Shown: positions 1 through 64,000 of the stretch, piece after piece | Position numbering within the stretch: the first letter of the stretch is position 1 | How the letters are laid out: each line of letters begins with the position of its first letter | Assembly (NCBI GenBank): GCA_963771465.1 | Contig: CAVYTU010000015.1 | Span: 96,001-160,000 of the forward strand | From: an uncultured delta proteobacterium | GTDB taxonomy: Bacteria > Desulfobacterota > Binatia > UBA9968 | DNA: 64,000 nucleotides | Reading direction: 5' to 3' | Translations under genes and position numbers: made by a program | The notes under the pieces: generated by a model | Seen by the model: only the letters and a program-made list of their open reading frames with translations | What the model was told of the DNA's origin: nothing | Database searches by the model: none

Positions 1-270
1 GAGGCGCACTAGCTCGGCGGCCAGTTCAGGGAGCCGTTCCGCTCTGCTATCGCCGTAGCGGTATTCGATGATGATGTTTTGCCCATCGACGTAACCCAGT
101 TTTCGCAGGCCATCGAGAAACGCGTCGCGTCTCGCCGAGTTAGCGGCGAGCGACGATAGTGTTAGATAGCCGATCCGCGGATTCTTGCCCGCCGACAATT
201 GTGCCTGCGACGAGGGCACACCTGCCAGCAGAAAGACTGCGAGCGCGATACGGGAAACGCTTCTACCCAT
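1..270 (-). CDS. ABC transporter substrate-binding protein (ABC_sub_bind type), 5' part; runs off window start
   Basis: Manual translation from ATG 270: MGRSVSRIALAVFLLAG...PRIGYL...RRDAFLDGLRKLGYVDGQNIIIEYRYGDSRAERLPELAAELVRL; signal peptide plus the typical family N-terminus. Confidence 0.85.
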   Translation of the reverse strand, partial: MGRSVSRIALAVFLLAGVPSSQAQLSAGKNPRIGYLTLSSLAANSARRDAFLDGLRKLGYVDGQNIIIEYRYGDSRAERLPELAAELVRL

Positions 271-556
271 GACTCTTCCCCCGAAGGATCGATGATAACT
301 GAGTTCTGATCGCTAATTTCTACCCGTTGTCTCTTACCGCAACCTTGATACCAGTGTCGAGCGTATTGCTCGGGCGAGCGTGGTGGTTAATTATTAAGAA
401 GTCTGCAAAATCAGCGGTGGGTCGGAGATTCGCAGTCTATACCAGAGTAGTCAACCTGCTACACGCTGTAACAGATTTGATACAACTTGGCCCAACGATG
501 TCCGATCAAGATTGGAAATTCGAAGCTCGAAGAAAAGGTCCGCCGACCGAAACAGA

Positions 557-632
557 TCTTTGCGCCATGGCGATGCTTTATGCGAGATATTCGGGACAGA
601 TTCTTTATGCGTCCTTTGCGTTCTCTGCGGCC
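557..632. repeat. Degenerate tandem ~9-mer (CTTTGCG-type) REP-like intergenic element
   Basis: CTTTGCGCC...CTTTATGCG TCCTTTGCG TTCTCTGCGG just downstream of the AAA gene stop. Confidence 0.5.
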
Positions 633-655
633 CAGTCTTTCCGAATCCGATGCTT

Positions 656-2812
656 TTACTTTGTGGCCTTTGTGATGAATTCAGAATCCGCCTTCTCAGC
701 ATTGGCGCGTTCCAGCAGCACTTGTTCCAAGGCGGCGAGCAGATGCGACGGCGAGAGTGAAATGTCTTTGCGATAATTGCCGTCGCGCAGGCCGACCAGT
801 TTGGCTTTCTCGCAGATCGCCGAGAGATCGGCGCCGGAGAAACCTTCGCTGCGCTCGGCCGCGGTTGCGATCGCCTGGTCGAGCTTTTCTTTTTCAGGAA
901 TGCTCGACAGTAGTACCGTGAGTATTTCTTTGCGGCCTGCTAAATCGGGCAGGCCGACGTAGATTTCTAATCCAAGCCGGCCCGGCCTGAGCAGCGCGGG
1001 ATCGAGCAAATCGCGCCGGTTGGTGGCGGCCAGAACAATCACCTGGCTCGCGGCGCGTAGCCCGTCCATCTCGGCGAGCAGTTGGTTGACCACTCGTTCG
1101 GTGGTGGCGTTGGCCGCTTCGCCGCGCCGTTTGGGCGCGATGGCATCGATCTGATCGAACAGAATTACGGTCGGCTGCACCTGGCGCGCCATCTGAAAGA
1201 CATCGCGGATGGTCTGCTCCGATTCGCCGAGCCACATGCTGAAAATCTCCGGGCCGTTGACCGGAATAAAATTGGCGCCGCATTCATGCGCCAGTGCCTT
1301 GGCAACCATCGTCTTACCCGTTCCCGGCGGACCGTAGAGCAAGATCCCCGGTGAGCGGCGCAGGCCCAGCCGAGCGAAGGCGTCGGGATAGATCAACGGC
1401 GTTTCCACCGCCTCGCGCAGCTGGTTGATGACCTTGTTCATGCCGCCGATATCTTTCCAACCGACATCCGGCGTCACCCATAAAGTCTCGCGCAATGCGG
1501 AAGGCGAAGTTTTCTCCAGCGCGGCAACGAAGTCGTCTTTTTTGACGACGATCTGTTCCAAACTGCCGGCGCCGCGTAGCGAAGAGAATCCCGGGCCGGC
1601 GGCGGCGCGCAGCGCGGTGAGTCCGGCTTGGCGCACTAACTCCATCAGATCGGCGCCGACGTAGCCGTGGGTGCGGTGCGCTACCTCCGGCAAAAACGCG
1701 ATCGCCTCTTCATCCATCGGCACGCGCCGGGTGTGGATGTTGAGGATTTCCAAGCGCCCTTCGGCGTTAGGCGGCGCAATGAATATCTCGCGGTCGAAAC
1801 GGCCTGGCCGACGCAGCGCCGGATCGACCGAATCGACTCGATTGGTCGTGCCGATGACGACGACGTCTTCCATGCTGACCAAGCCATCGAGCAGAGAAAG
1901 CAATTGTGTCCCCATGCGCACGTCGGCTTGCGAGCCGCTCTCGCCGCGGCGCGGCGCGATGGCGTCCAACTCATCCATCATGACGATCGACGGACTATGT
2001 TCCATCGCCTCTTCGAAGACCCGGCGCAAATTGGCCTCGGTGCCGCCATGCACGGAGCTCACCAGCTCGGGGCCGTTGACGTAAAGAAAGTGCGCGCCGA
2101 TCTCGTTGGCGATCGCTTTCGCCAAATAAGTTTTGCCGACTCCCGGCGGTCCGTAGAAAAGAATGCCGCGCGGCGCTTCGATGCCGAGGTGTTCGTAGAC
2201 TTGCGGAAACTGGATCGGACACTCGACCAACTCGCGGATCGTCTCGATCTCGGCGGACAGCCCGCCGACATCGTCGAAGGTCACCATGTTCGCCGCGACG
2301 CCGGCGCGCAGCGCGCTGGTGCGCAGCACCACCCGGGTATTTTCGCCGACAAACGAGCGGTCGGGCTCGGCGGAGATGACGCGGAAAATAATATTGCGCG
2401 GAAACTCGAATAGCTTTACCGACAGCACCATGCCGCTGCACGTCAATTGTTTCTCTTCGACAAAGCGAGTTTGTAGCTCGCGCTCCAGCGTCGTCAGGTT
2501 GCCGGTGAGCGGCGCCATCGGTTCCAACACCAGTCGTTTGGCTTCGTCGATCTTTACCGAGTTGAAAGTGATTTTTTCGCGCAGATCGGGTTTTAGAAAC
2601 TGAATCTGAAAGCGGTCCAAACGGACGCAGCCGCGCCCTTCATCCTGCGGCCGCGCCGCAACCCGCGCCAACAGCCGGCGCGCCCGCTGCGTGGTCAATT
2701 CCACCACACTGCCATCCGCGATGCCGTCTTGTTTGAGAATCAACGGATCGACAAAGGCGATATTGCGCCCGCTCTCCGCGCTCGGTAGCCGTTCCACCGG
2801 CAGTTGTGTCAT
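656..2812 (-). CDS. Cdc48/p97/VAT-family double-ring AAA+ ATPase
   Basis: N-domain (about 175 aa) plus two AAA modules: GPPGVGKT/MMDELD/TTNR..DPALRRPGRFD and GPPGTGKT/LFDQID/ATNR..DPALLRPGRLG. Confidence 0.92.
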   Translation of the reverse strand: MTQLPVERLPSAESGRNIAFVDPLILKQDGIADGSVVELTTQRARRLLARVAARPQDEGRGCVRLDRFQIQFLKPDLREKITFNSVKIDEAKRLVLEPMAPLTGNLTTLERELQTRFVEEKQLTCSGMVLSVKLFEFPRNIIFRVISAEPDRSFVGENTRVVLRTSALRAGVAANMVTFDDVGGLSAEIETIRELVECPIQFPQVYEHLGIEAPRGILFYGPPGVGKTYLAKAIANEIGAHFLYVNGPELVSSVHGGTEANLRRVFEEAMEHSPSIVMMDELDAIAPRRGESGSQADVRMGTQLLSLLDGLVSMEDVVVIGTTNRVDSVDPALRRPGRFDREIFIAPPNAEGRLEILNIHTRRVPMDEEAIAFLPEVAHRTHGYVGADLMELVRQAGLTALRAAAGPGFSSLRGAGSLEQIVVKKDDFVAALEKTSPSALRETLWVTPDVGWKDIGGMNKVINQLREAVETPLIYPDAFARLGLRRSPGILLYGPPGTGKTMVAKALAHECGANFIPVNGPEIFSMWLGESEQTIRDVFQMARQVQPTVILFDQIDAIAPKRRGEAANATTERVVNQLLAEMDGLRAASQVIVLAATNRRDLLDPALLRPGRLGLEIYVGLPDLAGRKEILTVLLSSIPEKEKLDQAIATAAERSEGFSGADLSAICEKAKLVGLRDGNYRKDISLSPSHLLAALEQVLLERANAEKADSEFITKATK

Positions 2813-2965
2813 TCGTAACGTCCTCCGATCAGTAGCCGGAATTTATCAGCGAGAAGGTGCCGCGTTTTTTCCTCGGCACACTGGAACATTCGGGCTTGAA
2901 TCGCGCTCATGGCTCGCGCTCGTAGGCAAACGATTACGAGTCACGAGCAGAACACGAACACGATT

Positions 2966-4087
2966 TCACGACTTGTTCCAACTCGAAGCGTCGCTGATAT
3001 GTTCGATGCCGCCGAGAAACTCATGGGACAGCTGGCGCGACCAGCTCGAGATCAGTCGCGCCGGGCTGCTGCCGTCGTTGAAATGCTGATGCGCCGTCAT
3101 CGGCGGGATGCAGATCACATCGCCGGCTTCCCACGGATATTTGGTCTGCTCGTGGACATCGTAGCCTTTGCCCGCTTGCACGTAGATCATTTCCTCGAAG
3201 ATATGGCGGTGTTTGCCGGTGTGGCCGTTGGCCTCGATCTCCATCGTCATCAGGTCCATGGCCCGCGCCGCCACCTCGGTCCACAGGCTGATGTAAAATT
3301 TGAGCTTGCCCTGCCGGGTGTTTTCCAGCGCCGTGTCGGCGCCCTTGATCACCCGCGGCCCTTTTACTTCGGTGTTGTTCTCTTCGACCAGTCGATCGAG
3401 AAACCAATCGTACTTGGTTTTTCCCGTGGCGCCTTGCTTCACCGCTCGGCGCGCCGAGAATACCGCTTCGCGCTTGCCGTCGGCGCCTTTGCGCACTTCC
3501 ATGTCTTCTTCCAAGCCGAGCAAACCGCGCGGGACTTTGAATCCAACCAGCTGTCCCGCGTTATCTTTGATCGGCAGCGTTCCTTCGGGAATCGATTTGA
3601 AATCGAACTGCTCCTGCCACAAAAGACCGAGCACGTGCCAGAGCCGCACCTGCGGCAGCCAGGCGCGAAAGCCGGTTTTGTCGTCGGCAATGAACTCCTG
3701 TGTAGTGTACGGCGGGATGACCACAACGTCGTTGGCTGAGAAAGCGTAGCTCTGGCCGTCTTGCACCGAGGTGCCGCTGCCTTCGAGAATATACGCGGTC
3801 ATCGACGGAATCAGCCGGACTTTTTCGCTCCGCTCGCCGGCTTTGAGATCGATAAAGCTGGCGGTCAAAGCACTCAGCGGCGCGACAGTGAAGCGCTCGA
3901 AGACACGCAGGTCGCCCAGGATATGGCCGCCCTTGGCGAACATCGGCGGCTTGACCACCCGCGGCAACAACTCCATGCGCTCGCGCTCGAGCTTCTGTTT
4001 AATGAACCGACCCTCGTAATCGTAATAGAGCTTTGGGTCGACTTCCGTCTCGCGCAAATTTTCTCGGACTCGTTCTTTCTCCGCCAT
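2966..4087 (-). CDS. Bicupin protein (gentisate 1,2-dioxygenase-like architecture); N-terminal cupin lacks His ligands
   Basis: C-domain GKHRHIFEE...WEAGDVICIPPMTAHQHFN; N-domain has KVRLIP and TTQEF where paralogs have HRHI and HQH. Confidence 0.8.
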   Translation of the reverse strand: MAEKERVRENLRETEVDPKLYYDYEGRFIKQKLERERMELLPRVVKPPMFAKGGHILGDLRVFERFTVAPLSALTASFIDLKAGERSEKVRLIPSMTAYILEGSGTSVQDGQSYAFSANDVVVIPPYTTQEFIADDKTGFRAWLPQVRLWHVLGLLWQEQFDFKSIPEGTLPIKDNAGQLVGFKVPRGLLGLEEDMEVRKGADGKREAVFSARRAVKQGATGKTKYDWFLDRLVEENNTEVKGPRVIKGADTALENTRQGKLKFYISLWTEVAARAMDLMTMEIEANGHTGKHRHIFEEMIYVQAGKGYDVHEQTKYPWEAGDVICIPPMTAHQHFNDGSSPARLISSWSRQLSHEFLGGIEHISDASSWNKS

Positions 4088-4092
4088 GATTC

Positions 4093-5238
4093 CTATCTTC
4101 CTTTCTCGTTGTATTCGGGGGCGTCTTCGATTTGCTCAATGCCGCCGACGCCAAGATCGGCACACATGCTCGGCATGGAGCTCATCAGCAGCACCGGATT
4201 GTCGGGATCGCTGTTGAAATGCTGATGTTCGACCATGGCCGGAATATTGATCAAATCGCCCTTCTGCCAATTCCACCGCTCGCCGTCGTGAATGTCATAG
4301 CCGTTGCCGTTGATGATGAAGATTTGCTCCTCGGCCATATGACGATGTTTGCCCGACCGGCTCGCCGGTGGAATTTCTTGCAGGTAGAGCCACACGCGCC
4401 GCGCCGATGAGTCAACGTGGGGATGGGTGTACCATTTCAACCGTCCCTGCCGCGTCCACTCCCACGGTTGTTCTTCGTAGCGAATGACGTGGGTAATGGA
4501 TTTGCAGAACTTGACCTCGTCGCCGAGCAGCTTCAAGTAACGATCGTAAGTATTTTCCGTCGGACCGCTCCACTCTTTGCTCTCCAAGCGGGCGCGAAAC
4601 ACGCCCTCGACGTCGGGTGATGGCCCGAGGAAAACGTCGATGTCTTCGGTGATTCCCAGGATGCCTTTTTTGATCCGGTAGCCGATCAGCTTCTTGTCAT
4701 TGTCGTATAGCGGCTCTGTGCCCGCCGGGAACGTCGGCTTATCAGCAAACTTGATCTGCTCGCGGTGCAACAACCCGAGGGCGTGGATCATGCGCGACTG
4801 CGGCACGTAGATTTGGCAGCCAACGTCGCGGTCGCCGCCATGTTGATGAATCGTGTACGGTGGCACGATCAATAAATCGAATACTTCGAATTCATAAGTC
4901 ACGCCGTCGTTCCACTCCCACCCCTTACCGGCGATGCAGAATAAAGTCGGCGCGCTAATATGGCGGTGCGCGCCGCGCACCGGCGCGTTGGCCGGAATAT
5001 CGGAAAAATGACAAGTGAGGATATGCATTGGCGCGCGGTTCAGGATGTCGTAGCAGAGCAGATCGCCGGTCTGATGCGGACTGCTGTGACCGTTCATCGT
5101 TCCCTGCGGCGGAATTGGCTTTATCACTCGCGGCAGTTGATTGACGAAGTATTCCTCCCGATCCTGATGCACAAAACGCTTCAGCCGATCCGAATGAGCG
5201 ACTTCCGCGTTACTTTCCCATGGTGTTAAGTCAGACAT
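4093..5238 (-). CDS. Bicupin protein, paralog 2
   Basis: GAHRHIS...PPYTIHQHGG and GKHRHMAEE...IPAMVEHQHFN. Confidence 0.85.
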   Translation of the reverse strand: MSDLTPWESNAEVAHSDRLKRFVHQDREEYFVNQLPRVIKPIPPQGTMNGHSSPHQTGDLLCYDILNRAPMHILTCHFSDIPANAPVRGAHRHISAPTLFCIAGKGWEWNDGVTYEFEVFDLLIVPPYTIHQHGGDRDVGCQIYVPQSRMIHALGLLHREQIKFADKPTFPAGTEPLYDNDKKLIGYRIKKGILGITEDIDVFLGPSPDVEGVFRARLESKEWSGPTENTYDRYLKLLGDEVKFCKSITHVIRYEEQPWEWTRQGRLKWYTHPHVDSSARRVWLYLQEIPPASRSGKHRHMAEEQIFIINGNGYDIHDGERWNWQKGDLINIPAMVEHQHFNSDPDNPVLLMSSMPSMCADLGVGGIEQIEDAPEYNEKGR

Positions 5239-5262
5239 TCAAAACCTCCGAGTGTAGAAACT

Positions 5263-5369
5263 GGTCGAGGATAGAGGATAGAAGATCGAGGATGGCAAAT
5301 CCGAACTCTGACGTCCGACCGCCGACCTCTGTCTTTCAATCTTCCATCCTCAATCCTCTATCGTCGACC
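5263..5369. repeat. Imperfect inverted repeat built of GAGGATA-like heptamers
   Basis: Left arm GGTCGAGGATAGAGGATAGAAGATCGAGGATGG; reverse complement of right arm GGTCGACGATAGAGGATTGAGGATGGAAGATTG. Confidence 0.7.
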
Positions 5370-6493
5370 TATCCACTAAACTCCGGCGCATCTTCCAACT
5401 GCTCGATGCCACCGACGCCTAAATTAATATACGTCGCCGGCATGGCGCAGAGCAGCTTCACAGGATCGGCGCCGGAATTGAAATGCTGATGCTCGGTCAT
5501 GCCGGGGATGCAAATCAAATCGCCCTGCTCCCAGTTCCAGCGCTCGCCATCGTGGACGTCGTAGCCTTTGCCTTCGAGCACCAAGATCAACTCTTCCGAC
5601 ACATGGCGATGACGGCCGGAACGGCTGCCGGGAGGGATTTCGTGGAAGTAGATATATTTACGCTTGGTCGCGATCACCATTTCCGGATGGATAAGCCATT
5701 TGATTTTGCCCTGCCGGGTCAATTCCCAGGGTTCGTCCTTTTCCATCACGACGTGCGGCGCGTGACGGCAGAGATCAGCCTCTTCATGCATCAGCTTCAT
5801 GTAGCGGTCATAGGTATTTTCCACCGGACTCGTCCAGTTACCCGCGCCGCGGCGCGCTTGAAAGCTCGCTTCACGGTTGGGCTCCGGCCCCAAGATGACT
5901 TCGATGTCTTTGGTGATGCCGAGCACGCCTTGCTTGATGCGGTAGCCGATCAAATTTCCTTCGGCGTCATTGATCGGTTCGGTGCCCTGGGGAAAGGTCG
6001 GCTTCTCGTTGAGCTTATGCTGCTCGCGCCAGATCAGTCCCAAGACATGATGGATGCGGCCATCTTCGGGAACGAAGATCGTACAGCCGATGTCCTTGTC
6101 GCCGCCGTGCTGGTGCACGGTGTAGGGCGGCACGGTTAGAATATCGTAGGTTTCGAAATTGTAAGTCTCGCCGTCGTTCCACTCCCAGCCTTTGCCGGTG
6201 AGGCAGAAGAGCGATGGCGCGCCGATATGCCGGTGGGCGCCGCGCACCGGCGCGTGCGGCGCAATGCGGGTAAAGTGACTGGTCATGCAGTAAAGCGGCC
6301 CGCGCGTCAGCATGTCATAGGAAATGTGATCACCGGTCTGATGCGGGCTATCCATGCCCATCACCGTCGGCTGCATCGGCAGTTGTTTCAGCGCATGCGG
6401 CAACGACTGTGCTTTGGTATCTTCCTGGCGCTGATAAACAAACCGCTTCATCTGGTCCGGCACGTTCTCAATTTCACGCCACGGTTCGAGCAT
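5369..6493 (-). CDS. Bicupin protein, paralog 3
   Basis: GAHRHIG...PPYTVHQHGG and GRHRHVSEE...IPGMTEHQHFN. Confidence 0.85.
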   Translation of the reverse strand: MLEPWREIENVPDQMKRFVYQRQEDTKAQSLPHALKQLPMQPTVMGMDSPHQTGDHISYDMLTRGPLYCMTSHFTRIAPHAPVRGAHRHIGAPSLFCLTGKGWEWNDGETYNFETYDILTVPPYTVHQHGGDKDIGCTIFVPEDGRIHHVLGLIWREQHKLNEKPTFPQGTEPINDAEGNLIGYRIKQGVLGITKDIEVILGPEPNREASFQARRGAGNWTSPVENTYDRYMKLMHEEADLCRHAPHVVMEKDEPWELTRQGKIKWLIHPEMVIATKRKYIYFHEIPPGSRSGRHRHVSEELILVLEGKGYDVHDGERWNWEQGDLICIPGMTEHQHFNSGADPVKLLCAMPATYINLGVGGIEQLEDAPEFSG

Positions 6494-6591
6494 TGCTTCG
6501 GCCTCTTACTAATTTTTATTCACCACGAAGGACGTGGAATGGAAAGTTATTCGCAAAGCTGCCGAGTTTGCGGTCTTTGCGGCAAACCTCT

Positions 6592-7707
6592 TCACTCCGG
6601 CGCGTCTTCCAACTGTTCGATGCCGCCCAGACCTAATTCGGCGTAAATGCTCGGCGCCGCGCTGAACAAAAGCGCCGGGCTATCGCCGAGAGAAAAATGC
6701 TGGTGCGTAGTCATCGTCGGGATACAGATCAGATCGCCCTGCTCCCAGTTCCAACGCTCGCCGTCATGGATGTCGTAGCCTTTACCCTCAAGCACGAGAA
6801 TCAATTCTTCCGCTACATGCCGGTGCTGCCCGGAACGGCTGCCCGAATCGATCTGCTGGAAATAAATCCACGCATGATTGGTCGCGGTTTGCGTATGCGG
6901 ATGAACCATCCATTTAATTTTTCCTTGGCGGGTTTGCTCCCAAGGCTCTTTGGTATCGCGCGCGACGTGATCCACCTTGCGGCAGAAGTCCGCCTCGTCA
7001 TGCATGAGCTTGAGGTAGCGGTCATAGGTGCTTTCCACCGAGCCGTTGAATGAACCCGCCGTCCGGCGCGCCTGAAAGCTCGCTTCGCGATTGGGTTCCG
7101 TACCGAGAATGACTTCGATATCCTCGGTGATGCCGAGCACGCCTTTCTTGATTCGGTATCCTTTCAGTACGCCGTCTTCGCCGTAGATCGGCTCGGTGCC
7201 GTCGCGGAAAGTCGGCTTCTCGTTGAGCTTATGCTGCTCGCGCCAGGTGAGGCCCATGAGATTGCCCACCCGGCCGGTCTCAGGCACGTAGATCGTGCAG
7301 CCGATATCTTTGTCGCCGCCATGCTGATGCATGGTGTAGGGCGGCACGATGAGCAGATCGTAGGCTTCGAAATTGTAAGTTTCGCCGTCGTTCCACTCCC
7401 AGCCTTTGCCGGTAACGCAAAATAATGTCGGCGCGCCAATATGGCGATGCATGCCTCGTACCGGCGCCTGCGGCGCCACCCGAGTGAAATGGCTGGTCAT
7501 GCAGTAGAACGGCCCACGGGTCAGCATGTCGTAGCAAACATGGTCGCCGGTCTGGTGCGGACTATCCATGCCCATCACCGTCGGCTGCATCGGCAATTGC
7601 TTCAAAACATGCGGCAATGAACGCGCCTTGGCGTCTTCCTGCTGCTGATAGACGAAACGCTTGATCTGATCGGGCTCACGCTGAACTTCACGCCATGGCT
7701 CAAGCAT
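6592..7707 (-). CDS. Bicupin protein, paralog 4 (closest to paralog 3)
   Basis: GMHRHIG...HQHGG and GQHRHVAEE...HQHFS; start moved to ATG 7707 (AGAGGT RBS; MLEPWRE matches paralog 3). Confidence 0.85.
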   Translation of the reverse strand: MLEPWREVQREPDQIKRFVYQQQEDAKARSLPHVLKQLPMQPTVMGMDSPHQTGDHVCYDMLTRGPFYCMTSHFTRVAPQAPVRGMHRHIGAPTLFCVTGKGWEWNDGETYNFEAYDLLIVPPYTMHQHGGDKDIGCTIYVPETGRVGNLMGLTWREQHKLNEKPTFRDGTEPIYGEDGVLKGYRIKKGVLGITEDIEVILGTEPNREASFQARRTAGSFNGSVESTYDRYLKLMHDEADFCRKVDHVARDTKEPWEQTRQGKIKWMVHPHTQTATNHAWIYFQQIDSGSRSGQHRHVAEELILVLEGKGYDIHDGERWNWEQGDLICIPTMTTHQHFSLGDSPALLFSAAPSIYAELGLGGIEQLEDAPE

Positions 7708-7766
7708 AGTATTTACCTCTGCCAAATTTGAATATTCACAACGGATCCCCCAAGCTTGGGGCCTGT

Positions 7767-8780
7767 CTACAACCCCAACGTCGCCGGCGCGAACAGCTCT
7801 TCGAGTTTGAACTTGTTCTTCGTCAGCCCCTGCTCGTGCGAAAAATCGACGATGGTTTGCAACATATTTTTATTCGCCTTGATACCGTAGGGGAACGGAT
7901 CGTTGCCGAAAATCGCGCGCGTCTTGGCCAAATATTCATCGCGGAATATCAGACCGCTGGGAATGCTATCTTTGAAACGCTCTTGCCAATACTCTTTGCT
8001 CGCGACAAGCGCTTTGTAGAGATTAAATGCCAGCCAGGGATATTTGCGGTCGATGTCGCCGCGAATGATATAGGCATGGTTTGCCGGGACGTAACCGTGT
8101 TTTTTGAAATAACGTGTTCCCTCTTCGATGATATCGGGGAATAGCGGCTTCACCTTGCTCCAGTCGCCGCCGCGGGCGCGAATCTGCGTGGAGCGGTCGA
8201 CGATGTTGCTCTCACGCGAAAAGGCGCGGTGCACAGACGCCACGTCAAGCTCATTGTTGACCATCATCGATGCCAGGCTCTTGTCGTTGGGGATCCGGTG
8301 GAACTTGATTCCCGGCGGCGGCGTAAAGCCGGTGGCGCCGCCGTGGCTTAGTTCTTCGCTTCGTTCCATGTACCAATCGACCTTGTACTGCGATACGCCG
8401 AAATCATGCTCCAATATACCGCGCACCCATAAGGACGCGGTTTGCTGATACTCGCCCACGCCGATGCGCTTGCCGACGATGTCTTCCGGCTTCTTGATGC
8501 CTGAATCGACGTGGTAGGAAAGCTGGCAATGCATGAAGCGACGCGATGGGAAGACGGGAATCGCAATCATGTCCATGCCGTTCGACTTGGCAATCAGATA
8601 CGATGACAGTGACATTTCCGCAATCTCGAACTCCTGAAAGTTGAGCTGGCGCCAGAAGGTTTCCGACGGATCGGAGTAAGTCGTGATCAGCTCAGCGCCT
8701 TCGATGGGCACCGCGCCATTGATTACCGGCTCAACCCGCTCGTTTTCACCGGTGATGAAACTAAATTGCAATTTGGCCAT
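7767..8780 (-). CDS. 4,5-dihydroxyphthalate decarboxylase-like protein (PBP2 fold, OphC/Pht5 family)
   Basis: ETFWRQL..EFEIAEMSLSSY...IPVFPSRRF...GKRIGVGEYQQTA.LW.RGIL...DPFPYG..AN. Confidence 0.75.
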   Translation of the reverse strand: MAKLQFSFITGENERVEPVINGAVPIEGAELITTYSDPSETFWRQLNFQEFEIAEMSLSSYLIAKSNGMDMIAIPVFPSRRFMHCQLSYHVDSGIKKPEDIVGKRIGVGEYQQTASLWVRGILEHDFGVSQYKVDWYMERSEELSHGGATGFTPPPGIKFHRIPNDKSLASMMVNNELDVASVHRAFSRESNIVDRSTQIRARGGDWSKVKPLFPDIIEEGTRYFKKHGYVPANHAYIIRGDIDRKYPWLAFNLYKALVASKEYWQERFKDSIPSGLIFRDEYLAKTRAIFGNDPFPYGIKANKNMLQTIVDFSHEQGLTKNKFKLEELFAPATLGL

Positions 8781-8893
8781 GGTTATTTACCTCCTGTGCT
8801 TTCGCTTCCTGGGTCAGATGATTGTCCGTCTATGGAGAATCACATGGCTTCCGATATCCGCTCTCCGACACCGACGCGTCATTCTCACCGGCC

Positions 8894-9994
8894 TCACTTT
8901 ATCTCGTTAACCAGCTTCTTCACCACGTCGCGATCCCAGACATCAGGCCCCCACAGCCGCTGGTATTTTACATTTTTCTGCCGGTGCGCCCAGGCAGGGA
9001 AGTCATCTTTGGGAATGTCTTCGCGTAAAGAATTGGGACCCGGGTCGTTTGGCTCGCCCTTCTGGACGGCGATCTGTCCCTCGCGCGAGAGAAACCAGTT
9101 GATCATCACCTTGGCGGCGTTTGGATGGGGTGCCTTGTTCAATAGCGCGATCATCGTCCCGCCAGCTTCCATCGCCACGCCTTCTTTCGACATCGCATGG
9201 GGATCCATCACGTCTACCGGCAGGCCCTGCTTCTTGGCTTCGTCGACTTCGGTCGCTTTAGCCGTGATCGCAATCGGCACTTTTCCCGACGCGATCCAGT
9301 CGGTCTGTTGGCGCTCGTCGCGCACTAAAGTAAGCCCGCCGACGGTTATAAGTTTTTTCAAATACTCCTGGCCCAAACTCGGATTATAGTAGAGAAACAG
9401 TAGCGGGCTAGCACCCCCTGGGTCGTTGGGATCCTTCGCGCTGACCTTGCCTTTCCATTTCGGGTCGAGCAGATCCCAGAACGATGTCAGACTTTTTGGA
9501 TCGACCAGCTTGGTGTTATAAGCCACCATGCGCAGAGGAAAGGCGGCGTAGATGAAAATGTAACGGTTCTCACCGTCATTATAATGATGCTTGCCGTCAA
9601 ACCATTTCGAAGCATCTTTCACCTCGGGCATGATCAGCGCCGGGGGGATCGGATCAAAGGCCTTGGCATTCAACATCGTCATCGCCGTGCCGCCGCCCGT
9701 TCGGACAACGTCGGCGAGATATTTTCCCGCACGCCGCTCAGCCATAATGCGCTGCAAGATTTGCGACCCGCTGCCGGTGATCAAATTGAGTTTGATCTTG
9801 GGATATCTTTTCTGGAAAGCATGGAACTCGGCATCCGTGGCCAGCTTGTAAACGGTGACTTGCCCTTCCTGCTCCGCCGCCTTAACTGTCCGCTCCCATT
9901 CATCGCCTGGCGAACTTACCGCCGCCGCAAAGCTCGTCCCATGCAGCAAGAACGTGGATAAACTAAGCGCCACCAGGCTTCTGAGAAGCATCAT
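8894..9994 (-). CDS. ABC extracellular solute-binding protein (Fe3+/AfuA-like family)
   Basis: Signal peptide; AAEQEGQV, YNTKLV, WDLLDPKWKGK, APHPNAAKVMINWFLSREGQ. Confidence 0.85.
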   Translation of the reverse strand: MMLLRSLVALSLSTFLLHGTSFAAAVSSPGDEWERTVKAAEQEGQVTVYKLATDAEFHAFQKRYPKIKLNLITGSGSQILQRIMAERRAGKYLADVVRTGGGTAMTMLNAKAFDPIPPALIMPEVKDASKWFDGKHHYNDGENRYIFIYAAFPLRMVAYNTKLVDPKSLTSFWDLLDPKWKGKVSAKDPNDPGGASPLLFLYYNPSLGQEYLKKLITVGGLTLVRDERQQTDWIASGKVPIAITAKATEVDEAKKQGLPVDVMDPHAMSKEGVAMEAGGTMIALLNKAPHPNAAKVMINWFLSREGQIAVQKGEPNDPGPNSLREDIPKDDFPAWAHRQKNVKYQRLWGPDVWDRDVVKKLVNEIK

Positions 9995-10093
9995 AAGACT
10001 TCTTCTCCTTTGAAGTTCGATATATGCATTTCATCACCAATATCCATTGCAGTAAAGCCGCAACCGAAACTGGAAGTCGGCGTACTTAAACCA

Positions 10094-10762
10094 TCACTCG
10101 CCCTTGAAACCGCCAACAATCGCCGTATTGGTCTCACGCCAGAAACAATCGATGTCACGAAAACCGGCGCGCTTGAGCAGGCTAAACTGCTGCGCCAGAC
10201 TCGGCGCGGCGCCGTCCATTTTCGCTGCGTGGCCGCGGGTTTTAATTTGCAGCTCGCGGAAGTGTCGGCGCAAAGCCGGCGTTGCAAAGTTAACCCGCTC
10301 GATATTCATGAAGACGCCGCCGGGACGGAGTAATTCATGAACCTGACCGTACACCGGACCGATGAGCTTGAGTTTGCGCAGATTGTGGATCGCCCGTGCG
10401 CTCACCACCGCGTCCAACTGCCGCGGCAAGTTCGTAATCCAATTCTCCGCGCCAAAATCAGCCTGCGCGTAACTTACTCTGTCGCCGTAGGATGCCAGAC
10501 GTTGACGCGCGAGCTTCAGCATCTCATCGGAGCCATCCGAGCAAATGACGTGCATATCGGGAAACGTCGCGAGCAATTTCTCCGCCAATGTCCCAGGACC
10601 GCAACCCAGATCCATTACGCGAGATTGTCCGCCGACAAACACCGACAGCCAACTGAGCGCAGCGGTAAATTGCGCTTCGCGCTCCGCCGCGCGCCGGCTA
10701 TCCTTGTCGACCCATTCTTGGTCATACTGTTGCGAGCCCCACTCATGTTCGCTTTTCGCCAT
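10094..10762 (-). CDS. Class I SAM-dependent methyltransferase
   Basis: Motif I VMDLGCGPG, DAVVSARAIHNL, LLRPGGVF; GGAG RBS before ATG 10762. Confidence 0.85.
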   Translation of the reverse strand: MAKSEHEWGSQQYDQEWVDKDSRRAAEREAQFTAALSWLSVFVGGQSRVMDLGCGPGTLAEKLLATFPDMHVICSDGSDEMLKLARQRLASYGDRVSYAQADFGAENWITNLPRQLDAVVSARAIHNLRKLKLIGPVYGQVHELLRPGGVFMNIERVNFATPALRRHFRELQIKTRGHAAKMDGAAPSLAQQFSLLKRAGFRDIDCFWRETNTAIVGGFKGE

Positions 10763-10926
10763 CTTACACTGCTCCAATCAGTTAACCTTGAGCCACACTC
10801 CGCCTTGGCCCATGCCAACAGCGCGCTGAAAAGCGCGAAGTTTTCGTCATCTATTTAAGCCCTGTGTTTGGCTCCAGTTCCTTCCGCAGCCGCTCAGGAC
10901 AAGCTTTGCGACTAATCCGACCAATT

Positions 10927-12024
10927 TCAGCGCGTCACCTGACAGTGATCGGGCGGCACGTGAACGTAGACCTGTTCACCGGGCTGAAATAGTTCATGGG
11001 GGCTCAGCAGGGCGCGGAAGATTTTGCCTTTGATCAGCACTTCGCCGTCGATAAAGCTGCCCAGGAACAGTGAGCGCTTAATCGTTCCCTCAAAACAATT
11101 ATCGACAAACTTGCTGCGCTCGTGGGAGCACATCAATGCTTCGGGGCGAATTACGACAAAGACCGAATCGTTGACGTTCACTTCTTCGTTTTTGCTGAGA
11201 TCCACCAAGATCGGCCCGAGCTCGGTATCCACCGAGCCCTTGTCACCGGTTATGGTCACTCGTCCTTGGAGCGCGTTGGCAGTACCGAGAAACTCAGCCA
11301 CCAGTTTGTTCTTGGGCCGTACGTACATTTGATACGGCGTACCCACCTCGACCAACTCGCCATTCATGATCACACCGACGCTGTCCGATAGCGCCAGCGC
11401 CTCGGTCTGGTCGTGGGTGACAAAAAACGTCGTGATACCGACGGCGCGCGCCACTTCCTTTAACTCAACGCGCATCTCCTCGCGTAGCTTGGCGTCTAGA
11501 TTGCTGAGCGGTTCGTCGAGCAAGAGCAGTTTGGGTTTGCGCACCAGCGCGCGCGCCAGGGCGACACGCTGTTGTTGACCGCCGCTCAATTGAGTCGCCG
11601 GCCGACTGGCGTAGCCGCCCATTTGCACTTGAGCTAAAGCCTCGTTTACGCCTTTTTCGACGTCAGCTTTTGAATGTTTTTTTCCTTTGGCGCCGTAGAG
11701 CAATGGGAACGCCACGTTGTGAAACACGTCCATGTGCGGCCAGATGGCGTAGGATTGAAACACCATGCCGATGGGCCGCTGTTCGGGCGGTACGAGAATC
11801 TGCCGTTTAGCCGAAAAGACGCACTCGCCGCCGATGTGAATCTCACCGTCTTCGGGCTGCTCCAAGCCGGCGATGCAGCGCAACGTCGTGCTCTTCCCCG
11901 AGCCGCTGGGCCCGAGCAAAGTGAAAAATTGTCCCTCGGCGATATCGATGTTCACGTCCTGCACGGCGCGCACCTCGCCCTTGTCAACCACGAAGCTTTT
12001 TCTCAAGTTGTCGATTCTTAGCAT
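10927..12024 (-). CDS. ABC transporter ATP-binding protein (PotA/FbpC-like, TOBE domain)
   Basis: GPSGSGKS, LSGGQQQR, LLLDEPLSNLD, VTHDQ. Confidence 0.92.
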   Translation of the reverse strand: MLRIDNLRKSFVVDKGEVRAVQDVNIDIAEGQFFTLLGPSGSGKSTTLRCIAGLEQPEDGEIHIGGECVFSAKRQILVPPEQRPIGMVFQSYAIWPHMDVFHNVAFPLLYGAKGKKHSKADVEKGVNEALAQVQMGGYASRPATQLSGGQQQRVALARALVRKPKLLLLDEPLSNLDAKLREEMRVELKEVARAVGITTFFVTHDQTEALALSDSVGVIMNGELVEVGTPYQMYVRPKNKLVAEFLGTANALQGRVTITGDKGSVDTELGPILVDLSKNEEVNVNDSVFVVIRPEALMCSHERSKFVDNCFEGTIKRSLFLGSFIDGEVLIKGKIFRALLSPHELFQPGEQVYVHVPPDHCQVTR

Positions 12025-12065
12025 AGGTCTAATCTCCAATACTCAATTGTTACCGCCATATTGTT

Positions 12066-13232
12066 TTACCATGGGCCGCACGTTTGCTGACTGAGTCGCA
12101 CGTCGCGTTTTTCCCGATCCGATTCGAGAATCGCCAGACAGACCTCGAGAGTCGCCTTGGCCCATCGACCATCCGGATAAAGCTTTTTCGGTTCAGCGAT
12201 CGCTTCACGCAACGCTAGCAGCGCACCGGTCACAGAAGGTCTTCCCTTGCCGGGATAGCTCGAACAAGAAATCTCCTGGCAGCCCGCCGCGGTGTAAACA
12301 TAAAGCCCGCTCTGGGATTGGCGCAGATCGCCCTTTTCGCAGCTCACTAATGTAAAGCCATAAAACGGTTGGCCTTTACCTTCCGGCGATCCGAAAAAAT
12401 AATCCCGCCGCGGCGCCGCCTGATACTTGGTCGCTTCGTCCGCCGCCGCGGTAAAACGCTCGTCAGTCGGCGGGCCGCCCGCAGTGCTCATGCCGTGGGT
12501 AAGCTCCCGCGTACTGAAAAAGCCATAGCCGTTCATCACCATGGTGACCGGCGTACCATCCGCCATTTCGATGAACGCGGTATAGTTGCCTTCGGTATCT
12601 TTGAAATTTACATCCCACCGGCCGGTCATAGCCCGCACGGTTTTCACCATGCCGCCACCGATGGCGCGAATGATGTCGGCCTGGTGCGGCGCTTGACGAA
12701 AGACGACACCGCCGCCGGCATCCGTGCTGAGTTCGGAGGCCAGGCGCGCTTTACGCTGCAACCAGCCGCCGTACATCCAGGTGTTGATTTGAATCACTCG
12801 CCCGAGCTCGCCGCTGCGCACGATCTCCGCCATTTTTTTAACCGGCGGATCGTAAATGCGCGAGTGGCCGTAGACGAGCTTGACATTGGCCTTGTCCGCC
12901 GCGGTGATGAGAACATCAGAATCCGCCAGCGTGAGCGCCAACGGCTTCACGACGATGACGTGCTTGCGGTTGGCGATCGCCGCCAGCGCATTGGCAACGT
13001 GAAATTTGTTCGGCGTGGCGACGTAAACCACGTCCACCACGTCGCTGGCGCACATCTCGTCGACGCTGGTAAAACTATTCGTGCCGTATTTTTCATGGTG
13101 CGTGCGCAAGGCGTCCTGGCGAGTGTCCGCGATCGCGGTGAGTTCGAATCCCGGCAAACCGGGAACCGCCTGGACGACTTGGCCGCCGGCATCGCCCACG
13201 CCGGCAACGCCGACTCTTAGTGTTTGCGCCAT
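12066..13232 (-). CDS. Gfo/Idh/MocA oxidoreductase, phthalate cis-dihydrodiol dehydrogenase (OphB/Pht4)-like
   Basis: GVAGVGDAG Rossmann motif, VYVATPNKFH, GGGVVFRQAPHQADI, SCEKGDLR, WAKATLEVCLAILES. Confidence 0.8.
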   Translation of the reverse strand: MAQTLRVGVAGVGDAGGQVVQAVPGLPGFELTAIADTRQDALRTHHEKYGTNSFTSVDEMCASDVVDVVYVATPNKFHVANALAAIANRKHVIVVKPLALTLADSDVLITAADKANVKLVYGHSRIYDPPVKKMAEIVRSGELGRVIQINTWMYGGWLQRKARLASELSTDAGGGVVFRQAPHQADIIRAIGGGMVKTVRAMTGRWDVNFKDTEGNYTAFIEMADGTPVTMVMNGYGFFSTRELTHGMSTAGGPPTDERFTAAADEATKYQAAPRRDYFFGSPEGKGQPFYGFTLVSCEKGDLRQSQSGLYVYTAAGCQEISCSSYPGKGRPSVTGALLALREAIAEPKKLYPDGRWAKATLEVCLAILESDREKRDVRLSQQTCGPW

Positions 13233-13395
13233 AAATTCTTACAATCCCGCAATCGGCTCGCCCAAAAAAATTCAGCGATCCGTAATGTACCGATAATCAA
13301 CACCGCGTTAAACAAGCTGATGATTGCAATTACTAAACAAACAGATCGTGGTCAACCCTCATGCGGCCAGAATAACGGCGCTGCGAGGAGAAGCG

Positions 13396-14409
13396 CTACT
13401 TCGATGCGAGAATCTCGCGCCAGAAGTGACAGGCGACGGAATGCTCGTTTTCGACTTTTTCCAAGGCCGGACGTTGCTCGCGGCAACGCTGCTGCGCGTA
13501 GGGGCAGCGGGTGTGATAGCGGCAACCAGACGGCGCATCGAGGAGCCCAGGGATATCGCCCGCGGTGAAACGCACCGCCGCGTTGAGCTGCGCGCGCGCC
13601 GTGTGGTCGGGACGAAGCACGGAAGCGATGAGGCCTTTGGTGTAAGGGTGAAGCGGACGATCAAAAAGCGCGGCGGCCGGCGCGGTTTCGACGAACTGGC
13701 CGAGATACATGACCGCCACCCGATCGCTGAGCGAGCGCACCACGCCCAAGTTGTGGGCGACGAAGAGATAGGCGACGCCCAGATCTTCTTTCAATTCCTG
13801 CAAGAGATTTAAAATCTGTGCTTGGATCGAGACGTCGAGAGATGAAACCGGCTCATCACAGACGACGAATTTCGGCCGCGTCACCAGCGCCCGCGCGATA
13901 CCGACGCGTTGCTGCTGCCCGCCGCTCAGCTGCGCCGGCCGCTGATTGAAATAGGACGACGCCAACCCAACCTGCCCGAGCATTTCCCGCGCCCTCCGTC
14001 TGCGCTCGTCGCGCGCCGCCAATCGATGCACGCGCAGCGGCTCTTCGACGATCCGTCCAACGCTCCAACGCGGGTTGAGCGAACCGCGCGGGTCTTGAAA
14101 GACGATCTGCATTTGCCGGCGCATGGAGCGAAGGGCCGAGCCTGCCAGTTGGGTTAAGTCTTGGCCGAGAAAGCTGACCTTGCCCGATGCCGGACGAATG
14201 AGCTGCAAAATGGCCCGTCCCAAACTCGACTTGCCGCAACCGCTTTCACCGACCAGGCCGAGCGTCTCGCCGGGGTAAAGTTCAAACGAAACCTTATCCA
14301 CCGCTGTCAACACGCGATTGGGCCCAAGTGAATACCGCACTTCCAAATTTTCCACCGAAAGCAGCGGCTCACTTTTGGCATTATTAGTAAGGGGAATTGC
14401 ATCACTCAT
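13396..14409 (-). CDS. dppF: Oligo/dipeptide ABC ATP-binding subunit
   Basis: GESGCGKS, LSGGQQQR, CDEPVSSLDVS, HPYT, GCRYHTRCP...VACH. Confidence 0.85.
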   Translation of the reverse strand: MSDAIPLTNNAKSEPLLSVENLEVRYSLGPNRVLTAVDKVSFELYPGETLGLVGESGCGKSSLGRAILQLIRPASGKVSFLGQDLTQLAGSALRSMRRQMQIVFQDPRGSLNPRWSVGRIVEEPLRVHRLAARDERRRRAREMLGQVGLASSYFNQRPAQLSGGQQQRVGIARALVTRPKFVVCDEPVSSLDVSIQAQILNLLQELKEDLGVAYLFVAHNLGVVRSLSDRVAVMYLGQFVETAPAAALFDRPLHPYTKGLIASVLRPDHTARAQLNAAVRFTAGDIPGLLDAPSGCRYHTRCPYAQQRCREQRPALEKVENEHSVACHFWREILASK

Positions 14410-14422
14410 GGTTGCAATCGGA

Positions 14423-14510
14423 TTTCTCACCCTAAAGGACACGAAGAGCACGAAGTTCGGTGAAATATTTTCCCGAACTCTTCGTATCCTTCCTGATCTT
14501 CGTGATGAAA
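14423..14510. repeat. Imperfect inverted repeat of 9-mer units (CACGAAG) between dppD and dppF
   Basis: GACACGAAGAGCACGAAGTTCGG...CCGAACTCTTCGTATCCTTCCTGATCTTCGTG. Confidence 0.65.
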
Positions 14511-14517
14511 AATATCT

Positions 14518-15522
14518 TCACTCTTTCTCCGCCGCTGCCGCCGCAAAACGTTCTTCCGCCAGCCAACAGGCGCTCACGTGATGGTTGCCGAAATCGTGTA
14601 CCGGTGGATCGTCGCTGTGACAGCGCTCGGCGGCAAACTCACAGCGCGCGCTAAAGCAGCAGCCGCGCGCAACTCCAAAGACCGGCGCGGGTTGTCCCGG
14701 AATCGGTGCGAGCCTACGTTCAACCGGTGCATCGATGCGCGACACTAAACGCAACAGCGCGGCTGTGTAGGGATGATTGGGACGGGTAAGAATCTCTTCT
14801 ATGTGGCCTCTTTCCACCACCCGTCCGCCGTACATCACCTGGGCGAAGTCGCAGGTCGCCGCGATCACGCCGAGATCATGACTGATCATGATCAATGCCA
14901 TACCCAACTCGTCGCGCAGGCGATTGAGCAGCATCAGTACTTGCGATTGCACGGTCACATCGAGCGCGGTGGTGGGCTCGTCGGCGATGAGCAGTTTCGG
15001 TTCACATGCGATGGCGATGGCGATCATGATGCGCTGGCGCATGCCGCCGCTAAATTGTTCCGGCAGATCGTCGTAACGGCGCGCCGGCTCGCCGATGCCG
15101 ACCAGCTCCATCAATTCTTGAGTACGCGCGCGCGCCACCGGCTTCTTTAAACCGCGATGGTAACGCAGCGTCTCGGCGATCTGCTCGCCGACCGGCATGA
15201 CCGGATTGAGCGACGTCAGCGGATCCTGAAATACCATGGCGATTTTGCTGCCGCGGATATGGCGAAGGTCAGCTTGGGAAAGTTTGAGCAAATCGACGCC
15301 GTCAAACAGAATCTCGCCGCTGACGACGACTTTATCGAGCAGCCCGAACAAGCGGAGAATGCTCAACGCAGTAACGCTTTTGCCGCTGCCACTTTCGCCG
15401 ACGATGCCAATGGCGGCGCGATGGTGCAGCGCAAAAGAGACGCCGTCGACGGCGCGGAGAATTCCATTGGCAGTACTGAACTGCGTGCACAGATTCTTGA
15501 CTTCGAGCAGCGCGTCGCTCAT
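14518..15522 (-). CDS. dppD: Oligo/dipeptide ABC ATP-binding subunit
   Basis: GESGSGKS, FSGGMRQR, ADEPTTALDVT; ATG 15522 overlaps the dppC stop. Confidence 0.85.
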   Translation of the reverse strand: MSDALLEVKNLCTQFSTANGILRAVDGVSFALHHRAAIGIVGESGSGKSVTALSILRLFGLLDKVVVSGEILFDGVDLLKLSQADLRHIRGSKIAMVFQDPLTSLNPVMPVGEQIAETLRYHRGLKKPVARARTQELMELVGIGEPARRYDDLPEQFSGGMRQRIMIAIAIACEPKLLIADEPTTALDVTVQSQVLMLLNRLRDELGMALIMISHDLGVIAATCDFAQVMYGGRVVERGHIEEILTRPNHPYTAALLRLVSRIDAPVERRLAPIPGQPAPVFGVARGCCFSARCEFAAERCHSDDPPVHDFGNHHVSACWLAEERFAAAAAEKE

Positions 15523-16418
15523 GCCGCGCTGCCACTGGTCGCGGCGAAACGGCGCGACAGCATATTTAACGCTAACACGGTTAGCCCGAGCATAATGCCC
15601 GGCATAATCGCCAACCACCACGCCACCGCGAGATAAGCGCGTCCGCGCGCGATCAAGAGTCCCCAGGTCGTCGCCGGCGGCTGCACGCCGACGCCGAGAA
15701 AACTAAGTCCCGCCTCGGCAAGCATGACGTGGCCCAATTCAATGACGGCGAGCACGGCGATGCGCGGCGCCATGTTGGGAAGAATGTTCGACCAGAGTAT
15801 CGTCCAATCGGTGGCGCCGGTCGCCACCGCCGCTTCGACGAATAGACAACCGCGCAACCGTAATGTTTCGGCGCGCACCATGCGGGCGAAGGCGGGCCAA
15901 ATCAATGTTGGGAGAATCATTACCACGTTGAGCACTGTCGGTCCCAACACGGTCAAGAAAAAAATCGCTACCAGAAACATCGGCATGGCGGTCTGCGCTT
16001 CACTGAGCCGCATGACGAAACGGTCCACCGCGCCGCCGTAATAACCGGCGACTAGGCCTAAAGCGACACCGATTGCCATGCCGATGAAGTTGCTGATGAG
16101 ACCGATGAAGAGGGTTAAGCGCGCCCCGGCGATCATGTTCGACAACAGATCGCGGCCCAGTTGATCGGTGCCAAGCCAATGAAAGCCCCGGCTCGATAAA
16201 GATAACGGCGGCATCAAGCGCGCCAACACCTGCTGCGCCGTCGGATCGTAAGGCGCAAGTTGTGCGCCGGTCACGGCGAACAAGGTAACGACCACCAAGT
16301 ATCCGAGCCAGACAACTAAGCCCCAGCTCAGAAAAAGCCGGAGTGATGCAGTGTTGGAGCGTTGCAATAATCCACTCAAACCCCAAGACTCGATGACTTC
16401 ATCACGCCATTTTCCCAT
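15519..16418 (-). CDS. dppC: Oligo/dipeptide ABC permease
   Basis: HWLGTDQLGRD, FVEAAVATGA (EAA loop), EAGLSFLGVGVQPP..TWG. Confidence 0.85.
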   Translation of the reverse strand: MGKWRDEVIESWGLSGLLQRSNTASLRLFLSWGLVVWLGYLVVVTLFAVTGAQLAPYDPTAQQVLARLMPPLSLSSRGFHWLGTDQLGRDLLSNMIAGARLTLFIGLISNFIGMAIGVALGLVAGYYGGAVDRFVMRLSEAQTAMPMFLVAIFFLTVLGPTVLNVVMILPTLIWPAFARMVRAETLRLRGCLFVEAAVATGATDWTILWSNILPNMAPRIAVLAVIELGHVMLAEAGLSFLGVGVQPPATTWGLLIARGRAYLAVAWWLAIMPGIMLGLTVLALNMLSRRFAATSGSAA

Positions 16419-16426
16419 GACTTTTC

Positions 16427-17362
16427 CTACGCCGCGCGAATACGAGTATCGAGATAGCGATGAAGCAAATCGACGACGCCGTTGGTGACGATGACGAACG
16501 CGCCGGCGATGATGACGGCGGCTTGCAGCACGGGAAAATCCTGGCGCGATGCCGCGTTGATCATCAGCTGGCCAATGCCGGGCCAGGCAAACACGACTTC
16601 GATGGCGAACGCCGCGCCGCCCATCATGCGCACGTATTCCCAGCCGATGGTCGTGAGCATCGTCACCGCGGTGTTGCGCAGAATATGCTTCCAGAGTATC
16701 AGCCGTTCCGGCAAGCCTTTGCTGCGCGCCACCAAGGCGTAGGGTTTGGTCATCTCTTCGAAAGTCGCCGAGCGCACCAGCTGAAACACCCGTGCGCCAT
16801 GAATGATCGCCAGCGCGCCAGCGGGAAGAACCAAACCTTGCCACGACGCAAATCCGGATGTCGGCAACACACCAAGCTGCACCGCGAAGATCACGATCAA
16901 AAGCAAACCCAACCAAAAATTGGGCACCGATAATGCCGTAATCGACAAGAAGTTTGCCCCGCGATCAAGTGCGGATTCGGGCCGGGCGCCGGCGAGGACG
17001 CCGAGCAGCGAACCACCCGATCCGGCGAAAACCAAGCCGACCAGGGTGAGCAACACGGTCGCCGGCAAAGCCTCAAGCACGACGGTTAACGCCGGCCGGT
17101 CCTGCCACAACGATTGACCGAAATCGCCGCGCACCAACGAGCCGAAGTAAGCGGTGAATTGTTCCGCAAACGGACGGTCCAGGCCGAGCTGGCGGCGCAA
17201 ACGGGCGATTTCTTGCTCGCTGGCATCCACCGGCGCCATCAGCGCCGCAGGATCGCCGATCATGTGGCCGAGGACGAAGATCACCAGAGTGACCAGGAAG
17301 AGAACGAGCAAGCCATCGCGCAGCCGCGCGAGCAGAAAAACCGGGAGCGAAGAATGATTCAA
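16427..17362 (-). CDS. dppB: Oligo/dipeptide ABC permease
   Basis: GDPA...LGLDRP...GDFGQS, ARSKGL, IEVVFAWPGIG, DFPVLQ; TTG start uncertain. Confidence 0.85.
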   Translation of the reverse strand: MNHSSLPVFLLARLRDGLLVLFLVTLVIFVLGHMIGDPAALMAPVDASEQEIARLRRQLGLDRPFAEQFTAYFGSLVRGDFGQSLWQDRPALTVVLEALPATVLLTLVGLVFAGSGGSLLGVLAGARPESALDRGANFLSITALSVPNFWLGLLLIVIFAVQLGVLPTSGFASWQGLVLPAGALAIIHGARVFQLVRSATFEEMTKPYALVARSKGLPERLILWKHILRNTAVTMLTTIGWEYVRMMGGAAFAIEVVFAWPGIGQLMINAASRQDFPVLQAAVIIAGAFVIVTNGVVDLLHRYLDTRIRAA

Positions 17363-17378
17363 GAAATTGATCCGGCAA

Positions 17379-18866
17379 TCATTGGCTAGCGCGCATGGCG
17401 GCGACGCGCACCTCATCATCGAGTCTCGGCTGCCACTCGAGCCGCTTGGACAAGCCGTAGATCAAATTCTGCTGCAGCAAATAGATCGCATGGGGATCTT
17501 TGTTCAGCATCGCCCACACTTCTTGATAGAGCTTATCGCGCGCCTTTTGATCCAAGGTCTGAATCGCCTTGTCCATCAGCTCGTCGATTTTTTTGTCGCA
17601 CAGTTTACTCGACGTGCCGTCGCAGGTGATATGCGAAACGATGCGCGAGGCGTCGAACCATTCGTTGGAGTTCCAGCCATATTTGAGATCGAAGGCGTTG
17701 GCTTCCTTGCCCGGTATCCGCCCGAGCTTGCGGTAGGCGTTCCACTCGTGCAGCTGAATCTTGACCTTGATGCCAACTTCTTTAAGTTGCGCTGCGACGA
17801 ACTCGGAGGTCTCTTCGCCTTTTAAATACCGGCCGATGGGCGCGTGCAACACCAGCTCGAAGCCATCCGGAAAACCAGCCTCCTTGAGCAACTGGCGCGC
17901 CCGCTTGAGATCGTAAGCATAGGGTTTGAGCTTGGCGTTGTAGCCCAACATACCCTTGGCTAAGTGCTGCGCATCCATTGGCCGGCCGTGACCCTGGTAA
18001 ATCGTCTTGGCCAGCGTCGCTTTGTCGATGGCGAGATTGAGCGCGATGCGCACCCGCGGGTCGGCCAATTCTTTTTTGTGGGCGTTGAATTGAATGTAGC
18101 TAAACTCGGTGGCCGGCACGGAAATAAACTTCGGCGCCAGCTTGGCCTGTTCGGGCAGTAAATCGAGCACGAGATCGATCTCGCCGGCCTGTAACGCCGA
18201 GATTTGCGTTTGCGCATCGGGGATGACCCGCACGGCGAATTCTCTAATTGACGGCTTCTCGCGCCAATAGGTTTCGTTGACGGCGAGAACGATGTCGCGG
18301 CCGCGGTCCCAGCGAACAAATTTATAGGGGCCGGTGCCGATGGGCGTCACGCCAAAGTTTTTTTCCTTGGCCGCTTTCGGCGGCACCATGACCAATTGCG
18401 TCATCTGCACCGGCAACACCGCATTGGTGCCGTCGGTCATCACGTCAAGAGTGTTCTCGTCGACCGCTTTGGCGCCTTTGATATTTTCAATGTAAGACGC
18501 GCGCTGGGTCTTATACTCTTTGTCGACGATCCGGTTGACGCTAAACGCCGCCGCCTCGGCGTTGAACGGCTCGCCGTTATGGAACTTGACGTTCTTTTTT
18601 AGATTGAAGCGCCAGGTGGTATCGTTGACCGCCTTGTAACTCTCCGCCAACCAGGGAATCACCTGGCCATTGGCGCCGCGGTCCAACAAGCTTTCGAAGA
18701 TATTGCCGCTGGCGACTCGAGAGTTTCGGTCGATGACAGCCTGGCCGTCCAAGGTCGAAGGTTCGGTGCTCACTGCTATCACGAGTGGCCGCGACGGTTT
18801 GGCCGCCGCTCCGGTCAGAAACACCAGAGCCGCGGCGACTATTATTAAGTGTCTGACAGTTTTCAT
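17379..18866 (-). CDS. dppA: Family-5 peptide/nickel ABC substrate-binding protein
   Basis: Signal peptide; PWLAESY, VKFHNGEPFNA, PIGTGPYKF, DPRVRIALNLAID. Confidence 0.85.
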   Translation of the reverse strand: MKTVRHLIIVAAALVFLTGAAAKPSRPLVIAVSTEPSTLDGQAVIDRNSRVASGNIFESLLDRGANGQVIPWLAESYKAVNDTTWRFNLKKNVKFHNGEPFNAEAAAFSVNRIVDKEYKTQRASYIENIKGAKAVDENTLDVMTDGTNAVLPVQMTQLVMVPPKAAKEKNFGVTPIGTGPYKFVRWDRGRDIVLAVNETYWREKPSIREFAVRVIPDAQTQISALQAGEIDLVLDLLPEQAKLAPKFISVPATEFSYIQFNAHKKELADPRVRIALNLAIDKATLAKTIYQGHGRPMDAQHLAKGMLGYNAKLKPYAYDLKRARQLLKEAGFPDGFELVLHAPIGRYLKGEETSEFVAAQLKEVGIKVKIQLHEWNAYRKLGRIPGKEANAFDLKYGWNSNEWFDASRIVSHITCDGTSSKLCDKKIDELMDKAIQTLDQKARDKLYQEVWAMLNKDPHAIYLLQQNLIYGLSKRLEWQPRLDDEVRVAAMRASQ

Positions 18867-19165
18867 AGCATCGACCTCCTAATGACTTCCGCGATAATTT
18901 TGCCAATGTGAACCGATTGAAGAGATTGCGTTTACTAGCTTTGCCGGAGTAATTCAACGATTTCCCCCGCGCCAAAGATTAGCCAACTGCTGTGCCGAGC
19001 GATCTCTCGCTTAGCCACTAAATATCAGAAATATACTATGGAGACTATACTCCCCAACCAACGGCCCCGGCACTATGATGCTCTTGCTCCAAGGCGTCGG
19101 TTCGCGGTAATACGCTTCCAGAAGATCTAATTTTCGATCGAATGCAATTGCTAAACGCCGCGCCA

Positions 19166-20191
19166 ATGACTGCACTACGAAAAACAATCCTTTTACTCGG
19201 TTTAGCCGGGTCGCTGCCACTAATCTTCGGCTTGCGGGTCGCCCGCGCTCAGCAGGAGAAGCTCGAACGCATGGTTATCTCCTATGCCGGAATCACCGGC
19301 GGACGGGGGCCGGTTTGGATCGCCAAGGAGCTGAAACTTTTCGAAAAGCACGGCCTTGATGCGCGCCTGGTGCAAATCACCGCCGGCGCTACTTCGATCA
19401 ACGCTTTGATCGCCGGCGACGTCGACATGGCGATGACGACGTCGTCGGCTGCCGTCGCGGCGGTTCTGCGCGACGCGCCGTTGTCGATCATAGCCACCGG
19501 CGGCGCGCCACCCTACAAACTGGTCGCCCACTCGGCTATAAATTCTGCGGCACAGCTCAAGGGCAAGGTCGTCGGCAGCAGTCAACTCGCCTCCGGCGCC
19601 GACTTCGCCATCCGCAAGCTCTTGCCCAAGTTGGGATTGACTCCGGGAAAAGATGTAACCGTTTTACCGACCGGCTTAAGCGAGTCGCATAAACGCATCC
19701 TGCTGATTTTCCAGGGACGCATCGATGCTACCTTGGCGACCGTTGAAAATGTCTTCCAAGTCGAGCTCGGCGGCCAAAAACTAAACGTCATCGCCGATTT
19801 AAAAGAAATGGGTGTCCACGTCAGCGGCACGGACATGTTGACGACCCAGCAGTTTTTGAAAACCCATCCGCAAAAAGTCAAATCGTTTTTACGGGCCTAT
19901 ATCGAAGGGGTGTGGACCGGCATACAGAATCGAGAAGTTTCTGACCGCATTTACCGAAAATATTTAAAAATCGATAACCCAAAACTGTTGGAAGCGATGC
20001 ACAAAAGTTATTTTGTCGCCGGCAACGTGCCGCTCAAACCCTATCCGCAGCTCGATTCGGTACAATCGGACGTAGAATATTTAACCACGGCGAATCCCGG
20101 GCTTAAGACCAAGAAAGCAACCGAGATCGTCGACACGACGCTACTGCGCGAAATCGAGAACGAAGGCTTTTACACGCAGCTGCGGCGCTGA
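19166..20191 (+). CDS. NitT/TauT-family ABC substrate-binding protein
   Basis: Signal peptide; WIAKELKLFEKHGLD, ALIAGDVD, LKGKVVG. Confidence 0.8.
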   Translation: MTALRKTILLLGLAGSLPLIFGLRVARAQQEKLERMVISYAGITGGRGPVWIAKELKLFEKHGLDARLVQITAGATSINALIAGDVDMAMTTSSAAVAAVLRDAPLSIIATGGAPPYKLVAHSAINSAAQLKGKVVGSSQLASGADFAIRKLLPKLGLTPGKDVTVLPTGLSESHKRILLIFQGRIDATLATVENVFQVELGGQKLNVIADLKEMGVHVSGTDMLTTQQFLKTHPQKVKSFLRAYIEGVWTGIQNREVSDRIYRKYLKIDNPKLLEAMHKSYFVAGNVPLKPYPQLDSVQSDVEYLTTANPGLKTKKATEIVDTTLLREIENEGFYTQLRR

Positions 20192-20254
20192 CCCAGAGAA
20201 TGAACGCATCGCCTTAGCGAATTTTTAGCGCAACAAAATAACAAGAGAACTCAA

Positions 20255-21427
20255 ATGGGCTATCAAGGTTTTACCGTCATCGACGCCGACTCGCATTTCC
20301 GCGAGTATCTCGACGTCGATCGCACCTATCGCGACAATATCGATCCTGAGTATCGTGAAGCGTTCGAGCGGCTTTCCCGCGCCGTCGCCAAGCGACGTGA
20401 GGTAGGGCAATCCACCGATCTGTTCATGGGACCCATGGCGATCATCGAACCGTCGGACGAGTGGCGTCCACTCGGCGTCTACGATACCTTCGGCGCCGAG
20501 CGACCAACTCAGGCGCGCATGACGCGCCAGACGCCGATTCCGCGCGAGGTCAACTGGCAGCCGGAGCTGAGACTCAAGGATATGGACCGCGCCGGGATCG
20601 ATATGAGCGTGATCTTTCCGAGCCACGCCGCCAGTTATTGTATTTTGCGCGAGGTTGGTTTCGAGAGCGCGCTGCACCGGGCGCATCACCGTTACATGAG
20701 CCAATACTGTGGCGGCGCCAACGGCCGGCTGCGCTGGGTCGCCATCGCGACCATGCGCGATATAGCCGCGAGCGTAGGAGAAATCACCCATTGGGCCGAG
20801 AAAGATGCCAATCTCGCCGGCGTGCTGGTGCCGCCGCTCTGTCCCGATGGCAAGCTGCTCGACACTCCTGATCTCCATCCGTTGTTTCAGCGCGCTCAGG
20901 AACTCGACCTGCCGATTCTGGTTCACGGCGGCGTCTTGCGCTCACCCCACGGCCCTGGCGCCAGCGAGCTCAATAACGCCGGCTTTATCATTCGCGCCGT
21001 CTATCAGCCTTGGGGCGGCATGACCGCAATCAGCGCGCTGATTGGCGGCGGCGTTTTCGAACTGTTCACCAAGCTCCGCGTCGCGGTTTTCGAAACCAGC
21101 GCGGGCTGGCTGCCGTGGTTAATTGAACGGCTCGACGAAAGCTATGAGTCAAAGCCGAATCTTGTGCCCCATTTGAAGCGCAAACCATCCGAGGTGCTCG
21201 CCGAAGGACGGCTGTTCCACTCCATCGACCCCGGCGAGCGTTACATCGCGCATTGTGTCCAAGAGTTGGGCGAAGACATCTGGCTGTTCGCGACGGATTA
21301 CCCGCACACCGGCGTGGCATTTCCCGACGGCGCCCAAGCCGCAGTCGACCGGCCGGGACTCTCCGAAAGCGCCAAGAGAAAAATCCTCGGCGCCAACGCG
21401 CAACGCTTATTTGCCCGGCTCGCCTGA
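20255..21427 (+). CDS. Amidohydrolase_2 family metalloenzyme
   Basis: IDADSH, DMDRAGID, PILVH, FATDYPH, KILGANAQRLF. Confidence 0.88.
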   Translation: MGYQGFTVIDADSHFREYLDVDRTYRDNIDPEYREAFERLSRAVAKRREVGQSTDLFMGPMAIIEPSDEWRPLGVYDTFGAERPTQARMTRQTPIPREVNWQPELRLKDMDRAGIDMSVIFPSHAASYCILREVGFESALHRAHHRYMSQYCGGANGRLRWVAIATMRDIAASVGEITHWAEKDANLAGVLVPPLCPDGKLLDTPDLHPLFQRAQELDLPILVHGGVLRSPHGPGASELNNAGFIIRAVYQPWGGMTAISALIGGGVFELFTKLRVAVFETSAGWLPWLIERLDESYESKPNLVPHLKRKPSEVLAEGRLFHSIDPGERYIAHCVQELGEDIWLFATDYPHTGVAFPDGAQAAVDRPGLSESAKRKILGANAQRLFARLA

Positions 21428-21613
21428 GCAGTCGCGCAAGACAGCACCCCGGTGAAATCGCTGATAAGAAGGATTGCACCCACGACAATTTAACCGAAGT
21501 CGGAGACTTCACGGTGACCCCCGCTTGCCGATTGACGCGAGTTTTTCTAAGATCACCCCATTAACTCGTAGAAATTCTTTGAATGAAGACTCCGAGAAAG
21601 CGAGGACACTGCA

Positions 21614-22888
21614 ATGTTAACTAGAGAAGAGAACCAACTGGTAACTCGCGTCGGTCGCGGCACACCGATGGGCGAAGTCATGCGACGTTATTGGATGCCG
21701 GCGTTGCTCGCCGAACAATTACCGTCGCCCGATTGCCCGCCGGTTCGGGTGAAACTCTTGGGCGAAGAACTGGTCGCCTTTCGCGACAGCCAAGGCCGCG
21801 TCGGCCTATTGGAAGAATTTTGTCCGCACCGGCGCGCATCGCTCTTCCTGGGCCGTAACGAAGAGAGCGGCTTGCGCTGCGTCTATCACGGCTGGAAGTT
21901 CGACGTTCAAGGCCGTTGCGTCGACATGCCCAACGAGCCGGCGGCGAGCAACTTCAAAGACAAGGTTAGCATACAATCCTATCCCACGATCGAAATGGGC
22001 GGGGTGATCTGGACCTACATGGGTCCGCCGGAAAAAATCCCCGAACCGGTCGGTATGGAGTGGCTGCGTGCTCCAGAGAACCATCGCTTCGTGTCTCAGA
22101 CCCATGAATTTTGCAATTACGTCCAATGCGTCGAAGGCGGCATCGATACCTGCCACGGCTCGTTTCTCCACAACAACGATCTCTCCGATCTCGCCGCGTT
22201 TAGCCGCATCGATCGGGCGCCGCGGCTGGAAGTGGAACGGACCGATTATGGCTTTCGATATGTCGGTATTCGCGATGTAGGCGAGATCGGCACCTATTTG
22301 CGGCTCTATCAATTCGTCCTGCCGTTTCATCAGTTCCGCTCCCAACAAATCGTTCGCCGTAAAGGCCAAGGCAGCGGCAACCGCGCCGATATCCCGATCA
22401 TGAAAGGCCACATGTGGGTGCCCATGGATGACCACAGCACCATGGTTTACAACTGGATGTTTGCTGTCGACGAGGACAAACCGATGACTCAGGAGTTCAT
22501 CGAGCAGCAGGAAAACAGCGGCGGCCGCGGTCCCGCAGGCGAAACTACCGTGCGCCACCGCACCCGCGAAAATGACTGGCTGATCGACCGCGAAGTGCAA
22601 CGCACGAAGACTTACACCGGCATCAAGGGCGTCAACACGCAGGACTTGGCCGTGCAGGAAAGCATGGGCGCCATCGTCGATCGCAGCCTCGAGCATCTCG
22701 GCACATCGGATAAAGCGATTATTACCTACCGGCGCATTCTGCTCGACGTTCTCCGCGATTTTGAGAACGGCATCGAGCCGCTCGGTGTCAACCCGCGCAC
22801 TTATCGCAATGTACGATCGGCCGATATCGTCATTCCAAAAGACGCGCGCTGGCAAGACATCGCCGACCAAAGTGTCGCGCACTGGTAG
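21614..22888 (+). CDS. Rieske non-heme iron oxygenase (phthalate 4,5-dioxygenase OphA2-like family)
   Basis: Rieske CPHR...CVYH; mononuclear Fe motif EGGIDTCHGSFLH; QDLAVQESMG..VDRSLEHLG.SD. Confidence 0.88.
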   Translation: MLTREENQLVTRVGRGTPMGEVMRRYWMPALLAEQLPSPDCPPVRVKLLGEELVAFRDSQGRVGLLEEFCPHRRASLFLGRNEESGLRCVYHGWKFDVQGRCVDMPNEPAASNFKDKVSIQSYPTIEMGGVIWTYMGPPEKIPEPVGMEWLRAPENHRFVSQTHEFCNYVQCVEGGIDTCHGSFLHNNDLSDLAAFSRIDRAPRLEVERTDYGFRYVGIRDVGEIGTYLRLYQFVLPFHQFRSQQIVRRKGQGSGNRADIPIMKGHMWVPMDDHSTMVYNWMFAVDEDKPMTQEFIEQQENSGGRGPAGETTVRHRTRENDWLIDREVQRTKTYTGIKGVNTQDLAVQESMGAIVDRSLEHLGTSDKAIITYRRILLDVLRDFENGIEPLGVNPRTYRNVRSADIVIPKDARWQDIADQSVAHW

Positions 22889-22896
22889 ATACGGTA

Positions 22897-24043
22897 ATGC
22901 CCAGTGTAATTGCACAGATGAGGCATCGGCGCGTCGTTACATTCTCGGTGCTCTTGGCTTTGGCATCATTTTTTTACTGCGCGCCGACCCTTCACGCGGA
23001 CTGGAAAAGCGACTGGGAGAAAGTAACCGCAGCAGCGAAAAAAGAAGGCCAGCTCAATCTCTACGTCGGCCGGTACGGCCAGGCGGCGCTGCTGGACGAG
23101 TTCAAAAAAGAATTCCCCGAGATCAAGATTGTTTCGGTCAATGGCACCGGCGATCAATTGGCGACGCGCATCGCCGCCGAAGTGCGCGGCGGCAAAACCA
23201 TCGCCGACATTTACAGCGGCGGGCCCAATTCAATTCAGAACGCGCTTTACCGCGGCAAGATGCTCGACTCGATCAAGTCCGCTTTTATTCTGCCGGAAAT
23301 CCTCGATGAGTCGAAATGGTATGGCGGCAAACATGTTTTCATTGACCGCGAAGGCCAGTTCATATTTCTTTACGTCGCGCTGCCGGGCTCGCGCGGTTTA
23401 TCTTTCAACGCAAGCTTGGTAAACCCGAAAGGAATTCAAATCGTATTGGGATCTGACGCTACCGAAGTGGAAAGGAAAAATCACTTCCCAGCGGGTCACT
23501 GAAACCGGCCTGAGCGCGCACTTGCAGTTCTACTACTATCATCCCGACCTCGGCCCCGAGTTCATCAAGCGCGCCTTCGGCGCCATGGACATCACGTTTG
23601 GTGATCGGCGCACGATCACCGATTGGCTGGCGGTCGGCAAATACGCCATCTGCCATGGCTGCCGCCAAGTCGACAAAGCCCAGAGTCAAGGTCTGGCGGT
23701 CGATGACTTCGACACTGGCGATTGGAAAGAAGGACAGCAGCTCAGCACGGGCGGCGGCTCCATCGGGCTGATCAAAGGCGGGCCCAATCCTAACGCGGCG
23801 CGGGTTTTTATCAATTGGTTCCTGTCGCGCAAAGGGCAGACGGCGATGCAAAAATCCAACGATCTTTACGGCGAGAATCCGCCGAACTCTCGCCGCATCG
23901 ATATTCCCAAAGACATGCTGCCTAGTGAAAACCGTCTGATCGACGGTAGAAAATATCTAGACGTATCGAACCCGGAGTTTAGCGACATGGCGCCGGTACT
24001 AAAACTAGCGCGCGAGATCATGCGCGCGCGCGATCAGAAGTGA
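22897..24043 (+). pseudogene. ABC solute-binding protein split by a +1 frameshift near 23430
   Basis: Removing one base from CCGAAAGGAATTC restores VNPKEFKSYWDLTLPKWKGKI and joins ORFs 22897-23502 and 23522-24043; paralog of 8894-9994. Confidence 0.8.
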
Positions 24044-24050
24044 GGAGACT

Positions 24051-25175
24051 ATGAAGATAATTGGTATCAGCAAAATTTTCTTGTTGGCTGCGAGTTGGTT
24101 CTTAGTCTGTGGCAACAGCTTTGCCGCCGCACCCAACGCAGCGTTAGTCAAAGCCAAACAAGACGCCGAAGCCAAAGGATTCCTATTCGAATCGAGCCAC
24201 GACGACATCGTCGCCAAGGCCAAGAAGGAAGGCAAGCTACGCGTCATCAGCACCATGGAAACCGCCGTCATCAAGGCAATGCGCGATAGCTTCAAGAAAA
24301 AGTATCCGTTCATCGACGTGCAGACTCAGGAGCTCGGCTCGGTCGACGAGAATCAACGCTTTCTCCTGGAGCTCAAAGCCGGCATCGTCAAAAACTGGGA
24401 CGTGAACCGGGCGTACACTGACTTCTACGATCAGTATTTTCCTTATCAGAAAAAATTTGACATCCTTGGCATGGCGGAACAGAAAGTGCTGAACATTCCG
24501 CCTAAACTCGTCGATCCACAGCAACGCAATTTGATCGCTATCGGCAGCAACATCACCGTGGTCGCTTACAACAAGAAGATGATCAGCGCCGAGAAAGTGC
24601 CCGATCGTTGGGAGGACTTTCTCAAACCCGAGTTCAAAGGCAAGAAATTCGTGCTCGATATCCGGCCGTTGCCGCTCGGTATGTTAGTGCCCGCTTGGGG
24701 TCAAGAGAAAACCGTCGACTTCGCCAAAAAATTAAACGCGCAGCAGCCGGTGTGGGGCCGTGGACACACCCGTGTCATGGCGTCATTGCAAGCCGGCGAA
24801 TATCCGCTCTTCCTCGGCCCGAACTTCGGAGCGGTCAAAAGATCACAAATGAAGGACCCGACCGGAGCGATCGGCTATAAGATTCCAGAACCCATCCCAG
24901 TGCGATTGCATGAAGCCAATGGCGTCTTGGCCAACGCCGAATATCCTTACGCGGCGTTGCTGTGGCTGGAATACCAAGCGTCGCCCGAGGGCCAGAAAAT
25001 CATGGACGAGCACTGGCCGTTCGGCGCATCGCTCTTCGCGCCCGGATCGGCCCAAGAAGAAGTCACCCGCGGTAAAAAACTTTCGCTCATCGATTGGGGC
25101 CACTACACCAAGCTCGATGACTATATAAACAAAGCCGTCGAAGCGATGGGCTTCCCGACGGCGACCGTGAAGTGA
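24051..25175 (+). CDS. ABC extracellular solute-binding protein
   Basis: AKAKKEGKL, AYNKKMI..P.RWEDFLKPEFKGK, YAALLWLEYQASPEGQ. Confidence 0.82.
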   Translation: MKIIGISKIFLLAASWFLVCGNSFAAAPNAALVKAKQDAEAKGFLFESSHDDIVAKAKKEGKLRVISTMETAVIKAMRDSFKKKYPFIDVQTQELGSVDENQRFLLELKAGIVKNWDVNRAYTDFYDQYFPYQKKFDILGMAEQKVLNIPPKLVDPQQRNLIAIGSNITVVAYNKKMISAEKVPDRWEDFLKPEFKGKKFVLDIRPLPLGMLVPAWGQEKTVDFAKKLNAQQPVWGRGHTRVMASLQAGEYPLFLGPNFGAVKRSQMKDPTGAIGYKIPEPIPVRLHEANGVLANAEYPYAALLWLEYQASPEGQKIMDEHWPFGASLFAPGSAQEEVTRGKKLSLIDWGHYTKLDDYINKAVEAMGFPTATVK

Positions 25176-25177
25176 AT

Positions 25178-25245
25178 AGTCGAGGATGGATCAGGATCGA
25201 AGATGGCAGTCCGATCGCAGATTTCTCGATTCTCCATCTTCGGGC
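25178..25245. repeat. Degenerate heptamer inverted repeat, same family as 5263-5369
   Basis: GTCGAGGATGGATCAGGATCGAAGATGGC...TCTCGATTCTCCATCTTCG. Confidence 0.5.
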
Positions 25246-25292
25246 CATCTGTCGTGATCTAACCCATTGGGCATCATTGATAAGGGAAACAT

Positions 25293-26012
25293 ATGAATCA
25301 AACGCGCATCGGCCTCTTGAGCCCCGAAGGAACCAACTCGGGACACTTTCGCAATTTGGAAAAACTCTTGCCTTCCGAAGTTCACGTTTCGATGGATGGC
25401 TTGGAGCTGGCACGTTCATCGCGCTATGAACTGGCTGATAAATCCGCGGTCATCGTTGCGCGCGCCCGTGATTTCGCCCAGAAAGAGTCGCTGCAAGGAA
25501 TGATAGTCACCGGCGCCCCGGTGGCGATTCTCAATCCAGGAATTGAATTAAAGGTCTCACAGGCTGTGGGAATTCCAGTCGTCACGGCGGTTTCATCCTG
25601 CATCGCGGCGCTCAAAGCTATCGGTGCCAAAAAACTCGTCGTGATGACGCCTTTCGATGTACCGATGAATGAGAAACTTACCAGTGAACTCGAGCGGGCT
25701 GGATTGAACGTGCTCGCCTGCCCGCCGTTCAAAGATCCCACTTTCGGAGCCAGCTCAAAAATCGGCCCGGAGGAAGTCTTTGCAACCACAACAGCCGCCT
25801 TCAATGCGGCTGAGGGCGCCGACGCGATTTATTTCCAAGGCGCGCGACTCGATCCGCTGCCGGTAATCGACAAATTAGAAGGGTCGCTCGGCGTACCGGT
25901 GATCGCCAGCAATCCGGCGATGTTGTGGAACATCTTGTCGCTCTTGAACGTTCAATGCTCCATCAGCGGCTACGGCAAGCTGCTCAAGAATTGGCCGCTG
26001 CTGATCAAGTAA
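25293..26012 (+). CDS. Maleate isomerase / arylmalonate decarboxylase-fold protein
   Basis: RIGLLSP, GIPVVTA, ALKAIGAKKLVVMTPF, ADAIYFQG, LGVPVIASNPAMLW, GYGKLL. Confidence 0.8.
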   Translation: MNQTRIGLLSPEGTNSGHFRNLEKLLPSEVHVSMDGLELARSSRYELADKSAVIVARARDFAQKESLQGMIVTGAPVAILNPGIELKVSQAVGIPVVTAVSSCIAALKAIGAKKLVVMTPFDVPMNEKLTSELERAGLNVLACPPFKDPTFGASSKIGPEEVFATTTAAFNAAEGADAIYFQGARLDPLPVIDKLEGSLGVPVIASNPAMLWNILSLLNVQCSISGYGKLLKNWPLLIK

Positions 26013-26026
26013 AAGTAACTACGCCT

Positions 26027-27040
26027 ATGAAGATAAAACTATTTGTACTTCGTTTAGGGTTGATAATTGTTATTGGCAGCGGCGCTGCCAAGCTGTTTGC
26101 CGCCGACGCTTCGCTGGTTGAAAGAGCCAAGAAGGAAGGCACCTTCATGCTCTACTCGTCCATGAACCAGCCGGACGTCAATCACCTGTTTGACGGCTTC
26201 CGCAAGAAATATCCGTTTATTACGCCAAAAGGCTATACGACGAGAAGCGCCGCTCTGCTGGAGAGGGTTGTTACCGAGGCTCGGGCGGGAAAACAGTTCG
26301 CCGACGTCATCCAAGGCAACGCTTTTACCCTCTATTTGCTGGCCAAGCGAGGCCATACGGAAGCTTATTTTTCTCCCGAAGCCAAAACCTACGCCGACTC
26401 CTTCCGCGATCCGGCCAATGGTTGGATCGCGGTTTATCTGCAACTGAACGTCATCGGCTACAACAGCAAGCTCGTGCCACGAGCCGAAGCGCCCAAAGGC
26501 TACGAGGATCTTTTGAATCCCAAATGGAAAGGCCGTATGGGCCTCGATGACAAACAATACATTTGGTACGACGGCATGCTCAAAGCGCTCGGGCGTGAAA
26601 AAGGACTCGCTTACATGAAGCGGCTCGCCGGCCAAGCGATTAACTTTCGCAGCGGCAACTCGTTGCTGGCCAATCTGCTCGCCGCCGGCGAATTCGGCAT
26701 TTTGATCAACACGCGGCCGGAAAGCATCGACGAGCTCAAGCAGAAAGGTGCGCCGGTCGAATGGGTCACGACCAAACCGATGACCGCCAATGTGCTTCCC
26801 ATCGCGATCGCGAAAAACGCTCAACATCCCAACGCCGGCAAACTTTTCATGGACTACATGCTCTCGGAAGAAGGACAAAAAGTTTTGAGCGCCATGAGCC
26901 GCACACCGGTTCGCCCAGGCATCCCGGCCACCAATCCGCGCTTATCGCAGGGCCTTGAAATCGCCGTCAACGACCCCGGCATGGCCGAACGCTTCGATCA
27001 AGTCGTCGAGCAGTACAAGAGTGTTTTTGGCTTGCAGTAG
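26027..27040 (+). CDS. ABC extracellular solute-binding protein (Fe3+-type family)
   Basis: AKKEG..MLYSSM, GYNSKLV...YEDLLNPKWKG, HPNAGKLFMDYMLSEEGQ. Confidence 0.85.
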   Translation: MKIKLFVLRLGLIIVIGSGAAKLFAADASLVERAKKEGTFMLYSSMNQPDVNHLFDGFRKKYPFITPKGYTTRSAALLERVVTEARAGKQFADVIQGNAFTLYLLAKRGHTEAYFSPEAKTYADSFRDPANGWIAVYLQLNVIGYNSKLVPRAEAPKGYEDLLNPKWKGRMGLDDKQYIWYDGMLKALGREKGLAYMKRLAGQAINFRSGNSLLANLLAAGEFGILINTRPESIDELKQKGAPVEWVTTKPMTANVLPIAIAKNAQHPNAGKLFMDYMLSEEGQKVLSAMSRTPVRPGIPATNPRLSQGLEIAVNDPGMAERFDQVVEQYKSVFGLQ

Positions 27041-27060
27041 CCCTACGGGATATCGCATTA

Positions 27061-27138
27061 CAAATTCCAAATTCTAGATTCCAAATCGCCGGTCCGAATT
27101 CTGAAATCTGGAGTTTGGAATCTGCAATCTGAAATTCC
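27061..27138. repeat. Heptamer (AATTCCA/TGGAATC-like) imperfect inverted repeat
   Basis: CAAATTCCAAATTCTAGATTCCAAATC...AAATCTGGAGTTTGGAATCTGCAATCTGAAATT. Confidence 0.6.
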
Positions 27139-27164
27139 TCGCGTTAGCGAGGACGGGAGGCTTT

Positions 27165-27944
27165 ATGAAGATCATGTTTCTTTCCTACTCGCCGCGCGGC
27201 AAATCACGCGACACCTTTGATAATGAAACTCAGCGTCAATTGGAAAGCTACGCTTCGCCCGGCACGGAGATTGTGCTCGCCGCGCCCGAAGATCAGGGTG
27301 GCGGCGCGGTCGACAAGCGGCTCTCCGCGGAGATGGCGATAAACGGCCTGCATCATCTTCTCCGTGTGCCGGCGTTGATCAAGAAAGTTGTCGAGGCGGA
27401 GCGCGACGGCTTCGACGCGGTGATCCAGAGCAACACCTACGACCCCGGCGTCGAGCAAGCACGCCTCGCCGTGCGTATTCCCGTCGTTGGAGTGCTGCGA
27501 GCCAGCTGTCACGTCGCCGCCTGCCTCTCCCATCGAGTTGGCATTACGATTTTGCTTGAATCGATGCTCCCCTACACACGCAGCATCCTACGCGAGTACG
27601 GTCTGACGTCCCTCATCAGCGGTATCAAAGCGCTCAACATGTACGAAACTGGCGATCTCGCCAAAGTGCGCGAACCGATCAAACAGAAAGTGATCCAGCT
27701 AGCGAAGGAACTTAAAGCGGAAGGCGCCGAAGTCGTGATTCCACTCGGCGGCCGAGTCTTTCCTGGAGCGATAAGCTGCGAAGAAATCGAAGCCGAAGCC
27801 GGCATCCCGATCCTCAACACGAAGGCAATCGGCATCCAGTTCACCGAAATGCTGGTACGCAACCGTATGAGCCACAGCCCGCTCGCCTACCCGTGCAAGA
27901 TTCCACTTGCACCGGAGGATTTTACCAAGAAGATGTCTAGTTAA
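27165..27944 (+). CDS. Asp/Glu/hydantoin racemase-family protein
   Basis: ASPGTEI, AERDGFDAVI...DPGV..AR.AV.IPVVG, GAEVVIPLG, GIPILN. Confidence 0.8.
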   Translation: MKIMFLSYSPRGKSRDTFDNETQRQLESYASPGTEIVLAAPEDQGGGAVDKRLSAEMAINGLHHLLRVPALIKKVVEAERDGFDAVIQSNTYDPGVEQARLAVRIPVVGVLRASCHVAACLSHRVGITILLESMLPYTRSILREYGLTSLISGIKALNMYETGDLAKVREPIKQKVIQLAKELKAEGAEVVIPLGGRVFPGAISCEEIEAEAGIPILNTKAIGIQFTEMLVRNRMSHSPLAYPCKIPLAPEDFTKKMSS

Positions 27945-28022
27945 GCGGCTGTGAAGGATTGCGCATGACGCAACTCAAATCACTACCTCCCCAGTTCGTA
28001 AGGAGCGCCCTAGCGCGCGCTG

Positions 28023-28865
28023 TTATGATTTGCAAAATTCGAGTACTCGATCGCATACTTTCTGAGTCGTCTGCTCCGGCGGCATGACGTTCCAGAAATC
28101 AGACTTCGGTAGAAGCTCGCGCAGATAGTGCGCCCCAGAGGTCGCGTGGGATTGATCGTCGCCCGGAATAATCAATGACGGCGCTTTGACGCCCATTACT
28201 TCTTCCGGTTCAGCTCCCGGTGCCGTGTCGCGGTCAAACAGAGTGCGCCCGCTGGTGATGGTGATGCTCAGATAACGCTCCAAATCCTGACTCGCGAATC
28301 TGTGCGCAAAAGAATGATCCCTGGCGATCAAGCCCGCCCATGGGCCTGTTTCTGGGTCCTGCCAGAAATTTTTCTTGTCCCGCGACCGCTCGATGACGCC
28401 GGTCAAACCATTTTGCTTAGCGAAATTGGAATGGCGCACGAATCGGTCTTGCGCGGCAACCTTCCACCGATAGCCGCCCACCGGCCAGTGCAGAATCAAT
28501 CCCCGCGTCGCTTCCGGATAGTGTACGCCGAAGGCCAACGCCACCGAGCAGCCCATGCAGCCGCCCATGATGTAAGCCGAGTCGATTTTTAAATGATCGA
28601 GCAGCGCTTTGCCCTGTTTGGTATACGTCGCCCAGCCGAGCCGCTCGATGCGCCCGCCGGACCGGCCACACTCGCGCCGGTCGTAGACGATCAACTGGTG
28701 CTCGGCGCCAAGCGCATCGAACGCATTGATCCCAGTCCATGCGCTCGCCACGCGCCACTTGTCGATGGTCGCGTCGAAGCCGCCCGGCGCGCACATCAAG
28801 ATCGGCGTTCCCGAACCGTAGGTTTCGTAGTAAGTTTCAATCCCGTCGAGGGTCGCAGTCGGCAT
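28023..28865 (-). CDS. Alpha/beta hydrolase-fold protein
   Basis: YYETYGSG.P, YDRRECGRS, nucleophile elbow GGCMG, LIIPGDDQSH. Confidence 0.82.
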   Translation of the reverse strand: MPTATLDGIETYYETYGSGTPILMCAPGGFDATIDKWRVASAWTGINAFDALGAEHQLIVYDRRECGRSGGRIERLGWATYTKQGKALLDHLKIDSAYIMGGCMGCSVALAFGVHYPEATRGLILHWPVGGYRWKVAAQDRFVRHSNFAKQNGLTGVIERSRDKKNFWQDPETGPWAGLIARDHSFAHRFASQDLERYLSITITSGRTLFDRDTAPGAEPEEVMGVKAPSLIIPGDDQSHATSGAHYLRELLPKSDFWNVMPPEQTTQKVCDRVLEFCKS

Positions 28866-28969
28866 GGTTTTCTCCTCTGACTCTGCTATAGATTTTAACT
28901 CGACCCATGCTTATCACGGCGCCGGTTGGGAGAAAAGTTTCACTGCCAGCAGGACTCGGAGGTTAAGAA

Positions 28970-29785
28970 GTGAGCGATCGAGAAACCGAAACAAAATTCA
29001 CCGAACTTTTAGATGTGATGGCGCGGTTACGCAGTGAAACCGGCTGCCCATGGGACAAAGAGCAAACCCATTTGTCACTCAAAGCGTGCCTACTGGAGGA
29101 AACCTACGAACTGCTCGACGCTCTCGACGACGGCGACACAAAGAAGCTTAAAGAGGAGTTGGGCGATGTTTTGTTGCAAGTTATTTTCCACGCACAGATC
29201 GCCAGCGAAGAGCGCCGCTTCACGATCAAAGACGTAATCGAATTACTCACCGACAAACTCGTCCGCCGCCACCCCTATGTTTTTGCCGGCGAACCGCTCC
29301 CCGAAGATCCCGCGGCCGCGCTCAAACAACGCGCGCAGATCAAAGCCAATGAAAAGAAGGATGGCAAAAGCCAATCTGCCCTCGGCAATGTGCCCAAGGC
29401 AATGCCGGCGCTGGCGCGGGCACAGTCCATCTCCCGGCGCGCCGCCCATCTCGGTTTCGAGTGGCCGAACATCGACCCGGTCTGGGCTAAGGTCGAAGAG
29501 GAGATGCGCGAACTTAAGGAAGCCGTGGCGTCGGGTAATAAAACTCATACCGGCGAAGAATTTGGCGATCTGCTTTTCACTATGGTCAATATCGCGCGCT
29601 TTCTCGATATCGAGTCGGAAGAAGTGTTAGCTCAGACCGTCGACCGCTTTACCCGCCGCTTCCATCACATCGAAGCGCGACTGCGCCAAGCCAATAAGGA
29701 ATGGGGTCAGTCGTCCATCGAAGAGATGGATCGCTACTGGGATGAAGCCAAAAAGATCGAAGCTCAAGGGAAGTCGGTAAAATGA
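28970..29785 (+). CDS. mazG: Nucleoside triphosphate pyrophosphohydrolase MazG
   Basis: GCPWDKEQT, EETYE, EELGDVLLQV, KLVRRHP, EEFGDLLF. Confidence 0.93.
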   Translation: MSDRETETKFTELLDVMARLRSETGCPWDKEQTHLSLKACLLEETYELLDALDDGDTKKLKEELGDVLLQVIFHAQIASEERRFTIKDVIELLTDKLVRRHPYVFAGEPLPEDPAAALKQRAQIKANEKKDGKSQSALGNVPKAMPALARAQSISRRAAHLGFEWPNIDPVWAKVEEEMRELKEAVASGNKTHTGEEFGDLLFTMVNIARFLDIESEEVLAQTVDRFTRRFHHIEARLRQANKEWGQSSIEEMDRYWDEAKKIEAQGKSVK

Positions 29786-30759
29786 GCAAGCAGCAACTAA
29801 GAACCGTCTTTCTTGACGCCGCCACTTACGGCGACATGTCGCTAGAACTATTCACCGACAGTTGGAACTGCACAGTGCATCAAGTCACTGATCGCGCCGA
29901 AACGAGCGAACGACTCGCCGGCCACACGGTCGCCGTCACCAATAAAGTCGTTATCGACAAAGCGATTTTGAATGCTGCCCAAGCGCGCGAGTTGAAACTG
30001 ATCGCCGTCGCGGCCACCGGCACCGACATTATCGACAAAGAAGAAGCGGCCAAGCGCGGCGTCAAAGTCTGCAATGTGCCGGGCTACGCGACCCAATCGG
30101 TGGCGCAGTTCACCATGGCGCTGATTCTAGAACTCGCCACCCGCGCCGCGAAGTACGGCAACGCGGTGAAGTCAGGTGAATGGCAGAAAAGTCCCGTCTT
30201 CTCGCTCCTGACTTTTTCGAATATTGAACTCGCCGGCAAAAAGCTCGGCATCATCGGCTACGGCAACATCGGACAAGCTGTCGCTCAAATGGCGCGCGGC
30301 TTCGGCCTGGACATTCTCATCGCGGCTCGTCCGGGAAGCACAGGGTCAATTCCAAAAGATCGGTTGTCGGTCAGCGACTTGCTTCAGCAAGCAGACATCC
30401 TATCGCTCCACTGCCCGCTCACGCCGGAAACGAAAGACTTGATTAACCGAGAGACGCTGGCGTTGATGAAACCGACGGCGTTCCTAATCAACACCGCCCG
30501 CGGCGCGCTCATAGACGAAGGCGCATTGATCGACGCTTTGCGCCGCAAAAGACTCGCCGCCGCAGCCCTCGACGTGATTTCCAAAGAGCCGCCGCCGGGG
30601 GATCACCCGCTCATTCAAGCCGCAGCGGAATTGGACAATTTGCTGGTCACGCCGCACACGGCGTGGAGCGCGCGCGAAGCGCGCCAGCGGCTCTTGGTGG
30701 AAGTCAAAGCGAACATTGACGCGTTTATACGCGGCAAGCCGCGAAATCTTGTTGCATAG
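29782..30759 (+). CDS. D-2-hydroxyacid dehydrogenase (glycerate dehydrogenase HprA-like)
   Basis: VAATGTD, GIIGYGNIG, LHCPLT, INTARG, VTPHTAW. Confidence 0.88.
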   Translation: MSKQQLRTVFLDAATYGDMSLELFTDSWNCTVHQVTDRAETSERLAGHTVAVTNKVVIDKAILNAAQARELKLIAVAATGTDIIDKEEAAKRGVKVCNVPGYATQSVAQFTMALILELATRAAKYGNAVKSGEWQKSPVFSLLTFSNIELAGKKLGIIGYGNIGQAVAQMARGFGLDILIAARPGSTGSIPKDRLSVSDLLQQADILSLHCPLTPETKDLINRETLALMKPTAFLINTARGALIDEGALIDALRRKRLAAAALDVISKEPPPGDHPLIQAAAELDNLLVTPHTAWSAREARQRLLVEVKANIDAFIRGKPRNLVA

Positions 30760-30791
30760 AACTAAGTACCAACCGCAGATCGACTAAAAGT

Positions 30792-30823
30792 GAGCGCCGC
30801 GGCCGGCTCCGGCCGCGGCGCTC
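30792..30823. terminator. Perfect GC-rich hairpin between convergent genes
   Basis: GAGCGCCGCGGCCGG-CT-CCGGCCGCGGCGCTC; no U-tract. Confidence 0.55.
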
Positions 30824-30830
30824 GCCGAGA

Positions 30831-31994
30831 TTAAATCACCTCGTCAACATCCAACCCCAGCGCGATCCGGCCCGCGTAGGTTTGTTGCGCGCCATCGCGC
30901 AGCGGATGATAGCGCGCGGCCTGCGCGTCGCGGAACAGCCTTTCCAACTCGACCGAACGGTAGAACGCGCTGCCGCCCGCGGCTTCCATCGCCAGCTCGA
31001 CGATTTTCAGCACACCGCGCGCCACTAATGCGCGGCCGATCATGACGCGATTGGTCGTTGTCAGGCCCGGATCGTTGGTCGCAGCGGCGGCAATCATCTC
31101 TTGGCGCGCCAACCGAGCCATCGTCAACTCGTTATCGATACTACCGATAAGTTCCACCGAACGATGATCCGCATTGCGCTTGCGGGTCTTCTCAACAGCG
31201 AGATCGCGCGCTGCCTCGGCGACACCGAGATAAGCGGAGTAAACTAATGGAAAGGCGATCATGGAAATGATGTGAAATAACGGGTGCCATTTGCCCTGTG
31301 GCCGCTTCCCGCCAATAGCCGCATCGGCGATGAAAACATCGGTCAGTTCGATATCGTGAGACCCGGTGCCGCGCATCCCCATCACCTTCCAGGTATCGAG
31401 CACCTTCACGCCCTCGGTTTTCATCGGCACCGCGAAATGCAACACCGACGGCCCACCCTCGGGGTCATCGTAAACCGCGCTGGTCATCAACAAGTCGCCG
31501 GCGGGCGCGCCACTCGAAAAGATTTTCCGACCGTTAATGCGATAGCCGCCCTCGACTCGTGTTGCCGTACCCGAGCCCTGCAGCCAGTCGGAACCGCCAC
31601 TGCTCAAAAGCACGATATTTTCAGCAGCGACTCGCTTCAACAAGCCGTCCACCGGCGCTTTCTGATGACGCCAGCGCCACGCGTTGGTCGCCACCTGGTG
31701 GGTGTGCATGGAAAAGGCCAAACCCGTCGAACCACAATGATAAGCGATGCGGCGCAACATCTCGCACAGCTCGGCATGGCTGGCGCCGAGCCCGCCTAAT
31801 TCTTCCGGCACACCGGCCGCTATCAGCCCTTGAGCTTTGAGTTCAGCGTAGTTTTCCAGAACAAAGCGATCTTGCTCATCGGCCGCCGCGGCCCGTTCGG
31901 CAAACCGCGGCTCCAGTTCGCTCAGCACGGTGGCAATCTTTTCGGGCGCTTTCATTTTGCTTCCCTCAGGTAATTTTATTGCTGATACAGACAT
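30831..31994 (-). CDS. Acyl-CoA dehydrogenase-superfamily flavoprotein (possible DszC/HsaA-type monooxygenase)
   Basis: VPEELGGLG, GYRINGRKIFSSG, WKVMGMRGTGSH, GGSAF...LERLFRD; GGGAG RBS. Confidence 0.82.
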   Translation of the reverse strand: MSVSAIKLPEGSKMKAPEKIATVLSELEPRFAERAAAADEQDRFVLENYAELKAQGLIAAGVPEELGGLGASHAELCEMLRRIAYHCGSTGLAFSMHTHQVATNAWRWRHQKAPVDGLLKRVAAENIVLLSSGGSDWLQGSGTATRVEGGYRINGRKIFSSGAPAGDLLMTSAVYDDPEGGPSVLHFAVPMKTEGVKVLDTWKVMGMRGTGSHDIELTDVFIADAAIGGKRPQGKWHPLFHIISMIAFPLVYSAYLGVAEAARDLAVEKTRKRNADHRSVELIGSIDNELTMARLARQEMIAAAATNDPGLTTTNRVMIGRALVARGVLKIVELAMEAAGGSAFYRSVELERLFRDAQAARYHPLRDGAQQTYAGRIALGLDVDEVI

Positions 31995-32059
31995 ATCAAT
32001 CTCCCGTCGAAAGGTTGCGTTAACCGCCAATTTTTATGTCACACTAATTCCGTACATGT

Positions 32060-32971
32060 CTAGCAAAACGCCGGCGCCATGGCTTCGATCTGTTTTCTCG
32101 CCTCGGGTTTGATCCCTTCCACGGTGGCAAGAAAGTTCGGATGCGTCATCCCCGTGCCCAGATACGTCCAGCGCATCCCCTTCAATACCGCGTCAGCCAT
32201 CTCCTGACGCTCACGCTTGGTCAGTTTTCTGCCGGTTGCGGTGATAAATGCCTCGACGTCGAACTCCGTCTGCTGTTTGATCCCATCGTCGATGAAGGCA
32301 CCGATCTCCGCGTATTCCTGAAACGCCAGTTCGATCTCTTGCTCCGCAGCATTGGCCGCTAACTCTTCGACGATCAGAGTATCGAGCTTGGCATGCTGCG
32401 ACTCTTCGAGCCAGTGATGCTTCAACAGGCTCTTGAACTGCGGATCGAGTTCCTGATTATCGCGCACCGCCTCGATGTAATGGCGCAGCGTGATCCATTC
32501 GATGTGAAGAATCGCAATGGCAACGCCCAACGGGCTGTGCGACAGTACGAATTTTTTCACGTCTTCTGCGGGTCCAATGAAGTCACAGCGGACGCCGAAG
32601 CCTTGTTCGAAATCGCGGCGAAATTCCTTGAACAGATGAATGTGTTTTGCTTCCTCACCGGCCAACGTCAGCAGTGCGCGAATCTTGTAATCGTCGCCCA
32701 ACAGCTGCGCTCTTGCGTGGTCGAGTGCGTAGGGCAGAATAAATTCCTCCACCAAACCGAACATGGCGAGATATTCGTGGCCACGAATCTGGTTCAAAAT
32801 GCGTTTCTCTTCGGCGGATAGAAATCCGAGGCCATTCACGTGCGCCAAAGCTTCAGGCATAAACAGCTTGGTAAAATCCAAGCGCTTGTCGGCACCGATG
32901 ATGTCCTCGATGCGCCAGTTGATACGTTCCGAAGTCTCCAGCACTCCTTGATAACTATAATTGTGACCCAT
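32060..32971 (-). CDS. Ferritin-like diiron protein (AurF-like), function unknown
   Basis: Diiron ligand pattern LVEEF...EEAKH...HIEW...EESQH; GGAG RBS. Confidence 0.7.
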   Translation of the reverse strand: MGHNYSYQGVLETSERINWRIEDIIGADKRLDFTKLFMPEALAHVNGLGFLSAEEKRILNQIRGHEYLAMFGLVEEFILPYALDHARAQLLGDDYKIRALLTLAGEEAKHIHLFKEFRRDFEQGFGVRCDFIGPAEDVKKFVLSHSPLGVAIAILHIEWITLRHYIEAVRDNQELDPQFKSLLKHHWLEESQHAKLDTLIVEELAANAAEQEIELAFQEYAEIGAFIDDGIKQQTEFDVEAFITATGRKLTKRERQEMADAVLKGMRWTYLGTGMTHPNFLATVEGIKPEARKQIEAMAPAFC

Positions 32972-33023
32972 AATCTAATCTCCTTTTTGATTTTTGGCTT
33001 AGCGCTGCTTGCAAAGGAGTTAG

Positions 33024-33039
33024 AGCGGGAAACGTGCCA
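33024..33039 (-). promoter_or_regulatory. Putative sigma54 (-24/-12) promoter
   Basis: Minus strand TGGCACGTTTCCCGCT (GG-N10-GC) about 55 bp upstream of the diiron gene, next to a sigma54 activator. Confidence 0.6.
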
Positions 33040-33106
33040 ACGCGGAGAAAGTCTGAGAAGTGTGAAGAAACCAAGAGTTAGAAGACTTAAAGCCACGCAA
33101 CGAAGT

Positions 33107-33160
33107 CACGAAATTACGTCAGCGATGAAATCTCGTGAGCCAAAGAAATGATTTTTCGTG
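33107..33160. promoter_or_regulatory. Three pseudo-palindromic candidate activator (UAS) sites
   Basis: CACGAAATTACGTC, GATGAAATCTCGTG, AATGATTTTTCGTG about 70-120 bp upstream of the -24 box. Confidence 0.5.
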
Positions 33161-33168
33161 AGCGGAAC

Positions 33169-35100
33169 TTACGACTGACGCTGGCGCTCGATGCCGAGTG
33201 CCTTCATGCGCGAGCTGAGGGTGCTGGGTTTCATGTCAAGCAGCTTGGCGGCGCCGTTATCTCCGGCGACCTTCCATTGGCTGGTTTCAAGGGCGGATAT
33301 TATATTGTTCCTTTCCATCGCTTCGAGTTCCTTGGCTGTGCGCACACGCTGAGTGTTATCGCTTCTGTCGGCGAGCACGGTGGCGATCGATCGCAAGCTT
33401 TCCGGCAGGGCGCGATCGAGGTTCAGCCGACCGTCGCGCGAGGTAATCACCGCGCGCTCGATGATGTTTTGCAGCTCGCGCACGTTGCCCGGCCAGCGAT
33501 AGGCTTCCAGCCGGCGGATGCAATCGAGAGAGAGCGCTTCCATCGATCGGCCCATGTTCTTGGCGAATTTTTGTGCAAATGCAGCAGCTAGAATACCGAT
33601 ATCGCCGTGGCGCTCGCGCAGAGGCGGCAACCGGATCGGAAACACATTCAGCCGATAGTATAAATCTTCGCGAAACTTGCCCTCGTTAACGGCCCGCTCA
33701 AGGTCACGGTTGGTGGCCGACAAAACACGCACATCGACCGTGCGAGTCTGCGAGCTGCCGACGGGTTCGAACTCGCCTTCTTGCAGCACCCGCAAGAGTT
33801 TGGTCTGCAAGTCGAGCGGCAGTTCGCCGATCTCGTCCAAGAAAATGGTGCCGCCGTTGGCCAAGGCGAATCGTCCGTCGCGCTTTTTGGTCGCGCCGGT
33901 GAACGCGCCGGCTTCGTGACCGAAGAACTCACTCTCGATAAGCGTCGCCGGAATCGCCGCGCAGTTAACTTTGATGAGAGGTCTTTGCCGCCTTTGGCTC
34001 GCATGGTGAATCGCCCGTGCGATGAGTTCTTTGCCGGTTCCGGTCTCGCCGAGAATCAGCACCGTCGCATCGGTGCCGGCCACCTCCTGAACGTCCCTAA
34101 GCACACTGTGCAAAGCTTCGCTCTGGCCAACAATTTCATCCGCGCCAAACAAAGATTTGATCTCTTCGCGCAGATACTCCGCTTCCACGGTCAACGAGTG
34201 AATTTTCTGTTCGGCCTCGAGCCGATCGTTAACGTTTCTAAAAATAACGGTGTAGAAAGGTTCGCGCTCAATGTCGAACCGAGACAGCGTTGCCTCCGCT
34301 CGAAACGGCAAATCGCTCTCGGTAGTCGCGTCCAATCCGCCGGAAATCCATAGGGAGCGTTGACCGTCAGAGCGAGAATCGAGATCGATAATCAAGCGCG
34401 CCAGCTTCTCGCGCGAGTCGGCGGACAGAAATTGGGTAAACGTTCGCCCGATGATCGCTGCCGTGCCGCGGCCCATCACCTTTTCCGCTGCGGGATTCAT
34501 CTGCGTGATCGTCAAATGCTGATCGAGCTCGATGATCGCGTCCATGGCGCTGCCGACCAAGCGGCCAAGCTTCTGTTCGCGCTCACGCACCTGCGCTTCG
34601 GCGCGCAGACGGCGCAGTTCAGCTCCCGCTCGGGCGGCGAAGATTTGAAATAGAGCTTGGGCGCGCGGCTCGGCAGGCATCGGCCGCAGGTCGAGCACCG
34701 CCAAGTGGCCGAGAACTTTTCCATCGAGATCGAGCAACGGCATGCCCATGTAGCTCGCCGCACCGATGGCCCGCACGTCCGGATTGTTGCCGTAAATATC
34801 GAGGAGATTGTCGGGGATATGGACAAGGCGACGCTCGTCGACCACCCGCTCACAGGCGGTTCCATCGACCACCATCTCCCAACCATCGAGCCATTGATCG
34901 CCCATCCGAAAGGCCAGTGCTTTTAATCGGCGTGATTCGGGAAAATACTCGGTGACCCACGCGCCATGCGTGTTTAATGCAAGGGCAAGATTTTTTACCA
35001 GGGCTTGAAAAAATTCCGTACCAGTCTGAGTCGCAGTGCCCTCAAGAATTGTTCTGAGTGCGGTATCGACATCGAAATCTTGCAGCGGTGAACGATCCAT
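33169..35100 (-). CDS. Sigma54-dependent activator, GAF-PAS-AAA-HTH (FhlA-like)
   Basis: [52 protein letters not shown]-terminal HTH. Confidence 0.93.
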
Positions 35101-35201
35101 TGCTGAACAGGTGCAGTTACTTGAACGGACTGAGAGAACTCATCGTCGATCCAAACGCCCCTACGCGGCGGCTCGCAGGAGAGGTTTGATAAACAACGCA
35201 A

Positions 35202-35636
35202 TCAGAATGGAATATCGTCATCGCCCGGTGGCTGGCCGCCGGGCATGCCGCCCATGCTCAAATCGTCGGCGTGGCCGCCTTCGGCTTGCGGCGCCAACCG
35301 TGTGCCGCCTCCGCCGCCGAGAAATTGAACCCGCTGGGCGACGACCTCGGTGACGTAGCGTTTGTTGCCGCTTTTGTCGTCATAGGAGCGCGTGCGAATG
35401 CTGCCTTCGATGTAGACTTGACGCCCCTTGGCCAAATATTGGCCGCAGTGCTCGGCCGTCTTGCCCCACACCACGATGTTGTGCCACTCGGTGCGTTCCT
35501 GGCGTTTGCCCTCGCGATCGTTCCAGACCTCGGACGTAGCGATGGAAAAATTCGCCACGGCGCTGCCGGTGTTGGTAAAACGAACCTCGGGATCCTTGCC
35601 GAGATTACCGACTAAGATCACTTTGTTGACCGACAT
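35202..35636 (-). CDS. ssb: Single-stranded DNA-binding protein
   Basis: [15 protein letters not shown]...TEWH...C-terminal DDDIPF. Confidence 0.97.
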
Positions 35637-35818
35637 GAGAACCTCCGAGTGGCAATCAGCGCCACCATGGAAAAAGTTTGGTTAACTTATCCCCGGTATT
35701 TCGCGGAGTCAACCAGCGATTGCGCATTTGCCGCGCGCGTTGATTTTTTACTGACCGTACTCTAACATGACTCAGTGTTTTGCGATCTCCGGTGCCCCTC
35801 GAGTTCTGATAAATCTCG

Positions 35819-36598
35819 ATGCTCTATTTCATTCAGCTAAGTTTTTTTGCGCTGTTGACGGTTCTTCTCGCGCTTGTGACGATCGCTTGCGGCATCTTTG
35901 AAACCCATGGCAAAAAAGCCTACCGCATCAATCAATTGTGGACTTGGATAATCTTGCGTGTAGCTGGCATTAAGCTAAAAATCAACGGCTTGGAGAACAT
36001 CGATCCGCAGCGCCAATATGTTTTCGTCGTCAATCATCAAAGCAACATCGATATCCCGGTACTGGTTCAGTCGCTGCCCAAGTTTCAACTGCGTTGGATC
36101 GCCAAGAAAGAGCTGCTTCATGTGCCTTTTTTTGGCTGGGCGATGTGGGCGACCAAGCATGTGACCATTGACCGTTCCGACCCTCAAGATGCGGTGAAAA
36201 GCTTGACCCGTGCCAAGGCGCGGCTCGGCGTGGGAATTTCTCTGGTGATTTACCCGGAAGGCACGCGCAGCCGTGACGGCCGTTTGCAGCGCTTTAAGAA
36301 GGGCGGCTTTTTGCTCGCCGTGCAGGCCAACACGCCGATCGTTCCCATTACCGTTAGCGGCAGCGCTCGAGTTTTACCCATCGGCGCTTGGCGCTTGCGG
36401 CCCGGAACCATCGACGTCACCATCGACAAACCGGTGTCGGTCGAAGGCTTTCGACCAGGAAATCTCCGCCTGCTGGTCAATCAAGTTCATACCACCATCG
36501 ATTCGCGGCTGCGCGCGCCTGAGCGCCGCAGCGCGCACGAGGAGATAATGGAAAACAGCGTGATCGGCCACAAGCCGATCGAGAAACCGAGCGTGTAA
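35819..36598 (+). CDS. plsC: 1-acyl-sn-glycerol-3-phosphate acyltransferase
   Basis: NHQSNID (HX4D), AKKEL, YPEGTRS. Confidence 0.88.
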   Translation: MLYFIQLSFFALLTVLLALVTIACGIFETHGKKAYRINQLWTWIILRVAGIKLKINGLENIDPQRQYVFVVNHQSNIDIPVLVQSLPKFQLRWIAKKELLHVPFFGWAMWATKHVTIDRSDPQDAVKSLTRAKARLGVGISLVIYPEGTRSRDGRLQRFKKGGFLLAVQANTPIVPITVSGSARVLPIGAWRLRPGTIDVTIDKPVSVEGFRPGNLRLLVNQVHTTIDSRLRAPERRSAHEEIMENSVIGHKPIEKPSV

Positions 36599-36599
36599 T

Positions 36600-38255
36600 A
36601 TGGCACCCCTAAAAATCATTCCTCTCGGTGGTCTCGGCGAGTTCGGCCTCAATATGATGCTCATCGAGTACGGCGATGCGGCCATCGCCGTCGATTGCGG
36701 CCTGATGTTTCCCGACGCCAATCTGCTCGGCATCGACCTGGTGATCCCCGACGTGAGCTATCTGCTCGAAGACAGCGACAAGCTCAAAGCGATCGTACTG
36801 ACCCATGCCCATGAAGATCATGTCGGCGCGCTGCCGTATATTCTCAAGCACATCGATGTGCCGATCTACGGCACGCGGCTGACTCTTGGCCTGCTCGCCA
36901 ATAAGCTCAAGGAGCACGATCTTGAAGACAGCGCCGACGTGCATGAAATCACCGCCGGCGAGCCCTGGGACATCGCGCCGTTTCGCGTCGAAGGCATTCG
37001 GGTCACCCATAGTTTAATGGATTGCGTGGCGCTCGCCATCGAGACGCCGGTGGGGACGATCATCCACACGGGAGATTTCAAGATCGACAACACGCCCATG
37101 GAAGGCGAAATGTTCGACTTCCAACGCTTCGCCGCCTACGGCGAAAAGGGCGTGCTATTGTTAATGTCGGACTCGACCAACGTCGAGCGCAGCGGCCACA
37201 CGCCGTCGGAACGTGAAGTCGGCACAACCTTGGAACAGATCATCGAGCACAGCACTGGCAAAGTGCTGGTATCGACTTTCTCATCGAGCATCCCGCGCAT
37301 CCAACAAGTCATCGATATCTCCGAACGCTGCGGCCGCCGCTTGGTCTTAAGCGGGCGGAGCATGATTCGCAACAGCCAAGTCGCCGCCGACCTGGGCTAT
37401 CTGCATTTGCCGCGCAGTTTCATGACCGAGAGCGAGCGCTGGCATGATCTGCCGGCGGACCAACTAACATTTCTCACCACCGGCAGCCAAGGCGAGCCGC
37501 TTTCGGCGCTCCACCGCATCGCCTTGAACGATCACAAATCGATCAAGGTCGAGCCCGGAGATACGGTGATTCTTTCGTCGAAATTCATCCCCGGCAACGA
37601 AAAAACGATTTCCAATCTGATCAATCATCTCTACCGGCGCGGCGCCGAGGTGCACTATGAGAAAGTTTCTGAAATCCATGTTTCAGGCCACGCCAGCCAG
37701 GAAGAGCTAAAAACCATGCTGCAGCTGACCCGGCCGCGTTATTTCGTGCCGATCCACGGCGAGTATCGCCACCTGGTGCGCCATCGCCGCTTGGCCCAAG
37801 ACGTCGGCCTGCCTGAAGAAAATTGTTTCATTCTTGAGGACGGCGATGTCTTGGAACTGACCGCCAACAGTGCGCAGAAAACCCAACCGATCCGAGTGGG
37901 CCGTGTCTTCGTCGATGGCAAGGGCGTAGGCGATGTCGGCGACGTGGTGATCCGCGATCGGCGTCATCTGTCGGAAGACGGCATGGTACTCGTGGTCATG
38001 GCGATTCACCAGCAGTCCGGCGAGCTGGTCGCCGGGCCGGAACTGATCTCGCGCGGATTCATGCTCGCCGAGGAAAGCGAAGAGGTCTTGGAGAGCGCCA
38101 GGCACGAAGTCATCGCGACCTTGGACAGCATGAATCGGGAAACCCGCACCGATCCGGCGGAGCTCAAAGAAGAAGTGCGCAAGACCCTGCGCCGCTTCTT
38201 TCGCAAAAAACTCGAACGCCACCCGGTGGTGCTCCCGTATATTATTGAAACATAA
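36600..38255 (+). CDS. rnj: Ribonuclease J
   Basis: IPLGGLGEFG, THAHEDHVG, HTGDFK, TGSQGEP, HVSGH, PIHGEYRH. Confidence 0.95.
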   Translation: MAPLKIIPLGGLGEFGLNMMLIEYGDAAIAVDCGLMFPDANLLGIDLVIPDVSYLLEDSDKLKAIVLTHAHEDHVGALPYILKHIDVPIYGTRLTLGLLANKLKEHDLEDSADVHEITAGEPWDIAPFRVEGIRVTHSLMDCVALAIETPVGTIIHTGDFKIDNTPMEGEMFDFQRFAAYGEKGVLLLMSDSTNVERSGHTPSEREVGTTLEQIIEHSTGKVLVSTFSSSIPRIQQVIDISERCGRRLVLSGRSMIRNSQVAADLGYLHLPRSFMTESERWHDLPADQLTFLTTGSQGEPLSALHRIALNDHKSIKVEPGDTVILSSKFIPGNEKTISNLINHLYRRGAEVHYEKVSEIHVSGHASQEELKTMLQLTRPRYFVPIHGEYRHLVRHRRLAQDVGLPEENCFILEDGDVLELTANSAQKTQPIRVGRVFVDGKGVGDVGDVVIRDRRHLSEDGMVLVVMAIHQQSGELVAGPELISRGFMLAEESEEVLESARHEVIATLDSMNRETRTDPAELKEEVRKTLRRFFRKKLERHPVVLPYIIET

Positions 38256-38385
38256 ACAAAGAAATCGCTCGCATCTGGACGTCAAGTTTGGCAATTAATA
38301 TTCTTAACGTTGGCGCCATTGCGCGAGATCATCATTTCTTGAAGTGGCGTTTGAAAAGCGTAATTCTCATTGAAGGAAGTCAGCT

Positions 38386-40680
38386 ATGCCAGCAGTGAGC
38401 GAAAAAGGCCGGCTCAACCGTGAAATCTGGGGCGTGATCGTCGGTCTCACTGCCCTATTGATCGCCATCAGTCTGGTCTCGTTCAACGTCAACGACCGCT
38501 CGTTCAATACGCCGTCGGGCGAGATCAGCGCGCAAAATTGGGGCGGCTTCGTCGGCGCCTTTCTCGCCGACGTGCTGCTTCAGGGACTTGGGCTATCGTC
38601 ATACTTGCTGCCGGTGTTTCTTTGCATCGCCGCGGCGCAACTGTTTCGCGCCAGCTACCAAGGCGTGCGGATCACCAGGGCAGCCGGTTATTTGATTCTA
38701 CTCATCAGCGTCGGCGTGATTTTGAGCGTCATTATCGACAGCGAGAGCGCGCGCGATTCCGGCGGCATCGTCGGCGGCTTTTTGAAAGAAAGCGTACTGG
38801 TGCCGCTATTCGGCCCACTGAGCGCGATTCTCATCGCTTTTTTCACCTTGCTACTCTCAGTGATGCTGCTGACACAGAACTCGCTACTCGACTTGATTGG
38901 CCATACGAAGAAAAACTTTTTCGAGTTCAAGAAATCCTTACTGCCGGCATTTAACGACCGGCTGAGAGAATTCAAAGAGAAAAAAGAAAAACGCAAAGGC
39001 GAAAACACCAAAAAAGACAAAAAAGATTACATCCCGCCGCCGATCGTCATGAAGGAGGATTTCAGCGACGAATCGAAAGGCGAATCCAAAAGCGATTTCT
39101 TGTTCAAAAGACCGGTCAAAAAACCACCTCTGCCGCCGGAGCAATTCAAGCTGCCTGAGGTTGGCGAAGGCTACAAGTTGCCGCCGTTGGATTTGCTGGA
39201 CCCACCCGAGCGCGAGCAAATCAAAGTTGATAAAGACACGCTCCACGCCAACTCGCTGATCCTGCAAAAAAAGCTCGAAGACTTCGGCGTCGAAGGCGAA
39301 GTGGTCGCGGTGCGCCCTGGACCGGTTATCACGATGTACGAGTTCAAGCCGGCGCCCGGCGTTAAAGTCCGGCGTATCGTCATGCTCGCCGACGATCTCG
39401 CCATGGCGCTGCGCGCCGTCAGCGTGCGCATCCTGGCGCCGATCCCAGGCGAGGCGGTGGTCGGTATTGAAATTCCCAACCCGCGCCGCGAAACTGTCTA
39501 TCTACGAGAATTGATCGAGAGCGAGACTTATCGCGGCTCCGATTCGAAGATCACGCTGGCGCTCGGCAAAGACATCGGCGGCGCGCCCTTCGCGACCGAC
39601 CTGGGCAGGATGCCGCACCTGCTCGTTGCTGGAGCCACGGGCACCGGCAAGTCGGTGTCGATCAACGCGATGATCTTGAGCATCCTTTTTAAGTCGAGTC
39701 CGCAAGACGTCAAATTCATCATGGTCGACCCTAAAATGCTCGAGCTGACGGTTTACGAAGACATCCCGCATCAGCTCGTGCCGGTGGTCACCGACCCCAA
39801 AAAGGCGGCCGCGGCTTTGTTTTGGGCGATGGAAGAAATGGATCGGCGCTATCGTCTAATGAGAGACAAAGGCGCGCGCAATATCGACAATTACAACCGT
39901 ACTCTGGAGCGGGAGGCAGGCAATAAGAAAAGCGTGATCGATCTCACCGAAGCAGAGACCATGGAAGAGTTGCCCACCCCGGCTATCGGCGGCAATTTAT
40001 CAAAGGACGCGCCGCTGGCGCACGCCCGGCTGCCGCGCATTGTCATCATCATTGACGAATTGGCCGATCTTATGATGACCGTCGGCCGCGACATAGAAGA
40101 ATACATCACCCGATTGGCGCAAAAGGCCCGGGCGGCAGGCATTCATTTGATCCTCGCCACCCAGCGTCCGTCGGTGGATGTCATCACTGGACTGATAAAG
40201 GCCAACTTTCCGGCGCGAATTTCCTTCCAGGTCACTTCTCGGATCGATTCGCGGACGATTCTCGACTCCATGGGCGGCGAAAAGTTGCTCGGTAACGGTG
40301 ATCTGCTCTTTATGCCGCCCGGGACCGCGCGCTTGACCCGTATCCACGGCGCCTTCGTTTCCGACCAGGAAGTACGTAAGGTGATGAAGTTCATCAAGGC
40401 CCAGGGCCGGCCTAACTACCGCCCCGAAGTGCTTGAAGCGAAAAAAGAAACCGAAGCTGCCGCATTGGCGGACGAAGAATACGACGAGATGTACGATCAG
40501 GCGGTGGCGATCGTCACCGAAACCCGCCAAGCGTCGATCTCTATGGTTCAGCGCCGCTTACGTGTAGGATACAATCGCGCCGCTCGGATGATCGAGCAGA
40601 TGGAGCGCGACGGCGTGATTGGTCGGGCGGACGGCGCCAAACCAAGAGAAGTGTATGCGAGAAAACTCGATGAAGACTAA
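38386..40680 (+). CDS. ftsK: DNA translocase FtsK
   Basis: 4TM N-terminus; MPHLLVAGATGTGKS, IIDELAD, ATQRPS; gamma domain QRRLRVGYNRAAR. Confidence 0.96.
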   Translation: MPAVSEKGRLNREIWGVIVGLTALLIAISLVSFNVNDRSFNTPSGEISAQNWGGFVGAFLADVLLQGLGLSSYLLPVFLCIAAAQLFRASYQGVRITRAAGYLILLISVGVILSVIIDSESARDSGGIVGGFLKESVLVPLFGPLSAILIAFFTLLLSVMLLTQNSLLDLIGHTKKNFFEFKKSLLPAFNDRLREFKEKKEKRKGENTKKDKKDYIPPPIVMKEDFSDESKGESKSDFLFKRPVKKPPLPPEQFKLPEVGEGYKLPPLDLLDPPEREQIKVDKDTLHANSLILQKKLEDFGVEGEVVAVRPGPVITMYEFKPAPGVKVRRIVMLADDLAMALRAVSVRILAPIPGEAVVGIEIPNPRRETVYLRELIESETYRGSDSKITLALGKDIGGAPFATDLGRMPHLLVAGATGTGKSVSINAMILSILFKSSPQDVKFIMVDPKMLELTVYEDIPHQLVPVVTDPKKAAAALFWAMEEMDRRYRLMRDKGARNIDNYNRTLEREAGNKKSVIDLTEAETMEELPTPAIGGNLSKDAPLAHARLPRIVIIIDELADLMMTVGRDIEEYITRLAQKARAAGIHLILATQRPSVDVITGLIKANFPARISFQVTSRIDSRTILDSMGGEKLLGNGDLLFMPPGTARLTRIHGAFVSDQEVRKVMKFIKAQGRPNYRPEVLEAKKETEAAALADEEYDEMYDQAVAIVTETRQASISMVQRRLRVGYNRAARMIEQMERDGVIGRADGAKPREVYARKLDED

Positions 40681-41344
40681 ACTGGCATTTGGATTTGTCG
40701 CTGCCTTAGGTTTTGCCGCTGTAACTCTGAGCGAAATGCGCATAAGCAGCGCGGCGGACAGCAACGCCGCAGACGCGGTCATCGACGCGCTCCAGAAAAG
40801 CTATGACGCTACCACCGATTTCGTCGCCGACTTCCGCCAAGACACCGAAGTCAAAACCCTTAACCGCACCATGAAAGCGAACGGCAAACTGACTTTTAAG
40901 CGTCCTGGAAAAATGTTTTGGCGCTACGAAGAACCGAAGGATCAGTTTGTCATAACCGACGGCAAGCATCTTTATTTTTATCAGCCGGATCAGAATCAGG
41001 TAGTTAAGACTCCGCTGAAGAATGCCTTTCGCGGCGATATTCCGCTGTCGTTCCTGCTTGGTTTGGGCAACTTGAAAAAGGACTTCAATGCGACGCTCAA
41101 ATCTAGCGACGAGCGCGAAAACGTTTTGCGCCTCGAGCCCAAGGGCGAAGCCGGCGGCTTTAGCGAAGTCCTCGTCGGCGTGAGCAAGTCCGCTTCCGAC
41201 ATTGTCTGGGTGAGCGTGCGCGACGCCGCCGGCAATTTGACCACGCTGCGCTTTACCAATATGCGCAAAGGCGTCGGCGTCAATGACTCGCTGTTTCAAG
41301 TAAAGATTCCCAACGGCGCCGATGTCGTAGAGCTCGGGCAATAA
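40670..41344 (+). CDS. lolA: Outer-membrane lipoprotein carrier LolA
   Basis: ADFRQ, KRPGKMFWRYEEP, DGK.LYFY.PDQNQV; ftsK-lolA synteny. Confidence 0.88.
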   Translation: MKTKLAFGFVAALGFAAVTLSEMRISSAADSNAADAVIDALQKSYDATTDFVADFRQDTEVKTLNRTMKANGKLTFKRPGKMFWRYEEPKDQFVITDGKHLYFYQPDQNQVVKTPLKNAFRGDIPLSFLLGLGNLKKDFNATLKSSDERENVLRLEPKGEAGGFSEVLVGVSKSASDIVWVSVRDAAGNLTTLRFTNMRKGVGVNDSLFQVKIPNGADVVELGQ

Positions 41345-41346
41345 CT

Positions 41347-42705
41347 TTGGAAAAACGAAAATTCAGTATCGTCAGTTTAGGCTGCGCCCGTAACCTGGTC
41401 GACTCCGAGGTCATGGCCGGACTGCTGCAACGAAACCATTTTGAGATTGTCCAGGAGCCGGCCGACGCCGAAGTCGTACTGGTCAATACCTGCGGCTTCA
41501 TCGGTGCCGCCAAAGAAGAGTCCATTGACACCATCGTCGAAATGGGCCGTCTGAAGGACGAAGGAAAAGTTAAGAAACTCATCGTCGCCGGCTGCCTATC
41601 GCAGCGCTATCCGGAAGAGCTCGCTCGTGAGCTTCCTGAAGTCGATTTGTTTATCGGCACCGGCGAGGTGCCGCGCATCGTCGAAATCTTGCGCGAGAAT
41701 GAAGTCGACCCCGGCCGCCGCCAGCATGTCGGCGTACCGAGTTACATCTACGATCACGTGACACCGCGGCTTCGCAGCACGCCTTCGTACACGGCGTTTC
41801 TCAAGGTGTCCGAAGGGTGCGACCACAAATGCGCCTTTTGCATCATTCCCCAACTGCGCGGCCCGCACCGTAGCCGTTCCATCGACTCGGTGCTTGCCGA
41901 AGCCGCAGCGCTGGCCAAAAACGGCGTAAAAGAAATCAATCTCATCGCCCAGGACTTGACTGCCTTCGGCCGTGACCGCAAGGATGGCACGACGCTTTAC
42001 GGCTTATTGCGCGAACTGGATCGAGTTCCCAATCTCCTCTGGATTCGATTGCTTTATGCCTACCCGAACTTCCTCGATAAACCCCTGCTCGACCTCATCC
42101 GGAACGGCGACAAAATCTGTAAATATATCGACATCCCCTTCCAACATGTCAGCCGCTCCCTGCTCCAACGTATGCGCCGCGGCAAAAGCGGCAGCGAAGT
42201 GCGCGAGGCGGTTAAGCGACTCCGCGAAGCGATCCCAGGTCTGACACTCCGCACCTCGTTGATCGTCGGATTTCCCGGTGAAACCGAGGCGGACGTCGAG
42301 TCGCTGCTTGACTTCGTTGAGGAAACCCAATTCGAGCGGCTCGGGGTTTTTAAGTATTCCGAAGAAGAAGGTACGGCAGCAGCCCGCATGAATGGCACTG
42401 TTGACGAAGAAGAAAAAGAGCGCCGTTGGCAGGAAGTGATGGATTTGCAGTCCAAATTGTCGCGAAAAAAGAATGAGGCCTTGATTGGCACCAATCAGAG
42501 AGTTATGATTAATGGCATTGATCTTGACGCAAACAAACTTTCGGGTCGCACTCAGGCACATGCGCCAGAAGTGGATGGCCTGGTTTTTATAGAGGAATTT
42601 GGTCGTTTGACCGACTCAAAACAACCCGAACCTGGAGCGATGACAGACGTCAGGATCACGACCGCATATGATTACGACTTAGTTGGTGAGATAACCCATG
42701 GCTAA
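41347..42705 (+). CDS. rimO: Ribosomal protein S12 methylthiotransferase
   Basis: SLGCARNLVDSE, NTCGFI, GCDHKCAFC, APEVDG, TRAM domain. Confidence 0.94.
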   Translation: MEKRKFSIVSLGCARNLVDSEVMAGLLQRNHFEIVQEPADAEVVLVNTCGFIGAAKEESIDTIVEMGRLKDEGKVKKLIVAGCLSQRYPEELARELPEVDLFIGTGEVPRIVEILRENEVDPGRRQHVGVPSYIYDHVTPRLRSTPSYTAFLKVSEGCDHKCAFCIIPQLRGPHRSRSIDSVLAEAAALAKNGVKEINLIAQDLTAFGRDRKDGTTLYGLLRELDRVPNLLWIRLLYAYPNFLDKPLLDLIRNGDKICKYIDIPFQHVSRSLLQRMRRGKSGSEVREAVKRLREAIPGLTLRTSLIVGFPGETEADVESLLDFVEETQFERLGVFKYSEEEGTAAARMNGTVDEEEKERRWQEVMDLQSKLSRKKNEALIGTNQRVMINGIDLDANKLSGRTQAHAPEVDGLVFIEEFGRLTDSKQPEPGAMTDVRITTAYDYDLVGEITHG

Positions 42706-43156
42706 AGCTGATCCAGATAAAGAAAAAAAACAGCGTAGAGAGTTCCTCAAGCAGGCAGCCGAGATGCTCCAGGACATGAAACGGGACCTGAGCAAGGAAA
42801 TGCAGGACCGGGTCAAAGGCGAGACAGAGGGTGTCAAAGATGAGGGGCGCGACACCTACGACCTTGCGAGCGACGAACGCGACCGCGAGATCAACTTCAT
42901 TCTCAACGACCGGGAACGGGAGAAGCTCGTCGCCATCGACGAAGCGCTGCAACGCATCAAAGAGAAATCCTACGGCATTTGCGAGAGCTGCGAAGGCGAG
43001 ATCCAGCTGGGCCGCTTAAAAATTCTGCCGTTTACCCGGCTCTGTGTGAAATGTCAGGAAGAAAACGAGCGGGAAAGCAAGCGGCAAAAAACCCTCGATG
43101 AAGAACGCGGTTACCGACGGCTTGTGCTAACCGACTTCGAAGAGGAAGGCTCCTAG
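42698..43156 (+). CDS. dksA: DksA/TraR C4 zinc-finger protein
   Basis: DTYDLA coiled-coil tip (DxxDxA), YGICESC...CVKC. Confidence 0.82.
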   Translation: MAKADPDKEKKQRREFLKQAAEMLQDMKRDLSKEMQDRVKGETEGVKDEGRDTYDLASDERDREINFILNDREREKLVAIDEALQRIKEKSYGICESCEGEIQLGRLKILPFTRLCVKCQEENERESKRQKTLDEERGYRRLVLTDFEEEGS

Positions 43157-43180
43157 TCGTCCACAGCGACAATAGGCATT

Positions 43181-43213
43181 AAAAAAAGGCGCGGTGAAAA
43201 CCGCGCCTTTTTT
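43181..43213. terminator. Bidirectional intrinsic terminator
   Basis: AAAAAAAGGCGCGGT-GAA-AACCGCGCCTTTTTT between convergent genes. Confidence 0.88.
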
Positions 43214-43238
43214 ATTCTTCTCGTATAGATTGAGCGGC

Positions 43239-43622
43239 CTACTCGCCCTTGGCCGGAACGAATTCCATTTTGGATAGAAAATTCTTCTCACCCTTGGTGA
43301 CATACTCCACGGTTGCTGATGATCCCAAGCCGACGTCCGCCATCTTAACTTTCGTCTCCTTGATTTCTGTGGCTTTGGTCTTTGCGTTGAAGTCCAGGGT
43401 GACGAGCTTGCCTTCCTTGGTTACTACGATCATGTAATTCTTCTCAGTATCTAGCAGACCTATATCACCCGCAATTTTCTCAGCCTTGGCTTTTGCCGGT
43501 TCGGCCTTCTTTTCTTCTGACTTTTTTTCTTCCGCCTTTTTTTCTTGCGCAATGACTGGCAGGGCGAGAACCCCCGCGACCAACAACGCGATCACAGCGG
43601 CAATCTTCGAATTGGCTCTCAT
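43239..43622 (-). CDS. Small secreted protein, K/E/A-rich linker plus beta-rich (OB-fold-like) domain, copy A
   Basis: Signal peptide ...PVIA-QEKK; domain AGDIGLLDTEKNYMIVVTKEGKLVTLDF...EFVPAKGE. Confidence 0.75.
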   Translation of the reverse strand: MRANSKIAAVIALLVAGVLALPVIAQEKKAEEKKSEEKKAEPAKAKAEKIAGDIGLLDTEKNYMIVVTKEGKLVTLDFNAKTKATEIKETKVKMADVGLGSSATVEYVTKGEKNFLSKMEFVPAKGE

Positions 43623-44049
43623 TTCTGTTTCCTCCTGATTGATGACATGTCACGTAAAGTTCGGCAGCGCGTTACTCGCCCTTGGCCGGCAGGAATTCGA
43701 TGCTTGATGCGAGGTTCTTTTCGCCTTCCTTAGTGTATTGAACCGTGGCCGATGACCCGAGACCGATATCGGCGACCTTAGCAGGCTCAAAGTCTTTCTG
43801 CGTCGGCTGAAACTTGGCATCGAAATCGAGCGTCACGAGCTTGCCTTCCTTTGTGACCAGAATCATGTAGTTCTTTTCCGTGTCGAGCAACCCGACATCG
43901 CCCGCCAACTTGGTCGCCTTGGCCTTTTCTGCCGCCTTTTCTCCCGGAGCTTTTTCCGCCGGAGCTTTGGCTTCGGCTTTTGCCGCAGGCGCCGGCGCGG
44001 GTGCTGGTTTTGGCGCCATCTCCTCTTGCGTCGAACAGGACGCAAGCGC
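43239..44049 (+). repeat. Direct repeat copy A (811 bp), matches 46336-47146
   Basis: Constant offset 3097; six mismatches found by eye (43332, 43943, 43954, 43987, 44032, 44042). Confidence 0.95.
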
Positions 44050-44097
44050 AAACAAAGAAGCCGCCGCTAGTGCGCCGGTTGAAAACAAATTTTTCAT
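43672..44097 (-). CDS. Small lipoprotein paralogous to the neighbour, copy A
   Basis: Lipobox LASC; P/A/K linker; AGDVGLLDTEKNYMILVTKEGKLVTLDF...EFLPAKGE; GGAGG RBS. Confidence 0.78.
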   Translation of the reverse strand: MKNLFSTGALAAASLFALASCSTQEEMAPKPAPAPAPAAKAEAKAPAEKAPGEKAAEKAKATKLAGDVGLLDTEKNYMILVTKEGKLVTLDFDAKFQPTQKDFEPAKVADIGLGSSATVQYTKEGEKNLASSIEFLPAKGE

Positions 44098-44210
44098 CTG
44101 ACCTCCGTACAAAACTAGGATTTACCTGGGATTGTGAGGATACTTATCGTGAGCCTGTTGTCATCTCAATACGCTTTAGGTAGGATTTTTCTCGCTCAGC
44201 CTCTGATTGA

Positions 44211-44226
44211 TACGACTCAAGTCTTA
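44211..44226. promoter_or_regulatory. Pseudo-palindromic operator-like motif in a divergent promoter region
   Basis: TACGACTCAAGTCTTA; reverse complement resembles 47220-47235 and 47240-47255. Confidence 0.55.
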
Positions 44227-44332
44227 ACCCATCGCTGCGACTAAATAAAAATGTTCATTTGCATGACTAGAAATTTGGTATATGTCTACTAGCGCTACGA
44301 CTAGAGACGGAACAGTAGCGGGAGAACTGAAG

Positions 44333-45007
44333 ATGTCACCGATTAAAGCCGTAATAGCCGACGATCACGCGTTATTTCGCGACGGACTAAGAAAGCTTCT
44401 CGCGCTCGAAAAGGACATCCTCGTTGTTGGCGAAGTTTCGAATGGCGATGATATCGGCAAAGTCGTCGAGCGGATAAAGCCCGACATCATGCTCTTGGAT
44501 CTAAAAATGCCTAAGGGCGACATGGTACAGAACCTTCTCGAAATCGCGGCACACAGCCCAGCGACTCGGGTTATGATCCTGACCGCCTTCTCTGATGAAG
44601 AAAACGTTCTCAATGCCGCCAAAGGCGGCGCCAAAGGCTACGTCACCAAGGGCGTGCCCTCGGCGACGCTGGTTCAAGCGATCAAAATCGTCTATGGCGG
44701 CGGCATTTGGGTCGACAAGGAAATTCCCTCCTGGGAGATATTTGAAGAAATCGCGCAGGCGCAATCGCAGTCGCAATCCCAAATCCGCGACGCGGCGCCG
44801 CAGGTGGACGAGAGCATCAAAGCGTTAACCAAACGGGAGTTGGAGATCCTACGGCTCGTCGCCGAAGGCCTGACCAACGAGGAGATCGGCAAGAAGATCT
44901 TCATCAGCGAAAAAACCGTCAAAACTCATCTTACGAATATATTCGACAAGCTAAAAGTGAATAACAGATTCAAAGCAGCGCTCATGTTGATGGGCCATGC
45001 ACACTAA
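44333..45007 (+). CDS. NarL/LuxR-family response regulator
   Basis: IADDH, LLDLKMP, ILT, GYVTK; HTH LTKRELEIL..VAEGLTN.EI...ISEKTVKTHL. Confidence 0.93.
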   Translation: MSPIKAVIADDHALFRDGLRKLLALEKDILVVGEVSNGDDIGKVVERIKPDIMLLDLKMPKGDMVQNLLEIAAHSPATRVMILTAFSDEENVLNAAKGGAKGYVTKGVPSATLVQAIKIVYGGGIWVDKEIPSWEIFEEIAQAQSQSQSQIRDAAPQVDESIKALTKRELEILRLVAEGLTNEEIGKKIFISEKTVKTHLTNIFDKLKVNNRFKAALMLMGHAH

Positions 45008-45074
45008 GCTGAACTAGTGGCGCAAAAGAAAAAAGAACTTACCGCGGTTTCGTTTCCGAAAGCCAATTTCAAGC

Positions 45075-46265
45075 ATGGCGTTTAGCGAGAAACCCGCGAT
45101 CGAGCAAGACTGGATTCTGCGGAGGGAAAAGGCGGTAACTTGGCTCCGCGTTGGATTCGCCGCGGTCGCCATCGCGGTCATCCAACTTAACCCGGACCGA
45201 GTCGCGCACTTTCCATCTCTTTCGGCTTTTACGCTTTGGTCGTTTTTCCTATACAGCGTCGTCGCGCTCTATTTGAGTTCGGAGAACTGGCGCAAAGCCA
45301 GCCGCATCGGTGCAATCTCCACATCGCTGGACGTTGTTTGGATCGCCCTGATCGTTTTCTCTACCGGCGGCACGCGCACGCCGTTTTTTTTCTACTATAC
45401 CTTTCCGGTCATTACCGCGGGTTTACGTTGGGGTTTAAGAGGGAGCGTCCCCGTCGCGTTCATCGGCGTCGTCGTCTACGCCATCATGCGTCTGACCTTG
45501 ACCGCCGAATCCGGCGATTCGCCGATCGAAATAGACACCATTGTCGTGCGCAGCTTCTATCTGATTTTGCTCGGGTGCGTATTCGGCTACATCAGTGAAT
45601 TCGAGAAAAAACAGAATCAAAAACTCCTCGCCCTCTCGAAAACCGCAGGGCAAGTCGCCGCCTTGCAGGAACGGCGACGGATTATGTACGAGCTGCACGA
45701 CGGGATTCTGCAGTCCCTGGCAACATTAATTTTACGCCTGGAAGGATGCCGCAGCCGGATGCCGCAATCCGAGGCGGAGATCGATCGAGAGCTCCGAGAT
45801 ATCGAAGAATTGACGCGCAGCTCGATGAAAGAAATTCGCCAGTTTCTTGCCGGCAGGGATACCCATCCACTGATCCACGGCACGCTCAGTGAACGAGTGC
45901 GCGATGAGTTGCAATTTTTGCGCGACGGATTGGGCGTAGGAGCGATCCTAGAAACCGAACCGGAAGATCTCGAACTGCCGCCTGATGTAGAACGGGAAGT
46001 CTATTATGTTCTTCGCGAAGGGTTGACCAATATCACGCGTCACTCGCACGCGGCGTGCGCCGAAATACACTTGCGCCAGCGCGAAAAAACTCTTGAAGGA
46101 ACGTTAGTCGATGATGGTGTCGGAATGAATCTTCAGTCCAACAGCCCCGTTCACGGCGTGGGACTAAGTAGCATGAAGGAACGAATCGAAAAACTCGGGG
46201 GAGAATTTGTGATCAAATCCTCCCCCGGAACCGGAACAAAAATTACTTTTTCACTGCCGCTTTGA
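45075..46265 (+). CDS. Membrane sensor histidine kinase (HisKA_3)
   Basis: Multi-TM N-terminus; ERRRIMYELHDGILQSL; EGLTNITRHS, DDGVG, GLSSMKER, PGTGT. Confidence 0.92.
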   Translation: MAFSEKPAIEQDWILRREKAVTWLRVGFAAVAIAVIQLNPDRVAHFPSLSAFTLWSFFLYSVVALYLSSENWRKASRIGAISTSLDVVWIALIVFSTGGTRTPFFFYYTFPVITAGLRWGLRGSVPVAFIGVVVYAIMRLTLTAESGDSPIEIDTIVVRSFYLILLGCVFGYISEFEKKQNQKLLALSKTAGQVAALQERRRIMYELHDGILQSLATLILRLEGCRSRMPQSEAEIDRELRDIEELTRSSMKEIRQFLAGRDTHPLIHGTLSERVRDELQFLRDGLGVGAILETEPEDLELPPDVEREVYYVLREGLTNITRHSHAACAEIHLRQREKTLEGTLVDDGVGMNLQSNSPVHGVGLSSMKERIEKLGGEFVIKSSPGTGTKITFSLPL

Positions 46266-46335
46266 CGCTGCGCCAAGCGGGTATTAACAGTTAAAAGTTG
46301 ACCGCCGCATCAGACTTAAAATAGTGGTCCGTCAG

Positions 46336-46719
46336 CTACTCGCCCTTGGCCGGAACGAATTCCATTTTGGATAGAAAATTCTTCTCACCCTTGGTGACAT
46401 ACTCCACGGTTGCTGATGATCCCAAGCCAACGTCCGCCATCTTAACTTTCGTCTCCTTGATTTCTGTGGCTTTGGTCTTTGCGTTGAAGTCCAGGGTGAC
46501 GAGCTTGCCTTCCTTGGTTACTACGATCATGTAATTCTTCTCAGTATCTAGCAGACCTATATCACCCGCAATTTTCTCAGCCTTGGCTTTTGCCGGTTCG
46601 GCCTTCTTTTCTTCTGACTTTTTTTCTTCCGCCTTTTTTTCTTGCGCAATGACTGGCAGGGCGAGAACCCCCGCGACCAACAACGCGATCACAGCGGCAA
46701 TCTTCGAATTGGCTCTCAT
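46336..46719 (-). CDS. Small secreted protein, copy B (protein identical to copy A)
   Basis: Identical 127-aa translation. Confidence 0.75.
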   Translation of the reverse strand: MRANSKIAAVIALLVAGVLALPVIAQEKKAEEKKSEEKKAEPAKAKAEKIAGDIGLLDTEKNYMIVVTKEGKLVTLDFNAKTKATEIKETKVKMADVGLGSSATVEYVTKGEKNFLSKMEFVPAKGE

Positions 46720-47146
46720 TTCTGTTTCCTCCTGATTGATGACATGTCACGTAAAGTTCGGCAGCGCGTTACTCGCCCTTGGCCGGCAGGAATTCGATGC
46801 TTGATGCGAGGTTCTTTTCGCCTTCCTTAGTGTATTGAACCGTGGCCGATGACCCGAGACCGATATCGGCGACCTTAGCAGGCTCAAAGTCTTTCTGCGT
46901 CGGCTGAAACTTGGCATCGAAATCGAGCGTCACGAGCTTGCCTTCCTTTGTGACCAGAATCATGTAGTTCTTTTCCGTGTCGAGCAACCCGACATCGCCC
47001 GCCAACTTGGTCGCCTTGGCCTTTTCTGCCGCCTTTTCTTCCGGAGCTTTCTCCGCCGGAGCTTTGGCTTCGGCTTTTGCCGCTGGCGCCGGCGCGGGTG
47101 CTGGTTTTGGCGCCATCTCCTCTTGCGTGGAACAGGACACAAGCGC
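46336..47146 (+). repeat. Direct repeat copy B (811 bp)
   Basis: Near-identical to 43239-44049. Confidence 0.95.
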
Positions 47147-47200
47147 GAAAATTGCCGTCACCGCTGCGGTCGAGCCGACCATTGAGATAATTTTTTTCAT
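46769..47200 (-). CDS. Small lipoprotein, copy B (different signal peptide)
   Basis: Lipobox LVSC; mature part differs from copy A by one residue (G/E). Confidence 0.78.
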   Translation of the reverse strand: MKKIISMVGSTAAVTAIFALVSCSTQEEMAPKPAPAPAPAAKAEAKAPAEKAPEEKAAEKAKATKLAGDVGLLDTEKNYMILVTKEGKLVTLDFDAKFQPTQKDFEPAKVADIGLGSSATVQYTKEGEKNLASSIEFLPAKGE

Positions 47201-47219
47201 TGTTGCCTCTCCAAGATTT

Positions 47220-47255
47220 TAAGACTTAAGTCGGGTGTATAAGTCATAAGTCGTA
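47220..47255. promoter_or_regulatory. Tandem pair of operator-like motifs
   Basis: TAAGACTTAAGTCGGG and TAAGTCATAAGTCGTA, 20-bp period, directly upstream of lipoprotein copy B. Confidence 0.6.
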
Positions 47256-47387
47256 TACTTTACGTTGCCAAGTATTGTCAAGCGGATAAAAAGGGATTTT
47301 TCAAAGTTAGCGTCGAGCGAATGGGCTTCGCCGCTACCAGGAAATCAGACGTCGGATTATTGCCTCCAGCCGATGGCACAATCTTTT

Positions 47388-47985
47388 CTAGAGGGTTGGC
47401 CGCGGACGAATTTCAACGAAACGGTCGCGACGATTTCGTTGGTAACAAGCCTCCGAGGCTTCTCGGCACGCCGTCAGTTCCTCACCATAACTGATGGTTT
47501 CATGCGCGCCGGATTGACCGCTAACACCGCGAAATAATCCATCGCTGAGCGCGCTCGTTTCGCCCCAAGCGCTAAATTATATTCCGTCGTGCCGCGCTCG
47601 TCGCAGTGACCTTCGATCTCGACAGTGTAGCGGGATTCGCTTTAAGCCAGTCGGCGTTCGTCTTGAGCATCGCTCGTGCGTCAGCATTCAACGCGAAGCT
47701 GTCGAAATCGAAGTAGATCGATTTCATCGGCCCTTCGGCCGCCGCCTTACCGTCGCGCAGCGCATCCAAGCTGGACCCCGTGCGGGCGTCGCGCGCCGAG
47801 AGATCGGATTGCCCTGGAACAGGCTTGTTCGGAGTTTTCGCAAGAACCGGAGTTGCAGCTGCGCTGGCGGCAGGCTGCGGTTTTTTGGCGGTCTCGGCCG
47901 CACACCCGCCGATAAAGAGCGCCACAAAGATCGTCAGCACGCATCTGATACTCTTCAACCAAAATTTAGTCGGCTTGTTCTTCAT
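47388..47985 (-). pseudogene. pal: Peptidoglycan-associated lipoprotein (OmpA_C) with two single-base deletions
   Basis: Lipobox IGGC; IYFDFDS; after shifts at ~47625 and ~47498: [24 protein letters not shown]...TISYGEE...QRNRRDRF, stop 47388-47390. Confidence 0.85.
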
Positions 47986-48093
47986 AAGCCCTCCTTGCAA
48001 AGTTTCTGACAAAATATAATTTGTAAATCACTGGCAATTATTTTTTACGCCTTAAGGAGCACAATATCAAACCAAAGTCGCAGTTACTGCTCG

Positions 48094-48276
48094 ACCCTGG
48101 TTGGTTTCGCCGCCGTCACCATCGTGCTTTTCTCGGAACACCGCATCGTTTCACCGAATGACTTTTCACGGATCAATCGCGCTTTCTTTGACTACAACGC
48201 CTACGTCAGTATCGGCCACATTCTCGCCACTCTCACCGACTCCATCCTGAACTCCAGAGGCGGCACCATGCGATGA
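48094..48276 (+). pseudogene. 3' remnant of a UbiA/MqnP-type prenyltransferase
   Basis: TLVGFAAVTIVLFSEHRIVSPNDFSRINRAFFDYNAYVSIG resembles the MqnP C-terminus; stop overlaps the next ATG (ATGA); no 5' part. Confidence 0.65.
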
Positions 48277-49061
48277 GCCTAACGCTCGTCGCCACTTTAG
48301 TCGGTCTCGGCGCAGCCGGAGGCTTTTCCGCCGGCCTTTTAGGAGTCGGCGGCGGTGTGTTGATGTTTCCGTTGCTCTATTACGTCCCGCCCTTGCTTGG
48401 CATTGACCGTATGGATGCCAAGACGGTCGCCGCCATTGTTGTGAGTCAGGTGTTTTTTTCTACGCTTACGGGCGGCATCGCACATTTCCGCAGTGGCCGA
48501 GTACAAACCCGCATGGCCGTAACCGCCGGGATAATTTCCGCCATCACCGCGTTTGCCGGCAGCGTCGCCTCCCAATGGGCGTCCGAACGGTTCCTGCTCG
48601 TGTTGTTCGGCGTCGTCACGGTTATAGTCGTAGTCATGATGCTCTTGCCTGTCCCGAGCAGGAAAAGAACACGGCCGTCGGCGATGTCAGCGTACCATCC
48701 TTGCCGCTTGCCGTTTACTCGTCCTCTGACGGGCATCGTCATCGGATTTTTGGGTGCCGGCAACTTCATCTTTGTGCCGATTTTAATTTATCTCCTACGG
48801 GTGCCGACGCGAACTGCAATCGGCAGTAACCTCGTAGTCGCGATCATGAGTACGGCGAGCGGATTTCTCGGCAAACTGGTAACCGGCCAAATTCCATTGC
48901 TCGCCGCGGTGCTCGTGGTTGCCGGCGCCGTATTGGGCGCATTAGCGGGAGAACGTGTTCATAGACGCCTTTCGAGCGAGACGCTGCGGCGAATCTATGC
49001 CGCGCTGGTCGCTCTCATCGCTATCAGAATCTGGCTCACGATTCTCGGATTGGACAGTTAA
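48273..49061 (+). CDS. TSUP/TauE/SafE-family exporter, possibly with two compensating frameshifts
   Basis: GFSAGLLGVGGG.L.FP; second repeat GFLGAGNFIFVP..IY.LRVPTR.AIGS; residues at 48653-48725 read more plausibly in another frame. Confidence 0.8.
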   Translation: MSLTLVATLVGLGAAGGFSAGLLGVGGGVLMFPLLYYVPPLLGIDRMDAKTVAAIVVSQVFFSTLTGGIAHFRSGRVQTRMAVTAGIISAITAFAGSVASQWASERFLLVLFGVVTVIVVVMMLLPVPSRKRTRPSAMSAYHPCRLPFTRPLTGIVIGFLGAGNFIFVPILIYLLRVPTRTAIGSNLVVAIMSTASGFLGKLVTGQIPLLAAVLVVAGAVLGALAGERVHRRLSSETLRRIYAALVALIAIRIWLTILGLDS

Positions 49062-49079
49062 CTATGGTTTGAATTCGCG

Positions 49080-49379
49080 GCCCGCGCCCTTCGCGTGACG
49101 AGAGATCGAGATGCCTGCGGTTGCTTTGCTCGGAGCTACCGTGGGCCTGGAGTGGTTAAAGCGGTGGCGGCGCCCTACGGGTTTTTCGCGGCCGCGGTCG
49201 CACGACCACCGATCAATAGCGCCGCGAAGATTGTAAGCGCGCACGCTTGTGTTGCACCGAAAATCTCTTCGCCTGGTTCTCCAGAAGCTCTCCTGCCAAA
49301 TTTCTTGTCGTCACCGTGACGCGCTCATCACCGACAAATCCTTTTGGCTAGAGGAGCGAGATTTCAAACTAAAGTCGCA
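49080..49379 (-). pseudogene. Degraded duplicate of the pal 5' end and its upstream region
   Basis: LTIFAALLIGGR..AAKNP-stop vs pal LTIFVALFIGGC..TAKKPQ; upstream TCAAACTAAAGTCGCA vs TCAAACCAAAGTCGCA at similar spacing. Confidence 0.7.
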
Positions 49380-49428
49380 TTGAGAGCAGTAGAAATCACC
49401 ACCTCCATGCGCTACTACCCTTGGCAAA

Positions 49429-50838
49429 TCACTTCGCCAGTTCTTTTTGGACGTAGCCGATCAATTCGGCAATCACGCTAGTATACAACTCGCGGCTCTC
49501 CCGGCTGCGTAAAGCGCTGTGTAGCGGCAGCTCGATGTGAAAGCTTTGGCGCGCCAAGCCCAGAATGCCACGGTACTTGGCTGGCCATGCGCCGATCTCG
49601 ATCTGATCGAAAGGCTCGATCAGCAGGTCAACTGGATCGGTGCCGATGGTATCGATCAACAGCCGGTCTCGGATGCGCTTGTAAGCCTCTTTGATCCGCA
49701 ACGCCTGTCGAGCGTCAACTCCAACCGTCGCCACCTGAATTGTCGTGTCGTAGCCATATTGATGCACGTCGAAATGAAGTCGAAGATTGCCGCCCGCCGC
49801 ATCCAGGGCTGTTTTTTTGAACGCTGTAAAAATTTCTCGTGAACGCGAGCTACTCACTTCGAAGTCCGGCGTTAGGTAGCTTTTTTCCGTCGGACGATTG
49901 ACGTTGATACGCCAACCGCCGGCTTCCGTCGGACTAAAACCGCGCGCAATCACGGTTGCCAATCCGGTGCGATATCCCAACTGCTCGACGATCTCAGCCG
50001 TGTATTCATCGTAAGTGCCATGCGGCGCGCCAATGACAACCCCAGTGATGCCTTTGCGTGATCGGATCAAGTCCAATCGTCCAAAGTCCATGACTGTTAC
50101 TTCTATCTGAGGCCGCTGCCGAGAGTTATCGCGCGTGATCCGTTCGACAGCTTTCACCCAGGCCGTGAGAATCTCCCCGTAAACGCCCAAATTAGCCCCA
50201 GAGAGAAGTTTTTCAGGGACACTGAGACTCAGGCCCTTCTCGGCAACCAATAACACTCCATGATGCTTTAACCCTGATCCAGGCCAACTTATCGCCGAGA
50301 GCGGATCAAGCGATATCGACATTTTGCCGATAGCTTTCGAATCGATGACTCGGTCACGGATGTCGAGGTAGGATTGCTTGATTTGCTCAACTTCTTCAAT
50401 GCTAAATCCGCTTGTCACGACCTGCAAGCCTTCACTCGCGCCAGCGGGACGTTGACGGACACCTACATAGAAATCGATATCTAATTGGGTAATACGCCGG
50501 AGAATTTGTTTGAACTCTGCGAAAACGCTGCGCGGCTGCGCGAGATCGCTAAACACCGGCAGGTACGGATGGGATCGAATGAGCGGTCGTTCAACGCTAA
50601 CTTGCCTCGACTTAAACCCATACGCCGCGACAAACCCTACCCCCATGCGCTCGCTGATTTGACGAGCTAAAGCGACCGTCGCTGGTGCACTGCCACCATG
50701 GGGGGCACCGACAACCATCCCTTTCATCCCAGGCTCGGGCTCACGGTATTCAAAGTAGCCGAGACCGTCGACCTCGTAACGCGTTGTCGGAAAATTAGTC
50801 GCGCAGCCGACGAGCAATGCAAGGAAAGTGAGCACCAA
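49429..50838 (-). CDS. Lipoprotein with two tandem APHG-containing hydrolase-like domains
   Basis: Lipobox LVGC; GMVVGAPHG...SVERP and GVVIGAPHG...NVNRP...DVH...HIELP. Confidence 0.65.
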   Translation of the reverse strand: MVLTFLALLVGCATNFPTTRYEVDGLGYFEYREPEPGMKGMVVGAPHGGSAPATVALARQISERMGVGFVAAYGFKSRQVSVERPLIRSHPYLPVFSDLAQPRSVFAEFKQILRRITQLDIDFYVGVRQRPAGASEGLQVVTSGFSIEEVEQIKQSYLDIRDRVIDSKAIGKMSISLDPLSAISWPGSGLKHHGVLLVAEKGLSLSVPEKLLSGANLGVYGEILTAWVKAVERITRDNSRQRPQIEVTVMDFGRLDLIRSRKGITGVVIGAPHGTYDEYTAEIVEQLGYRTGLATVIARGFSPTEAGGWRINVNRPTEKSYLTPDFEVSSSRSREIFTAFKKTALDAAGGNLRLHFDVHQYGYDTTIQVATVGVDARQALRIKEAYKRIRDRLLIDTIGTDPVDLLIEPFDQIEIGAWPAKYRGILGLARQSFHIELPLHSALRSRESRELYTSVIAELIGYVQKELAK

Positions 50839-50916
50839 CAGGATTTTGAGTCACCAATCGCTCAAAAAAGCGGGATTTGTCATGCAAGGGAACTGCGGTC
50901 ACCAAACCCAAAAATA

Positions 50917-50954
50917 GAAAGAGGGGGAAGCCATTTCTGACTCCCCCCTCTTTC
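50917..50954 (-). terminator. Intrinsic terminator after the porin gene
   Basis: GAAAGAGGGGG...CCCCCTCTTTC stem followed on the minus strand by T-rich sequence. Confidence 0.7.
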
Positions 50955-50973
50955 GTTATGGCCTAAGTTTTGA

Positions 50974-52524
50974 CTAGAACTGAAAACGCCAGTTCAAGAA
51001 CACATCCACCCAATCGCCGCTTATGCCGTTGCGGCAACCGGTGGCGTTGGTCACGTTCGGCGTGTTGCAGATACCTAAGTTGTGCGCCGCCTGGTTAGCG
51101 CCGTTACGCAGGTTCGAAGCAGCGTACCACAGCACGTTGACGCCGACGTTCATGCGCGGCGCCAACACGTACCATAAATCCCACTCTCTGAGCAGCATCG
51201 TGTTGCGGTGGAATTGAGTTAGGTGGCCAATGTTTGTTGCACCACTTCCGGTAAGTGCTAGCGCGGTGCACGGGATTCCGCTTGAGCCAGCGCAGCCCAA
51301 CGACATATCGACCCGCTCGAAGTGCGTGCCTAATAAAATCGAACCGGGTTCCGTAGAAGATCCGGTCAAAAAGCCCTTTGGGCTCCACAGATATAAGTCA
51401 TGCCCGATCAGGAAACTATGCGCGCTTTTCTTTCCTCTGAATCCACCACGGTCTTCGCTGGTCTGAAAATGAGCCATGGCACGAAGTGTGTAGGGACCGA
51501 CGTTCCATACTAGGCCAGGACCATGTGATACATGTAACCCGTCACCGATGCTGCCGGCGCCGGTGCCGAACAACGTCTGGCGCCCGCCGTCCCCATGATC
51601 TTGCACCCGGTATTGGTCACAGCCATTACCGGCGGAACGATTATCCGCGTTGCAAAACCAGGCGCCATATTCAAACGTCAAGCCGCTGATCCATTTGTTC
51701 TTCACCTGTGAGAACGGCATTAGGCTTAGGTAAGCATTGAAGTCTTTGCGGTCGGTGTTGCTCTGTAGACCATCGTCGCCTTCGGCAAACGACGCCATGC
51801 CGAACTGGAACCGGCCGATGCGGCCGGGAATGCCGATGCCTGAAAGCGAACGATCATCCCAGTTGAGGATAATACCGCTGCCCGCGCGACCGGTGTTGAA
51901 ACCGTTATTGCGGGTGTGCAAATCGTACTCGGCCTGGGCGCCGACGTTGCCGGAACCTTGGCGCGCTAAACTGCCGCCCGAAGCGCCTGACACTTCCATG
52001 CCGAACTGCACGGTTGGCATCCACGGGTGCAACTGTTCCGCGTGAAACTGTACCGCGGCGCGCTGTAGGACCGAACCGACGCCAGTGCCTTGAGCGTTCT
52101 TACCGTTACCGGTGCCCCAGCCATCTAAATCGAGCGTCGACTCGATCTCCCACAAACAGTTATTGACGCAGAAGATAACTCCCGGTCTAAAACGCCGCCC
52201 CATCAACTCACCCTGGGACCGACCGATCTGGTCGCGTCCGCTCTCGAACAGATAGCGGAAGTGCGTCTCGAGGGTATGCCTAAGTCCCCACGACTTATCA
52301 GCGGCTTCAATTAACAAACCGTTGCCCGGACGAAAACTAAACGATGGCATCGCTGCGGCTGCCGCCGTCGCCTCTTTCTTGAGCTCGATCTGCTGCTCTT
52401 TTAACTGCATCAGCTCCTGCTCGAGCGTCTTGATCTTGTCATCGATCGACTGCGCTCGAACCGTCCCCGCAGCTAAAAGAAAGGCGACGAGCATGCTCGC
52501 CAACCACAAACCTTTCTTAATCAT
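50974..52524 (-). CDS. Outer-membrane beta-barrel porin with N-terminal coiled coil
   Basis: Signal peptide, IDDKIKTLEQELMQLKEQQ coil, amphipathic strands, C-terminal WRFQF. Confidence 0.75.
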   Translation of the reverse strand: MIKKGLWLASMLVAFLLAAGTVRAQSIDDKIKTLEQELMQLKEQQIELKKEATAAAAAMPSFSFRPGNGLLIEAADKSWGLRHTLETHFRYLFESGRDQIGRSQGELMGRRFRPGVIFCVNNCLWEIESTLDLDGWGTGNGKNAQGTGVGSVLQRAAVQFHAEQLHPWMPTVQFGMEVSGASGGSLARQGSGNVGAQAEYDLHTRNNGFNTGRAGSGIILNWDDRSLSGIGIPGRIGRFQFGMASFAEGDDGLQSNTDRKDFNAYLSLMPFSQVKNKWISGLTFEYGAWFCNADNRSAGNGCDQYRVQDHGDGGRQTLFGTGAGSIGDGLHVSHGPGLVWNVGPYTLRAMAHFQTSEDRGGFRGKKSAHSFLIGHDLYLWSPKGFLTGSSTEPGSILLGTHFERVDMSLGCAGSSGIPCTALALTGSGATNIGHLTQFHRNTMLLREWDLWYVLAPRMNVGVNVLWYAASNLRNGANQAAHNLGICNTPNVTNATGCRNGISGDWVDVFLNWRFQF

Positions 52525-52823
52525 CGGTGCCTCCTATCATCTCCCTCTAGACTCTCGTTTATGCCATGGGTAACTATTTTCGCTGGTTTTAGACCCGCAA
52601 TCATTTTGTGTCAAGGAAAAACTAGTCATTAATGGAACTTTTGTCAGCCGACAATAGTCTAAGTAAAATTTTAGAGCCAAAATTTCCCAATTAATAGTCC
52701 GACCGACGCAAGCTAAGTATCTGAAACACCAGGCTTTTCGTCTTCACAGCTCTTATTAAACCGCACCAAACACCCAACTCAGCTTGTAGACTCTTTCCTG
52801 CTTCAGTAGAGTTTAAGATCATT

Positions 52824-53585
52824 ATGCTCGCTAAACGCATCATTCCCTGCCTCGATGTCAAAGCCGGGCGGGTCGTTAAAGGAGTAAAATTCCTTGAGTT
52901 ACGTGACGCCGGTGATCCCGTGCAGGTCGCCCGCTTTTACGATCGCGAAGGCGCCGACGAGCTCTGCTTTCTCGACATCACCGCATCCCATGAAAACCGC
53001 AGCATCATTCTCGATGTCGTGGCGCGAACCGCCGAGCAGGTTTTCATGCCGCTCACGGTCGGCGGCGGCATTAACAAAACTGAAGACATTCGTGCTCTCC
53101 TCAAAGCTGGCGCCGACAAAGTTTCGATCAATACCGGTGCCGTCAATCGTCCCGACTTCGTCCGCGAGGCCGCGGAAATGTTCGGCAGCCAGTGCATCGT
53201 CGTCGCCATCGACGCCAAGCGCGTCGACCAACACTGGGAGGTCTTCACCCATGGCGGACGAAATCCGACCGGGATCGATGCCTGTGAATGGGCTGAGCGG
53301 ATGGAAAAATACGGCGCCGGGGAAATCTTGCTCACCAGCATGGACCGCGACGGAACCAAGACGGGCTACGACATCGCTCTCACCCGCGCGATCTCAGATC
53401 GTGTCGGCGTACCAGTGATTGCGTCTGGGGGAGTCGGAAACCTAGAAGATATTTACCAAGGCCTGACGGACGGCAATGCCAGCGCGGCGCTCGCCGCGTC
53501 GATTTTTCATTTCCAAGAGTATACCATCGCCGAGTGCAAAAATTATTTGCACAGCCGCGGCGTCGCCGTGCGCCCGGTGCGTTGA
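52824..53585 (+). CDS. hisF: Imidazole glycerol phosphate synthase cyclase subunit
   Basis: [36 protein letters not shown]. Confidence 0.97.
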
Positions 53586-53673
53586 GTCGGCGCTAGGTGA
53601 CGGACAAATCCTCGTCAGTATCTAGAATCGTTAAAGCGGCGCCTTGCGCGTACGGTGTGCAAGAATCTAACAA

Positions 53674-54885
53674 CTAACTAGCATTCGACGCCGCCACAAC
53701 CGCGCGTTTGCGTGGCGGATCGAAAAACGGGGTTTTGACGACTGTCACACTTGTCGTTCGCCGCGAGTACTGGATCAGAACTTCCATGTCGAGCAAGCTA
53801 CCCAGTTCCGTAAAAGGCTTCTCGAGGGTCGCCAGCGCGAGGTATTTTTTTAACGTCGGCGACCAAGCGCCGGTCGTCGCGTGTCCGATCTGCCGCTCAT
53901 CTTTGAAAACTGGTACGCCGCCGCGCCAAGCGGCGAGCGGAAAATGCGGCGCCAAGCCGGCCTGTTTGTATAGATATTCGTAGTCGTTGAGATTAATTTC
54001 GATTCCGACGATTTGGCGCGGCGGTCCGATTTCGTTCATCTCGCGCAGCGCTTTGGCGCCGATAAAATGATCTTTGTGCAAGTCCACCGTCCAGCCCAGA
54101 CCGATGTCAAAAGGCGAATATCGCTGCGTCGGTATCACCGCCTTCTCGGCGCCGATGTAGTCGACTTCTAACAGGATAAAACCGGCCTCCAAGCGCGCCA
54201 CGTCGAGCGCCAAAAGTCCTGCGGCTTTGATGCCATAGGCGTCGCCCTTTTCCATCAACACATCCCAAACACGCGCCGCATGTTCCGCACCGAACCAAAG
54301 CTCATAACCGAGGTCGCCGGTGTAGCCCGTGCGCGAAACAATAACCGGGATGTCGAGAATTTTCCCCGACGTGAGGCGAAAAAATCGTAACTGGCCTAAC
54401 GGCACATCGACGATCTGTTCGAGAATCTTTAGCGCGTTGGGCCCTTGGAGCGCGAGCGCGGCGATCTGTTCAGAAACTTCCTGAATCGATAGATCCAAGC
54501 CGATCGAATTGAGCTTCAGCCAGCGAAAACTCGGGTCAGCGAGATGGAAGCGGAAATGGTCCTCGGCGAGGCGAAACACCGTGCCGTCTTGAATCACCGC
54601 GCCGTCATTTTCGCAAAGACAGCCGTAGAGAGCTTGTCCCACACCGCACTTGGCCGCGTTGCGCGTGATCACGCGGTCGACCAGTTTCGCCGCATCCCTA
54701 CCGCGTACGTTGTATTTGTATAGCGGCGAGATATCGATCAGGCCGGCGCTGTTGCGAATCGCGTGATACTCGTAATCATGCATCACGTCGTAGGAGCTGG
54801 CGACGAAGTAGCCCGACCAGGTGCGCCAATTTTGACTGGCGCACAGCGCTGCGGTTCGCGAATGAAATGGCGTTCCGATCGGCAT
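53674..54885 (-). CDS. GcvT-like folate-binding aminomethyltransferase family protein
   Basis: EYHAIRNSAGLIDISPL, LALQGP, SRTGYTGDLGYE, ARLEAG, PFFDP. Confidence 0.88.
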   Translation of the reverse strand: MPIGTPFHSRTAALCASQNWRTWSGYFVASSYDVMHDYEYHAIRNSAGLIDISPLYKYNVRGRDAAKLVDRVITRNAAKCGVGQALYGCLCENDGAVIQDGTVFRLAEDHFRFHLADPSFRWLKLNSIGLDLSIQEVSEQIAALALQGPNALKILEQIVDVPLGQLRFFRLTSGKILDIPVIVSRTGYTGDLGYELWFGAEHAARVWDVLMEKGDAYGIKAAGLLALDVARLEAGFILLEVDYIGAEKAVIPTQRYSPFDIGLGWTVDLHKDHFIGAKALREMNEIGPPRQIVGIEINLNDYEYLYKQAGLAPHFPLAAWRGGVPVFKDERQIGHATTGAWSPTLKKYLALATLEKPFTELGSLLDMEVLIQYSRRTTSVTVVKTPFFDPPRKRAVVAASNAS

Positions 54886-54994
54886 TACTAATTTGGATTT
54901 CCCAATTTAAATTTTGGCTTCACAGAATCATTACCTGCCACATTGACTTGAGGCAAGAAATTACCAAATATGCTGCCTTAAGCAAATCACCGCA

Positions 54995-56584
54995 ATGCAA
55001 ACCTACGACGCGATTATCATCGGCGCCGGCCACAATGGTCTGACGAGCGCCGCCTATCTAGCCAAGGCCGGCAAAAAAGTTCTCGTCCTCGAACGGCGCC
55101 ATGTGCTCGGCGGCGCGGCGGTCACGGAAGAAATTTATCCCGGTTTTAAATATTCCGTGTGTTCTTACGTCGTCAGTCTGCTCCGACCCGAAGTCATCCG
55201 CGAGCTTGAGCTGCCCAAATACGATCTCGAAATCATTCCCCTCGACAGCACGTTTACGCCGATGCCCGACGGCGACTATCTTTTTCGCTGCGGCGATCAC
55301 GCCAGAACCCGCCGCGAGATCGCGCGCCACTCGGTGGCCGACGCCGAAGCCTACGATCAGTACGGCCAGCTGATGGTACAGATGGCGATGGCGGTAAAAC
55401 CCATGCTCGGCATGATTCCGCCCGAGCCGACGACCTGGAATCCTAAAGATCTTTTTCGCCTCGCCACCGTCGGCAATCACTTTCGCGGCCTCGGCGAGAA
55501 ACTCTTGTACGATCTCACCAAGCTCATGACCATGAGCTCCGCCGACTTTCTCGACGAGTGGTTCGAGACCGATGTGCTCAAAGCAACCATGTCGGCGAGC
55601 GGTATCATCGGCACCTTCATGGGACCGCGCTCGCCGGGAACGGCTTACGTGCTGTTGCACCATTATATGGGCGAGCTCGACGGTGCGTTTCGCTCTTGGG
55701 GTTTTGCCCGTGGCGGCACCGGCTCGATCAGCCGCGTGATCGCCGAGGCGGCGCGCCACCATGGCGCGGAGATAAGAACCGAAGCGCCGGTCGATCAGGT
55801 GCTGATCAAAAACGGCCGGGCACACGGCGTCGTGCTTCAATCCGGCGAAGAAATCCAAGCCAAAGTCATCGTCTCCGGCGTCGATCCGAAAAGAACATTT
55901 TTAAAAATGATCGACAGCCAACATCTCGATGCGCCGTTCATAAAGCAGATCCAGGATTTTAAGATCCGCGGCTCATCAGCGAAAGTGAACCTGTCGCTGG
56001 ACGGCTTACCCAATTTCACCAGCATGCCCGGTAACGGCCCGCACTTGGCCGGCGCGATGTCGATCAGCCCGAGCCTGGACTACATTGAGCGCGCCTATGA
56101 CGACGCCAAGTACGGCGATTTCTCGCGCCATCCGTACATGGATATCATTTTGCCCTCCATGCTCGATCCGTCCATGGCGCCGCCGGGAAAACATGTGATG
56201 TCGATCTTCGTCCAGTACGCGCCCTATCATTTAAAAAACGGAACGTGGCCGGAGAAACGCGAAGCGCTCGGCGACGCCGTCATCGAGACCATCTCGGAAT
56301 ACGCGCCGAATCTGAAAAATCTCATTCTCCATCGCCAGGTCGTGACGCCGTGGGACTTGGAGCAAGAGTTCGGGCTTACCGAAGGAAATATTTTTCAAGG
56401 TGAGTTGACCCTCGACCAACTGTTCTTTCTCCGCCCGGTGGCGGGTTGGGCGAAATACCGCACGCCGATTCAGAATCTTTATATGTGCGGCGCCTGCACC
56501 CACCCGGGTGGCGGCGTGATGGCCGCGTCGGGAAGATTGGCCGCCCTGGAAATTTTGAAAGACACGCAAAGGAGCTTTCGCTAA
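54995..56584 (+). CDS. Phytoene dehydrogenase-like (PYROXD2-type) FAD oxidoreductase 1
   Basis: IIGAGHNGL, LERR..LGGA, GNIFQGEL, YRTPI.NLYMCGACTHPGGGV. Confidence 0.88.
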   Translation: MQTYDAIIIGAGHNGLTSAAYLAKAGKKVLVLERRHVLGGAAVTEEIYPGFKYSVCSYVVSLLRPEVIRELELPKYDLEIIPLDSTFTPMPDGDYLFRCGDHARTRREIARHSVADAEAYDQYGQLMVQMAMAVKPMLGMIPPEPTTWNPKDLFRLATVGNHFRGLGEKLLYDLTKLMTMSSADFLDEWFETDVLKATMSASGIIGTFMGPRSPGTAYVLLHHYMGELDGAFRSWGFARGGTGSISRVIAEAARHHGAEIRTEAPVDQVLIKNGRAHGVVLQSGEEIQAKVIVSGVDPKRTFLKMIDSQHLDAPFIKQIQDFKIRGSSAKVNLSLDGLPNFTSMPGNGPHLAGAMSISPSLDYIERAYDDAKYGDFSRHPYMDIILPSMLDPSMAPPGKHVMSIFVQYAPYHLKNGTWPEKREALGDAVIETISEYAPNLKNLILHRQVVTPWDLEQEFGLTEGNIFQGELTLDQLFFLRPVAGWAKYRTPIQNLYMCGACTHPGGGVMAASGRLAALEILKDTQRSFR

Positions 56585-56589
56585 TCGCC

Positions 56590-58179
56590 GTGGCAAAATA
56601 CGACGCGATCGTCATTGGCGCCGGCCACAATGGCTTGGTGACGGCGGCCTATCTCGCCAAGGCCGGCAAAAAAGTTCTAGTTCTGGAGCGCCGCCCCGTG
56701 ATTGGCGGTATTGCCGCCAGCGAAGAAATTTTTGCCGGATTTAAGTACGCCACCTGCGCACATCTGGCCGGCTCCTTCGTCGCCGCGATCGTCACTGAAC
56801 TGAATCTCCAAAAGCATGGACTGGAAATTCTCCCGCTCGATCCGCTGATCTTCGCGCCGAGTTTAAACGACAAACCCCTCTTCATTCCACGCGATCCAAA
56901 TAAAGCGATCGAAGAAATCCGCCGCCATTCGTCGCGCGACGCCGAGAAGTTTACCGAGTTTTGTTCACTCACTAAAAAACTATCCGAATTTCTCTTTACC
57001 CTTTACTCCTTACCTCTTCCCGATCGCGCCACGCGCGGAGAATTGAACCCGATGGCGCTAGTCAAAGCAGTGTGGAAGTTTCACCGCCTGGGCAAGAGGG
57101 ACATGTACGAATTTCTCCGCTTCCTGCCCATGGGCATGGCCGACTTGCTCAATGAATGGTTCGAGAACGAAGCGCTTAGAGCCGCCATCGCCGCCAGCAG
57201 CATGCTCGGCTCCTTTGTCGGGCCGCGCCAACAAGGTACGGTTTACAATTTTCTCTACCATCAGCTCGGCGCCGGAACCGGCGCTTTTCGCGCCGCCGGC
57301 TTTGTCCGCGGCGGCATGAGCGCCATTCCACATGCGCTATCACTCGCAGCCCAACAACATGGCGCCGAGATCCGCACCGGCGCCGAGGTCGTAACGGTCA
57401 CCACCAAAAGCGGTGCGGCAACCGGCGTTGTGCTCGCCAATGGAACCGAGTTCGCGGCCGACAGAATAATTTCCAGTGTCGACGTCAAAAAAACATTTCT
57501 AAAACTGGTCGAGCCGACTTACGTCGATCCGCTATTTTTGCTCCAGGTGAAAAATATTCGCGCCCGCGGCACGGTGGCGAAAGTGAATCTGGCGCTGGAC
57601 GCCCTGCCGAATTTTAGATCGTCCACGGGCCAAGCGGCCGAGCTCGGCGGCGTCATCCACGTTGGCCCGACAACGGAATATCTAGAGCGTGCAGCCGACG
57701 ACGCCAAATACGGCCGCTTCTCCCAAGCGCCGTTTTTGGAAATCACGCTGCCATCGATCGGCGATCCGTCGTTGGCTCCAGCCGGCAAGCACGTGATGTC
57801 GGTCTGGATGCAGTCGGCGCCCTATCATTTGCGAGACGGCAATTGGAATAAGCAGCGCGACGCTGTTGGTGAAACGGTGGTGAAGGTGATTGAAGAGCAC
57901 GCGCCGGGCTTTAAAAACTCGATTCTGCACCGCCAAGTTTTAACCCCGCTCGATCTCGAACAGACCTATGGTTTGACCGAAGGCCATCTCTACCACGCCG
58001 AGTTGGCGCTCGATCAGATTTTTTTCATGCGTCCCGTCCCCGGCTGGTCGCGCTACCACACGCCGATCGACAATCTCTATCTTTGCGGCTCGGGCACTCA
58101 TCCCGGTGGCGGTGTAACCGGGCTGCCGGGCTACTACGCCGCCAAAGAAATTCTCAAGAGATCAAAGCGCAAAAGCTAA
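56590..58179 (+). CDS. Phytoene dehydrogenase-like (PYROXD2-type) FAD oxidoreductase 2
   Basis: GTG start 56590; IGAGHNGL...NLYLCGSGTHPGGGVTG. Confidence 0.88.
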   Translation: MAKYDAIVIGAGHNGLVTAAYLAKAGKKVLVLERRPVIGGIAASEEIFAGFKYATCAHLAGSFVAAIVTELNLQKHGLEILPLDPLIFAPSLNDKPLFIPRDPNKAIEEIRRHSSRDAEKFTEFCSLTKKLSEFLFTLYSLPLPDRATRGELNPMALVKAVWKFHRLGKRDMYEFLRFLPMGMADLLNEWFENEALRAAIAASSMLGSFVGPRQQGTVYNFLYHQLGAGTGAFRAAGFVRGGMSAIPHALSLAAQQHGAEIRTGAEVVTVTTKSGAATGVVLANGTEFAADRIISSVDVKKTFLKLVEPTYVDPLFLLQVKNIRARGTVAKVNLALDALPNFRSSTGQAAELGGVIHVGPTTEYLERAADDAKYGRFSQAPFLEITLPSIGDPSLAPAGKHVMSVWMQSAPYHLRDGNWNKQRDAVGETVVKVIEEHAPGFKNSILHRQVLTPLDLEQTYGLTEGHLYHAELALDQIFFMRPVPGWSRYHTPIDNLYLCGSGTHPGGGVTGLPGYYAAKEILKRSKRKS

Positions 58180-58245
58180 CAGCGCCTGGGATTTGCGGGC
58201 CGTCCGTGATAGACGGAAAGCAAATTTATCAGAAGGTCCAATTGG

Positions 58246-59226
58246 ATGAAACTTTATCTCGCCCTTCTCGAAAGCTCATATCCCGAACAGACTAGAATCT
58301 TCGCCGAGATTGACGGCAAACTCATCGATCTAAACCTCGCCTACGCTGCCATTCTCTCCCGGACGGCCAATCATGCCAGCGCCTATGATCTCGCCACATA
58401 TTATTTTCCGCCAACGCTCGCGGCGTATCTCGAACGCGGCGAGCCGGCGAGAAAAGCGTTGGACGAGGTCGCTCAGTTGGCGCGCCGAGGCGGCGCCGGC
58501 GATTTACGCGGTCCGGCCGGCGAGAAGGTCGCTTACGATGCCAAAGAAGTTCACCTGCTGCCGCCGTTGCAAAATCCCGAGAAAAGCTTCGTCATCGGCT
58601 TTTCGGACCGCGCGAGGGTCGAAGCCTTGCCGCAAGCGGAAATCCCTACGGGATTTTACAAGCTGCCGCAAACCTTCGTGACCGACGGCGCAGCCATCGT
58701 TTGGCCCAAATTTTCCAATGAAGTGGACGCCGATGGCTGCTTGGCGATCGTCATCGGCAAGGCCGGCAAAAGAATCGCGCCGGAAAATGCTTGGGATCAT
58801 GTCGCCGGCGCAACGTTGATGGTCGACATCACCGCCCGGGACGTCAATAAACGCGAAGGGCTTACGACCAACAACCTGCTCGGCAAAAATTTCCCTTCGA
58901 GCACTTGCCTCGGCCCAGCGCTGCTCGTTGGAAGTCATCGAAACGATTTCGAAGCGTTGGCAGTCGAGCTAACGCTCGATGGCGTGGTGAAGCAGAAGTT
59001 TTCCTTGCGTGATTGCGTTTTTACAGTCGAGCAAATCATCGCGCGCTGGTCGATCCTCGGCATCAAGCCGGGCGACTGGCTCGCCATCGGTGCCAGCATG
59101 GCACTCAAAAACGACCGGCTGCAAAATCCCGTGCCGCTCAAAATCGGCTCGACCCTTCGTTGCGCGTCGCCGGTTCTCGGCGAGCTCACTCATCGAGTCG
59201 TCGCCGCCGGAGGAATAACCCGATGA
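58246..59226 (+). CDS. Fumarylacetoacetate hydrolase-family protein, degenerate active site
   Basis: FYKLP, LAIVIGK, DITARD, GKNFP; EVDADGC replaces DYEVEL and IGAS replaces TGTP. Confidence 0.75.
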   Translation: MKLYLALLESSYPEQTRIFAEIDGKLIDLNLAYAAILSRTANHASAYDLATYYFPPTLAAYLERGEPARKALDEVAQLARRGGAGDLRGPAGEKVAYDAKEVHLLPPLQNPEKSFVIGFSDRARVEALPQAEIPTGFYKLPQTFVTDGAAIVWPKFSNEVDADGCLAIVIGKAGKRIAPENAWDHVAGATLMVDITARDVNKREGLTTNNLLGKNFPSSTCLGPALLVGSHRNDFEALAVELTLDGVVKQKFSLRDCVFTVEQIIARWSILGIKPGDWLAIGASMALKNDRLQNPVPLKIGSTLRCASPVLGELTHRVVAAGGITR

Positions 59227-60176
59227 AGCTGGTAACTTTTCTTCTCGATGGCCAGGAAAGAATCGGCGCCGACGTCGAAGGCGCTGCCGGCCGCGTGGTC
59301 GATTTGCATCGGGCTTATGCTGCTTATCTGCGCGACGTCGAGAAAAACCTTAGTGCCGATCCGTTGGCCGCCGCTGTCCTCGGCCGCGACATGGTCGAGT
59401 TTCTAAAGCGCGGAGAAAAAGCCGTAGACGCCGCGCGCACGGCGCTGGCGCATGCAGAGAACAATCCGCGCGACGGCTGTACCGTCGACCGCCAACGGGT
59501 GCGACTCATGGCGCCCGTACCACGGCCCGGCGCGCTGGTGTCGGCGGGCAAAAACTTTTCCGATCACGTGTCGGAAATGTCGTCGAAAAAAGGTCCGAGC
59601 AATCCAGTGGCATTCTTGAAGCTGCCCGGAAGTGTGATCGGCCCGGAAGACGAGATTCCCCATCCGCCCGAAGTAAAAAATTTCGACTACGAGGTCGAGC
59701 TCGCCGTGGTCATCGGCAAACCTTGTGTCGATGTGAGTGTCGATGAAGCGCTGGATTACGTCGCGGGATATTCGGCATTCAACGACATCAGCGCGCGCGA
59801 TGTGATTCGCGTTGAGAACAAAACCGGCATTCACTTGATGGGCAAAAGTTTTCCCGGCTTCGCGCCGATGGGTCCGTATCTCGTCACCGCCGATGAAATC
59901 CCCGATCCGCAGCGTCTTAAACTCTGGCTCCGGGTCAACGGCGAGACCCGCCAGGATTCCAATCTCGGCTATATGATTTTTAAGATTCCCGACATGATCG
60001 CCTACTGGTCGCAGATGGGGCTCAATCCCGGCGACGTGCTCACCACCGGCACGCCGCGCGGCGTCGCCGCCGGCAGAAAGCCGGATCAAACACCCTGGTG
60101 GTTAAAACCCGGTGACGTGGTCGAAGCCGAAGTCGAAAATATCGGCCGGCTTAGAAACCGCATCGTTGCCGAATGA
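59223..60176 (+). CDS. Fumarylacetoacetate hydrolase-family protein
   Basis: FDYEVELAVVIGK, NDISARD, GKSF, PGDVLTTGTP. Confidence 0.9.
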   Translation: MKLVTFLLDGQERIGADVEGAAGRVVDLHRAYAAYLRDVEKNLSADPLAAAVLGRDMVEFLKRGEKAVDAARTALAHAENNPRDGCTVDRQRVRLMAPVPRPGALVSAGKNFSDHVSEMSSKKGPSNPVAFLKLPGSVIGPEDEIPHPPEVKNFDYEVELAVVIGKPCVDVSVDEALDYVAGYSAFNDISARDVIRVENKTGIHLMGKSFPGFAPMGPYLVTADEIPDPQRLKLWLRVNGETRQDSNLGYMIFKIPDMIAYWSQMGLNPGDVLTTGTPRGVAAGRKPDQTPWWLKPGDVVEAEVENIGRLRNRIVAE

Positions 60177-60258
60177 AATTTCACAGCGCAACTTCGATGA
60201 ATCACCGCGCTCCGAAGTTATCTGTCCGATCCGTCCGATCTAGCCTCAAGGAGCCCAC

Positions 60259-61180
60259 ATGACCGCAAACAGTTCCGTAATCAAACCGACCGGTCTGGTG
60301 CATGGCCATACCGAGGTCCGTTTCCTCGACGACACGATTCCCGTGCTGACCCAAGTCTCTAGCGCTCGAAGTGATCGAGCGCCGCGATCATGAAGCTGTG
60401 CTCAAACATCCCAACACGGGCTGGAAACTAGTCGTGCACGAAGGCGGCGCCGATGTTAAGGACAAGCCCGAGCGCAATCACTACGGCGTGCGCGTGGCAA
60501 ACAACCAAGAAGTCGACCAGGCTTATCAATACTTGCTGGCACACAAGGAAAAACTGGGCCTGACGAAAGTAGTCAAGCGCAAAGAGCGCGCCGGCTCCTA
60601 TTCGATGTTCTTCGTCGAGCCGGGGGGCAACTATTGGGAGATTGAGTCCTATGAGAACCGCCACAAAGCCGGCCTACCGGAGCACATCGCGTACCCGTGG
60701 AAAGAAAAGCTGACTGTGGAAAAACTTCCCGGCTGCGGCTACATCCCGCAGGCGATGACTCACGGCACGATGGAATGCACCGATTTAGCTGCGTCGGTCA
60801 AATTCTACAAGGAAGGACTCGGCCTCGATGTCATCACCCATGTGCCAACCAGCAAGCCGCACGATGTTAAACATCAGTCAACGCCCTGGTATATCGCTAG
60901 TCTCGAAGTGCCGCTGAAAAACAAACACTATTTATCGCCGCTACAGCGCTACACCGTTGCCGTGGAATCTGCCGCAGCATTAGCCGACGCGCATCGCGAA
61001 TTGACCGAGCGGCGCGAAGAGTTCGGCATAACCGCCATCGAAGCGGTCGAAGAGACGGCCACCGGCGCGTCATTTTTGCTCTGCGACCTCGATCGCAATT
61101 GGTGGGAGATTGCCGCTCCATTTTCTTCTGGCGTAAGTTCGAATCCGAATCAATCTCATTTGACGGGAGAACCAAAATGA
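60259..61180 (+). pseudogene. Two-domain VOC/glyoxalase protein with a +1 frameshift near 60357
   Basis: AAGGAG RBS, MTANSSVIKPTGLVHGHTEVRFLD; removing one base gives TQVLALEVIERR; NHYGV, EPGGNYWEI, THGTMEC, DLDRNWWEI. Confidence 0.75.
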
Positions 61181-61812
61181 ACATCCATCAAATAAACAGC
61201 AAAAAAACCGCCGTGCTCTTCTTCGACATGCTCAACGTCTATTTTCACGCCGTCCCCGAAGAAAAACAGAAAGCGCTAAAACCCGTGGTCGCCAACGCCG
61301 TGCGCCTGATGAACGGCGCGCGCCAGGCCGGCATGCTCATCTACTACGCCATGGCCAATCATCGGACTGACGGAGAAAGCCGCTACATGGCAATCACCGA
61401 CACCGACATGCGGCTTCGCCCCTGGCCCAACGACGACTGCAATCCGACCGTCCACGGCGCGACGGAAGGATCGTGGGAGCAAAAAGTCATCGATGAGATC
61501 GCGCCCGGGTCCCAGGATTACATCATTCCAAAATATCGCTGGAGCACCTTTCATCAAACCTATTTCGATCTCGCACTCCGCTCCCGCGGTATCGACACGA
61601 TCATTATTTCCGGCGGCGCCGTCGATGTCGGCGTCGCGTCAACCGTCTATTCGGCGCGCGACCACGATTACAACATCATCGTCGTGCGCGATGCGTGCAG
61701 CAATTCCCATGACGACTCCATGGCCGCTTTGATGAACACCGTCTTTCCCCGCCTGGCGCGGGTTAGAACCACCGAACAGGTGCTGGAAATGATCCGTAAA
61801 GACGCCAAGTAA
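61177..61812 (+). CDS. Isochorismatase-like (cysteine hydrolase fold) protein
   Basis: TAVLFFDML, IPKYRWSTF, GIDTIIISG, STVYSARDHDY, DAC. Confidence 0.85.
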   Translation: MNIHQINSKKTAVLFFDMLNVYFHAVPEEKQKALKPVVANAVRLMNGARQAGMLIYYAMANHRTDGESRYMAITDTDMRLRPWPNDDCNPTVHGATEGSWEQKVIDEIAPGSQDYIIPKYRWSTFHQTYFDLALRSRGIDTIIISGGAVDVGVASTVYSARDHDYNIIVVRDACSNSHDDSMAALMNTVFPRLARVRTTEQVLEMIRKDAK

Positions 61813-61903
61813 AGCGATAACTGGCTCGGTAAGATTTTTGGGGATCGTACGTCTAAGTTACGAAGTGGTAGTTGTTGCAACGATAAGAAATATAAGCAGA
61901 TGG

Positions 61904-62251
61904 ATGATTGCGCTTTTGGCAATTCTTCTTACGCCGTTATTTCTAAATGCGCAAAACCCGCCCGCCGCCGAACAACAAAAGATCGAAGCATTGATCAAAT
62001 ATGTCGGCGACCTCAAGGACGCCAAGTTTGTTCGCAACGGCTCGACCTACGAACCGGCGACCGCTGTGCGCTTCCTGCGCGGCAAGTGGAATGCCAACAA
62101 AGCCGGGGTCAAAAGCGCCCGCGACTTTATCGAAAAAGTCGCGACCAAGTCAGAGACCTCAAGCAAGCCATATCTTCTGCGTTTCAGCGACGGCAAAGAA
62201 ATCCACAGCCGTGAATTTTTCCTCACCGAACTTGAGAAAATAGAAAATTAG
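61904..62251 (+). CDS. Secreted DUF5329-like protein
   Basis: Signal peptide; KIEALI...FVRNG...FIEKVATKSETSSKPY. Confidence 0.7.
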   Translation: MIALLAILLTPLFLNAQNPPAAEQQKIEALIKYVGDLKDAKFVRNGSTYEPATAVRFLRGKWNANKAGVKSARDFIEKVATKSETSSKPYLLRFSDGKEIHSREFFLTELEKIEN

Positions 62252-62387
62252 CTCGGAGCGCCGATCTTGCGCCACCCGATTTTTTCCTGTGGCGTTTTTG
62301 CGCCATTGCGCGAAATCCTGCCGATAATTCCATCACGCCAAAACACTAACACGTTCATTCGCCCGGGCATCGCTCTTGCTCCGGAGA

Positions 62388-62939
62388 ATGATTGTGAGTC
62401 TGAAACCATTTTTATTGTTCCTTCTGCTGGCGAGCGCAACGCCAAGTATCTGTTTTCCGGCGAGCCGCTCAGATATCGTTGGCACTCCAGCGCAGTTTGA
62501 AGAATCCACCCCTGAAGCCGGTGAACTTAGAAAGGTCATCCGTGTCGTCGACGGCGACACAATCGTCGTCAGCCCCAACGAAAAAGTGCGTCTCATCGGC
62601 GTCGACACACCGGAAACGGTGCATCCGAAAAAGTCGATCGCCTGTTTCGGCAAAGAAGCCAAGCAGTTCTCCCGCGACGCCGTTGAAGGAAAAACTATCA
62701 GATTGGTAATGGACAAAGTAAACATCAAGCGCCAACATAAAGACAAATACCGCCGCACCCTCGCCTACGCCTATCTTATCGACGGCACGATGCTCAATCG
62801 CGAGCTCATCCGCCAAGGTTACGCCCACGCTTACACTCGATTCCAGTTTCGTTACCTTGTAGAATTCAGAGAATTGGAGCGCCAGGCCCGAACTCAAACG
62901 ATCGGTCTCTGGTCGAGCTGCTCAGTGAACGAACAATAG
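62388..62939 (+). CDS. Thermonuclease (SNase) family protein
   Basis: RVVDGDTI, VRLIGVDTPE, DKYRRTLAY, NRELIRQGYA, GLW. Confidence 0.9.
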   Translation: MIVSLKPFLLFLLLASATPSICFPASRSDIVGTPAQFEESTPEAGELRKVIRVVDGDTIVVSPNEKVRLIGVDTPETVHPKKSIACFGKEAKQFSRDAVEGKTIRLVMDKVNIKRQHKDKYRRTLAYAYLIDGTMLNRELIRQGYAHAYTRFQFRYLVEFRELERQARTQTIGLWSSCSVNEQ

Positions 62940-63084
62940 GCGAAAGTACTCCGCTGACGGAGTATTTCACGTTTCGCTCATAAATTTTTTCTCGTCCGCA
63001 GAACATCATGGACAGAGCCGAAGCCAAATCACTCCTCGCAAAAGAAGCATCCAATTTGAGAATTTCCATAAGGGGTAGTTAGCA

Positions 63085-64000
63085 ATGAACATATTTAAAG
63101 TGATGGCCGGGATCTTACTGGGTTTCATATCGCTGCTCACCTTTGCAATCTTGTCGTATATGGCTCCTAGGAACCCCGAACAGACACTCTTTCGGGCGGT
63201 ATCCACGCAAAGCAACTCCCTGAAATCCGCCAGCTACTCATCCAAGGACGGCTCACATCAATATAATTATTCCTTTTCCTTTGTTGAGTTGAATGACGAC
63301 GGACTCTTTGTCGAGCCGGCGCAAGTTGATCGGTTGATAACCGACCTACAAAGCAAGATAAGGCAATCCGATACGACGATTCTGCTCTACGTTCATGGAT
63401 GGAATCACAACGCCAGCAGCACTGATACGAATGTCGCTTGCTTTGAAGAACTGCTCAAAGCGACGGCGATAATGCAGTCAACCTATCTATCAAGCGATGG
63501 CAAAACTCCGAGATCAGTGTACGGGATCTATGTTGGGTGGCCGGGCGTCGTTTACGAAAACGAAACGCTAAATACGACTTTAACTTTTTTTGGCCGGCAA
63601 TCTGCAGCTGACCGAGTAGGCGAGCGAGGTGCGCTTTTAGAGCTATTTAGCAAAATCGGCAACCTTCGCGACCAACAGAAACCGCAAAAAACAAAATTCG
63701 TTATCATTTCTCACAGCCTTGGTGCGCGGCTGACCTATAAAGCGCTTAGACCCGTCATGCAATACTCGGCCTATCAAACAGGCAGCAGCAAAAGCCCATT
63801 TGTGGCGGATGTAGCCGTCATGGTCAACCCGGCGTTGTCAGCCGATGAACACACAGTCCTCGCAGCACTGATTAATGCGCAGGCTGGACAAGGCATTCGC
63901 AAGGCGCAACCGAGATTCATCATCGCCACATCGGAAAAGGATGAAGTACTCGGGGGAATATTTCCGTGGTCTCAACGTGTTTCAAGTTTCATACGGGGAG
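63085..64000 (+). CDS. Alpha/beta hydrolase (DUF900-like), runs off window end
   Basis: Manual translation: N-terminal TM, FVELNDDG, LLYVHGWNHNA, GIYVGWPG, IISHSLGAR, MVNPA. Confidence 0.78.
   Translation, partial: MNIFKVMAGILLGFISLLTFAILSYMAPRNPEQTLFRAVSTQSNSLKSASYSSKDGSHQYNYSFSFVELNDDGLFVEPAQVDRLITDLQSKIRQSDTTILLYVHGWNHNASSTDTNVACFEELLKATAIMQSTYLSSDGKTPRSVYGIYVGWPGVVYENETLNTTLTFFGRQSAADRVGERGALLELFSKIGNLRDQQKPQKTKFVIISHSLGARLTYKALRPVMQYSAYQTGSSKSPFVADVAVMVNPALSADEHTVLAALINAQAGQGIRKAQPRFIIATSEKDEVLGGIFPWSQRVSSFIRG

Follow-up and report, generated by a model that had tools for sequence, protein, structure and literature searches.

A Cdc48/VAT-like ATPase with a natural Glu-to-Gln change in its D2 Walker B motif, encoded beside cupin genes

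The ATPase gene and the adjacent bicupins

The window, by which we mean the whole 64,000-nt stretch of DNA that was analysed, carries a gene for a type II AAA ATPase which lies directly downstream of tandem bicupin genes (Table 1). The 718-aa gene product is a Cdc48/VAT-like ATPase of N-D1-D2 layout. Pfam recognises two stretches of AAA (289 bits) and two of AAA_lid_3, which correspond to the two tandem classical AAA modules with lids of the CDC48 family, and in the AF2 model (pLDDT 83.2) the N domain, D1 and D2 are all confidently folded. By sequence alone the N domain stays below threshold (Pfam CDC48_N, 29.7 bits against a cut-off of 35.1), but residues 1-165 are confidently modelled as beta-rich subdomains and the complete model matches full-length p97 chains over 722 columns (TM 0.72), which places a Cdc48-type N domain ahead of D1. 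The TIGR01243 score of the protein, 665.9 bits, is below the curated cut-off of 802.65. The Asp-Glu pair that the CDC48 family has in the Walker B motifs of both rings is found in D1 (D280-E281), whereas D2 has D553-Q554. Contigs from RNA runs map onto the ATPase gene, which is no proof of transcription by itself, and none of them bridges the bicupin-ATPase junction.

Table 1. Features of the ATPase gene and the bicupin genes, in window coordinates
Feature	Position	Strand	Basis or remark
Cdc48/VAT-like type II AAA ATPase gene	656..2812	minus	ORF and translation, 718 aa (P0001)
Ribosome-binding site GGAGGA	2821..2826	minus	8 nt before the ATG at 2812; direct sequence reading
N domain, residues 1-165	2318..2812	minus	sub-threshold Pfam CDC48_N and AF2 model
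D1 AAA module, residues 176-445	1478..2287	minus	all catalytic motifs present
D1 Walker A	2129-2152	minus	
D1 pore loop 1, SSVHGG	2042..2059	minus	without aromatic residue
D1 Walker B, MMDELD	1970-1975 (D280-E281)	minus	
D2 AAA module, residues 450-700	713..1465	minus	Pfam, VAT alignment, AF2 model
D2 Walker A, GPPGTGKT	1310..1333	minus	
D2 pore loop 1, SMWLGE	1223..1240	minus	aromatic-hydrophobic-Gly triplet intact
D2 Walker B, D553-Q554 (GAT CAG)	1151..1156	minus	Gln for catalytic Glu
D2 second region of homology, R609-P-G-R612-L-G614	971..988	minus	arginines R609 and R612 at 977-988
Bicupin 1, 373 aa	2966..4087	minus	directly upstream of the ATPase, 153-nt spacer; conserved N-terminal stretch starts MAEKERVRE...
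Bicupin paralogue, tandem	4093-5238	minus	
Bicupin paralogue, tandem	5369-6493	minus	
Bicupin paralogue, tandem	6592-7725	minus	

The original prediction had singled out the D2 Gln, set against a canonical D1 Walker B motif, an intact D2 Walker A motif and arginine finger, the pore loops SSVHGG and SMWLGE and a C-terminus, TKATK, without an HbYX motif, and all of this is borne out by the letters themselves. At 1151-1153 the letters of the plus strand are ctg, so that the coding strand has CAG, the codon of Q554, within T-V-I-L-F-D-Q-I-D-A-I; the remaining motifs lie where Table 1 places them, and the protein ends in ...EFITKATK.

The neighbouring bicupins are, as judged from sequence comparison, distant gentisate-dioxygenase-like cupins. 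They have matches to Pfam Cupin_2, and 32 of the 34 bicupins of at least 330 aa contain the metal motif H-x-H-x(3,4)-E, as befits His-rich bicupins. In the PDB they match 3bu7 best (E 1e-10 to 3e-12), with only one cupin domain aligned, and against the gentisate 1,2-dioxygenase family TIGR02272 they score 32 to 47 bits, where the cut-off is 442.1. The model of bicupin 1 contains two beta-barrels at a mean pLDDT of only 63, and ESM Atlas matches to the bicupin were limited to unnamed or generic cupin clusters. Among the cupin-HMM matches on contig C15 the four tandem bicupins of the window are the best; the genome as a whole has 48 such matches in 6.9 Mb.

Two other readings of the locus were rejected. 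The 153-nt spacer between bicupin 1 and the ATPase gene folds with z = -4.07, but it is not conserved, the spacers of seven close relatives being unalignable and giving 0 consensus pairs, and it has no Rfam match. A defence system was set aside as well, PADLOC giving only a generic AAA likeness (IetA, TRIP13) for the ATPase and nothing for the bicupin.

Conservation of the Glu-less D2 ring

An assembly error at Gln554 is excluded by contigs of two DNA runs, which show no difference at 1151-1153: X1 (record 4, covering 876-2078), which may be the source sample, and X2 (record 26, covering 1107-1768), which represents a slightly different strain with five other letters differing elsewhere. In a HMMER alignment to VAT (PDB 5g4g), D-Q-I-D of the ATPase pairs with D-E-I-D of VAT D2. 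The original prediction had allowed that close orthologues might all carry DE, and this is not the case: in an unbiased search for the best 120 homologues, 117 cover the site, of which 114 have Gln and three Glu, the exceptions being proteins of 1000-1162 aa, one of them labelled archaeal by its source. A private mutation fails as an explanation because Gln defines the clade. Together with sequencing error and gene decay it is refuted by the conservation data, and we assign these possibilities practically no weight: the Gln is conserved and encoded by both Gln codons, the X1 and X2 contigs agree, the proteins form a clade in trees, and the gene has an intact reading frame, three confidently folded domains and RNA-run contigs mapping onto it.

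Cluster representatives of 600-900 aa (n = 108) include 12 with DQ and one with EQ; DP, DN and DH occur once each inside the clade, and three representatives outside it are also without DE (DT, EG and ED). FastTree recovers a clade of 45 rows with a support of 98 (42 Q, 1 H, 1 N, 1 P, no E). A careful IQ-TREE run, from which the motif columns had been removed, places 25/25 non-Glu rows beyond one branch (UFBoot 96 / SH-aLRT 83, the bootstrap being unsettled at a correlation of 0.965), and the same clade is recovered by a quick IQ-TREE run (SH-aLRT 63). These trees argue that the Glu-less proteins are one deep, patchily distributed bacterial clade, which lost the Glu of its D2 Walker B motif long ago. 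The substitution is natural, ancient and under purifying selection, the last because both Gln codons are used (CAG 74 and CAA 16 across 90 loci). Because an FDQ pattern served to select the metagenome loci, these are no evidence for conservation of the Gln, but they are informative on gene context. In an order-level sample of 201 genomes around G193, the DQ type occurs in G193 only and three other matches have DE. Plasmid searches gave matches at about 40-48% identity, and with P0083 as the query none of 49 records covers 80% of the query; the plasmid record inspected, pMRAD01 of Methylobacterium radiotolerans, has DE in both rings and no cupin neighbour. A literature search found no paper on a Glu-less Cdc48 clade.

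In D1, all rows of the clade keep K227, D280, E281, N324, R335 and R338 (123/123). In D2, K500 and R612 are present in 123/123 rows, R609 in 118 and the sensor-1 Asn, N598, in 110, and Glu at the Walker B position in none. Pore-loop residue W527 of D2 is invariant in alignment A1, which was assembled without regard to this Trp, whereas its count of 123/123 in the clade set holds by definition, W527 having been used to define the clade. We compared these rows with 89 Glu-type rows, all of which have DE by definition. The D2 motif GRFD has become GRLG, with G614 in 120/123 clade rows against Asp in 79/89 Glu-type rows, and a penultimate Tyr or Phe, as in HbYX, occurs in 0/123 against 22/89. The D1 pore loop has V at position 254 in 99/123 rows and mostly H (62), Q (35) or Y (20) at position 255; in Glu-type relatives each of the two is Y or F. 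Beside the Walker B motif itself there is no new conserved acidic residue (DQxD versus DExD). Identity within the clade is higher in D1 than in D2 (0.64 against 0.525), compared with 0.54 and 0.51 in Glu-type relatives.

Cupin genes at other loci of the clade

The most widespread family of neighbouring genes at DQ loci is a cupin family of 82 ORFs, which is present at 40/72 loci and in 12 of the 16 locus groups obtained by joining loci at 75% identity; no other neighbour family reaches more than 6 of the 16 groups. By position, it accounts for 23/44 genes at -1 and 1/35 at +4. Of 67 loci, 32 have a cupin gene immediately next to the ATPase gene; in 25 the two share a strand, and the distance between them is often between -8 and +45 nt. 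Cupin HMM matches were obtained at 47/72 DQ loci and at 0/97 Glu-type Cdc48 loci, the latter being mostly archaeal and thus an unmatched background, in part taken from a scan of genome contigs with alignment A1 and generic AAA motifs (75/80 loci Glu-type, mostly archaeal). This gene-context sample covers the clade outside an actinobacterial subclade with the motif LLDQLDAMA. In four of the 16 locus groups, two of which are contigs of 1.5-2.5 kb, clustering placed no cupin within four genes. Other neighbours at DQ loci include MmgE/PrpD, Amidohydro_2, UbiD, Rieske/LigXa, TctC, ABC and MFS genes. The link between the DQ ATPase and cupin genes is new here, and the original prediction had not seen it.

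Within the genus of the present genome, high-identity orthologues of bicupin 1 were found in exactly three genomes (G159, G167 and G174), each with the ATPase gene directly downstream. Related cupin pairs also occur in genomes in which no DQ ATPase was found (G162, G151, G161 and G172), and the cupins are therefore not strictly dependent on the ATPase. Complex prediction with the N domain (residues 1-175, alignment A1) and bicupin 1 (alignment A3) gave scores of 0.14 and 0.16 against a mark of 0.32, a result that speaks neither for nor against contact. The literature search found no cupin client of any AAA+ protein.

A possible division of labour between D1 and D2

Exchange of the Walker B Glu for Gln is the standard trap mutation in p97 and the standard laboratory method of arresting an AAA+ ring with ATP and substrate bound. 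The traps engineered in p97, VAT and Cpa have the identical substitution at the same position, but theirs are laboratory-made and the present one is natural. The best solved-structure match of the ATPase is Thermoplasma VAT, an archaeal Cdc48 (PDB 5g4g, 5g4f and 5vc7; E 9e-177, residues 34-612 aligned), and p97/Cdc48 structures follow at about E 1e-151. VAT shares the N-D1-D2 layout and a canonical D1, but its rings both carry DE and its D1 pore loops are aromatic, where the present ATPase has DQ in D2, GRLG for GRFD and SSVHGG in D1; it is also without the HbYX motif that many archaeal VAT/Cdc48 forms carry. Actinobacterial Cpa is likewise a bacterial N-D1-D2 Cdc48-like ATPase without HbYX, but represents the mirror image, being described with degenerate D1 motifs and a strictly canonical D2 (E566 in Rhodococcus) (PMC6017811, PMC5515868), against a canonical D1 and a Glu-less D2 here. 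Sporadic homologues of Cpa outside the actinobacteria are also mentioned (PMC6017811), and some of these may belong to the present clade. In Pex1/Pex6 the D1 ring is reported to lack a Walker B motif, the main ATPase activity coming from the D2 of Pex6, which also bears the substrate loops (PMC4490564). Pex1/Pex6 is another type II AAA ATPase in which one ring is by nature deficient in hydrolysis, as is predicted for the present protein, but here it is D2 that lost the Glu. In NSF, according to one account, D1 hydrolyses ATP and D2 serves nucleotide-dependent hexamerisation (PMC5070193), and a hydrolysing D1 with a nucleotide-binding D2 is the arrangement that we would predict here. NSF is not a sequence relative, VAT and p97 being the closest among solved structures, and NSF sequences were outside the trees. 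Moreover, the aromatic pore loop of the present D2 is invariant and its two arginines are kept, and the present D1 loop is without the aromatic residue that the D1 pore loop of NSF has.

The original prediction had proposed either an NSF-like protein, with D1 as the motor and a structural D2, or a holdase. The NSF-like option fits the sequences better, as the D1 motifs are complete in 123/123 rows and the D2 rings have all retained the Walker A Lys and R612 but none the Glu. The part that did not hold up is a merely structural D2, and a pure NSF analogy is incomplete because the W-L-G loop of D2 is invariant while the D1 loop of the subclade has lost its aromatic residue. D2 retains all that is needed for ATP binding, for sensing across subunits and for gripping substrate with a Trp pore loop, which makes it most likely that this ring is ATP-loaded and hydrolyses very slowly or not at all. 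Such a ring would hold the hexamer together and clamp the polypeptide, with the fully canonical D1 ring supplying the working hydrolysis, which would amount to an NSF-like split of labour on a VAT scaffold. Gene context points to the adjacent distant gentisate-dioxygenase-like cupins or bicupins as the likely clients or partners, and the ATPase may act as an accessory remodeller in the assembly, cofactor loading or reactivation of these metal enzymes. The comparison is with the Rubisco activases CbbX, Rca and CbbQO, which are described as AAA+ machines that serve a single metabolic enzyme and have their genes next to its own (PMC5437159), and which serve as a working analogy only, since they are single-ring members of other AAA+ families. 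We therefore favour a remodeller of the neighbouring cupins in which D1 drives, D2 is ATP-locked and labour is divided as in NSF, and put its probability at about 0.55. A caveat on the D1-driven reading is that the Gln could permit slow hydrolysis.

Tentatively, these proteins might be an unrecognised class of enzyme-dedicated AAA+ activase, in which a D1-powered hexamer with a permanently ATP-loaded, substrate-clamping D2 would bind the conserved and probably flexible N-terminal tail (E-R-x-R-x-R-E...) of gentisate-dioxygenase-like cupins, whether split or fused, and by remodelling these proteins would allow their metal centre to be loaded, exchanged or repaired. Somewhat less probable still is a general quality-control unfoldase or holdase with a trap-like D2, for which the cupins would be co-residents of variable catabolic islands and not clients. 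The many unrelated catabolic and transport genes in the neighbourhoods would suit such a role, as would the abundance of cupins in such genomes (48 ORFs in this one) and the cupin pairs that occur without the ATPase. Mere co-residence is harder to reconcile with a cupin share that peaks at the adjacent gene and falls with distance, with same-strand gaps of often a few bases, and with a link that recurs across 12 of 16 locus groups less than 75% identical to one another.

We consider it improbable that D2 is still a working motor, with Gln554 or another residue supporting hydrolysis in an ordinary two-motor VAT/Cdc48 machine. The Walker A motif, the sensor-1 Asn (110/123), both arginines and the invariant aromatic pore loop do seem to exceed the needs of a purely structural ring. 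However, a D312N/E566Q double Walker B variant of rhodococcal Cpa, which includes the D2 Glu-to-Gln change, is reported to bind nucleotide without hydrolysing it and is used as a hydrolysis-dead Cdc48-like form (PMC6017811), no new acidic residue has become conserved next to the motif, and the P, N or H found at the site in a few members fits the loss of a catalytic role. Very unlikely, finally, is a role in proteasome activation as for archaeal Cdc48/VAT or the Cpa of actinobacteria, even though VAT is the closest solved relative and Cpa, which has no HbYX motif, is reported to interact with the 20S particle (PMC6017811). Neither an HbYX motif nor a 20S proteasome was found: the penultimate Tyr or Phe is missing from every clade row, and the genome, which is 99.4% complete, has a single PF00227 match, in an ORF of 193 aa. 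We take it to have no alpha/beta 20S pair because this match is HslV-sized and the family also matches the E. coli and B. subtilis control genomes. The Cpa pattern, a degenerate D1 with a canonical D2, is also the opposite of the present one.

To our knowledge, hardly any role has been assigned to bacterial Cdc48-like proteins outside the Actinobacteria, and the conserved cupin pairing provides a concrete, testable candidate client for them. If the pairing is functional, metal-dependent cupin oxygenase-like proteins would join the short list of enzymes with an AAA+ helper of their own, and, as an activase, the ATPase would be the first motor of the Cdc48 type to be linked with a metabolic enzyme, and would show by natural experiment what a trap-state ring can be used for. 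What appears to have been fixed by nature is a trap-like D2 on a Cdc48/VAT scaffold, kept across a deep bacterial clade together with an invariant substrate-binding pore loop. The clade, which mirrors Cpa and Pex1/6 and resembles NSF more closely, thus offers a natural system for studying how hydrolysing and non-hydrolysing, substrate-engaging rings cooperate. That D1 does the threading while D2 merely holds would be too simple a view, since in this subclade the ring predicted to hydrolyse, D1, is without an aromatic pore-loop residue and the Glu-less D2 has one.

The glutamine in the D2 Walker B motif

The ATPase has the N-D1-D2 architecture of the Cdc48/VAT kind, as follows from its Pfam, NCBIfam, structural and VAT matches taken together. 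Pfam recognises two AAA modules and two AAA lids, together with a sub-threshold CDC48_N domain (29.7 bits, cut-off 35.1), and the NCBIfam CDC48 family model covers residues 12-677 at 665.9 bits, below its cut-off of 802.65. With 18 clade members in the input alignment, AlphaFold2 gives a confident model (mean pLDDT of 83.2), which Foldseek superposes over 722 columns on p97 chains of full length (TM 0.72, E 3e-67); among solved structures, VAT is the closest in sequence (5g4g, E 9e-177). The original prediction had claimed a natural replacement of the D2 Walker B Glu by Gln; all motifs that it quoted are found in the ATPase sequence where it had placed them, and the D-Q-I-D of the query aligns opposite D-E-I-D of VAT D2. 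Contigs from two soil DNA runs, which belong to different studies, span the Gln codon and show no difference there. One of the two contigs carries five differences from the window elsewhere along its length and thus represents a separate strain, and the best-matching run is perhaps the sample from which the window was assembled.

Features of the ATPase gene and its surroundings in the window
Feature	Position	Strand	Remarks
ATPase ORF	656..2812	-	718 aa, long ORF
Ribosome-binding site GGAGGA	8 nt ahead of ATPase ATG	-	sequence reading
D1 motifs		-	GPPGVGKT, MMDELD; pore loop SSVHGG; sequence reading
D2 motifs		-	GPPGTGKT; pore loop SMWLGE; VILFDQID; RPGR; sequence reading
D2 Walker B Gln codon CAG	1151-1153	-	plus-strand CTG; sequence reading
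ATPase C-terminus TKATK		-	sequence reading
Four tandem bicupin genes	2966-7725	-	preceding ATPase, same strand
ABC substrate-binding protein gene	next after ATPase		
Two MmgE/PrpD genes	further downstream of ATPase		
Amidohydro_2 gene and LigXa-like Rieske oxygenase gene	further upstream		
Second catabolic block	19142-25175	+	NMT1-like binding protein, Amidohydro_2, LigXa-like Rieske, solute-binding protein
LigXa-like Rieske oxygenase	21614-22888	+	within second catabolic block

A family trait and the residues that travel with it

The best 120 homologues from a word-indexed search range from 92% down to 40% identity, and at site 554, the position of the Walker B Gln, 114 of the 117 that cover it have Gln and three have Glu. 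These three are 1000-1162 aa long and end in an HbYX-like Tyr as well, and one of them is labelled archaeal by its source. Among the best 150 matches of an exhaustive HMMER search over 1.84 billion cluster representatives, the 108 of 600-900 aa read DE in 89 cases, DQ in 12 and EQ in one, and the remaining six have P, N, H, T, G or D in place of the Glu. A FastTree phylogeny of 137 rows joins the Glu-less rows nearest the query in one 45-row clade (support 98) that holds 42 Q, one H, one N, one P and no Glu, and outside this clade 88 of 91 rows have Glu. When the tree was rebuilt with IQ-TREE from 57 rows, with the Walker B and GRFD columns taken out, the careful run, whose bootstrap was not fully settled, placed all 25 non-Glu rows on the same side of one branch (UFBoot 96, SH-aLRT 83); in quick runs the branch received an SH-aLRT of 77 (57 rows) or 63 (an earlier 58-row set). 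The possibility of a private mutation is thereby refuted, since the Gln is common to nearly all covering homologues and to one clade, and the original observation is confirmed by motif, run contigs, homologues and trees; as a family trait it is stronger than could have been known from the window. Of 90 independently assembled loci, 74 encode this Gln by CAG and 16 by CAA, and both codons occur even among near-identical relatives, which shows synonymous turnover beneath a constant residue; the metagenome loci in this count were chosen by an FDQ pattern, so that it says nothing on the frequency of Gln.

For a comparison of other residues, the clade was taken as the 123 rows with non-Glu at 554 and Trp at 527, which makes these two positions circular. 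In D1, K227, D280, E281, N324, R335 and R338 are each kept in 123/123 rows; in D2, K500 and R612 are likewise kept in all, and 118 rows have R609 and 110 the sensor-1 Asn. The D2 Gln is accompanied by a second change: where 79/89 Glu-type rows have the Asp of the D2 GRFD motif, 120/123 clade rows have Gly. In addition, the D1 pore loop reads S-V-[H/Q/Y]-G-G in the clade (H 62, Q 35, Y 20) as against K-[YF]-Y-G-E in the Glu type, and an HbYX-like penultimate Tyr/Phe is found in 0/123 clade rows as against 22/89. The W-L-G of the D2 pore loop is invariant, also across the family alignment, whose rows were chosen without it. Between distant pairs within the clade, conservation is 0.64 for the D1 large subdomain and 0.525 for D2, whereas distant pairs of Glu-type relatives give nearly equal values (0.54 and 0.51).

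The DQ-type gene is accessory. Within its own genus, a first search of 24 other genomes found two with full-length copies (at 96% and 91% identity), along with a partial, more divergent copy (59%), and a later search added a fourth copy, in G174, that is ended by a contig edge. Elsewhere in the same order, one family has a copy of about 50% identity in three of five sampled genomes, with a Glu-type copy in the other two and additionally in one of the three carriers. G179 holds a DQ-type gene (719 aa) on one contig and a Glu-type gene (755 aa) on another, so the two types can occur together and neither is a plain substitute for the other. Another family of the order has a copy in 0/11 sampled genomes. 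When 151 genomes were sampled across the phylum, 16 gave a match at E <= 1e-100; the own genome apart, these have Glu in D2, with a single case of some other residue. The order of the alphaproteobacterial carrier contains no DQ type in 201 genomes beyond the carrier itself. Source names on members include Candidatus Binatia, Candidatus Acidoferrales, Actinomycetota, Micromonosporaceae, Deltaproteobacteria MAGs, Stellaceae and Beijerinckiaceae. Among named proteins, the ordinary bacterial type is represented by a 'CDC48 family AAA ATPase' on plasmid pMRAD01 of Methylobacterium radiotolerans (NC_010510.1, 32014-34281), in which both rings read DE and beside which there is no cupin gene.

Cupin genes beside the ATPase

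The four bicupins of the window (373, 381, 374 and 377 aa) are about 35-38% identical to one another. Transporter genes are numerous around the ATPase, and two ORFs of the second catabolic block (201 and 173 aa) have no Pfam match. The 153-nt spacer between bicupin 1, the gene directly upstream, and the ATPase (2813-2965, minus strand) has a folding energy of -59.7 kcal/mol (z = -4.07) and no Rfam match, and the spacers of seven close relatives were not alignable and gave no common structure.

DQ loci were drawn from species genomes and from a single scan of metagenomes for a pattern specific to the clade; ORFs were called by a simple longest-ORF rule, which recovered the ATPase in 72 loci, and neighbours up to four genes on each side were clustered, with loci grouped where ATPases joined at >=75% identity. 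The top neighbour family comprises 82 ORFs in 40/72 loci and 12/16 locus groups, and the next family reaches six groups. It accounts for 23/44 genes at position -1, 15/36 at -2, 14/63 at +1 and 1/35 at +4, and adjoins the ATPase in 32 of the 67 loci with called neighbours, 25 of them on the same strand, often with gaps of -8 to +45 nt. Its members are cupins: the Binatia-like group has fused bicupins of about 372-381 aa, and outside it small cupins occur in pairs, of which type A (about 170-180 aa) has an N-terminal E-R-x-R-x-R-E, matched strictly in 7/12 groups, and an H-x-H metal motif, and type B (about 161-185 aa) is without H-x-H. Among known proteins they come nearest to gentisate 1,2-dioxygenase, to which they are remotely related (PDB 3bu7, E 1e-10 to 3e-12), and, at 20-47 bits against TIGR02272 (cut-off 442), lie far below family cut-offs. 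Small-cupin HMMs matched 47/72 DQ loci (0.67 Mb) as against 0/97 Glu-type Cdc48 loci (1.14 Mb, mostly archaeal). The same HMMs matched 48 ORFs in the 6.9 Mb of the own genome, and on the ATPase contig the four bicupins beside the ATPase are the top scorers. Within the genus, exactly three further genomes carry an orthologue of bicupin 1 at high identity, each with the ATPase directly downstream, in one case ended by a contig edge after residue 74. Conversely, four genomes in which a DQ ATPase was not found have related cupins as split pairs.

At three loci from one family of the same order (G177, G175 and G179), the DQ ATPase gene is immediately preceded by an EutA-like ORF of 516-519 aa and immediately followed by a class II aldolase gene, amid several small cupins and UbiD, Rieske and Amidohydro_2 genes; EutA is the family of ethanolamine ammonia-lyase reactivating factors. 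One further genome, G191, carries a 47% identical second ATPase copy (9483-9932 of its locus L009, contig C35) alongside an 80% identical one; the second copy reads F-E-Q-I-D, with Walker B Asp changed to Glu and Glu to Gln, and adjoins a bicupin gene without spacer (7988/7989).

A possible division of labour between the rings

The one characterised bacterial Cdc48-like family is Cpa (Rv0435c, Msm0858), in which the D1 motifs are mildly degenerate, the sensor Asn and arginine finger occur in D2 only, and the hydrolysis-dead control is D312N plus E566Q (PMC6017811). Cpa is thus the reverse of the present clade, where D1 is intact and D2 Glu-less. Where that paper turns to non-actinobacterial homologues, they are called 'sporadically occurring' and cluster with archaea, and nothing further is said of them there (PMC6017811). 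Full-text searches for bacterial Cdc48, Cpa, Walker B Gln and Cdc48 with cupin operons returned no description of the clade or its gene context; the family is one of Cdc48/VAT-like ATPases whose D2 is naturally without the Glu and that have a conserved candidate cupin partner, undescribed in the literature searched. PF00227 matches one ORF, of 193 aa, in the own genome (99.4% complete); this is HslV-like and not a 20S pair, because E. coli and B. subtilis control genomes match as well.

Starting from the observed substitution, its age, the co-varying changes, the intact D1, the nucleotide-binding, arginine and pore-loop residues kept in D2, and the cupin neighbourhood, we propose that the two rings divide the work. 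From established AAA+ knowledge, a D2 without the Walker B Glu would bind ATP and turn it over slowly or not at all. A single D2 Walker B exchange of Glu for Gln is put to this use in p97. A double Walker B variant of Cpa that includes the D2 exchange has served for exactly such non-turnover (PMC6017811). D2 would then stabilise the hexamer and grip a polypeptide by its Trp loop, and D1 hydrolysis would power the work. By analogy, this division of labour resembles that of NSF, for which D1-driven action with a nucleotide-bound D2 has been described (PMC5070193), and Pex1/6 is the mirror case (PMC4490564).

The original prediction had offered either such a D1-driven, NSF-like motor or a holdase, and its interpretation is partly supported: the D1-driven reading has a precedent, but the pore loops do not match it neatly, as in the subclade it is the Glu-less D2 that has an aromatic pore loop and not the D1 that would hydrolyse. 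Either movement of the D2 loop is coupled to hydrolysis in D1, or slow turnover is kept in D2, or the machine clamps instead of threading.

Gene context suggests that the neighbouring cupins are clients or partners of the ATPase. The first ~70 residues of bicupin 1 are conserved in sequence and modelled at pLDDT <50, which, with an alignment of eight rows, is no proof of disorder; such an N-terminal tail could serve as a handle for the ATPase.

Follow-up and report, generated by a model that had tools for sequence, protein, structure and literature searches.

Recurrent linkage of a small cupin family to bacterial Cdc48-like ATPases with a glutamine in the D2 Walker B motif

Two-ring ATPases of the VAT, Cdc48 and p97 type combine an N-domain with two AAA rings, and D2 is usually both the threading ring and the main hydrolytic ring. 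VAT-type unfoldases that dock to the proteasome carry an aromatic D1 pore loop together with a C-terminal HbYX motif, and Cdc48 is directed by adaptors such as UBX proteins or Ufd1-Npl4. NSF is also a type II AAA protein; its D1 hydrolyses ATP, its D2 binds ATP and holds the hexamer together, and it dismantles a specific protein complex and feeds no protease. It is a eukaryotic protein that works with SNAP adaptors, and its D1 pore loop is aromatic. Elsewhere among AAA+ proteins, the genes for Rubisco activase/CbbX and for the MoxR class (CoxD, NorQ) are each tied to one metabolic enzyme family. Repair or maturation of that family's active site is the role proposed for their products, which have a single ring and belong to other AAA+ clades. 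Among enzyme-dedicated AAA+ activases, we know of none that is Cdc48-like and of none that serves cupins.

In bacteria, Cpa is described as an actinobacterial two-ring Cdc48-like ATPase that is encoded by the last gene of an operon with psd/pssA and binds the 20S proteasome (PMC6017811). Cpa has strictly conserved motifs in D2, where mutation of E566 gave the Walker B variant, and a degenerate D1; bacterial Cdc48-like ATPases outside Actinobacteria are treated there as sporadic transfers of unknown role (PMC6017811). A literature search found no paper that connects bacterial cupins to an AAA or Cdc48-like ATPase, in agreement with the initial annotation of the locus reported here, whose author knew of no described module of a cupin array and Cdc48.

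The locus lies in a 64,000-nucleotide stretch of DNA from a soil bacterium, an uncultured delta proteobacterium (GCA_963771465.1 CAVYTU010000015.1:96001-160000), referred to below as the window. ORF calling placed a six-gene core on the minus strand at 656-8780, exactly where the initial annotation had put it. That annotation had also described four paralogous bicupins of about 375 aa lying head-to-tail on one strand, preceded by an ophC-like gene and followed by a Cdc48/VAT-type ATPase gene as the last gene; the reading frames and family matches confirm this layout, and the four bicupins are true paralogs of 373-381 aa each. In minus-strand order, the features of the region are as follows.

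10927-12039, minus strand: ABC ATPase, PotA/FbpC/PhnT-like, carrying a TOBE domain; ABC ATPases of this type recur in other loci
10094-10777, minus strand: class I SAM-dependent methyltransferase, conserved in the cluster
8894-9994, minus strand: periplasmic solute-binding protein (SBP_bac_1/6/8), signal peptide present; gene conserved in the cluster
7767-8780, minus strand: OphC-like (4,5-dihydroxyphthalate decarboxylase-like) protein, 337 aa, periplasmic-binding-protein fold, homologous to PDB 9jp7
6592-7725 (likely start ~7707), minus strand: cupA, bicupin with both metal motifs intact
5369-6493, minus strand: cupB, bicupin with both metal motifs intact
4093-5238, minus strand: cupC, bicupin with both metal motifs intact; stop 5 nt before the cupD start
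2966-4087, minus strand: cupD, D-type bicupin proximal to the ATPase gene; His ligands of the N-terminal cupin gone
2813-2965, minus strand: cupD-ATPase spacer, 153 nt, with GGAGGA 8 nt before the ATG
656-2812, minus strand: Cdc48/VAT-like type II AAA ATPase of the "Q-clade", 718 aa, two PF00004 domains

The gaps along the ophC-like/cupA/cupB/cupC/cupD/ATPase series measure 41, 98, 130, 5 and 153 nt. The start of cupA is probably its seventh codon (about 7707), which matches cupB and the ESM Atlas record.

The ATPase shares with VAT, Cdc48 and p97 the two AAA rings and probably the N-domain. Its closest PDB structure is the VCP-like ATPase VAT (5g4g, E 9e-177), with p97 at about 1e-150. It stays below the cut-off of the top NCBIfam model, TIGR01243 for CDC48 (665.9 bits against 802.65), and its putative N-domain falls short of the Pfam model CDC48_N (29.7 bits against 35.1), with no match to CDC48_2. 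In D1, both Walker motifs, A and B, are intact (GPPGVGKT, MMDELDA) and the pore loop is non-aromatic (SSVHGG). In D2, Walker A is present, the pore loop reads MWLG, and Walker B ends in D-Q at 553-554, where VAT, Cdc48 and p97 have Glu. This Gln554 is invariant in an alignment of 42 rows and recurs in 114 of the 117 best database matches covering the position. In a FastTree tree of 89 rows, all 37 Gln-type rows fall on one side of a branch with a support of 100, separate from the archaeal-like and other bacterial Cdc48-like proteins. On the evidence of alignment and tree, the Gln-type ATPases are a monophyletic bacterial clade with intact D1 catalytic motifs, here called the Q-clade.

A reading of the ATPase as a generic Cdc48/VAT protein or as a Cpa does not hold, given the separate clade, the D2 Walker B Gln and the non-aromatic D1 pore loop. 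Unlike VAT, the protein has neither an aromatic D1 pore loop nor an HbYX tail, its C-terminus reading ...EFITKATK; in the 49 Glu-type Cdc48-like genes compared, D1 pore loops are of the KFYG/KYYG types. Because D1 lacks the aromatic pore residue and D2 the catalytic Glu, classical processive threading is doubtful. Cpa resembles this ATPase in being a bacterial two-ring protein encoded last in a metabolic-enzyme operon. By its published description, Cpa is set apart by its psd/pssA neighbours, where cupins stand here, and by a reversed ring pattern, since here D1 is intact and D2 carries Gln. Moreover, Cpa binds the 20S proteasome, whereas no 20S alpha/beta pair was found in genome G000, whose single PF00227 match has the size of HslV. 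A defence-system reading of the locus was rejected: PADLOC returned only generic AAA-domain matches (IetA, TRIP13) and no match for the cupins or the OphC-like protein. The score against the IteA model is 220.8 bits (cut-off 510).

The neighbourhood of the Q-clade is distinctive. Counted from the ATPase side, a cupin of the family encoded in the window lies within 1.5 kb in 22 of 27 Gln-type loci (10/10 in the genome_contigs sample, 1/2 further loci of the own phylum, 3/3 in the G401 phylum and 8/12 in the G402 phylum). The corresponding figure for Glu-type Cdc48-like genes from the same genome samples is 0 of 49 (27, 3 and 19 in the three samples). The initial annotation would have counted its proposal refuted had the ATPase's close homologs not been repeatedly linked to cupins; these counts reveal such linkage. 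Bicupins stand directly upstream of the ATPase gene in all ten genome_contigs loci, and in L014 and L015 that gene has cupin genes on both sides. The linkage reaches Q-clade members of 42-55% identity in other phyla, and a cupin of this small family is the sole constant neighbour across ATPases of 42-96% identity.

The two gene families also coincide at the level of whole genomes. Among 401 own-phylum genomes, full-length family bicupins were found only in G000 and G291, as were ATPases at least 80% identical to that of the window; two monocupins accompany a 53% identical Gln-type ATPase in genome G270. Nine Gln-type genomes of the G402 phylum sample have 9-46 cupin-family profile matches each, and 15 genomes of that sample without a Gln-type ATPase have 0 (twelve genomes), 1, 1 and 2. 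The compared genomes are kin and not independent samples; common ancestry or a common way of life may explain part of the co-occurrence between genomes. The Q-clade, unlike other Cdc48-like genes, adjoins genes of the cupin family in three phylum-level samples, and the two co-occur genome by genome. Its recurrence beside cupins in several phyla suggests a previously undescribed partnership of enzyme and remodeller. The likeness to Rubisco activase and the MoxR class consists in an AAA+ gene genetically tied to one enzyme family.

The bicupins form a family of their own. Each has two beta-barrel cupin domains with HxH...(E)...H motifs, the N-site being lost in cupD. Relative to cupA, identities in the alignment are 75% for cupB, 57% for cupC and 34% for cupD, and at 75% identity cupB is, to judge from the alignment, a recent tandem duplicate of cupA. 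Cupin_2 matches the C-terminal half of all four, and AraC_binding (Pfam) matches as well. Scores remain far below the cut-offs of TIGR02272 for gentisate 1,2-dioxygenase (32-47 bits against 442.1) and NF049978 for 5-aminosalicylate dioxygenase (47-59 bits against 650), and the ESM Atlas returned unnamed cupin clusters only. The AF2 model of CupA is a bicupin, with gentisate and salicylate 1,2-dioxygenases and oxalate decarboxylase as its nearest solved folds in Foldseek. With the gentisate and salicylate 1,2-dioxygenases (3bu7, 2d40, 2phd), the family has in common the bicupin fold (Foldseek E 3.6e-15, TM about 0.45) and a motif of the HRH...H 3-His type, at an identity of only about 17-20%. 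Unlike these enzymes, it has metal motifs in both domains of the A/B/C types, an obligate paired D-type paralog, and a family-specific helical linker and C-terminal tail. This acidic tail (..GGIEQIEDAPE) is conserved in family members, remote monocupins included, and is modelled within the fold (AF2 pLDDT 87 for the last block). The family is rare, with 29 representatives at E 1e-30 among 1.84 billion.

Judged by their metal-site motifs, the bicupins are two ancient types, A/B/C and D, with a dead N-site in D. In the A/B/C types, a 3-His N-site like that of gentisate dioxygenase (GDO) and a His/His/Glu/His C-site are both intact. In the N-terminal cupin of cupD, R-L-I replaces H-R-H and TTQEF replaces xHQH; the C-terminal cupin retains HRH..EE..HQH. 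Loci of Binatia type, of Chloroflexota and of Actinomycetota all conserve D-type orthologs. Wherever at least 1300 nt of sequence was available upstream of a D-type gene, an A/B/C-type gene directly preceded it (26/26), and C/D or A/D pairs are kept in other loci. The constant order of A/B/C-type and then D-type gene fits, and suggests, a heteromeric cupin complex. Such a complex had been proposed in the initial annotation; the support it gains here is indirect, coming from a D paralog with a degenerate N-site that is found in three phyla and always after an A/B/C-type gene.

The surrounding genes point to transport and aromatic catabolism. The OphC-like protein aligns over residues 1-334 of 337 with the 4,5-dihydroxyphthalate decarboxylase OphC (PDB 9jp7, HMMER E 6e-45), a homology that is full-length but distant; a signal peptide region is absent from the alignment, and no NCBIfam model matches. 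Loci of the Binatia type keep its gene upstream of the cupins, and relatives of 29-34% identity lie near some remote loci. The methyltransferase is 62-90% identical in L008, L010, L012 and L057-L060, and an ABC ATPase of the PotA/FbpC/PhnT-like type also stands beside the ATPase-cupin module in L014, L142/L189, L143/L190 and L179. The window, L014, L015 and L186 have genes for LigXa-like Rieske oxygenases close to the module, and LigB, glyoxalase and ring-hydroxylating beta-subunit genes are present as well.

The preferred reading, with a probability of roughly 45%, is an operon for uptake and catabolism of an aromatic, probably hydroxy-carboxylated compound, in which rare cupin metalloenzymes are coupled to their own, D1-driven Cdc48-like ATPase. 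The coupling itself is genetic and observed; from it we infer that the ATPase may act on the cupins as a chaperone or reactivase. The A/B/C and D subunits would form hetero-oligomeric non-haem-metal (likely Fe(II)) enzymes, ring-cleaving or related, acting after the OphC-like decarboxylase. The ATPase hexamer would be built like NSF, to which it is likened at the general level of classical AAA homology, with D1 as the motor and D2 as a non-hydrolysing ATP-binding ring that holds the hexamer. D1-driven movements of the N-domain or pore could then remodel cupin oligomers, either for assembly of subunits or metal centres or for reactivation after oxidative or inhibitor-induced inactivation. Such an ATPase could act in cis on the adjoining cupin array and in trans on other family members in the genome. 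A wider and more tentative proposal is that the Q-clade, with an active D1 and an ATP-binding, hydrolysis-dead D2, represents an unrecognised lineage that serves as a dedicated activase or assembly machine of the cupin family, with a handful to dozens of paralogs per genome.

The alternative that survives best, although it is unlikely, is co-regulation without direct partnership, in which the Gln-type ATPase would be a general quality-control or stress remodeller, of use each time islands for aromatic or oxidative catabolism are switched on and fixed at the ends of their operons, and the cupins would be ordinary homo-oligomeric enzymes and need no helper. The ATPase gene is indeed last, and its distance from cupD is 153 nt in the window, compared with 11-33 nt in L008-L012 and L064. 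Where at least 2.5 kb of sequence could be followed downstream of an A/D pair, the ATPase gene comes directly next in 11 of 23 cases, leaving about half of the pairs without one; an entire subfamily, with C about 65% and D about 52% identical, has an SBP gene there instead. Also at odds with the preferred reading, two extra pairs in G291 and a fifth, solitary bicupin in G000 lie away from any ATPase gene, and genome G124 has five cupin-family matches and no Cdc48-like match at E 1e-100. From the other side, 4 of the 12 Gln-type loci sampled in the G402 phylum lack a cupin inside the 1.5-kb range; in three of them, none was detected in the contig of roughly 5-20 kb around the ATPase, and the fourth has an OphC-like neighbour only. 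The module's other neighbours vary widely (MmgE/PrpD, SDR, isochorismatase, Rieske), which would suit a general remodeller, but a cupin of one specific, small family stays constant beside the diverged ATPases. General co-regulation also sits poorly with the lack of that family beside all 49 other Cdc48-like genes and with the ATPase gene lying inside the cupin array in L014 and L015.

Somewhat less likely again, the cupins could be cofactors or sensors that bind an aromatic ligand and recruit the ATPase or gate it towards other targets, in the manner of the UBX or Ufd1-Npl4 adaptors of Cdc48. Monocupins of 170-190 aa do flank remote Q-clade ATPases (L143/L190, L183, L014, L015), many cupin paralogs accompany a single ATPase gene, the metal site is degenerate in the D-type and in some remote bicupins, and the AraC_binding matches are to the AraC ligand-binding family of Pfam. 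Most copies, however, retain complete His/His/(Glu)/His metal motifs, the N-site resembles GDO, their genes are embedded among transport and catabolic genes, and no obvious third-party client is conserved.

Regulated turnover, in which the ATPase would unfold the cupins for a partner protease in the Cpa or VAT-proteasome manner and so switch the pathway off or clear oxidatively damaged enzyme, is improbable: the homology to the VAT and p97 unfoldases and a conserved acidic tail that could serve as a tag are outweighed by the missing HbYX motif, the lone HslV-sized match and thus absent alpha/beta 20S pair in G000, the lack of any protease gene conserved across the loci, the two rings without catalytic Glu (D2) or aromatic pore loop (D1), and the modelling of the tail as part of the fold.

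One large clade of bacterial Cdc48-like ATPases can now be recognised by a sequence signature, the D2 Walker B Gln, and is tied to a specific genetic partner. Should the two proteins also be partners physically, the principle known from Rubisco activase and MoxR, in which an AAA+ machine maintains the function of a metabolic enzyme, would extend to Cdc48-type motors and cupin oxygenases. If these ATPases are dedicated activases, they would be the first Cdc48-type enzyme activases, and the sporadic bacterial Cdc48 homologs would acquire a defined client. The strongly expanding cupin family of soil Binatia and Chloroflexota probably has a role in the degradation of lignin-derived or other aromatic acids. 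Furthermore, a natural E-to-Q ring provides a means to examine how labour is divided within type II AAA proteins.

The 153 nt that separate cupD from the ATPase gene contain no terminator-like or promoter-like site on the strand of the genes; the missing terminator, the short gaps of L008-L012 and L064 and the position of the ATPase gene among the cupins in L014 and L015 favour an operon. Relatives do not conserve the spacer, and many of their loci have a gap of 11-30 nt. On its own it folds well (z -3.7); a conserved RNA was rejected, as seven relatives yielded no consensus pairs and Rfam had no match in the window. In four soil and rhizosphere RNA libraries, which can also contain DNA, no contig spans 2812-2966. 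The contigs of these libraries include near-identical pieces of all six genes, and one of them bridges cupA and the ophC-like gene.

The initial annotation placed four tandem bicupin genes, an OphC-like gene and a Cdc48-like ATPase gene together on one strand, and ORFs combined with family matches confirm this module:

656-2812, minus strand: Cdc48-like ATPase, 718 aa, two PF00004 AAA domains
2966-4087, minus strand: cupD, bicupin, 373 aa
4093-5238, minus strand: cupC, bicupin, 381 aa
5369-6493, minus strand: cupB, bicupin, 374 aa
6592-7725, minus strand: cupA, bicupin, 377 aa
7767-8780, minus strand: OphC-like protein, 337 aa, full-length homology to PDB 9jp7

For the ATPase, the best NCBIfam model is TIGR01243 (CDC48; 665.9 bits, under the 802.65 cut-off), and its nearest solved relatives are VAT (5g4g, E 9e-177) and p97 (about 1e-150). 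The OphC-like protein matches 9jp7, a 4,5-dihydroxyphthalate decarboxylase, at E 6e-45. Cupin_2 lies in the C-terminal half of all four window bicupins, and gentisate and 5-aminosalicylate dioxygenase models match them weakly, all well under their cut-offs. The AF2 model of cupA is a bicupin (pLDDT 73.9), with gentisate and salicylate 1,2-dioxygenases and oxalate decarboxylase as the nearest solved folds (Foldseek E 3.6e-15, TM about 0.45). The TTG is probably not the true start of cupA: both the Atlas record and cupB have as their first residue the Met found at position 7 of cupA, at ~7707.

The linkage of ATPase and cupins that had been claimed from the window alone recurs elsewhere, in 22 of 27 loci with Gln at position 554 (the D2 Walker B residue) vs none of 49 with Glu. 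Beyond genome_contigs, the counts come from searches of three phylum-level samples, each with 401 genomes; ATPase matches were classed by residue 554, and family cupins were screened within 1.5 kb.

Cdc48-like ATPase loci with a family cupin gene within 1.5 kb
genome_contigs: Gln-type 10/10; Glu-type none found
Own phylum, further loci: Gln-type 1/2; Glu-type 0/27
G401 phylum: Gln-type 3/3; Glu-type 0/3
G402 phylum (Chloroflexota-type): Gln-type 8/12; Glu-type 0/19
Total: Gln-type 22/27; Glu-type 0/49

Directly upstream of the ATPase gene, one to six bicupin genes are present in all 10 genome_contigs loci (ATPase identity 55-96%), among them loci from a Chloroflexota MAG and an Actinomycetota MAG. 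The gap to the ATPase gene is 12-33 nt in loci L008-L012, and in L014 and L015 the ATPase gene is flanked on both sides by cupin genes. The own-phylum miss (L017) ends 76 nt from the contig end, and the four G402-phylum misses have no detectable cupin in the ~5-20 kb of contig around each, an OphC-like gene adjoining one and an ABC ATPase with a TOBE domain being found at another. On the MAG contig of L013 (1816-3700), the bicupin genes ahead of the ATPase gene look fragmented, with tblastn matches falling in different frames, and the match to the ATPase begins at residue 125; the fragmentation could be gene decay or assembly error.

Co-occurrence was also compared genome by genome. In the own-phylum sample (401 genomes), the search found full-length family bicupins in just two genomes, G000 (the window's own genome) and G291, and these two alone carry an ATPase of 80% identity or more. 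A Gln-type ATPase of 53% identity and two monocupins are present in G270 (85% complete), G124 has five weaker cupin-family matches while lacking any Cdc48-like match at E 1e-100, and G036 has three weaker matches and Glu-type ATPases. Nine Gln-type genomes tested in the G402 phylum hold 9, 13, 15, 17, 19, 22, 24, 26 and 46 cupin profile matches (E up to 1e-8), whereas 12 of 15 genomes without a Gln-type gene (ten with Glu-type genes, five without any match) hold none and the others 1, 1 and 2, a contrast that overstates independence because the compared genomes are kin. The ATPase and the cupin family are genetically coupled. Strong paralog expansion was seen in G942, G853, G1149, G951 and others of the G402 phylum, with 22-46 cupin profile matches and one or two Gln-type ATPase genes each.

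The bicupins themselves fall into two types. By alignment, cupA is 75% identical to cupB, 57% to cupC and 34% to cupD. Metal sites can be read from the generally known cupin motif definitions. A, B and C keep HRH...HQH, a 3-His GDO-like pattern, in the N-terminal barrel and HRH..EE..HQH in the C-terminal barrel (alignments); the N-terminal positions of cupD read R-L-I and TTQEF, so that this site is lost and the C-terminal site alone is kept. Loci of Binatia type, of Chloroflexota (L015) and of Actinomycetota (L014) carry orthologs of this D-type at 53-95% identity, and since D-type and A/B/C-type proteins are merely 33-36% identical, the split is old. Wherever the non-duplicate loci collected reach 1300 nt or more upstream of a D-type gene, an A/B/C-type gene directly precedes it (26/26), and in the window 5 nt separate the stop of cupC from the start of cupD. 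A catalytic subunit accompanied by a degenerate paralogous one would be expected to give this arrangement, and these sequences suggest a heteromer. Solitary A/B/C-type genes exist (L061, L076-L078, L084 and C15:596766-597884 of G000). The last, also covered by L133 (8755-9894), lies outside the window as a fifth family bicupin of G000, 58% identical to cupB, with neither a D-type partner nor an ATPase gene in 19 kb around it.

The family is small: among 1.84 billion representatives, a search with cupD finds 29 members at E 1e-30, rising to 165 at E 1e-10. A profile scan of metagenome contigs gave 76 cupin loci, 7 of them with an ATPase gene. Downstream sequence of 2.5 kb or more is available for 23 D-type genes in all non-duplicate loci collected; the ATPase gene directly follows 11 of them and lies anywhere in the locus for 12. 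One pair subfamily (C about 65%, D about 52% identical) has a solute-binding protein (SBP) gene next instead, and G291 has two extra A/D pairs apart from its two Gln-type ATPase genes. The ATPase is thus tied to the cupin family, although some cupin loci lack it.

In the D1 ring of the ATPase, Walker A (GPPGVGKT), Walker B (MMDELDA), sensor and arginines are intact and the pore loop (SSVHGG) is non-aromatic. The D2 ring has an intact Walker A and arginine finger and an aromatic pore loop (MWLG), and in its Walker B (LFDQIDA) Gln replaces the catalytic Glu. Gln554 is invariant across a 42-row alignment; of the 117 best database matches covering the position, 114 have Gln, and the remaining 3, with Glu, are proteins of 1000-1162 aa. 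In an 89-row FastTree phylogeny, a branch with support 100 separates all 37 Gln-type rows (one of them E-Q, not D-Q) from the 52 Glu-type rows, which include those three proteins. Cupins beside remote members of the clade are mono- or bicupins of the window's family, and both groups have a helical linker before the barrel and a C-terminal ..E-x-x-E-D/x-A/C-P-E tail. An E-to-Q Walker B ring holds ATP bound without hydrolyzing it; we therefore read the layout, from its motifs, as NSF-like, with D1 as the probable motor and D2 as a structural ring. The paper on Cpa describes the opposite pattern, a degenerate D1 ring and strictly conserved D2 motifs with E566 (PMC6017811). It also reports psd/pssA in the Cpa operon and binding of the proteasome by Cpa, and notes non-actinobacterial homologs merely as sporadic (PMC6017811).

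The explanation we favor, at a probability of roughly 0.45, is that the OphC-like decarboxylase would act first and cupin metalloenzymes, working as heteromers of probably A/D type, would act after it, with the ATPase as a dedicated D1-driven remodeler for their assembly, metallation or reactivation. Contact between ATPase and cupins, which of them acts on the other, and the chemistry belong to the inferred part of this explanation. Co-regulation of the ATPase and the cupins without contact is an unlikely alternative, and a role of the cupins as ligand-sensing adaptors of the ATPase is less likely still. Unfolding of the cupins for proteolysis is improbable: the ATPase C-terminus (…EFITKATK) lacks an HbYX motif, there is no proteasome and no conserved protease, and D2 is probably dead; G000 has this ATPase as its single Cdc48-like gene and one PF00227 match, which is HslV-sized. 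In the literature searched, no link between cupins and bacterial Cdc48-like or AAA ATPases came up. We file the proposed remodeler under a known kind, the enzyme-dedicated AAA+ machine, with the Cdc48 type and the unusual ring specialization as its new elements.

On the coding strand, the 153-nt spacer between cupD and the ATPase gene (2813-2965) shows neither a terminator-like nor a promoter-like site, and GGAGGA precedes the ATPase ATG. This spacer folds far better than shuffles (z -3.7); six relatives do not conserve it, it matches no Rfam family, and a conserved RNA was rejected. Four soil or rhizosphere RNA libraries hold near-identical contig pieces of the ATPase, cupD, cupC, cupB, cupA and OphC-like genes, one contig spanning cupA/ophC and none bridging the spacer. 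As RNA libraries can contain DNA, these contigs are a weak sign that the module genes are expressed and no sign of co-transcription.

Upstream of the OphC-like gene lie genes for a signal-peptide SBP, a class I methyltransferase and a PotA/FbpC-like ABC ATPase. The SBP and PotA-like genes (8894-12039) have no adjoining permease gene in the window, and likewise in L010, unlike L014 and L015, which have a fused double-domain permease. LigXa-like Rieske oxygenase genes are found near the module in the window (21614-22888), L014, L015 and L186. Other genes near the module encode LigB, glyoxalase-type and ring-hydroxylating beta-subunit proteins, Amidohydro_2, PBP-fold proteins of NMT1/THI5-like and OphC-like kinds, MmgE/PrpD, and numerous SBPs together with PotA-like ABC ATPases. 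The Amidohydro_2 family includes LigW-type decarboxylases. These neighbors fit uptake and catabolism of aromatic acids. Two further features lie in the window, the first of them a second catabolic block:

19142-27944, plus strand: NMT1/THI5-like protein, Amidohydro_2, LigXa-like Rieske oxygenase, two SBPs, two ORFs without family, arylmalonate-decarboxylase-like and Asp/Glu-racemase-like proteins
33169-35100, minus strand: sigma-54-dependent activator (GAF and PAS domains), ~20 kb away from the module

The activator is possibly the regulator of one catabolic block. MmgE/PrpD-family genes lie downstream of the ATPase gene in L010 (13990-16727) and L132 (10502-11857); the ATPases of these loci share only about 46% identity.
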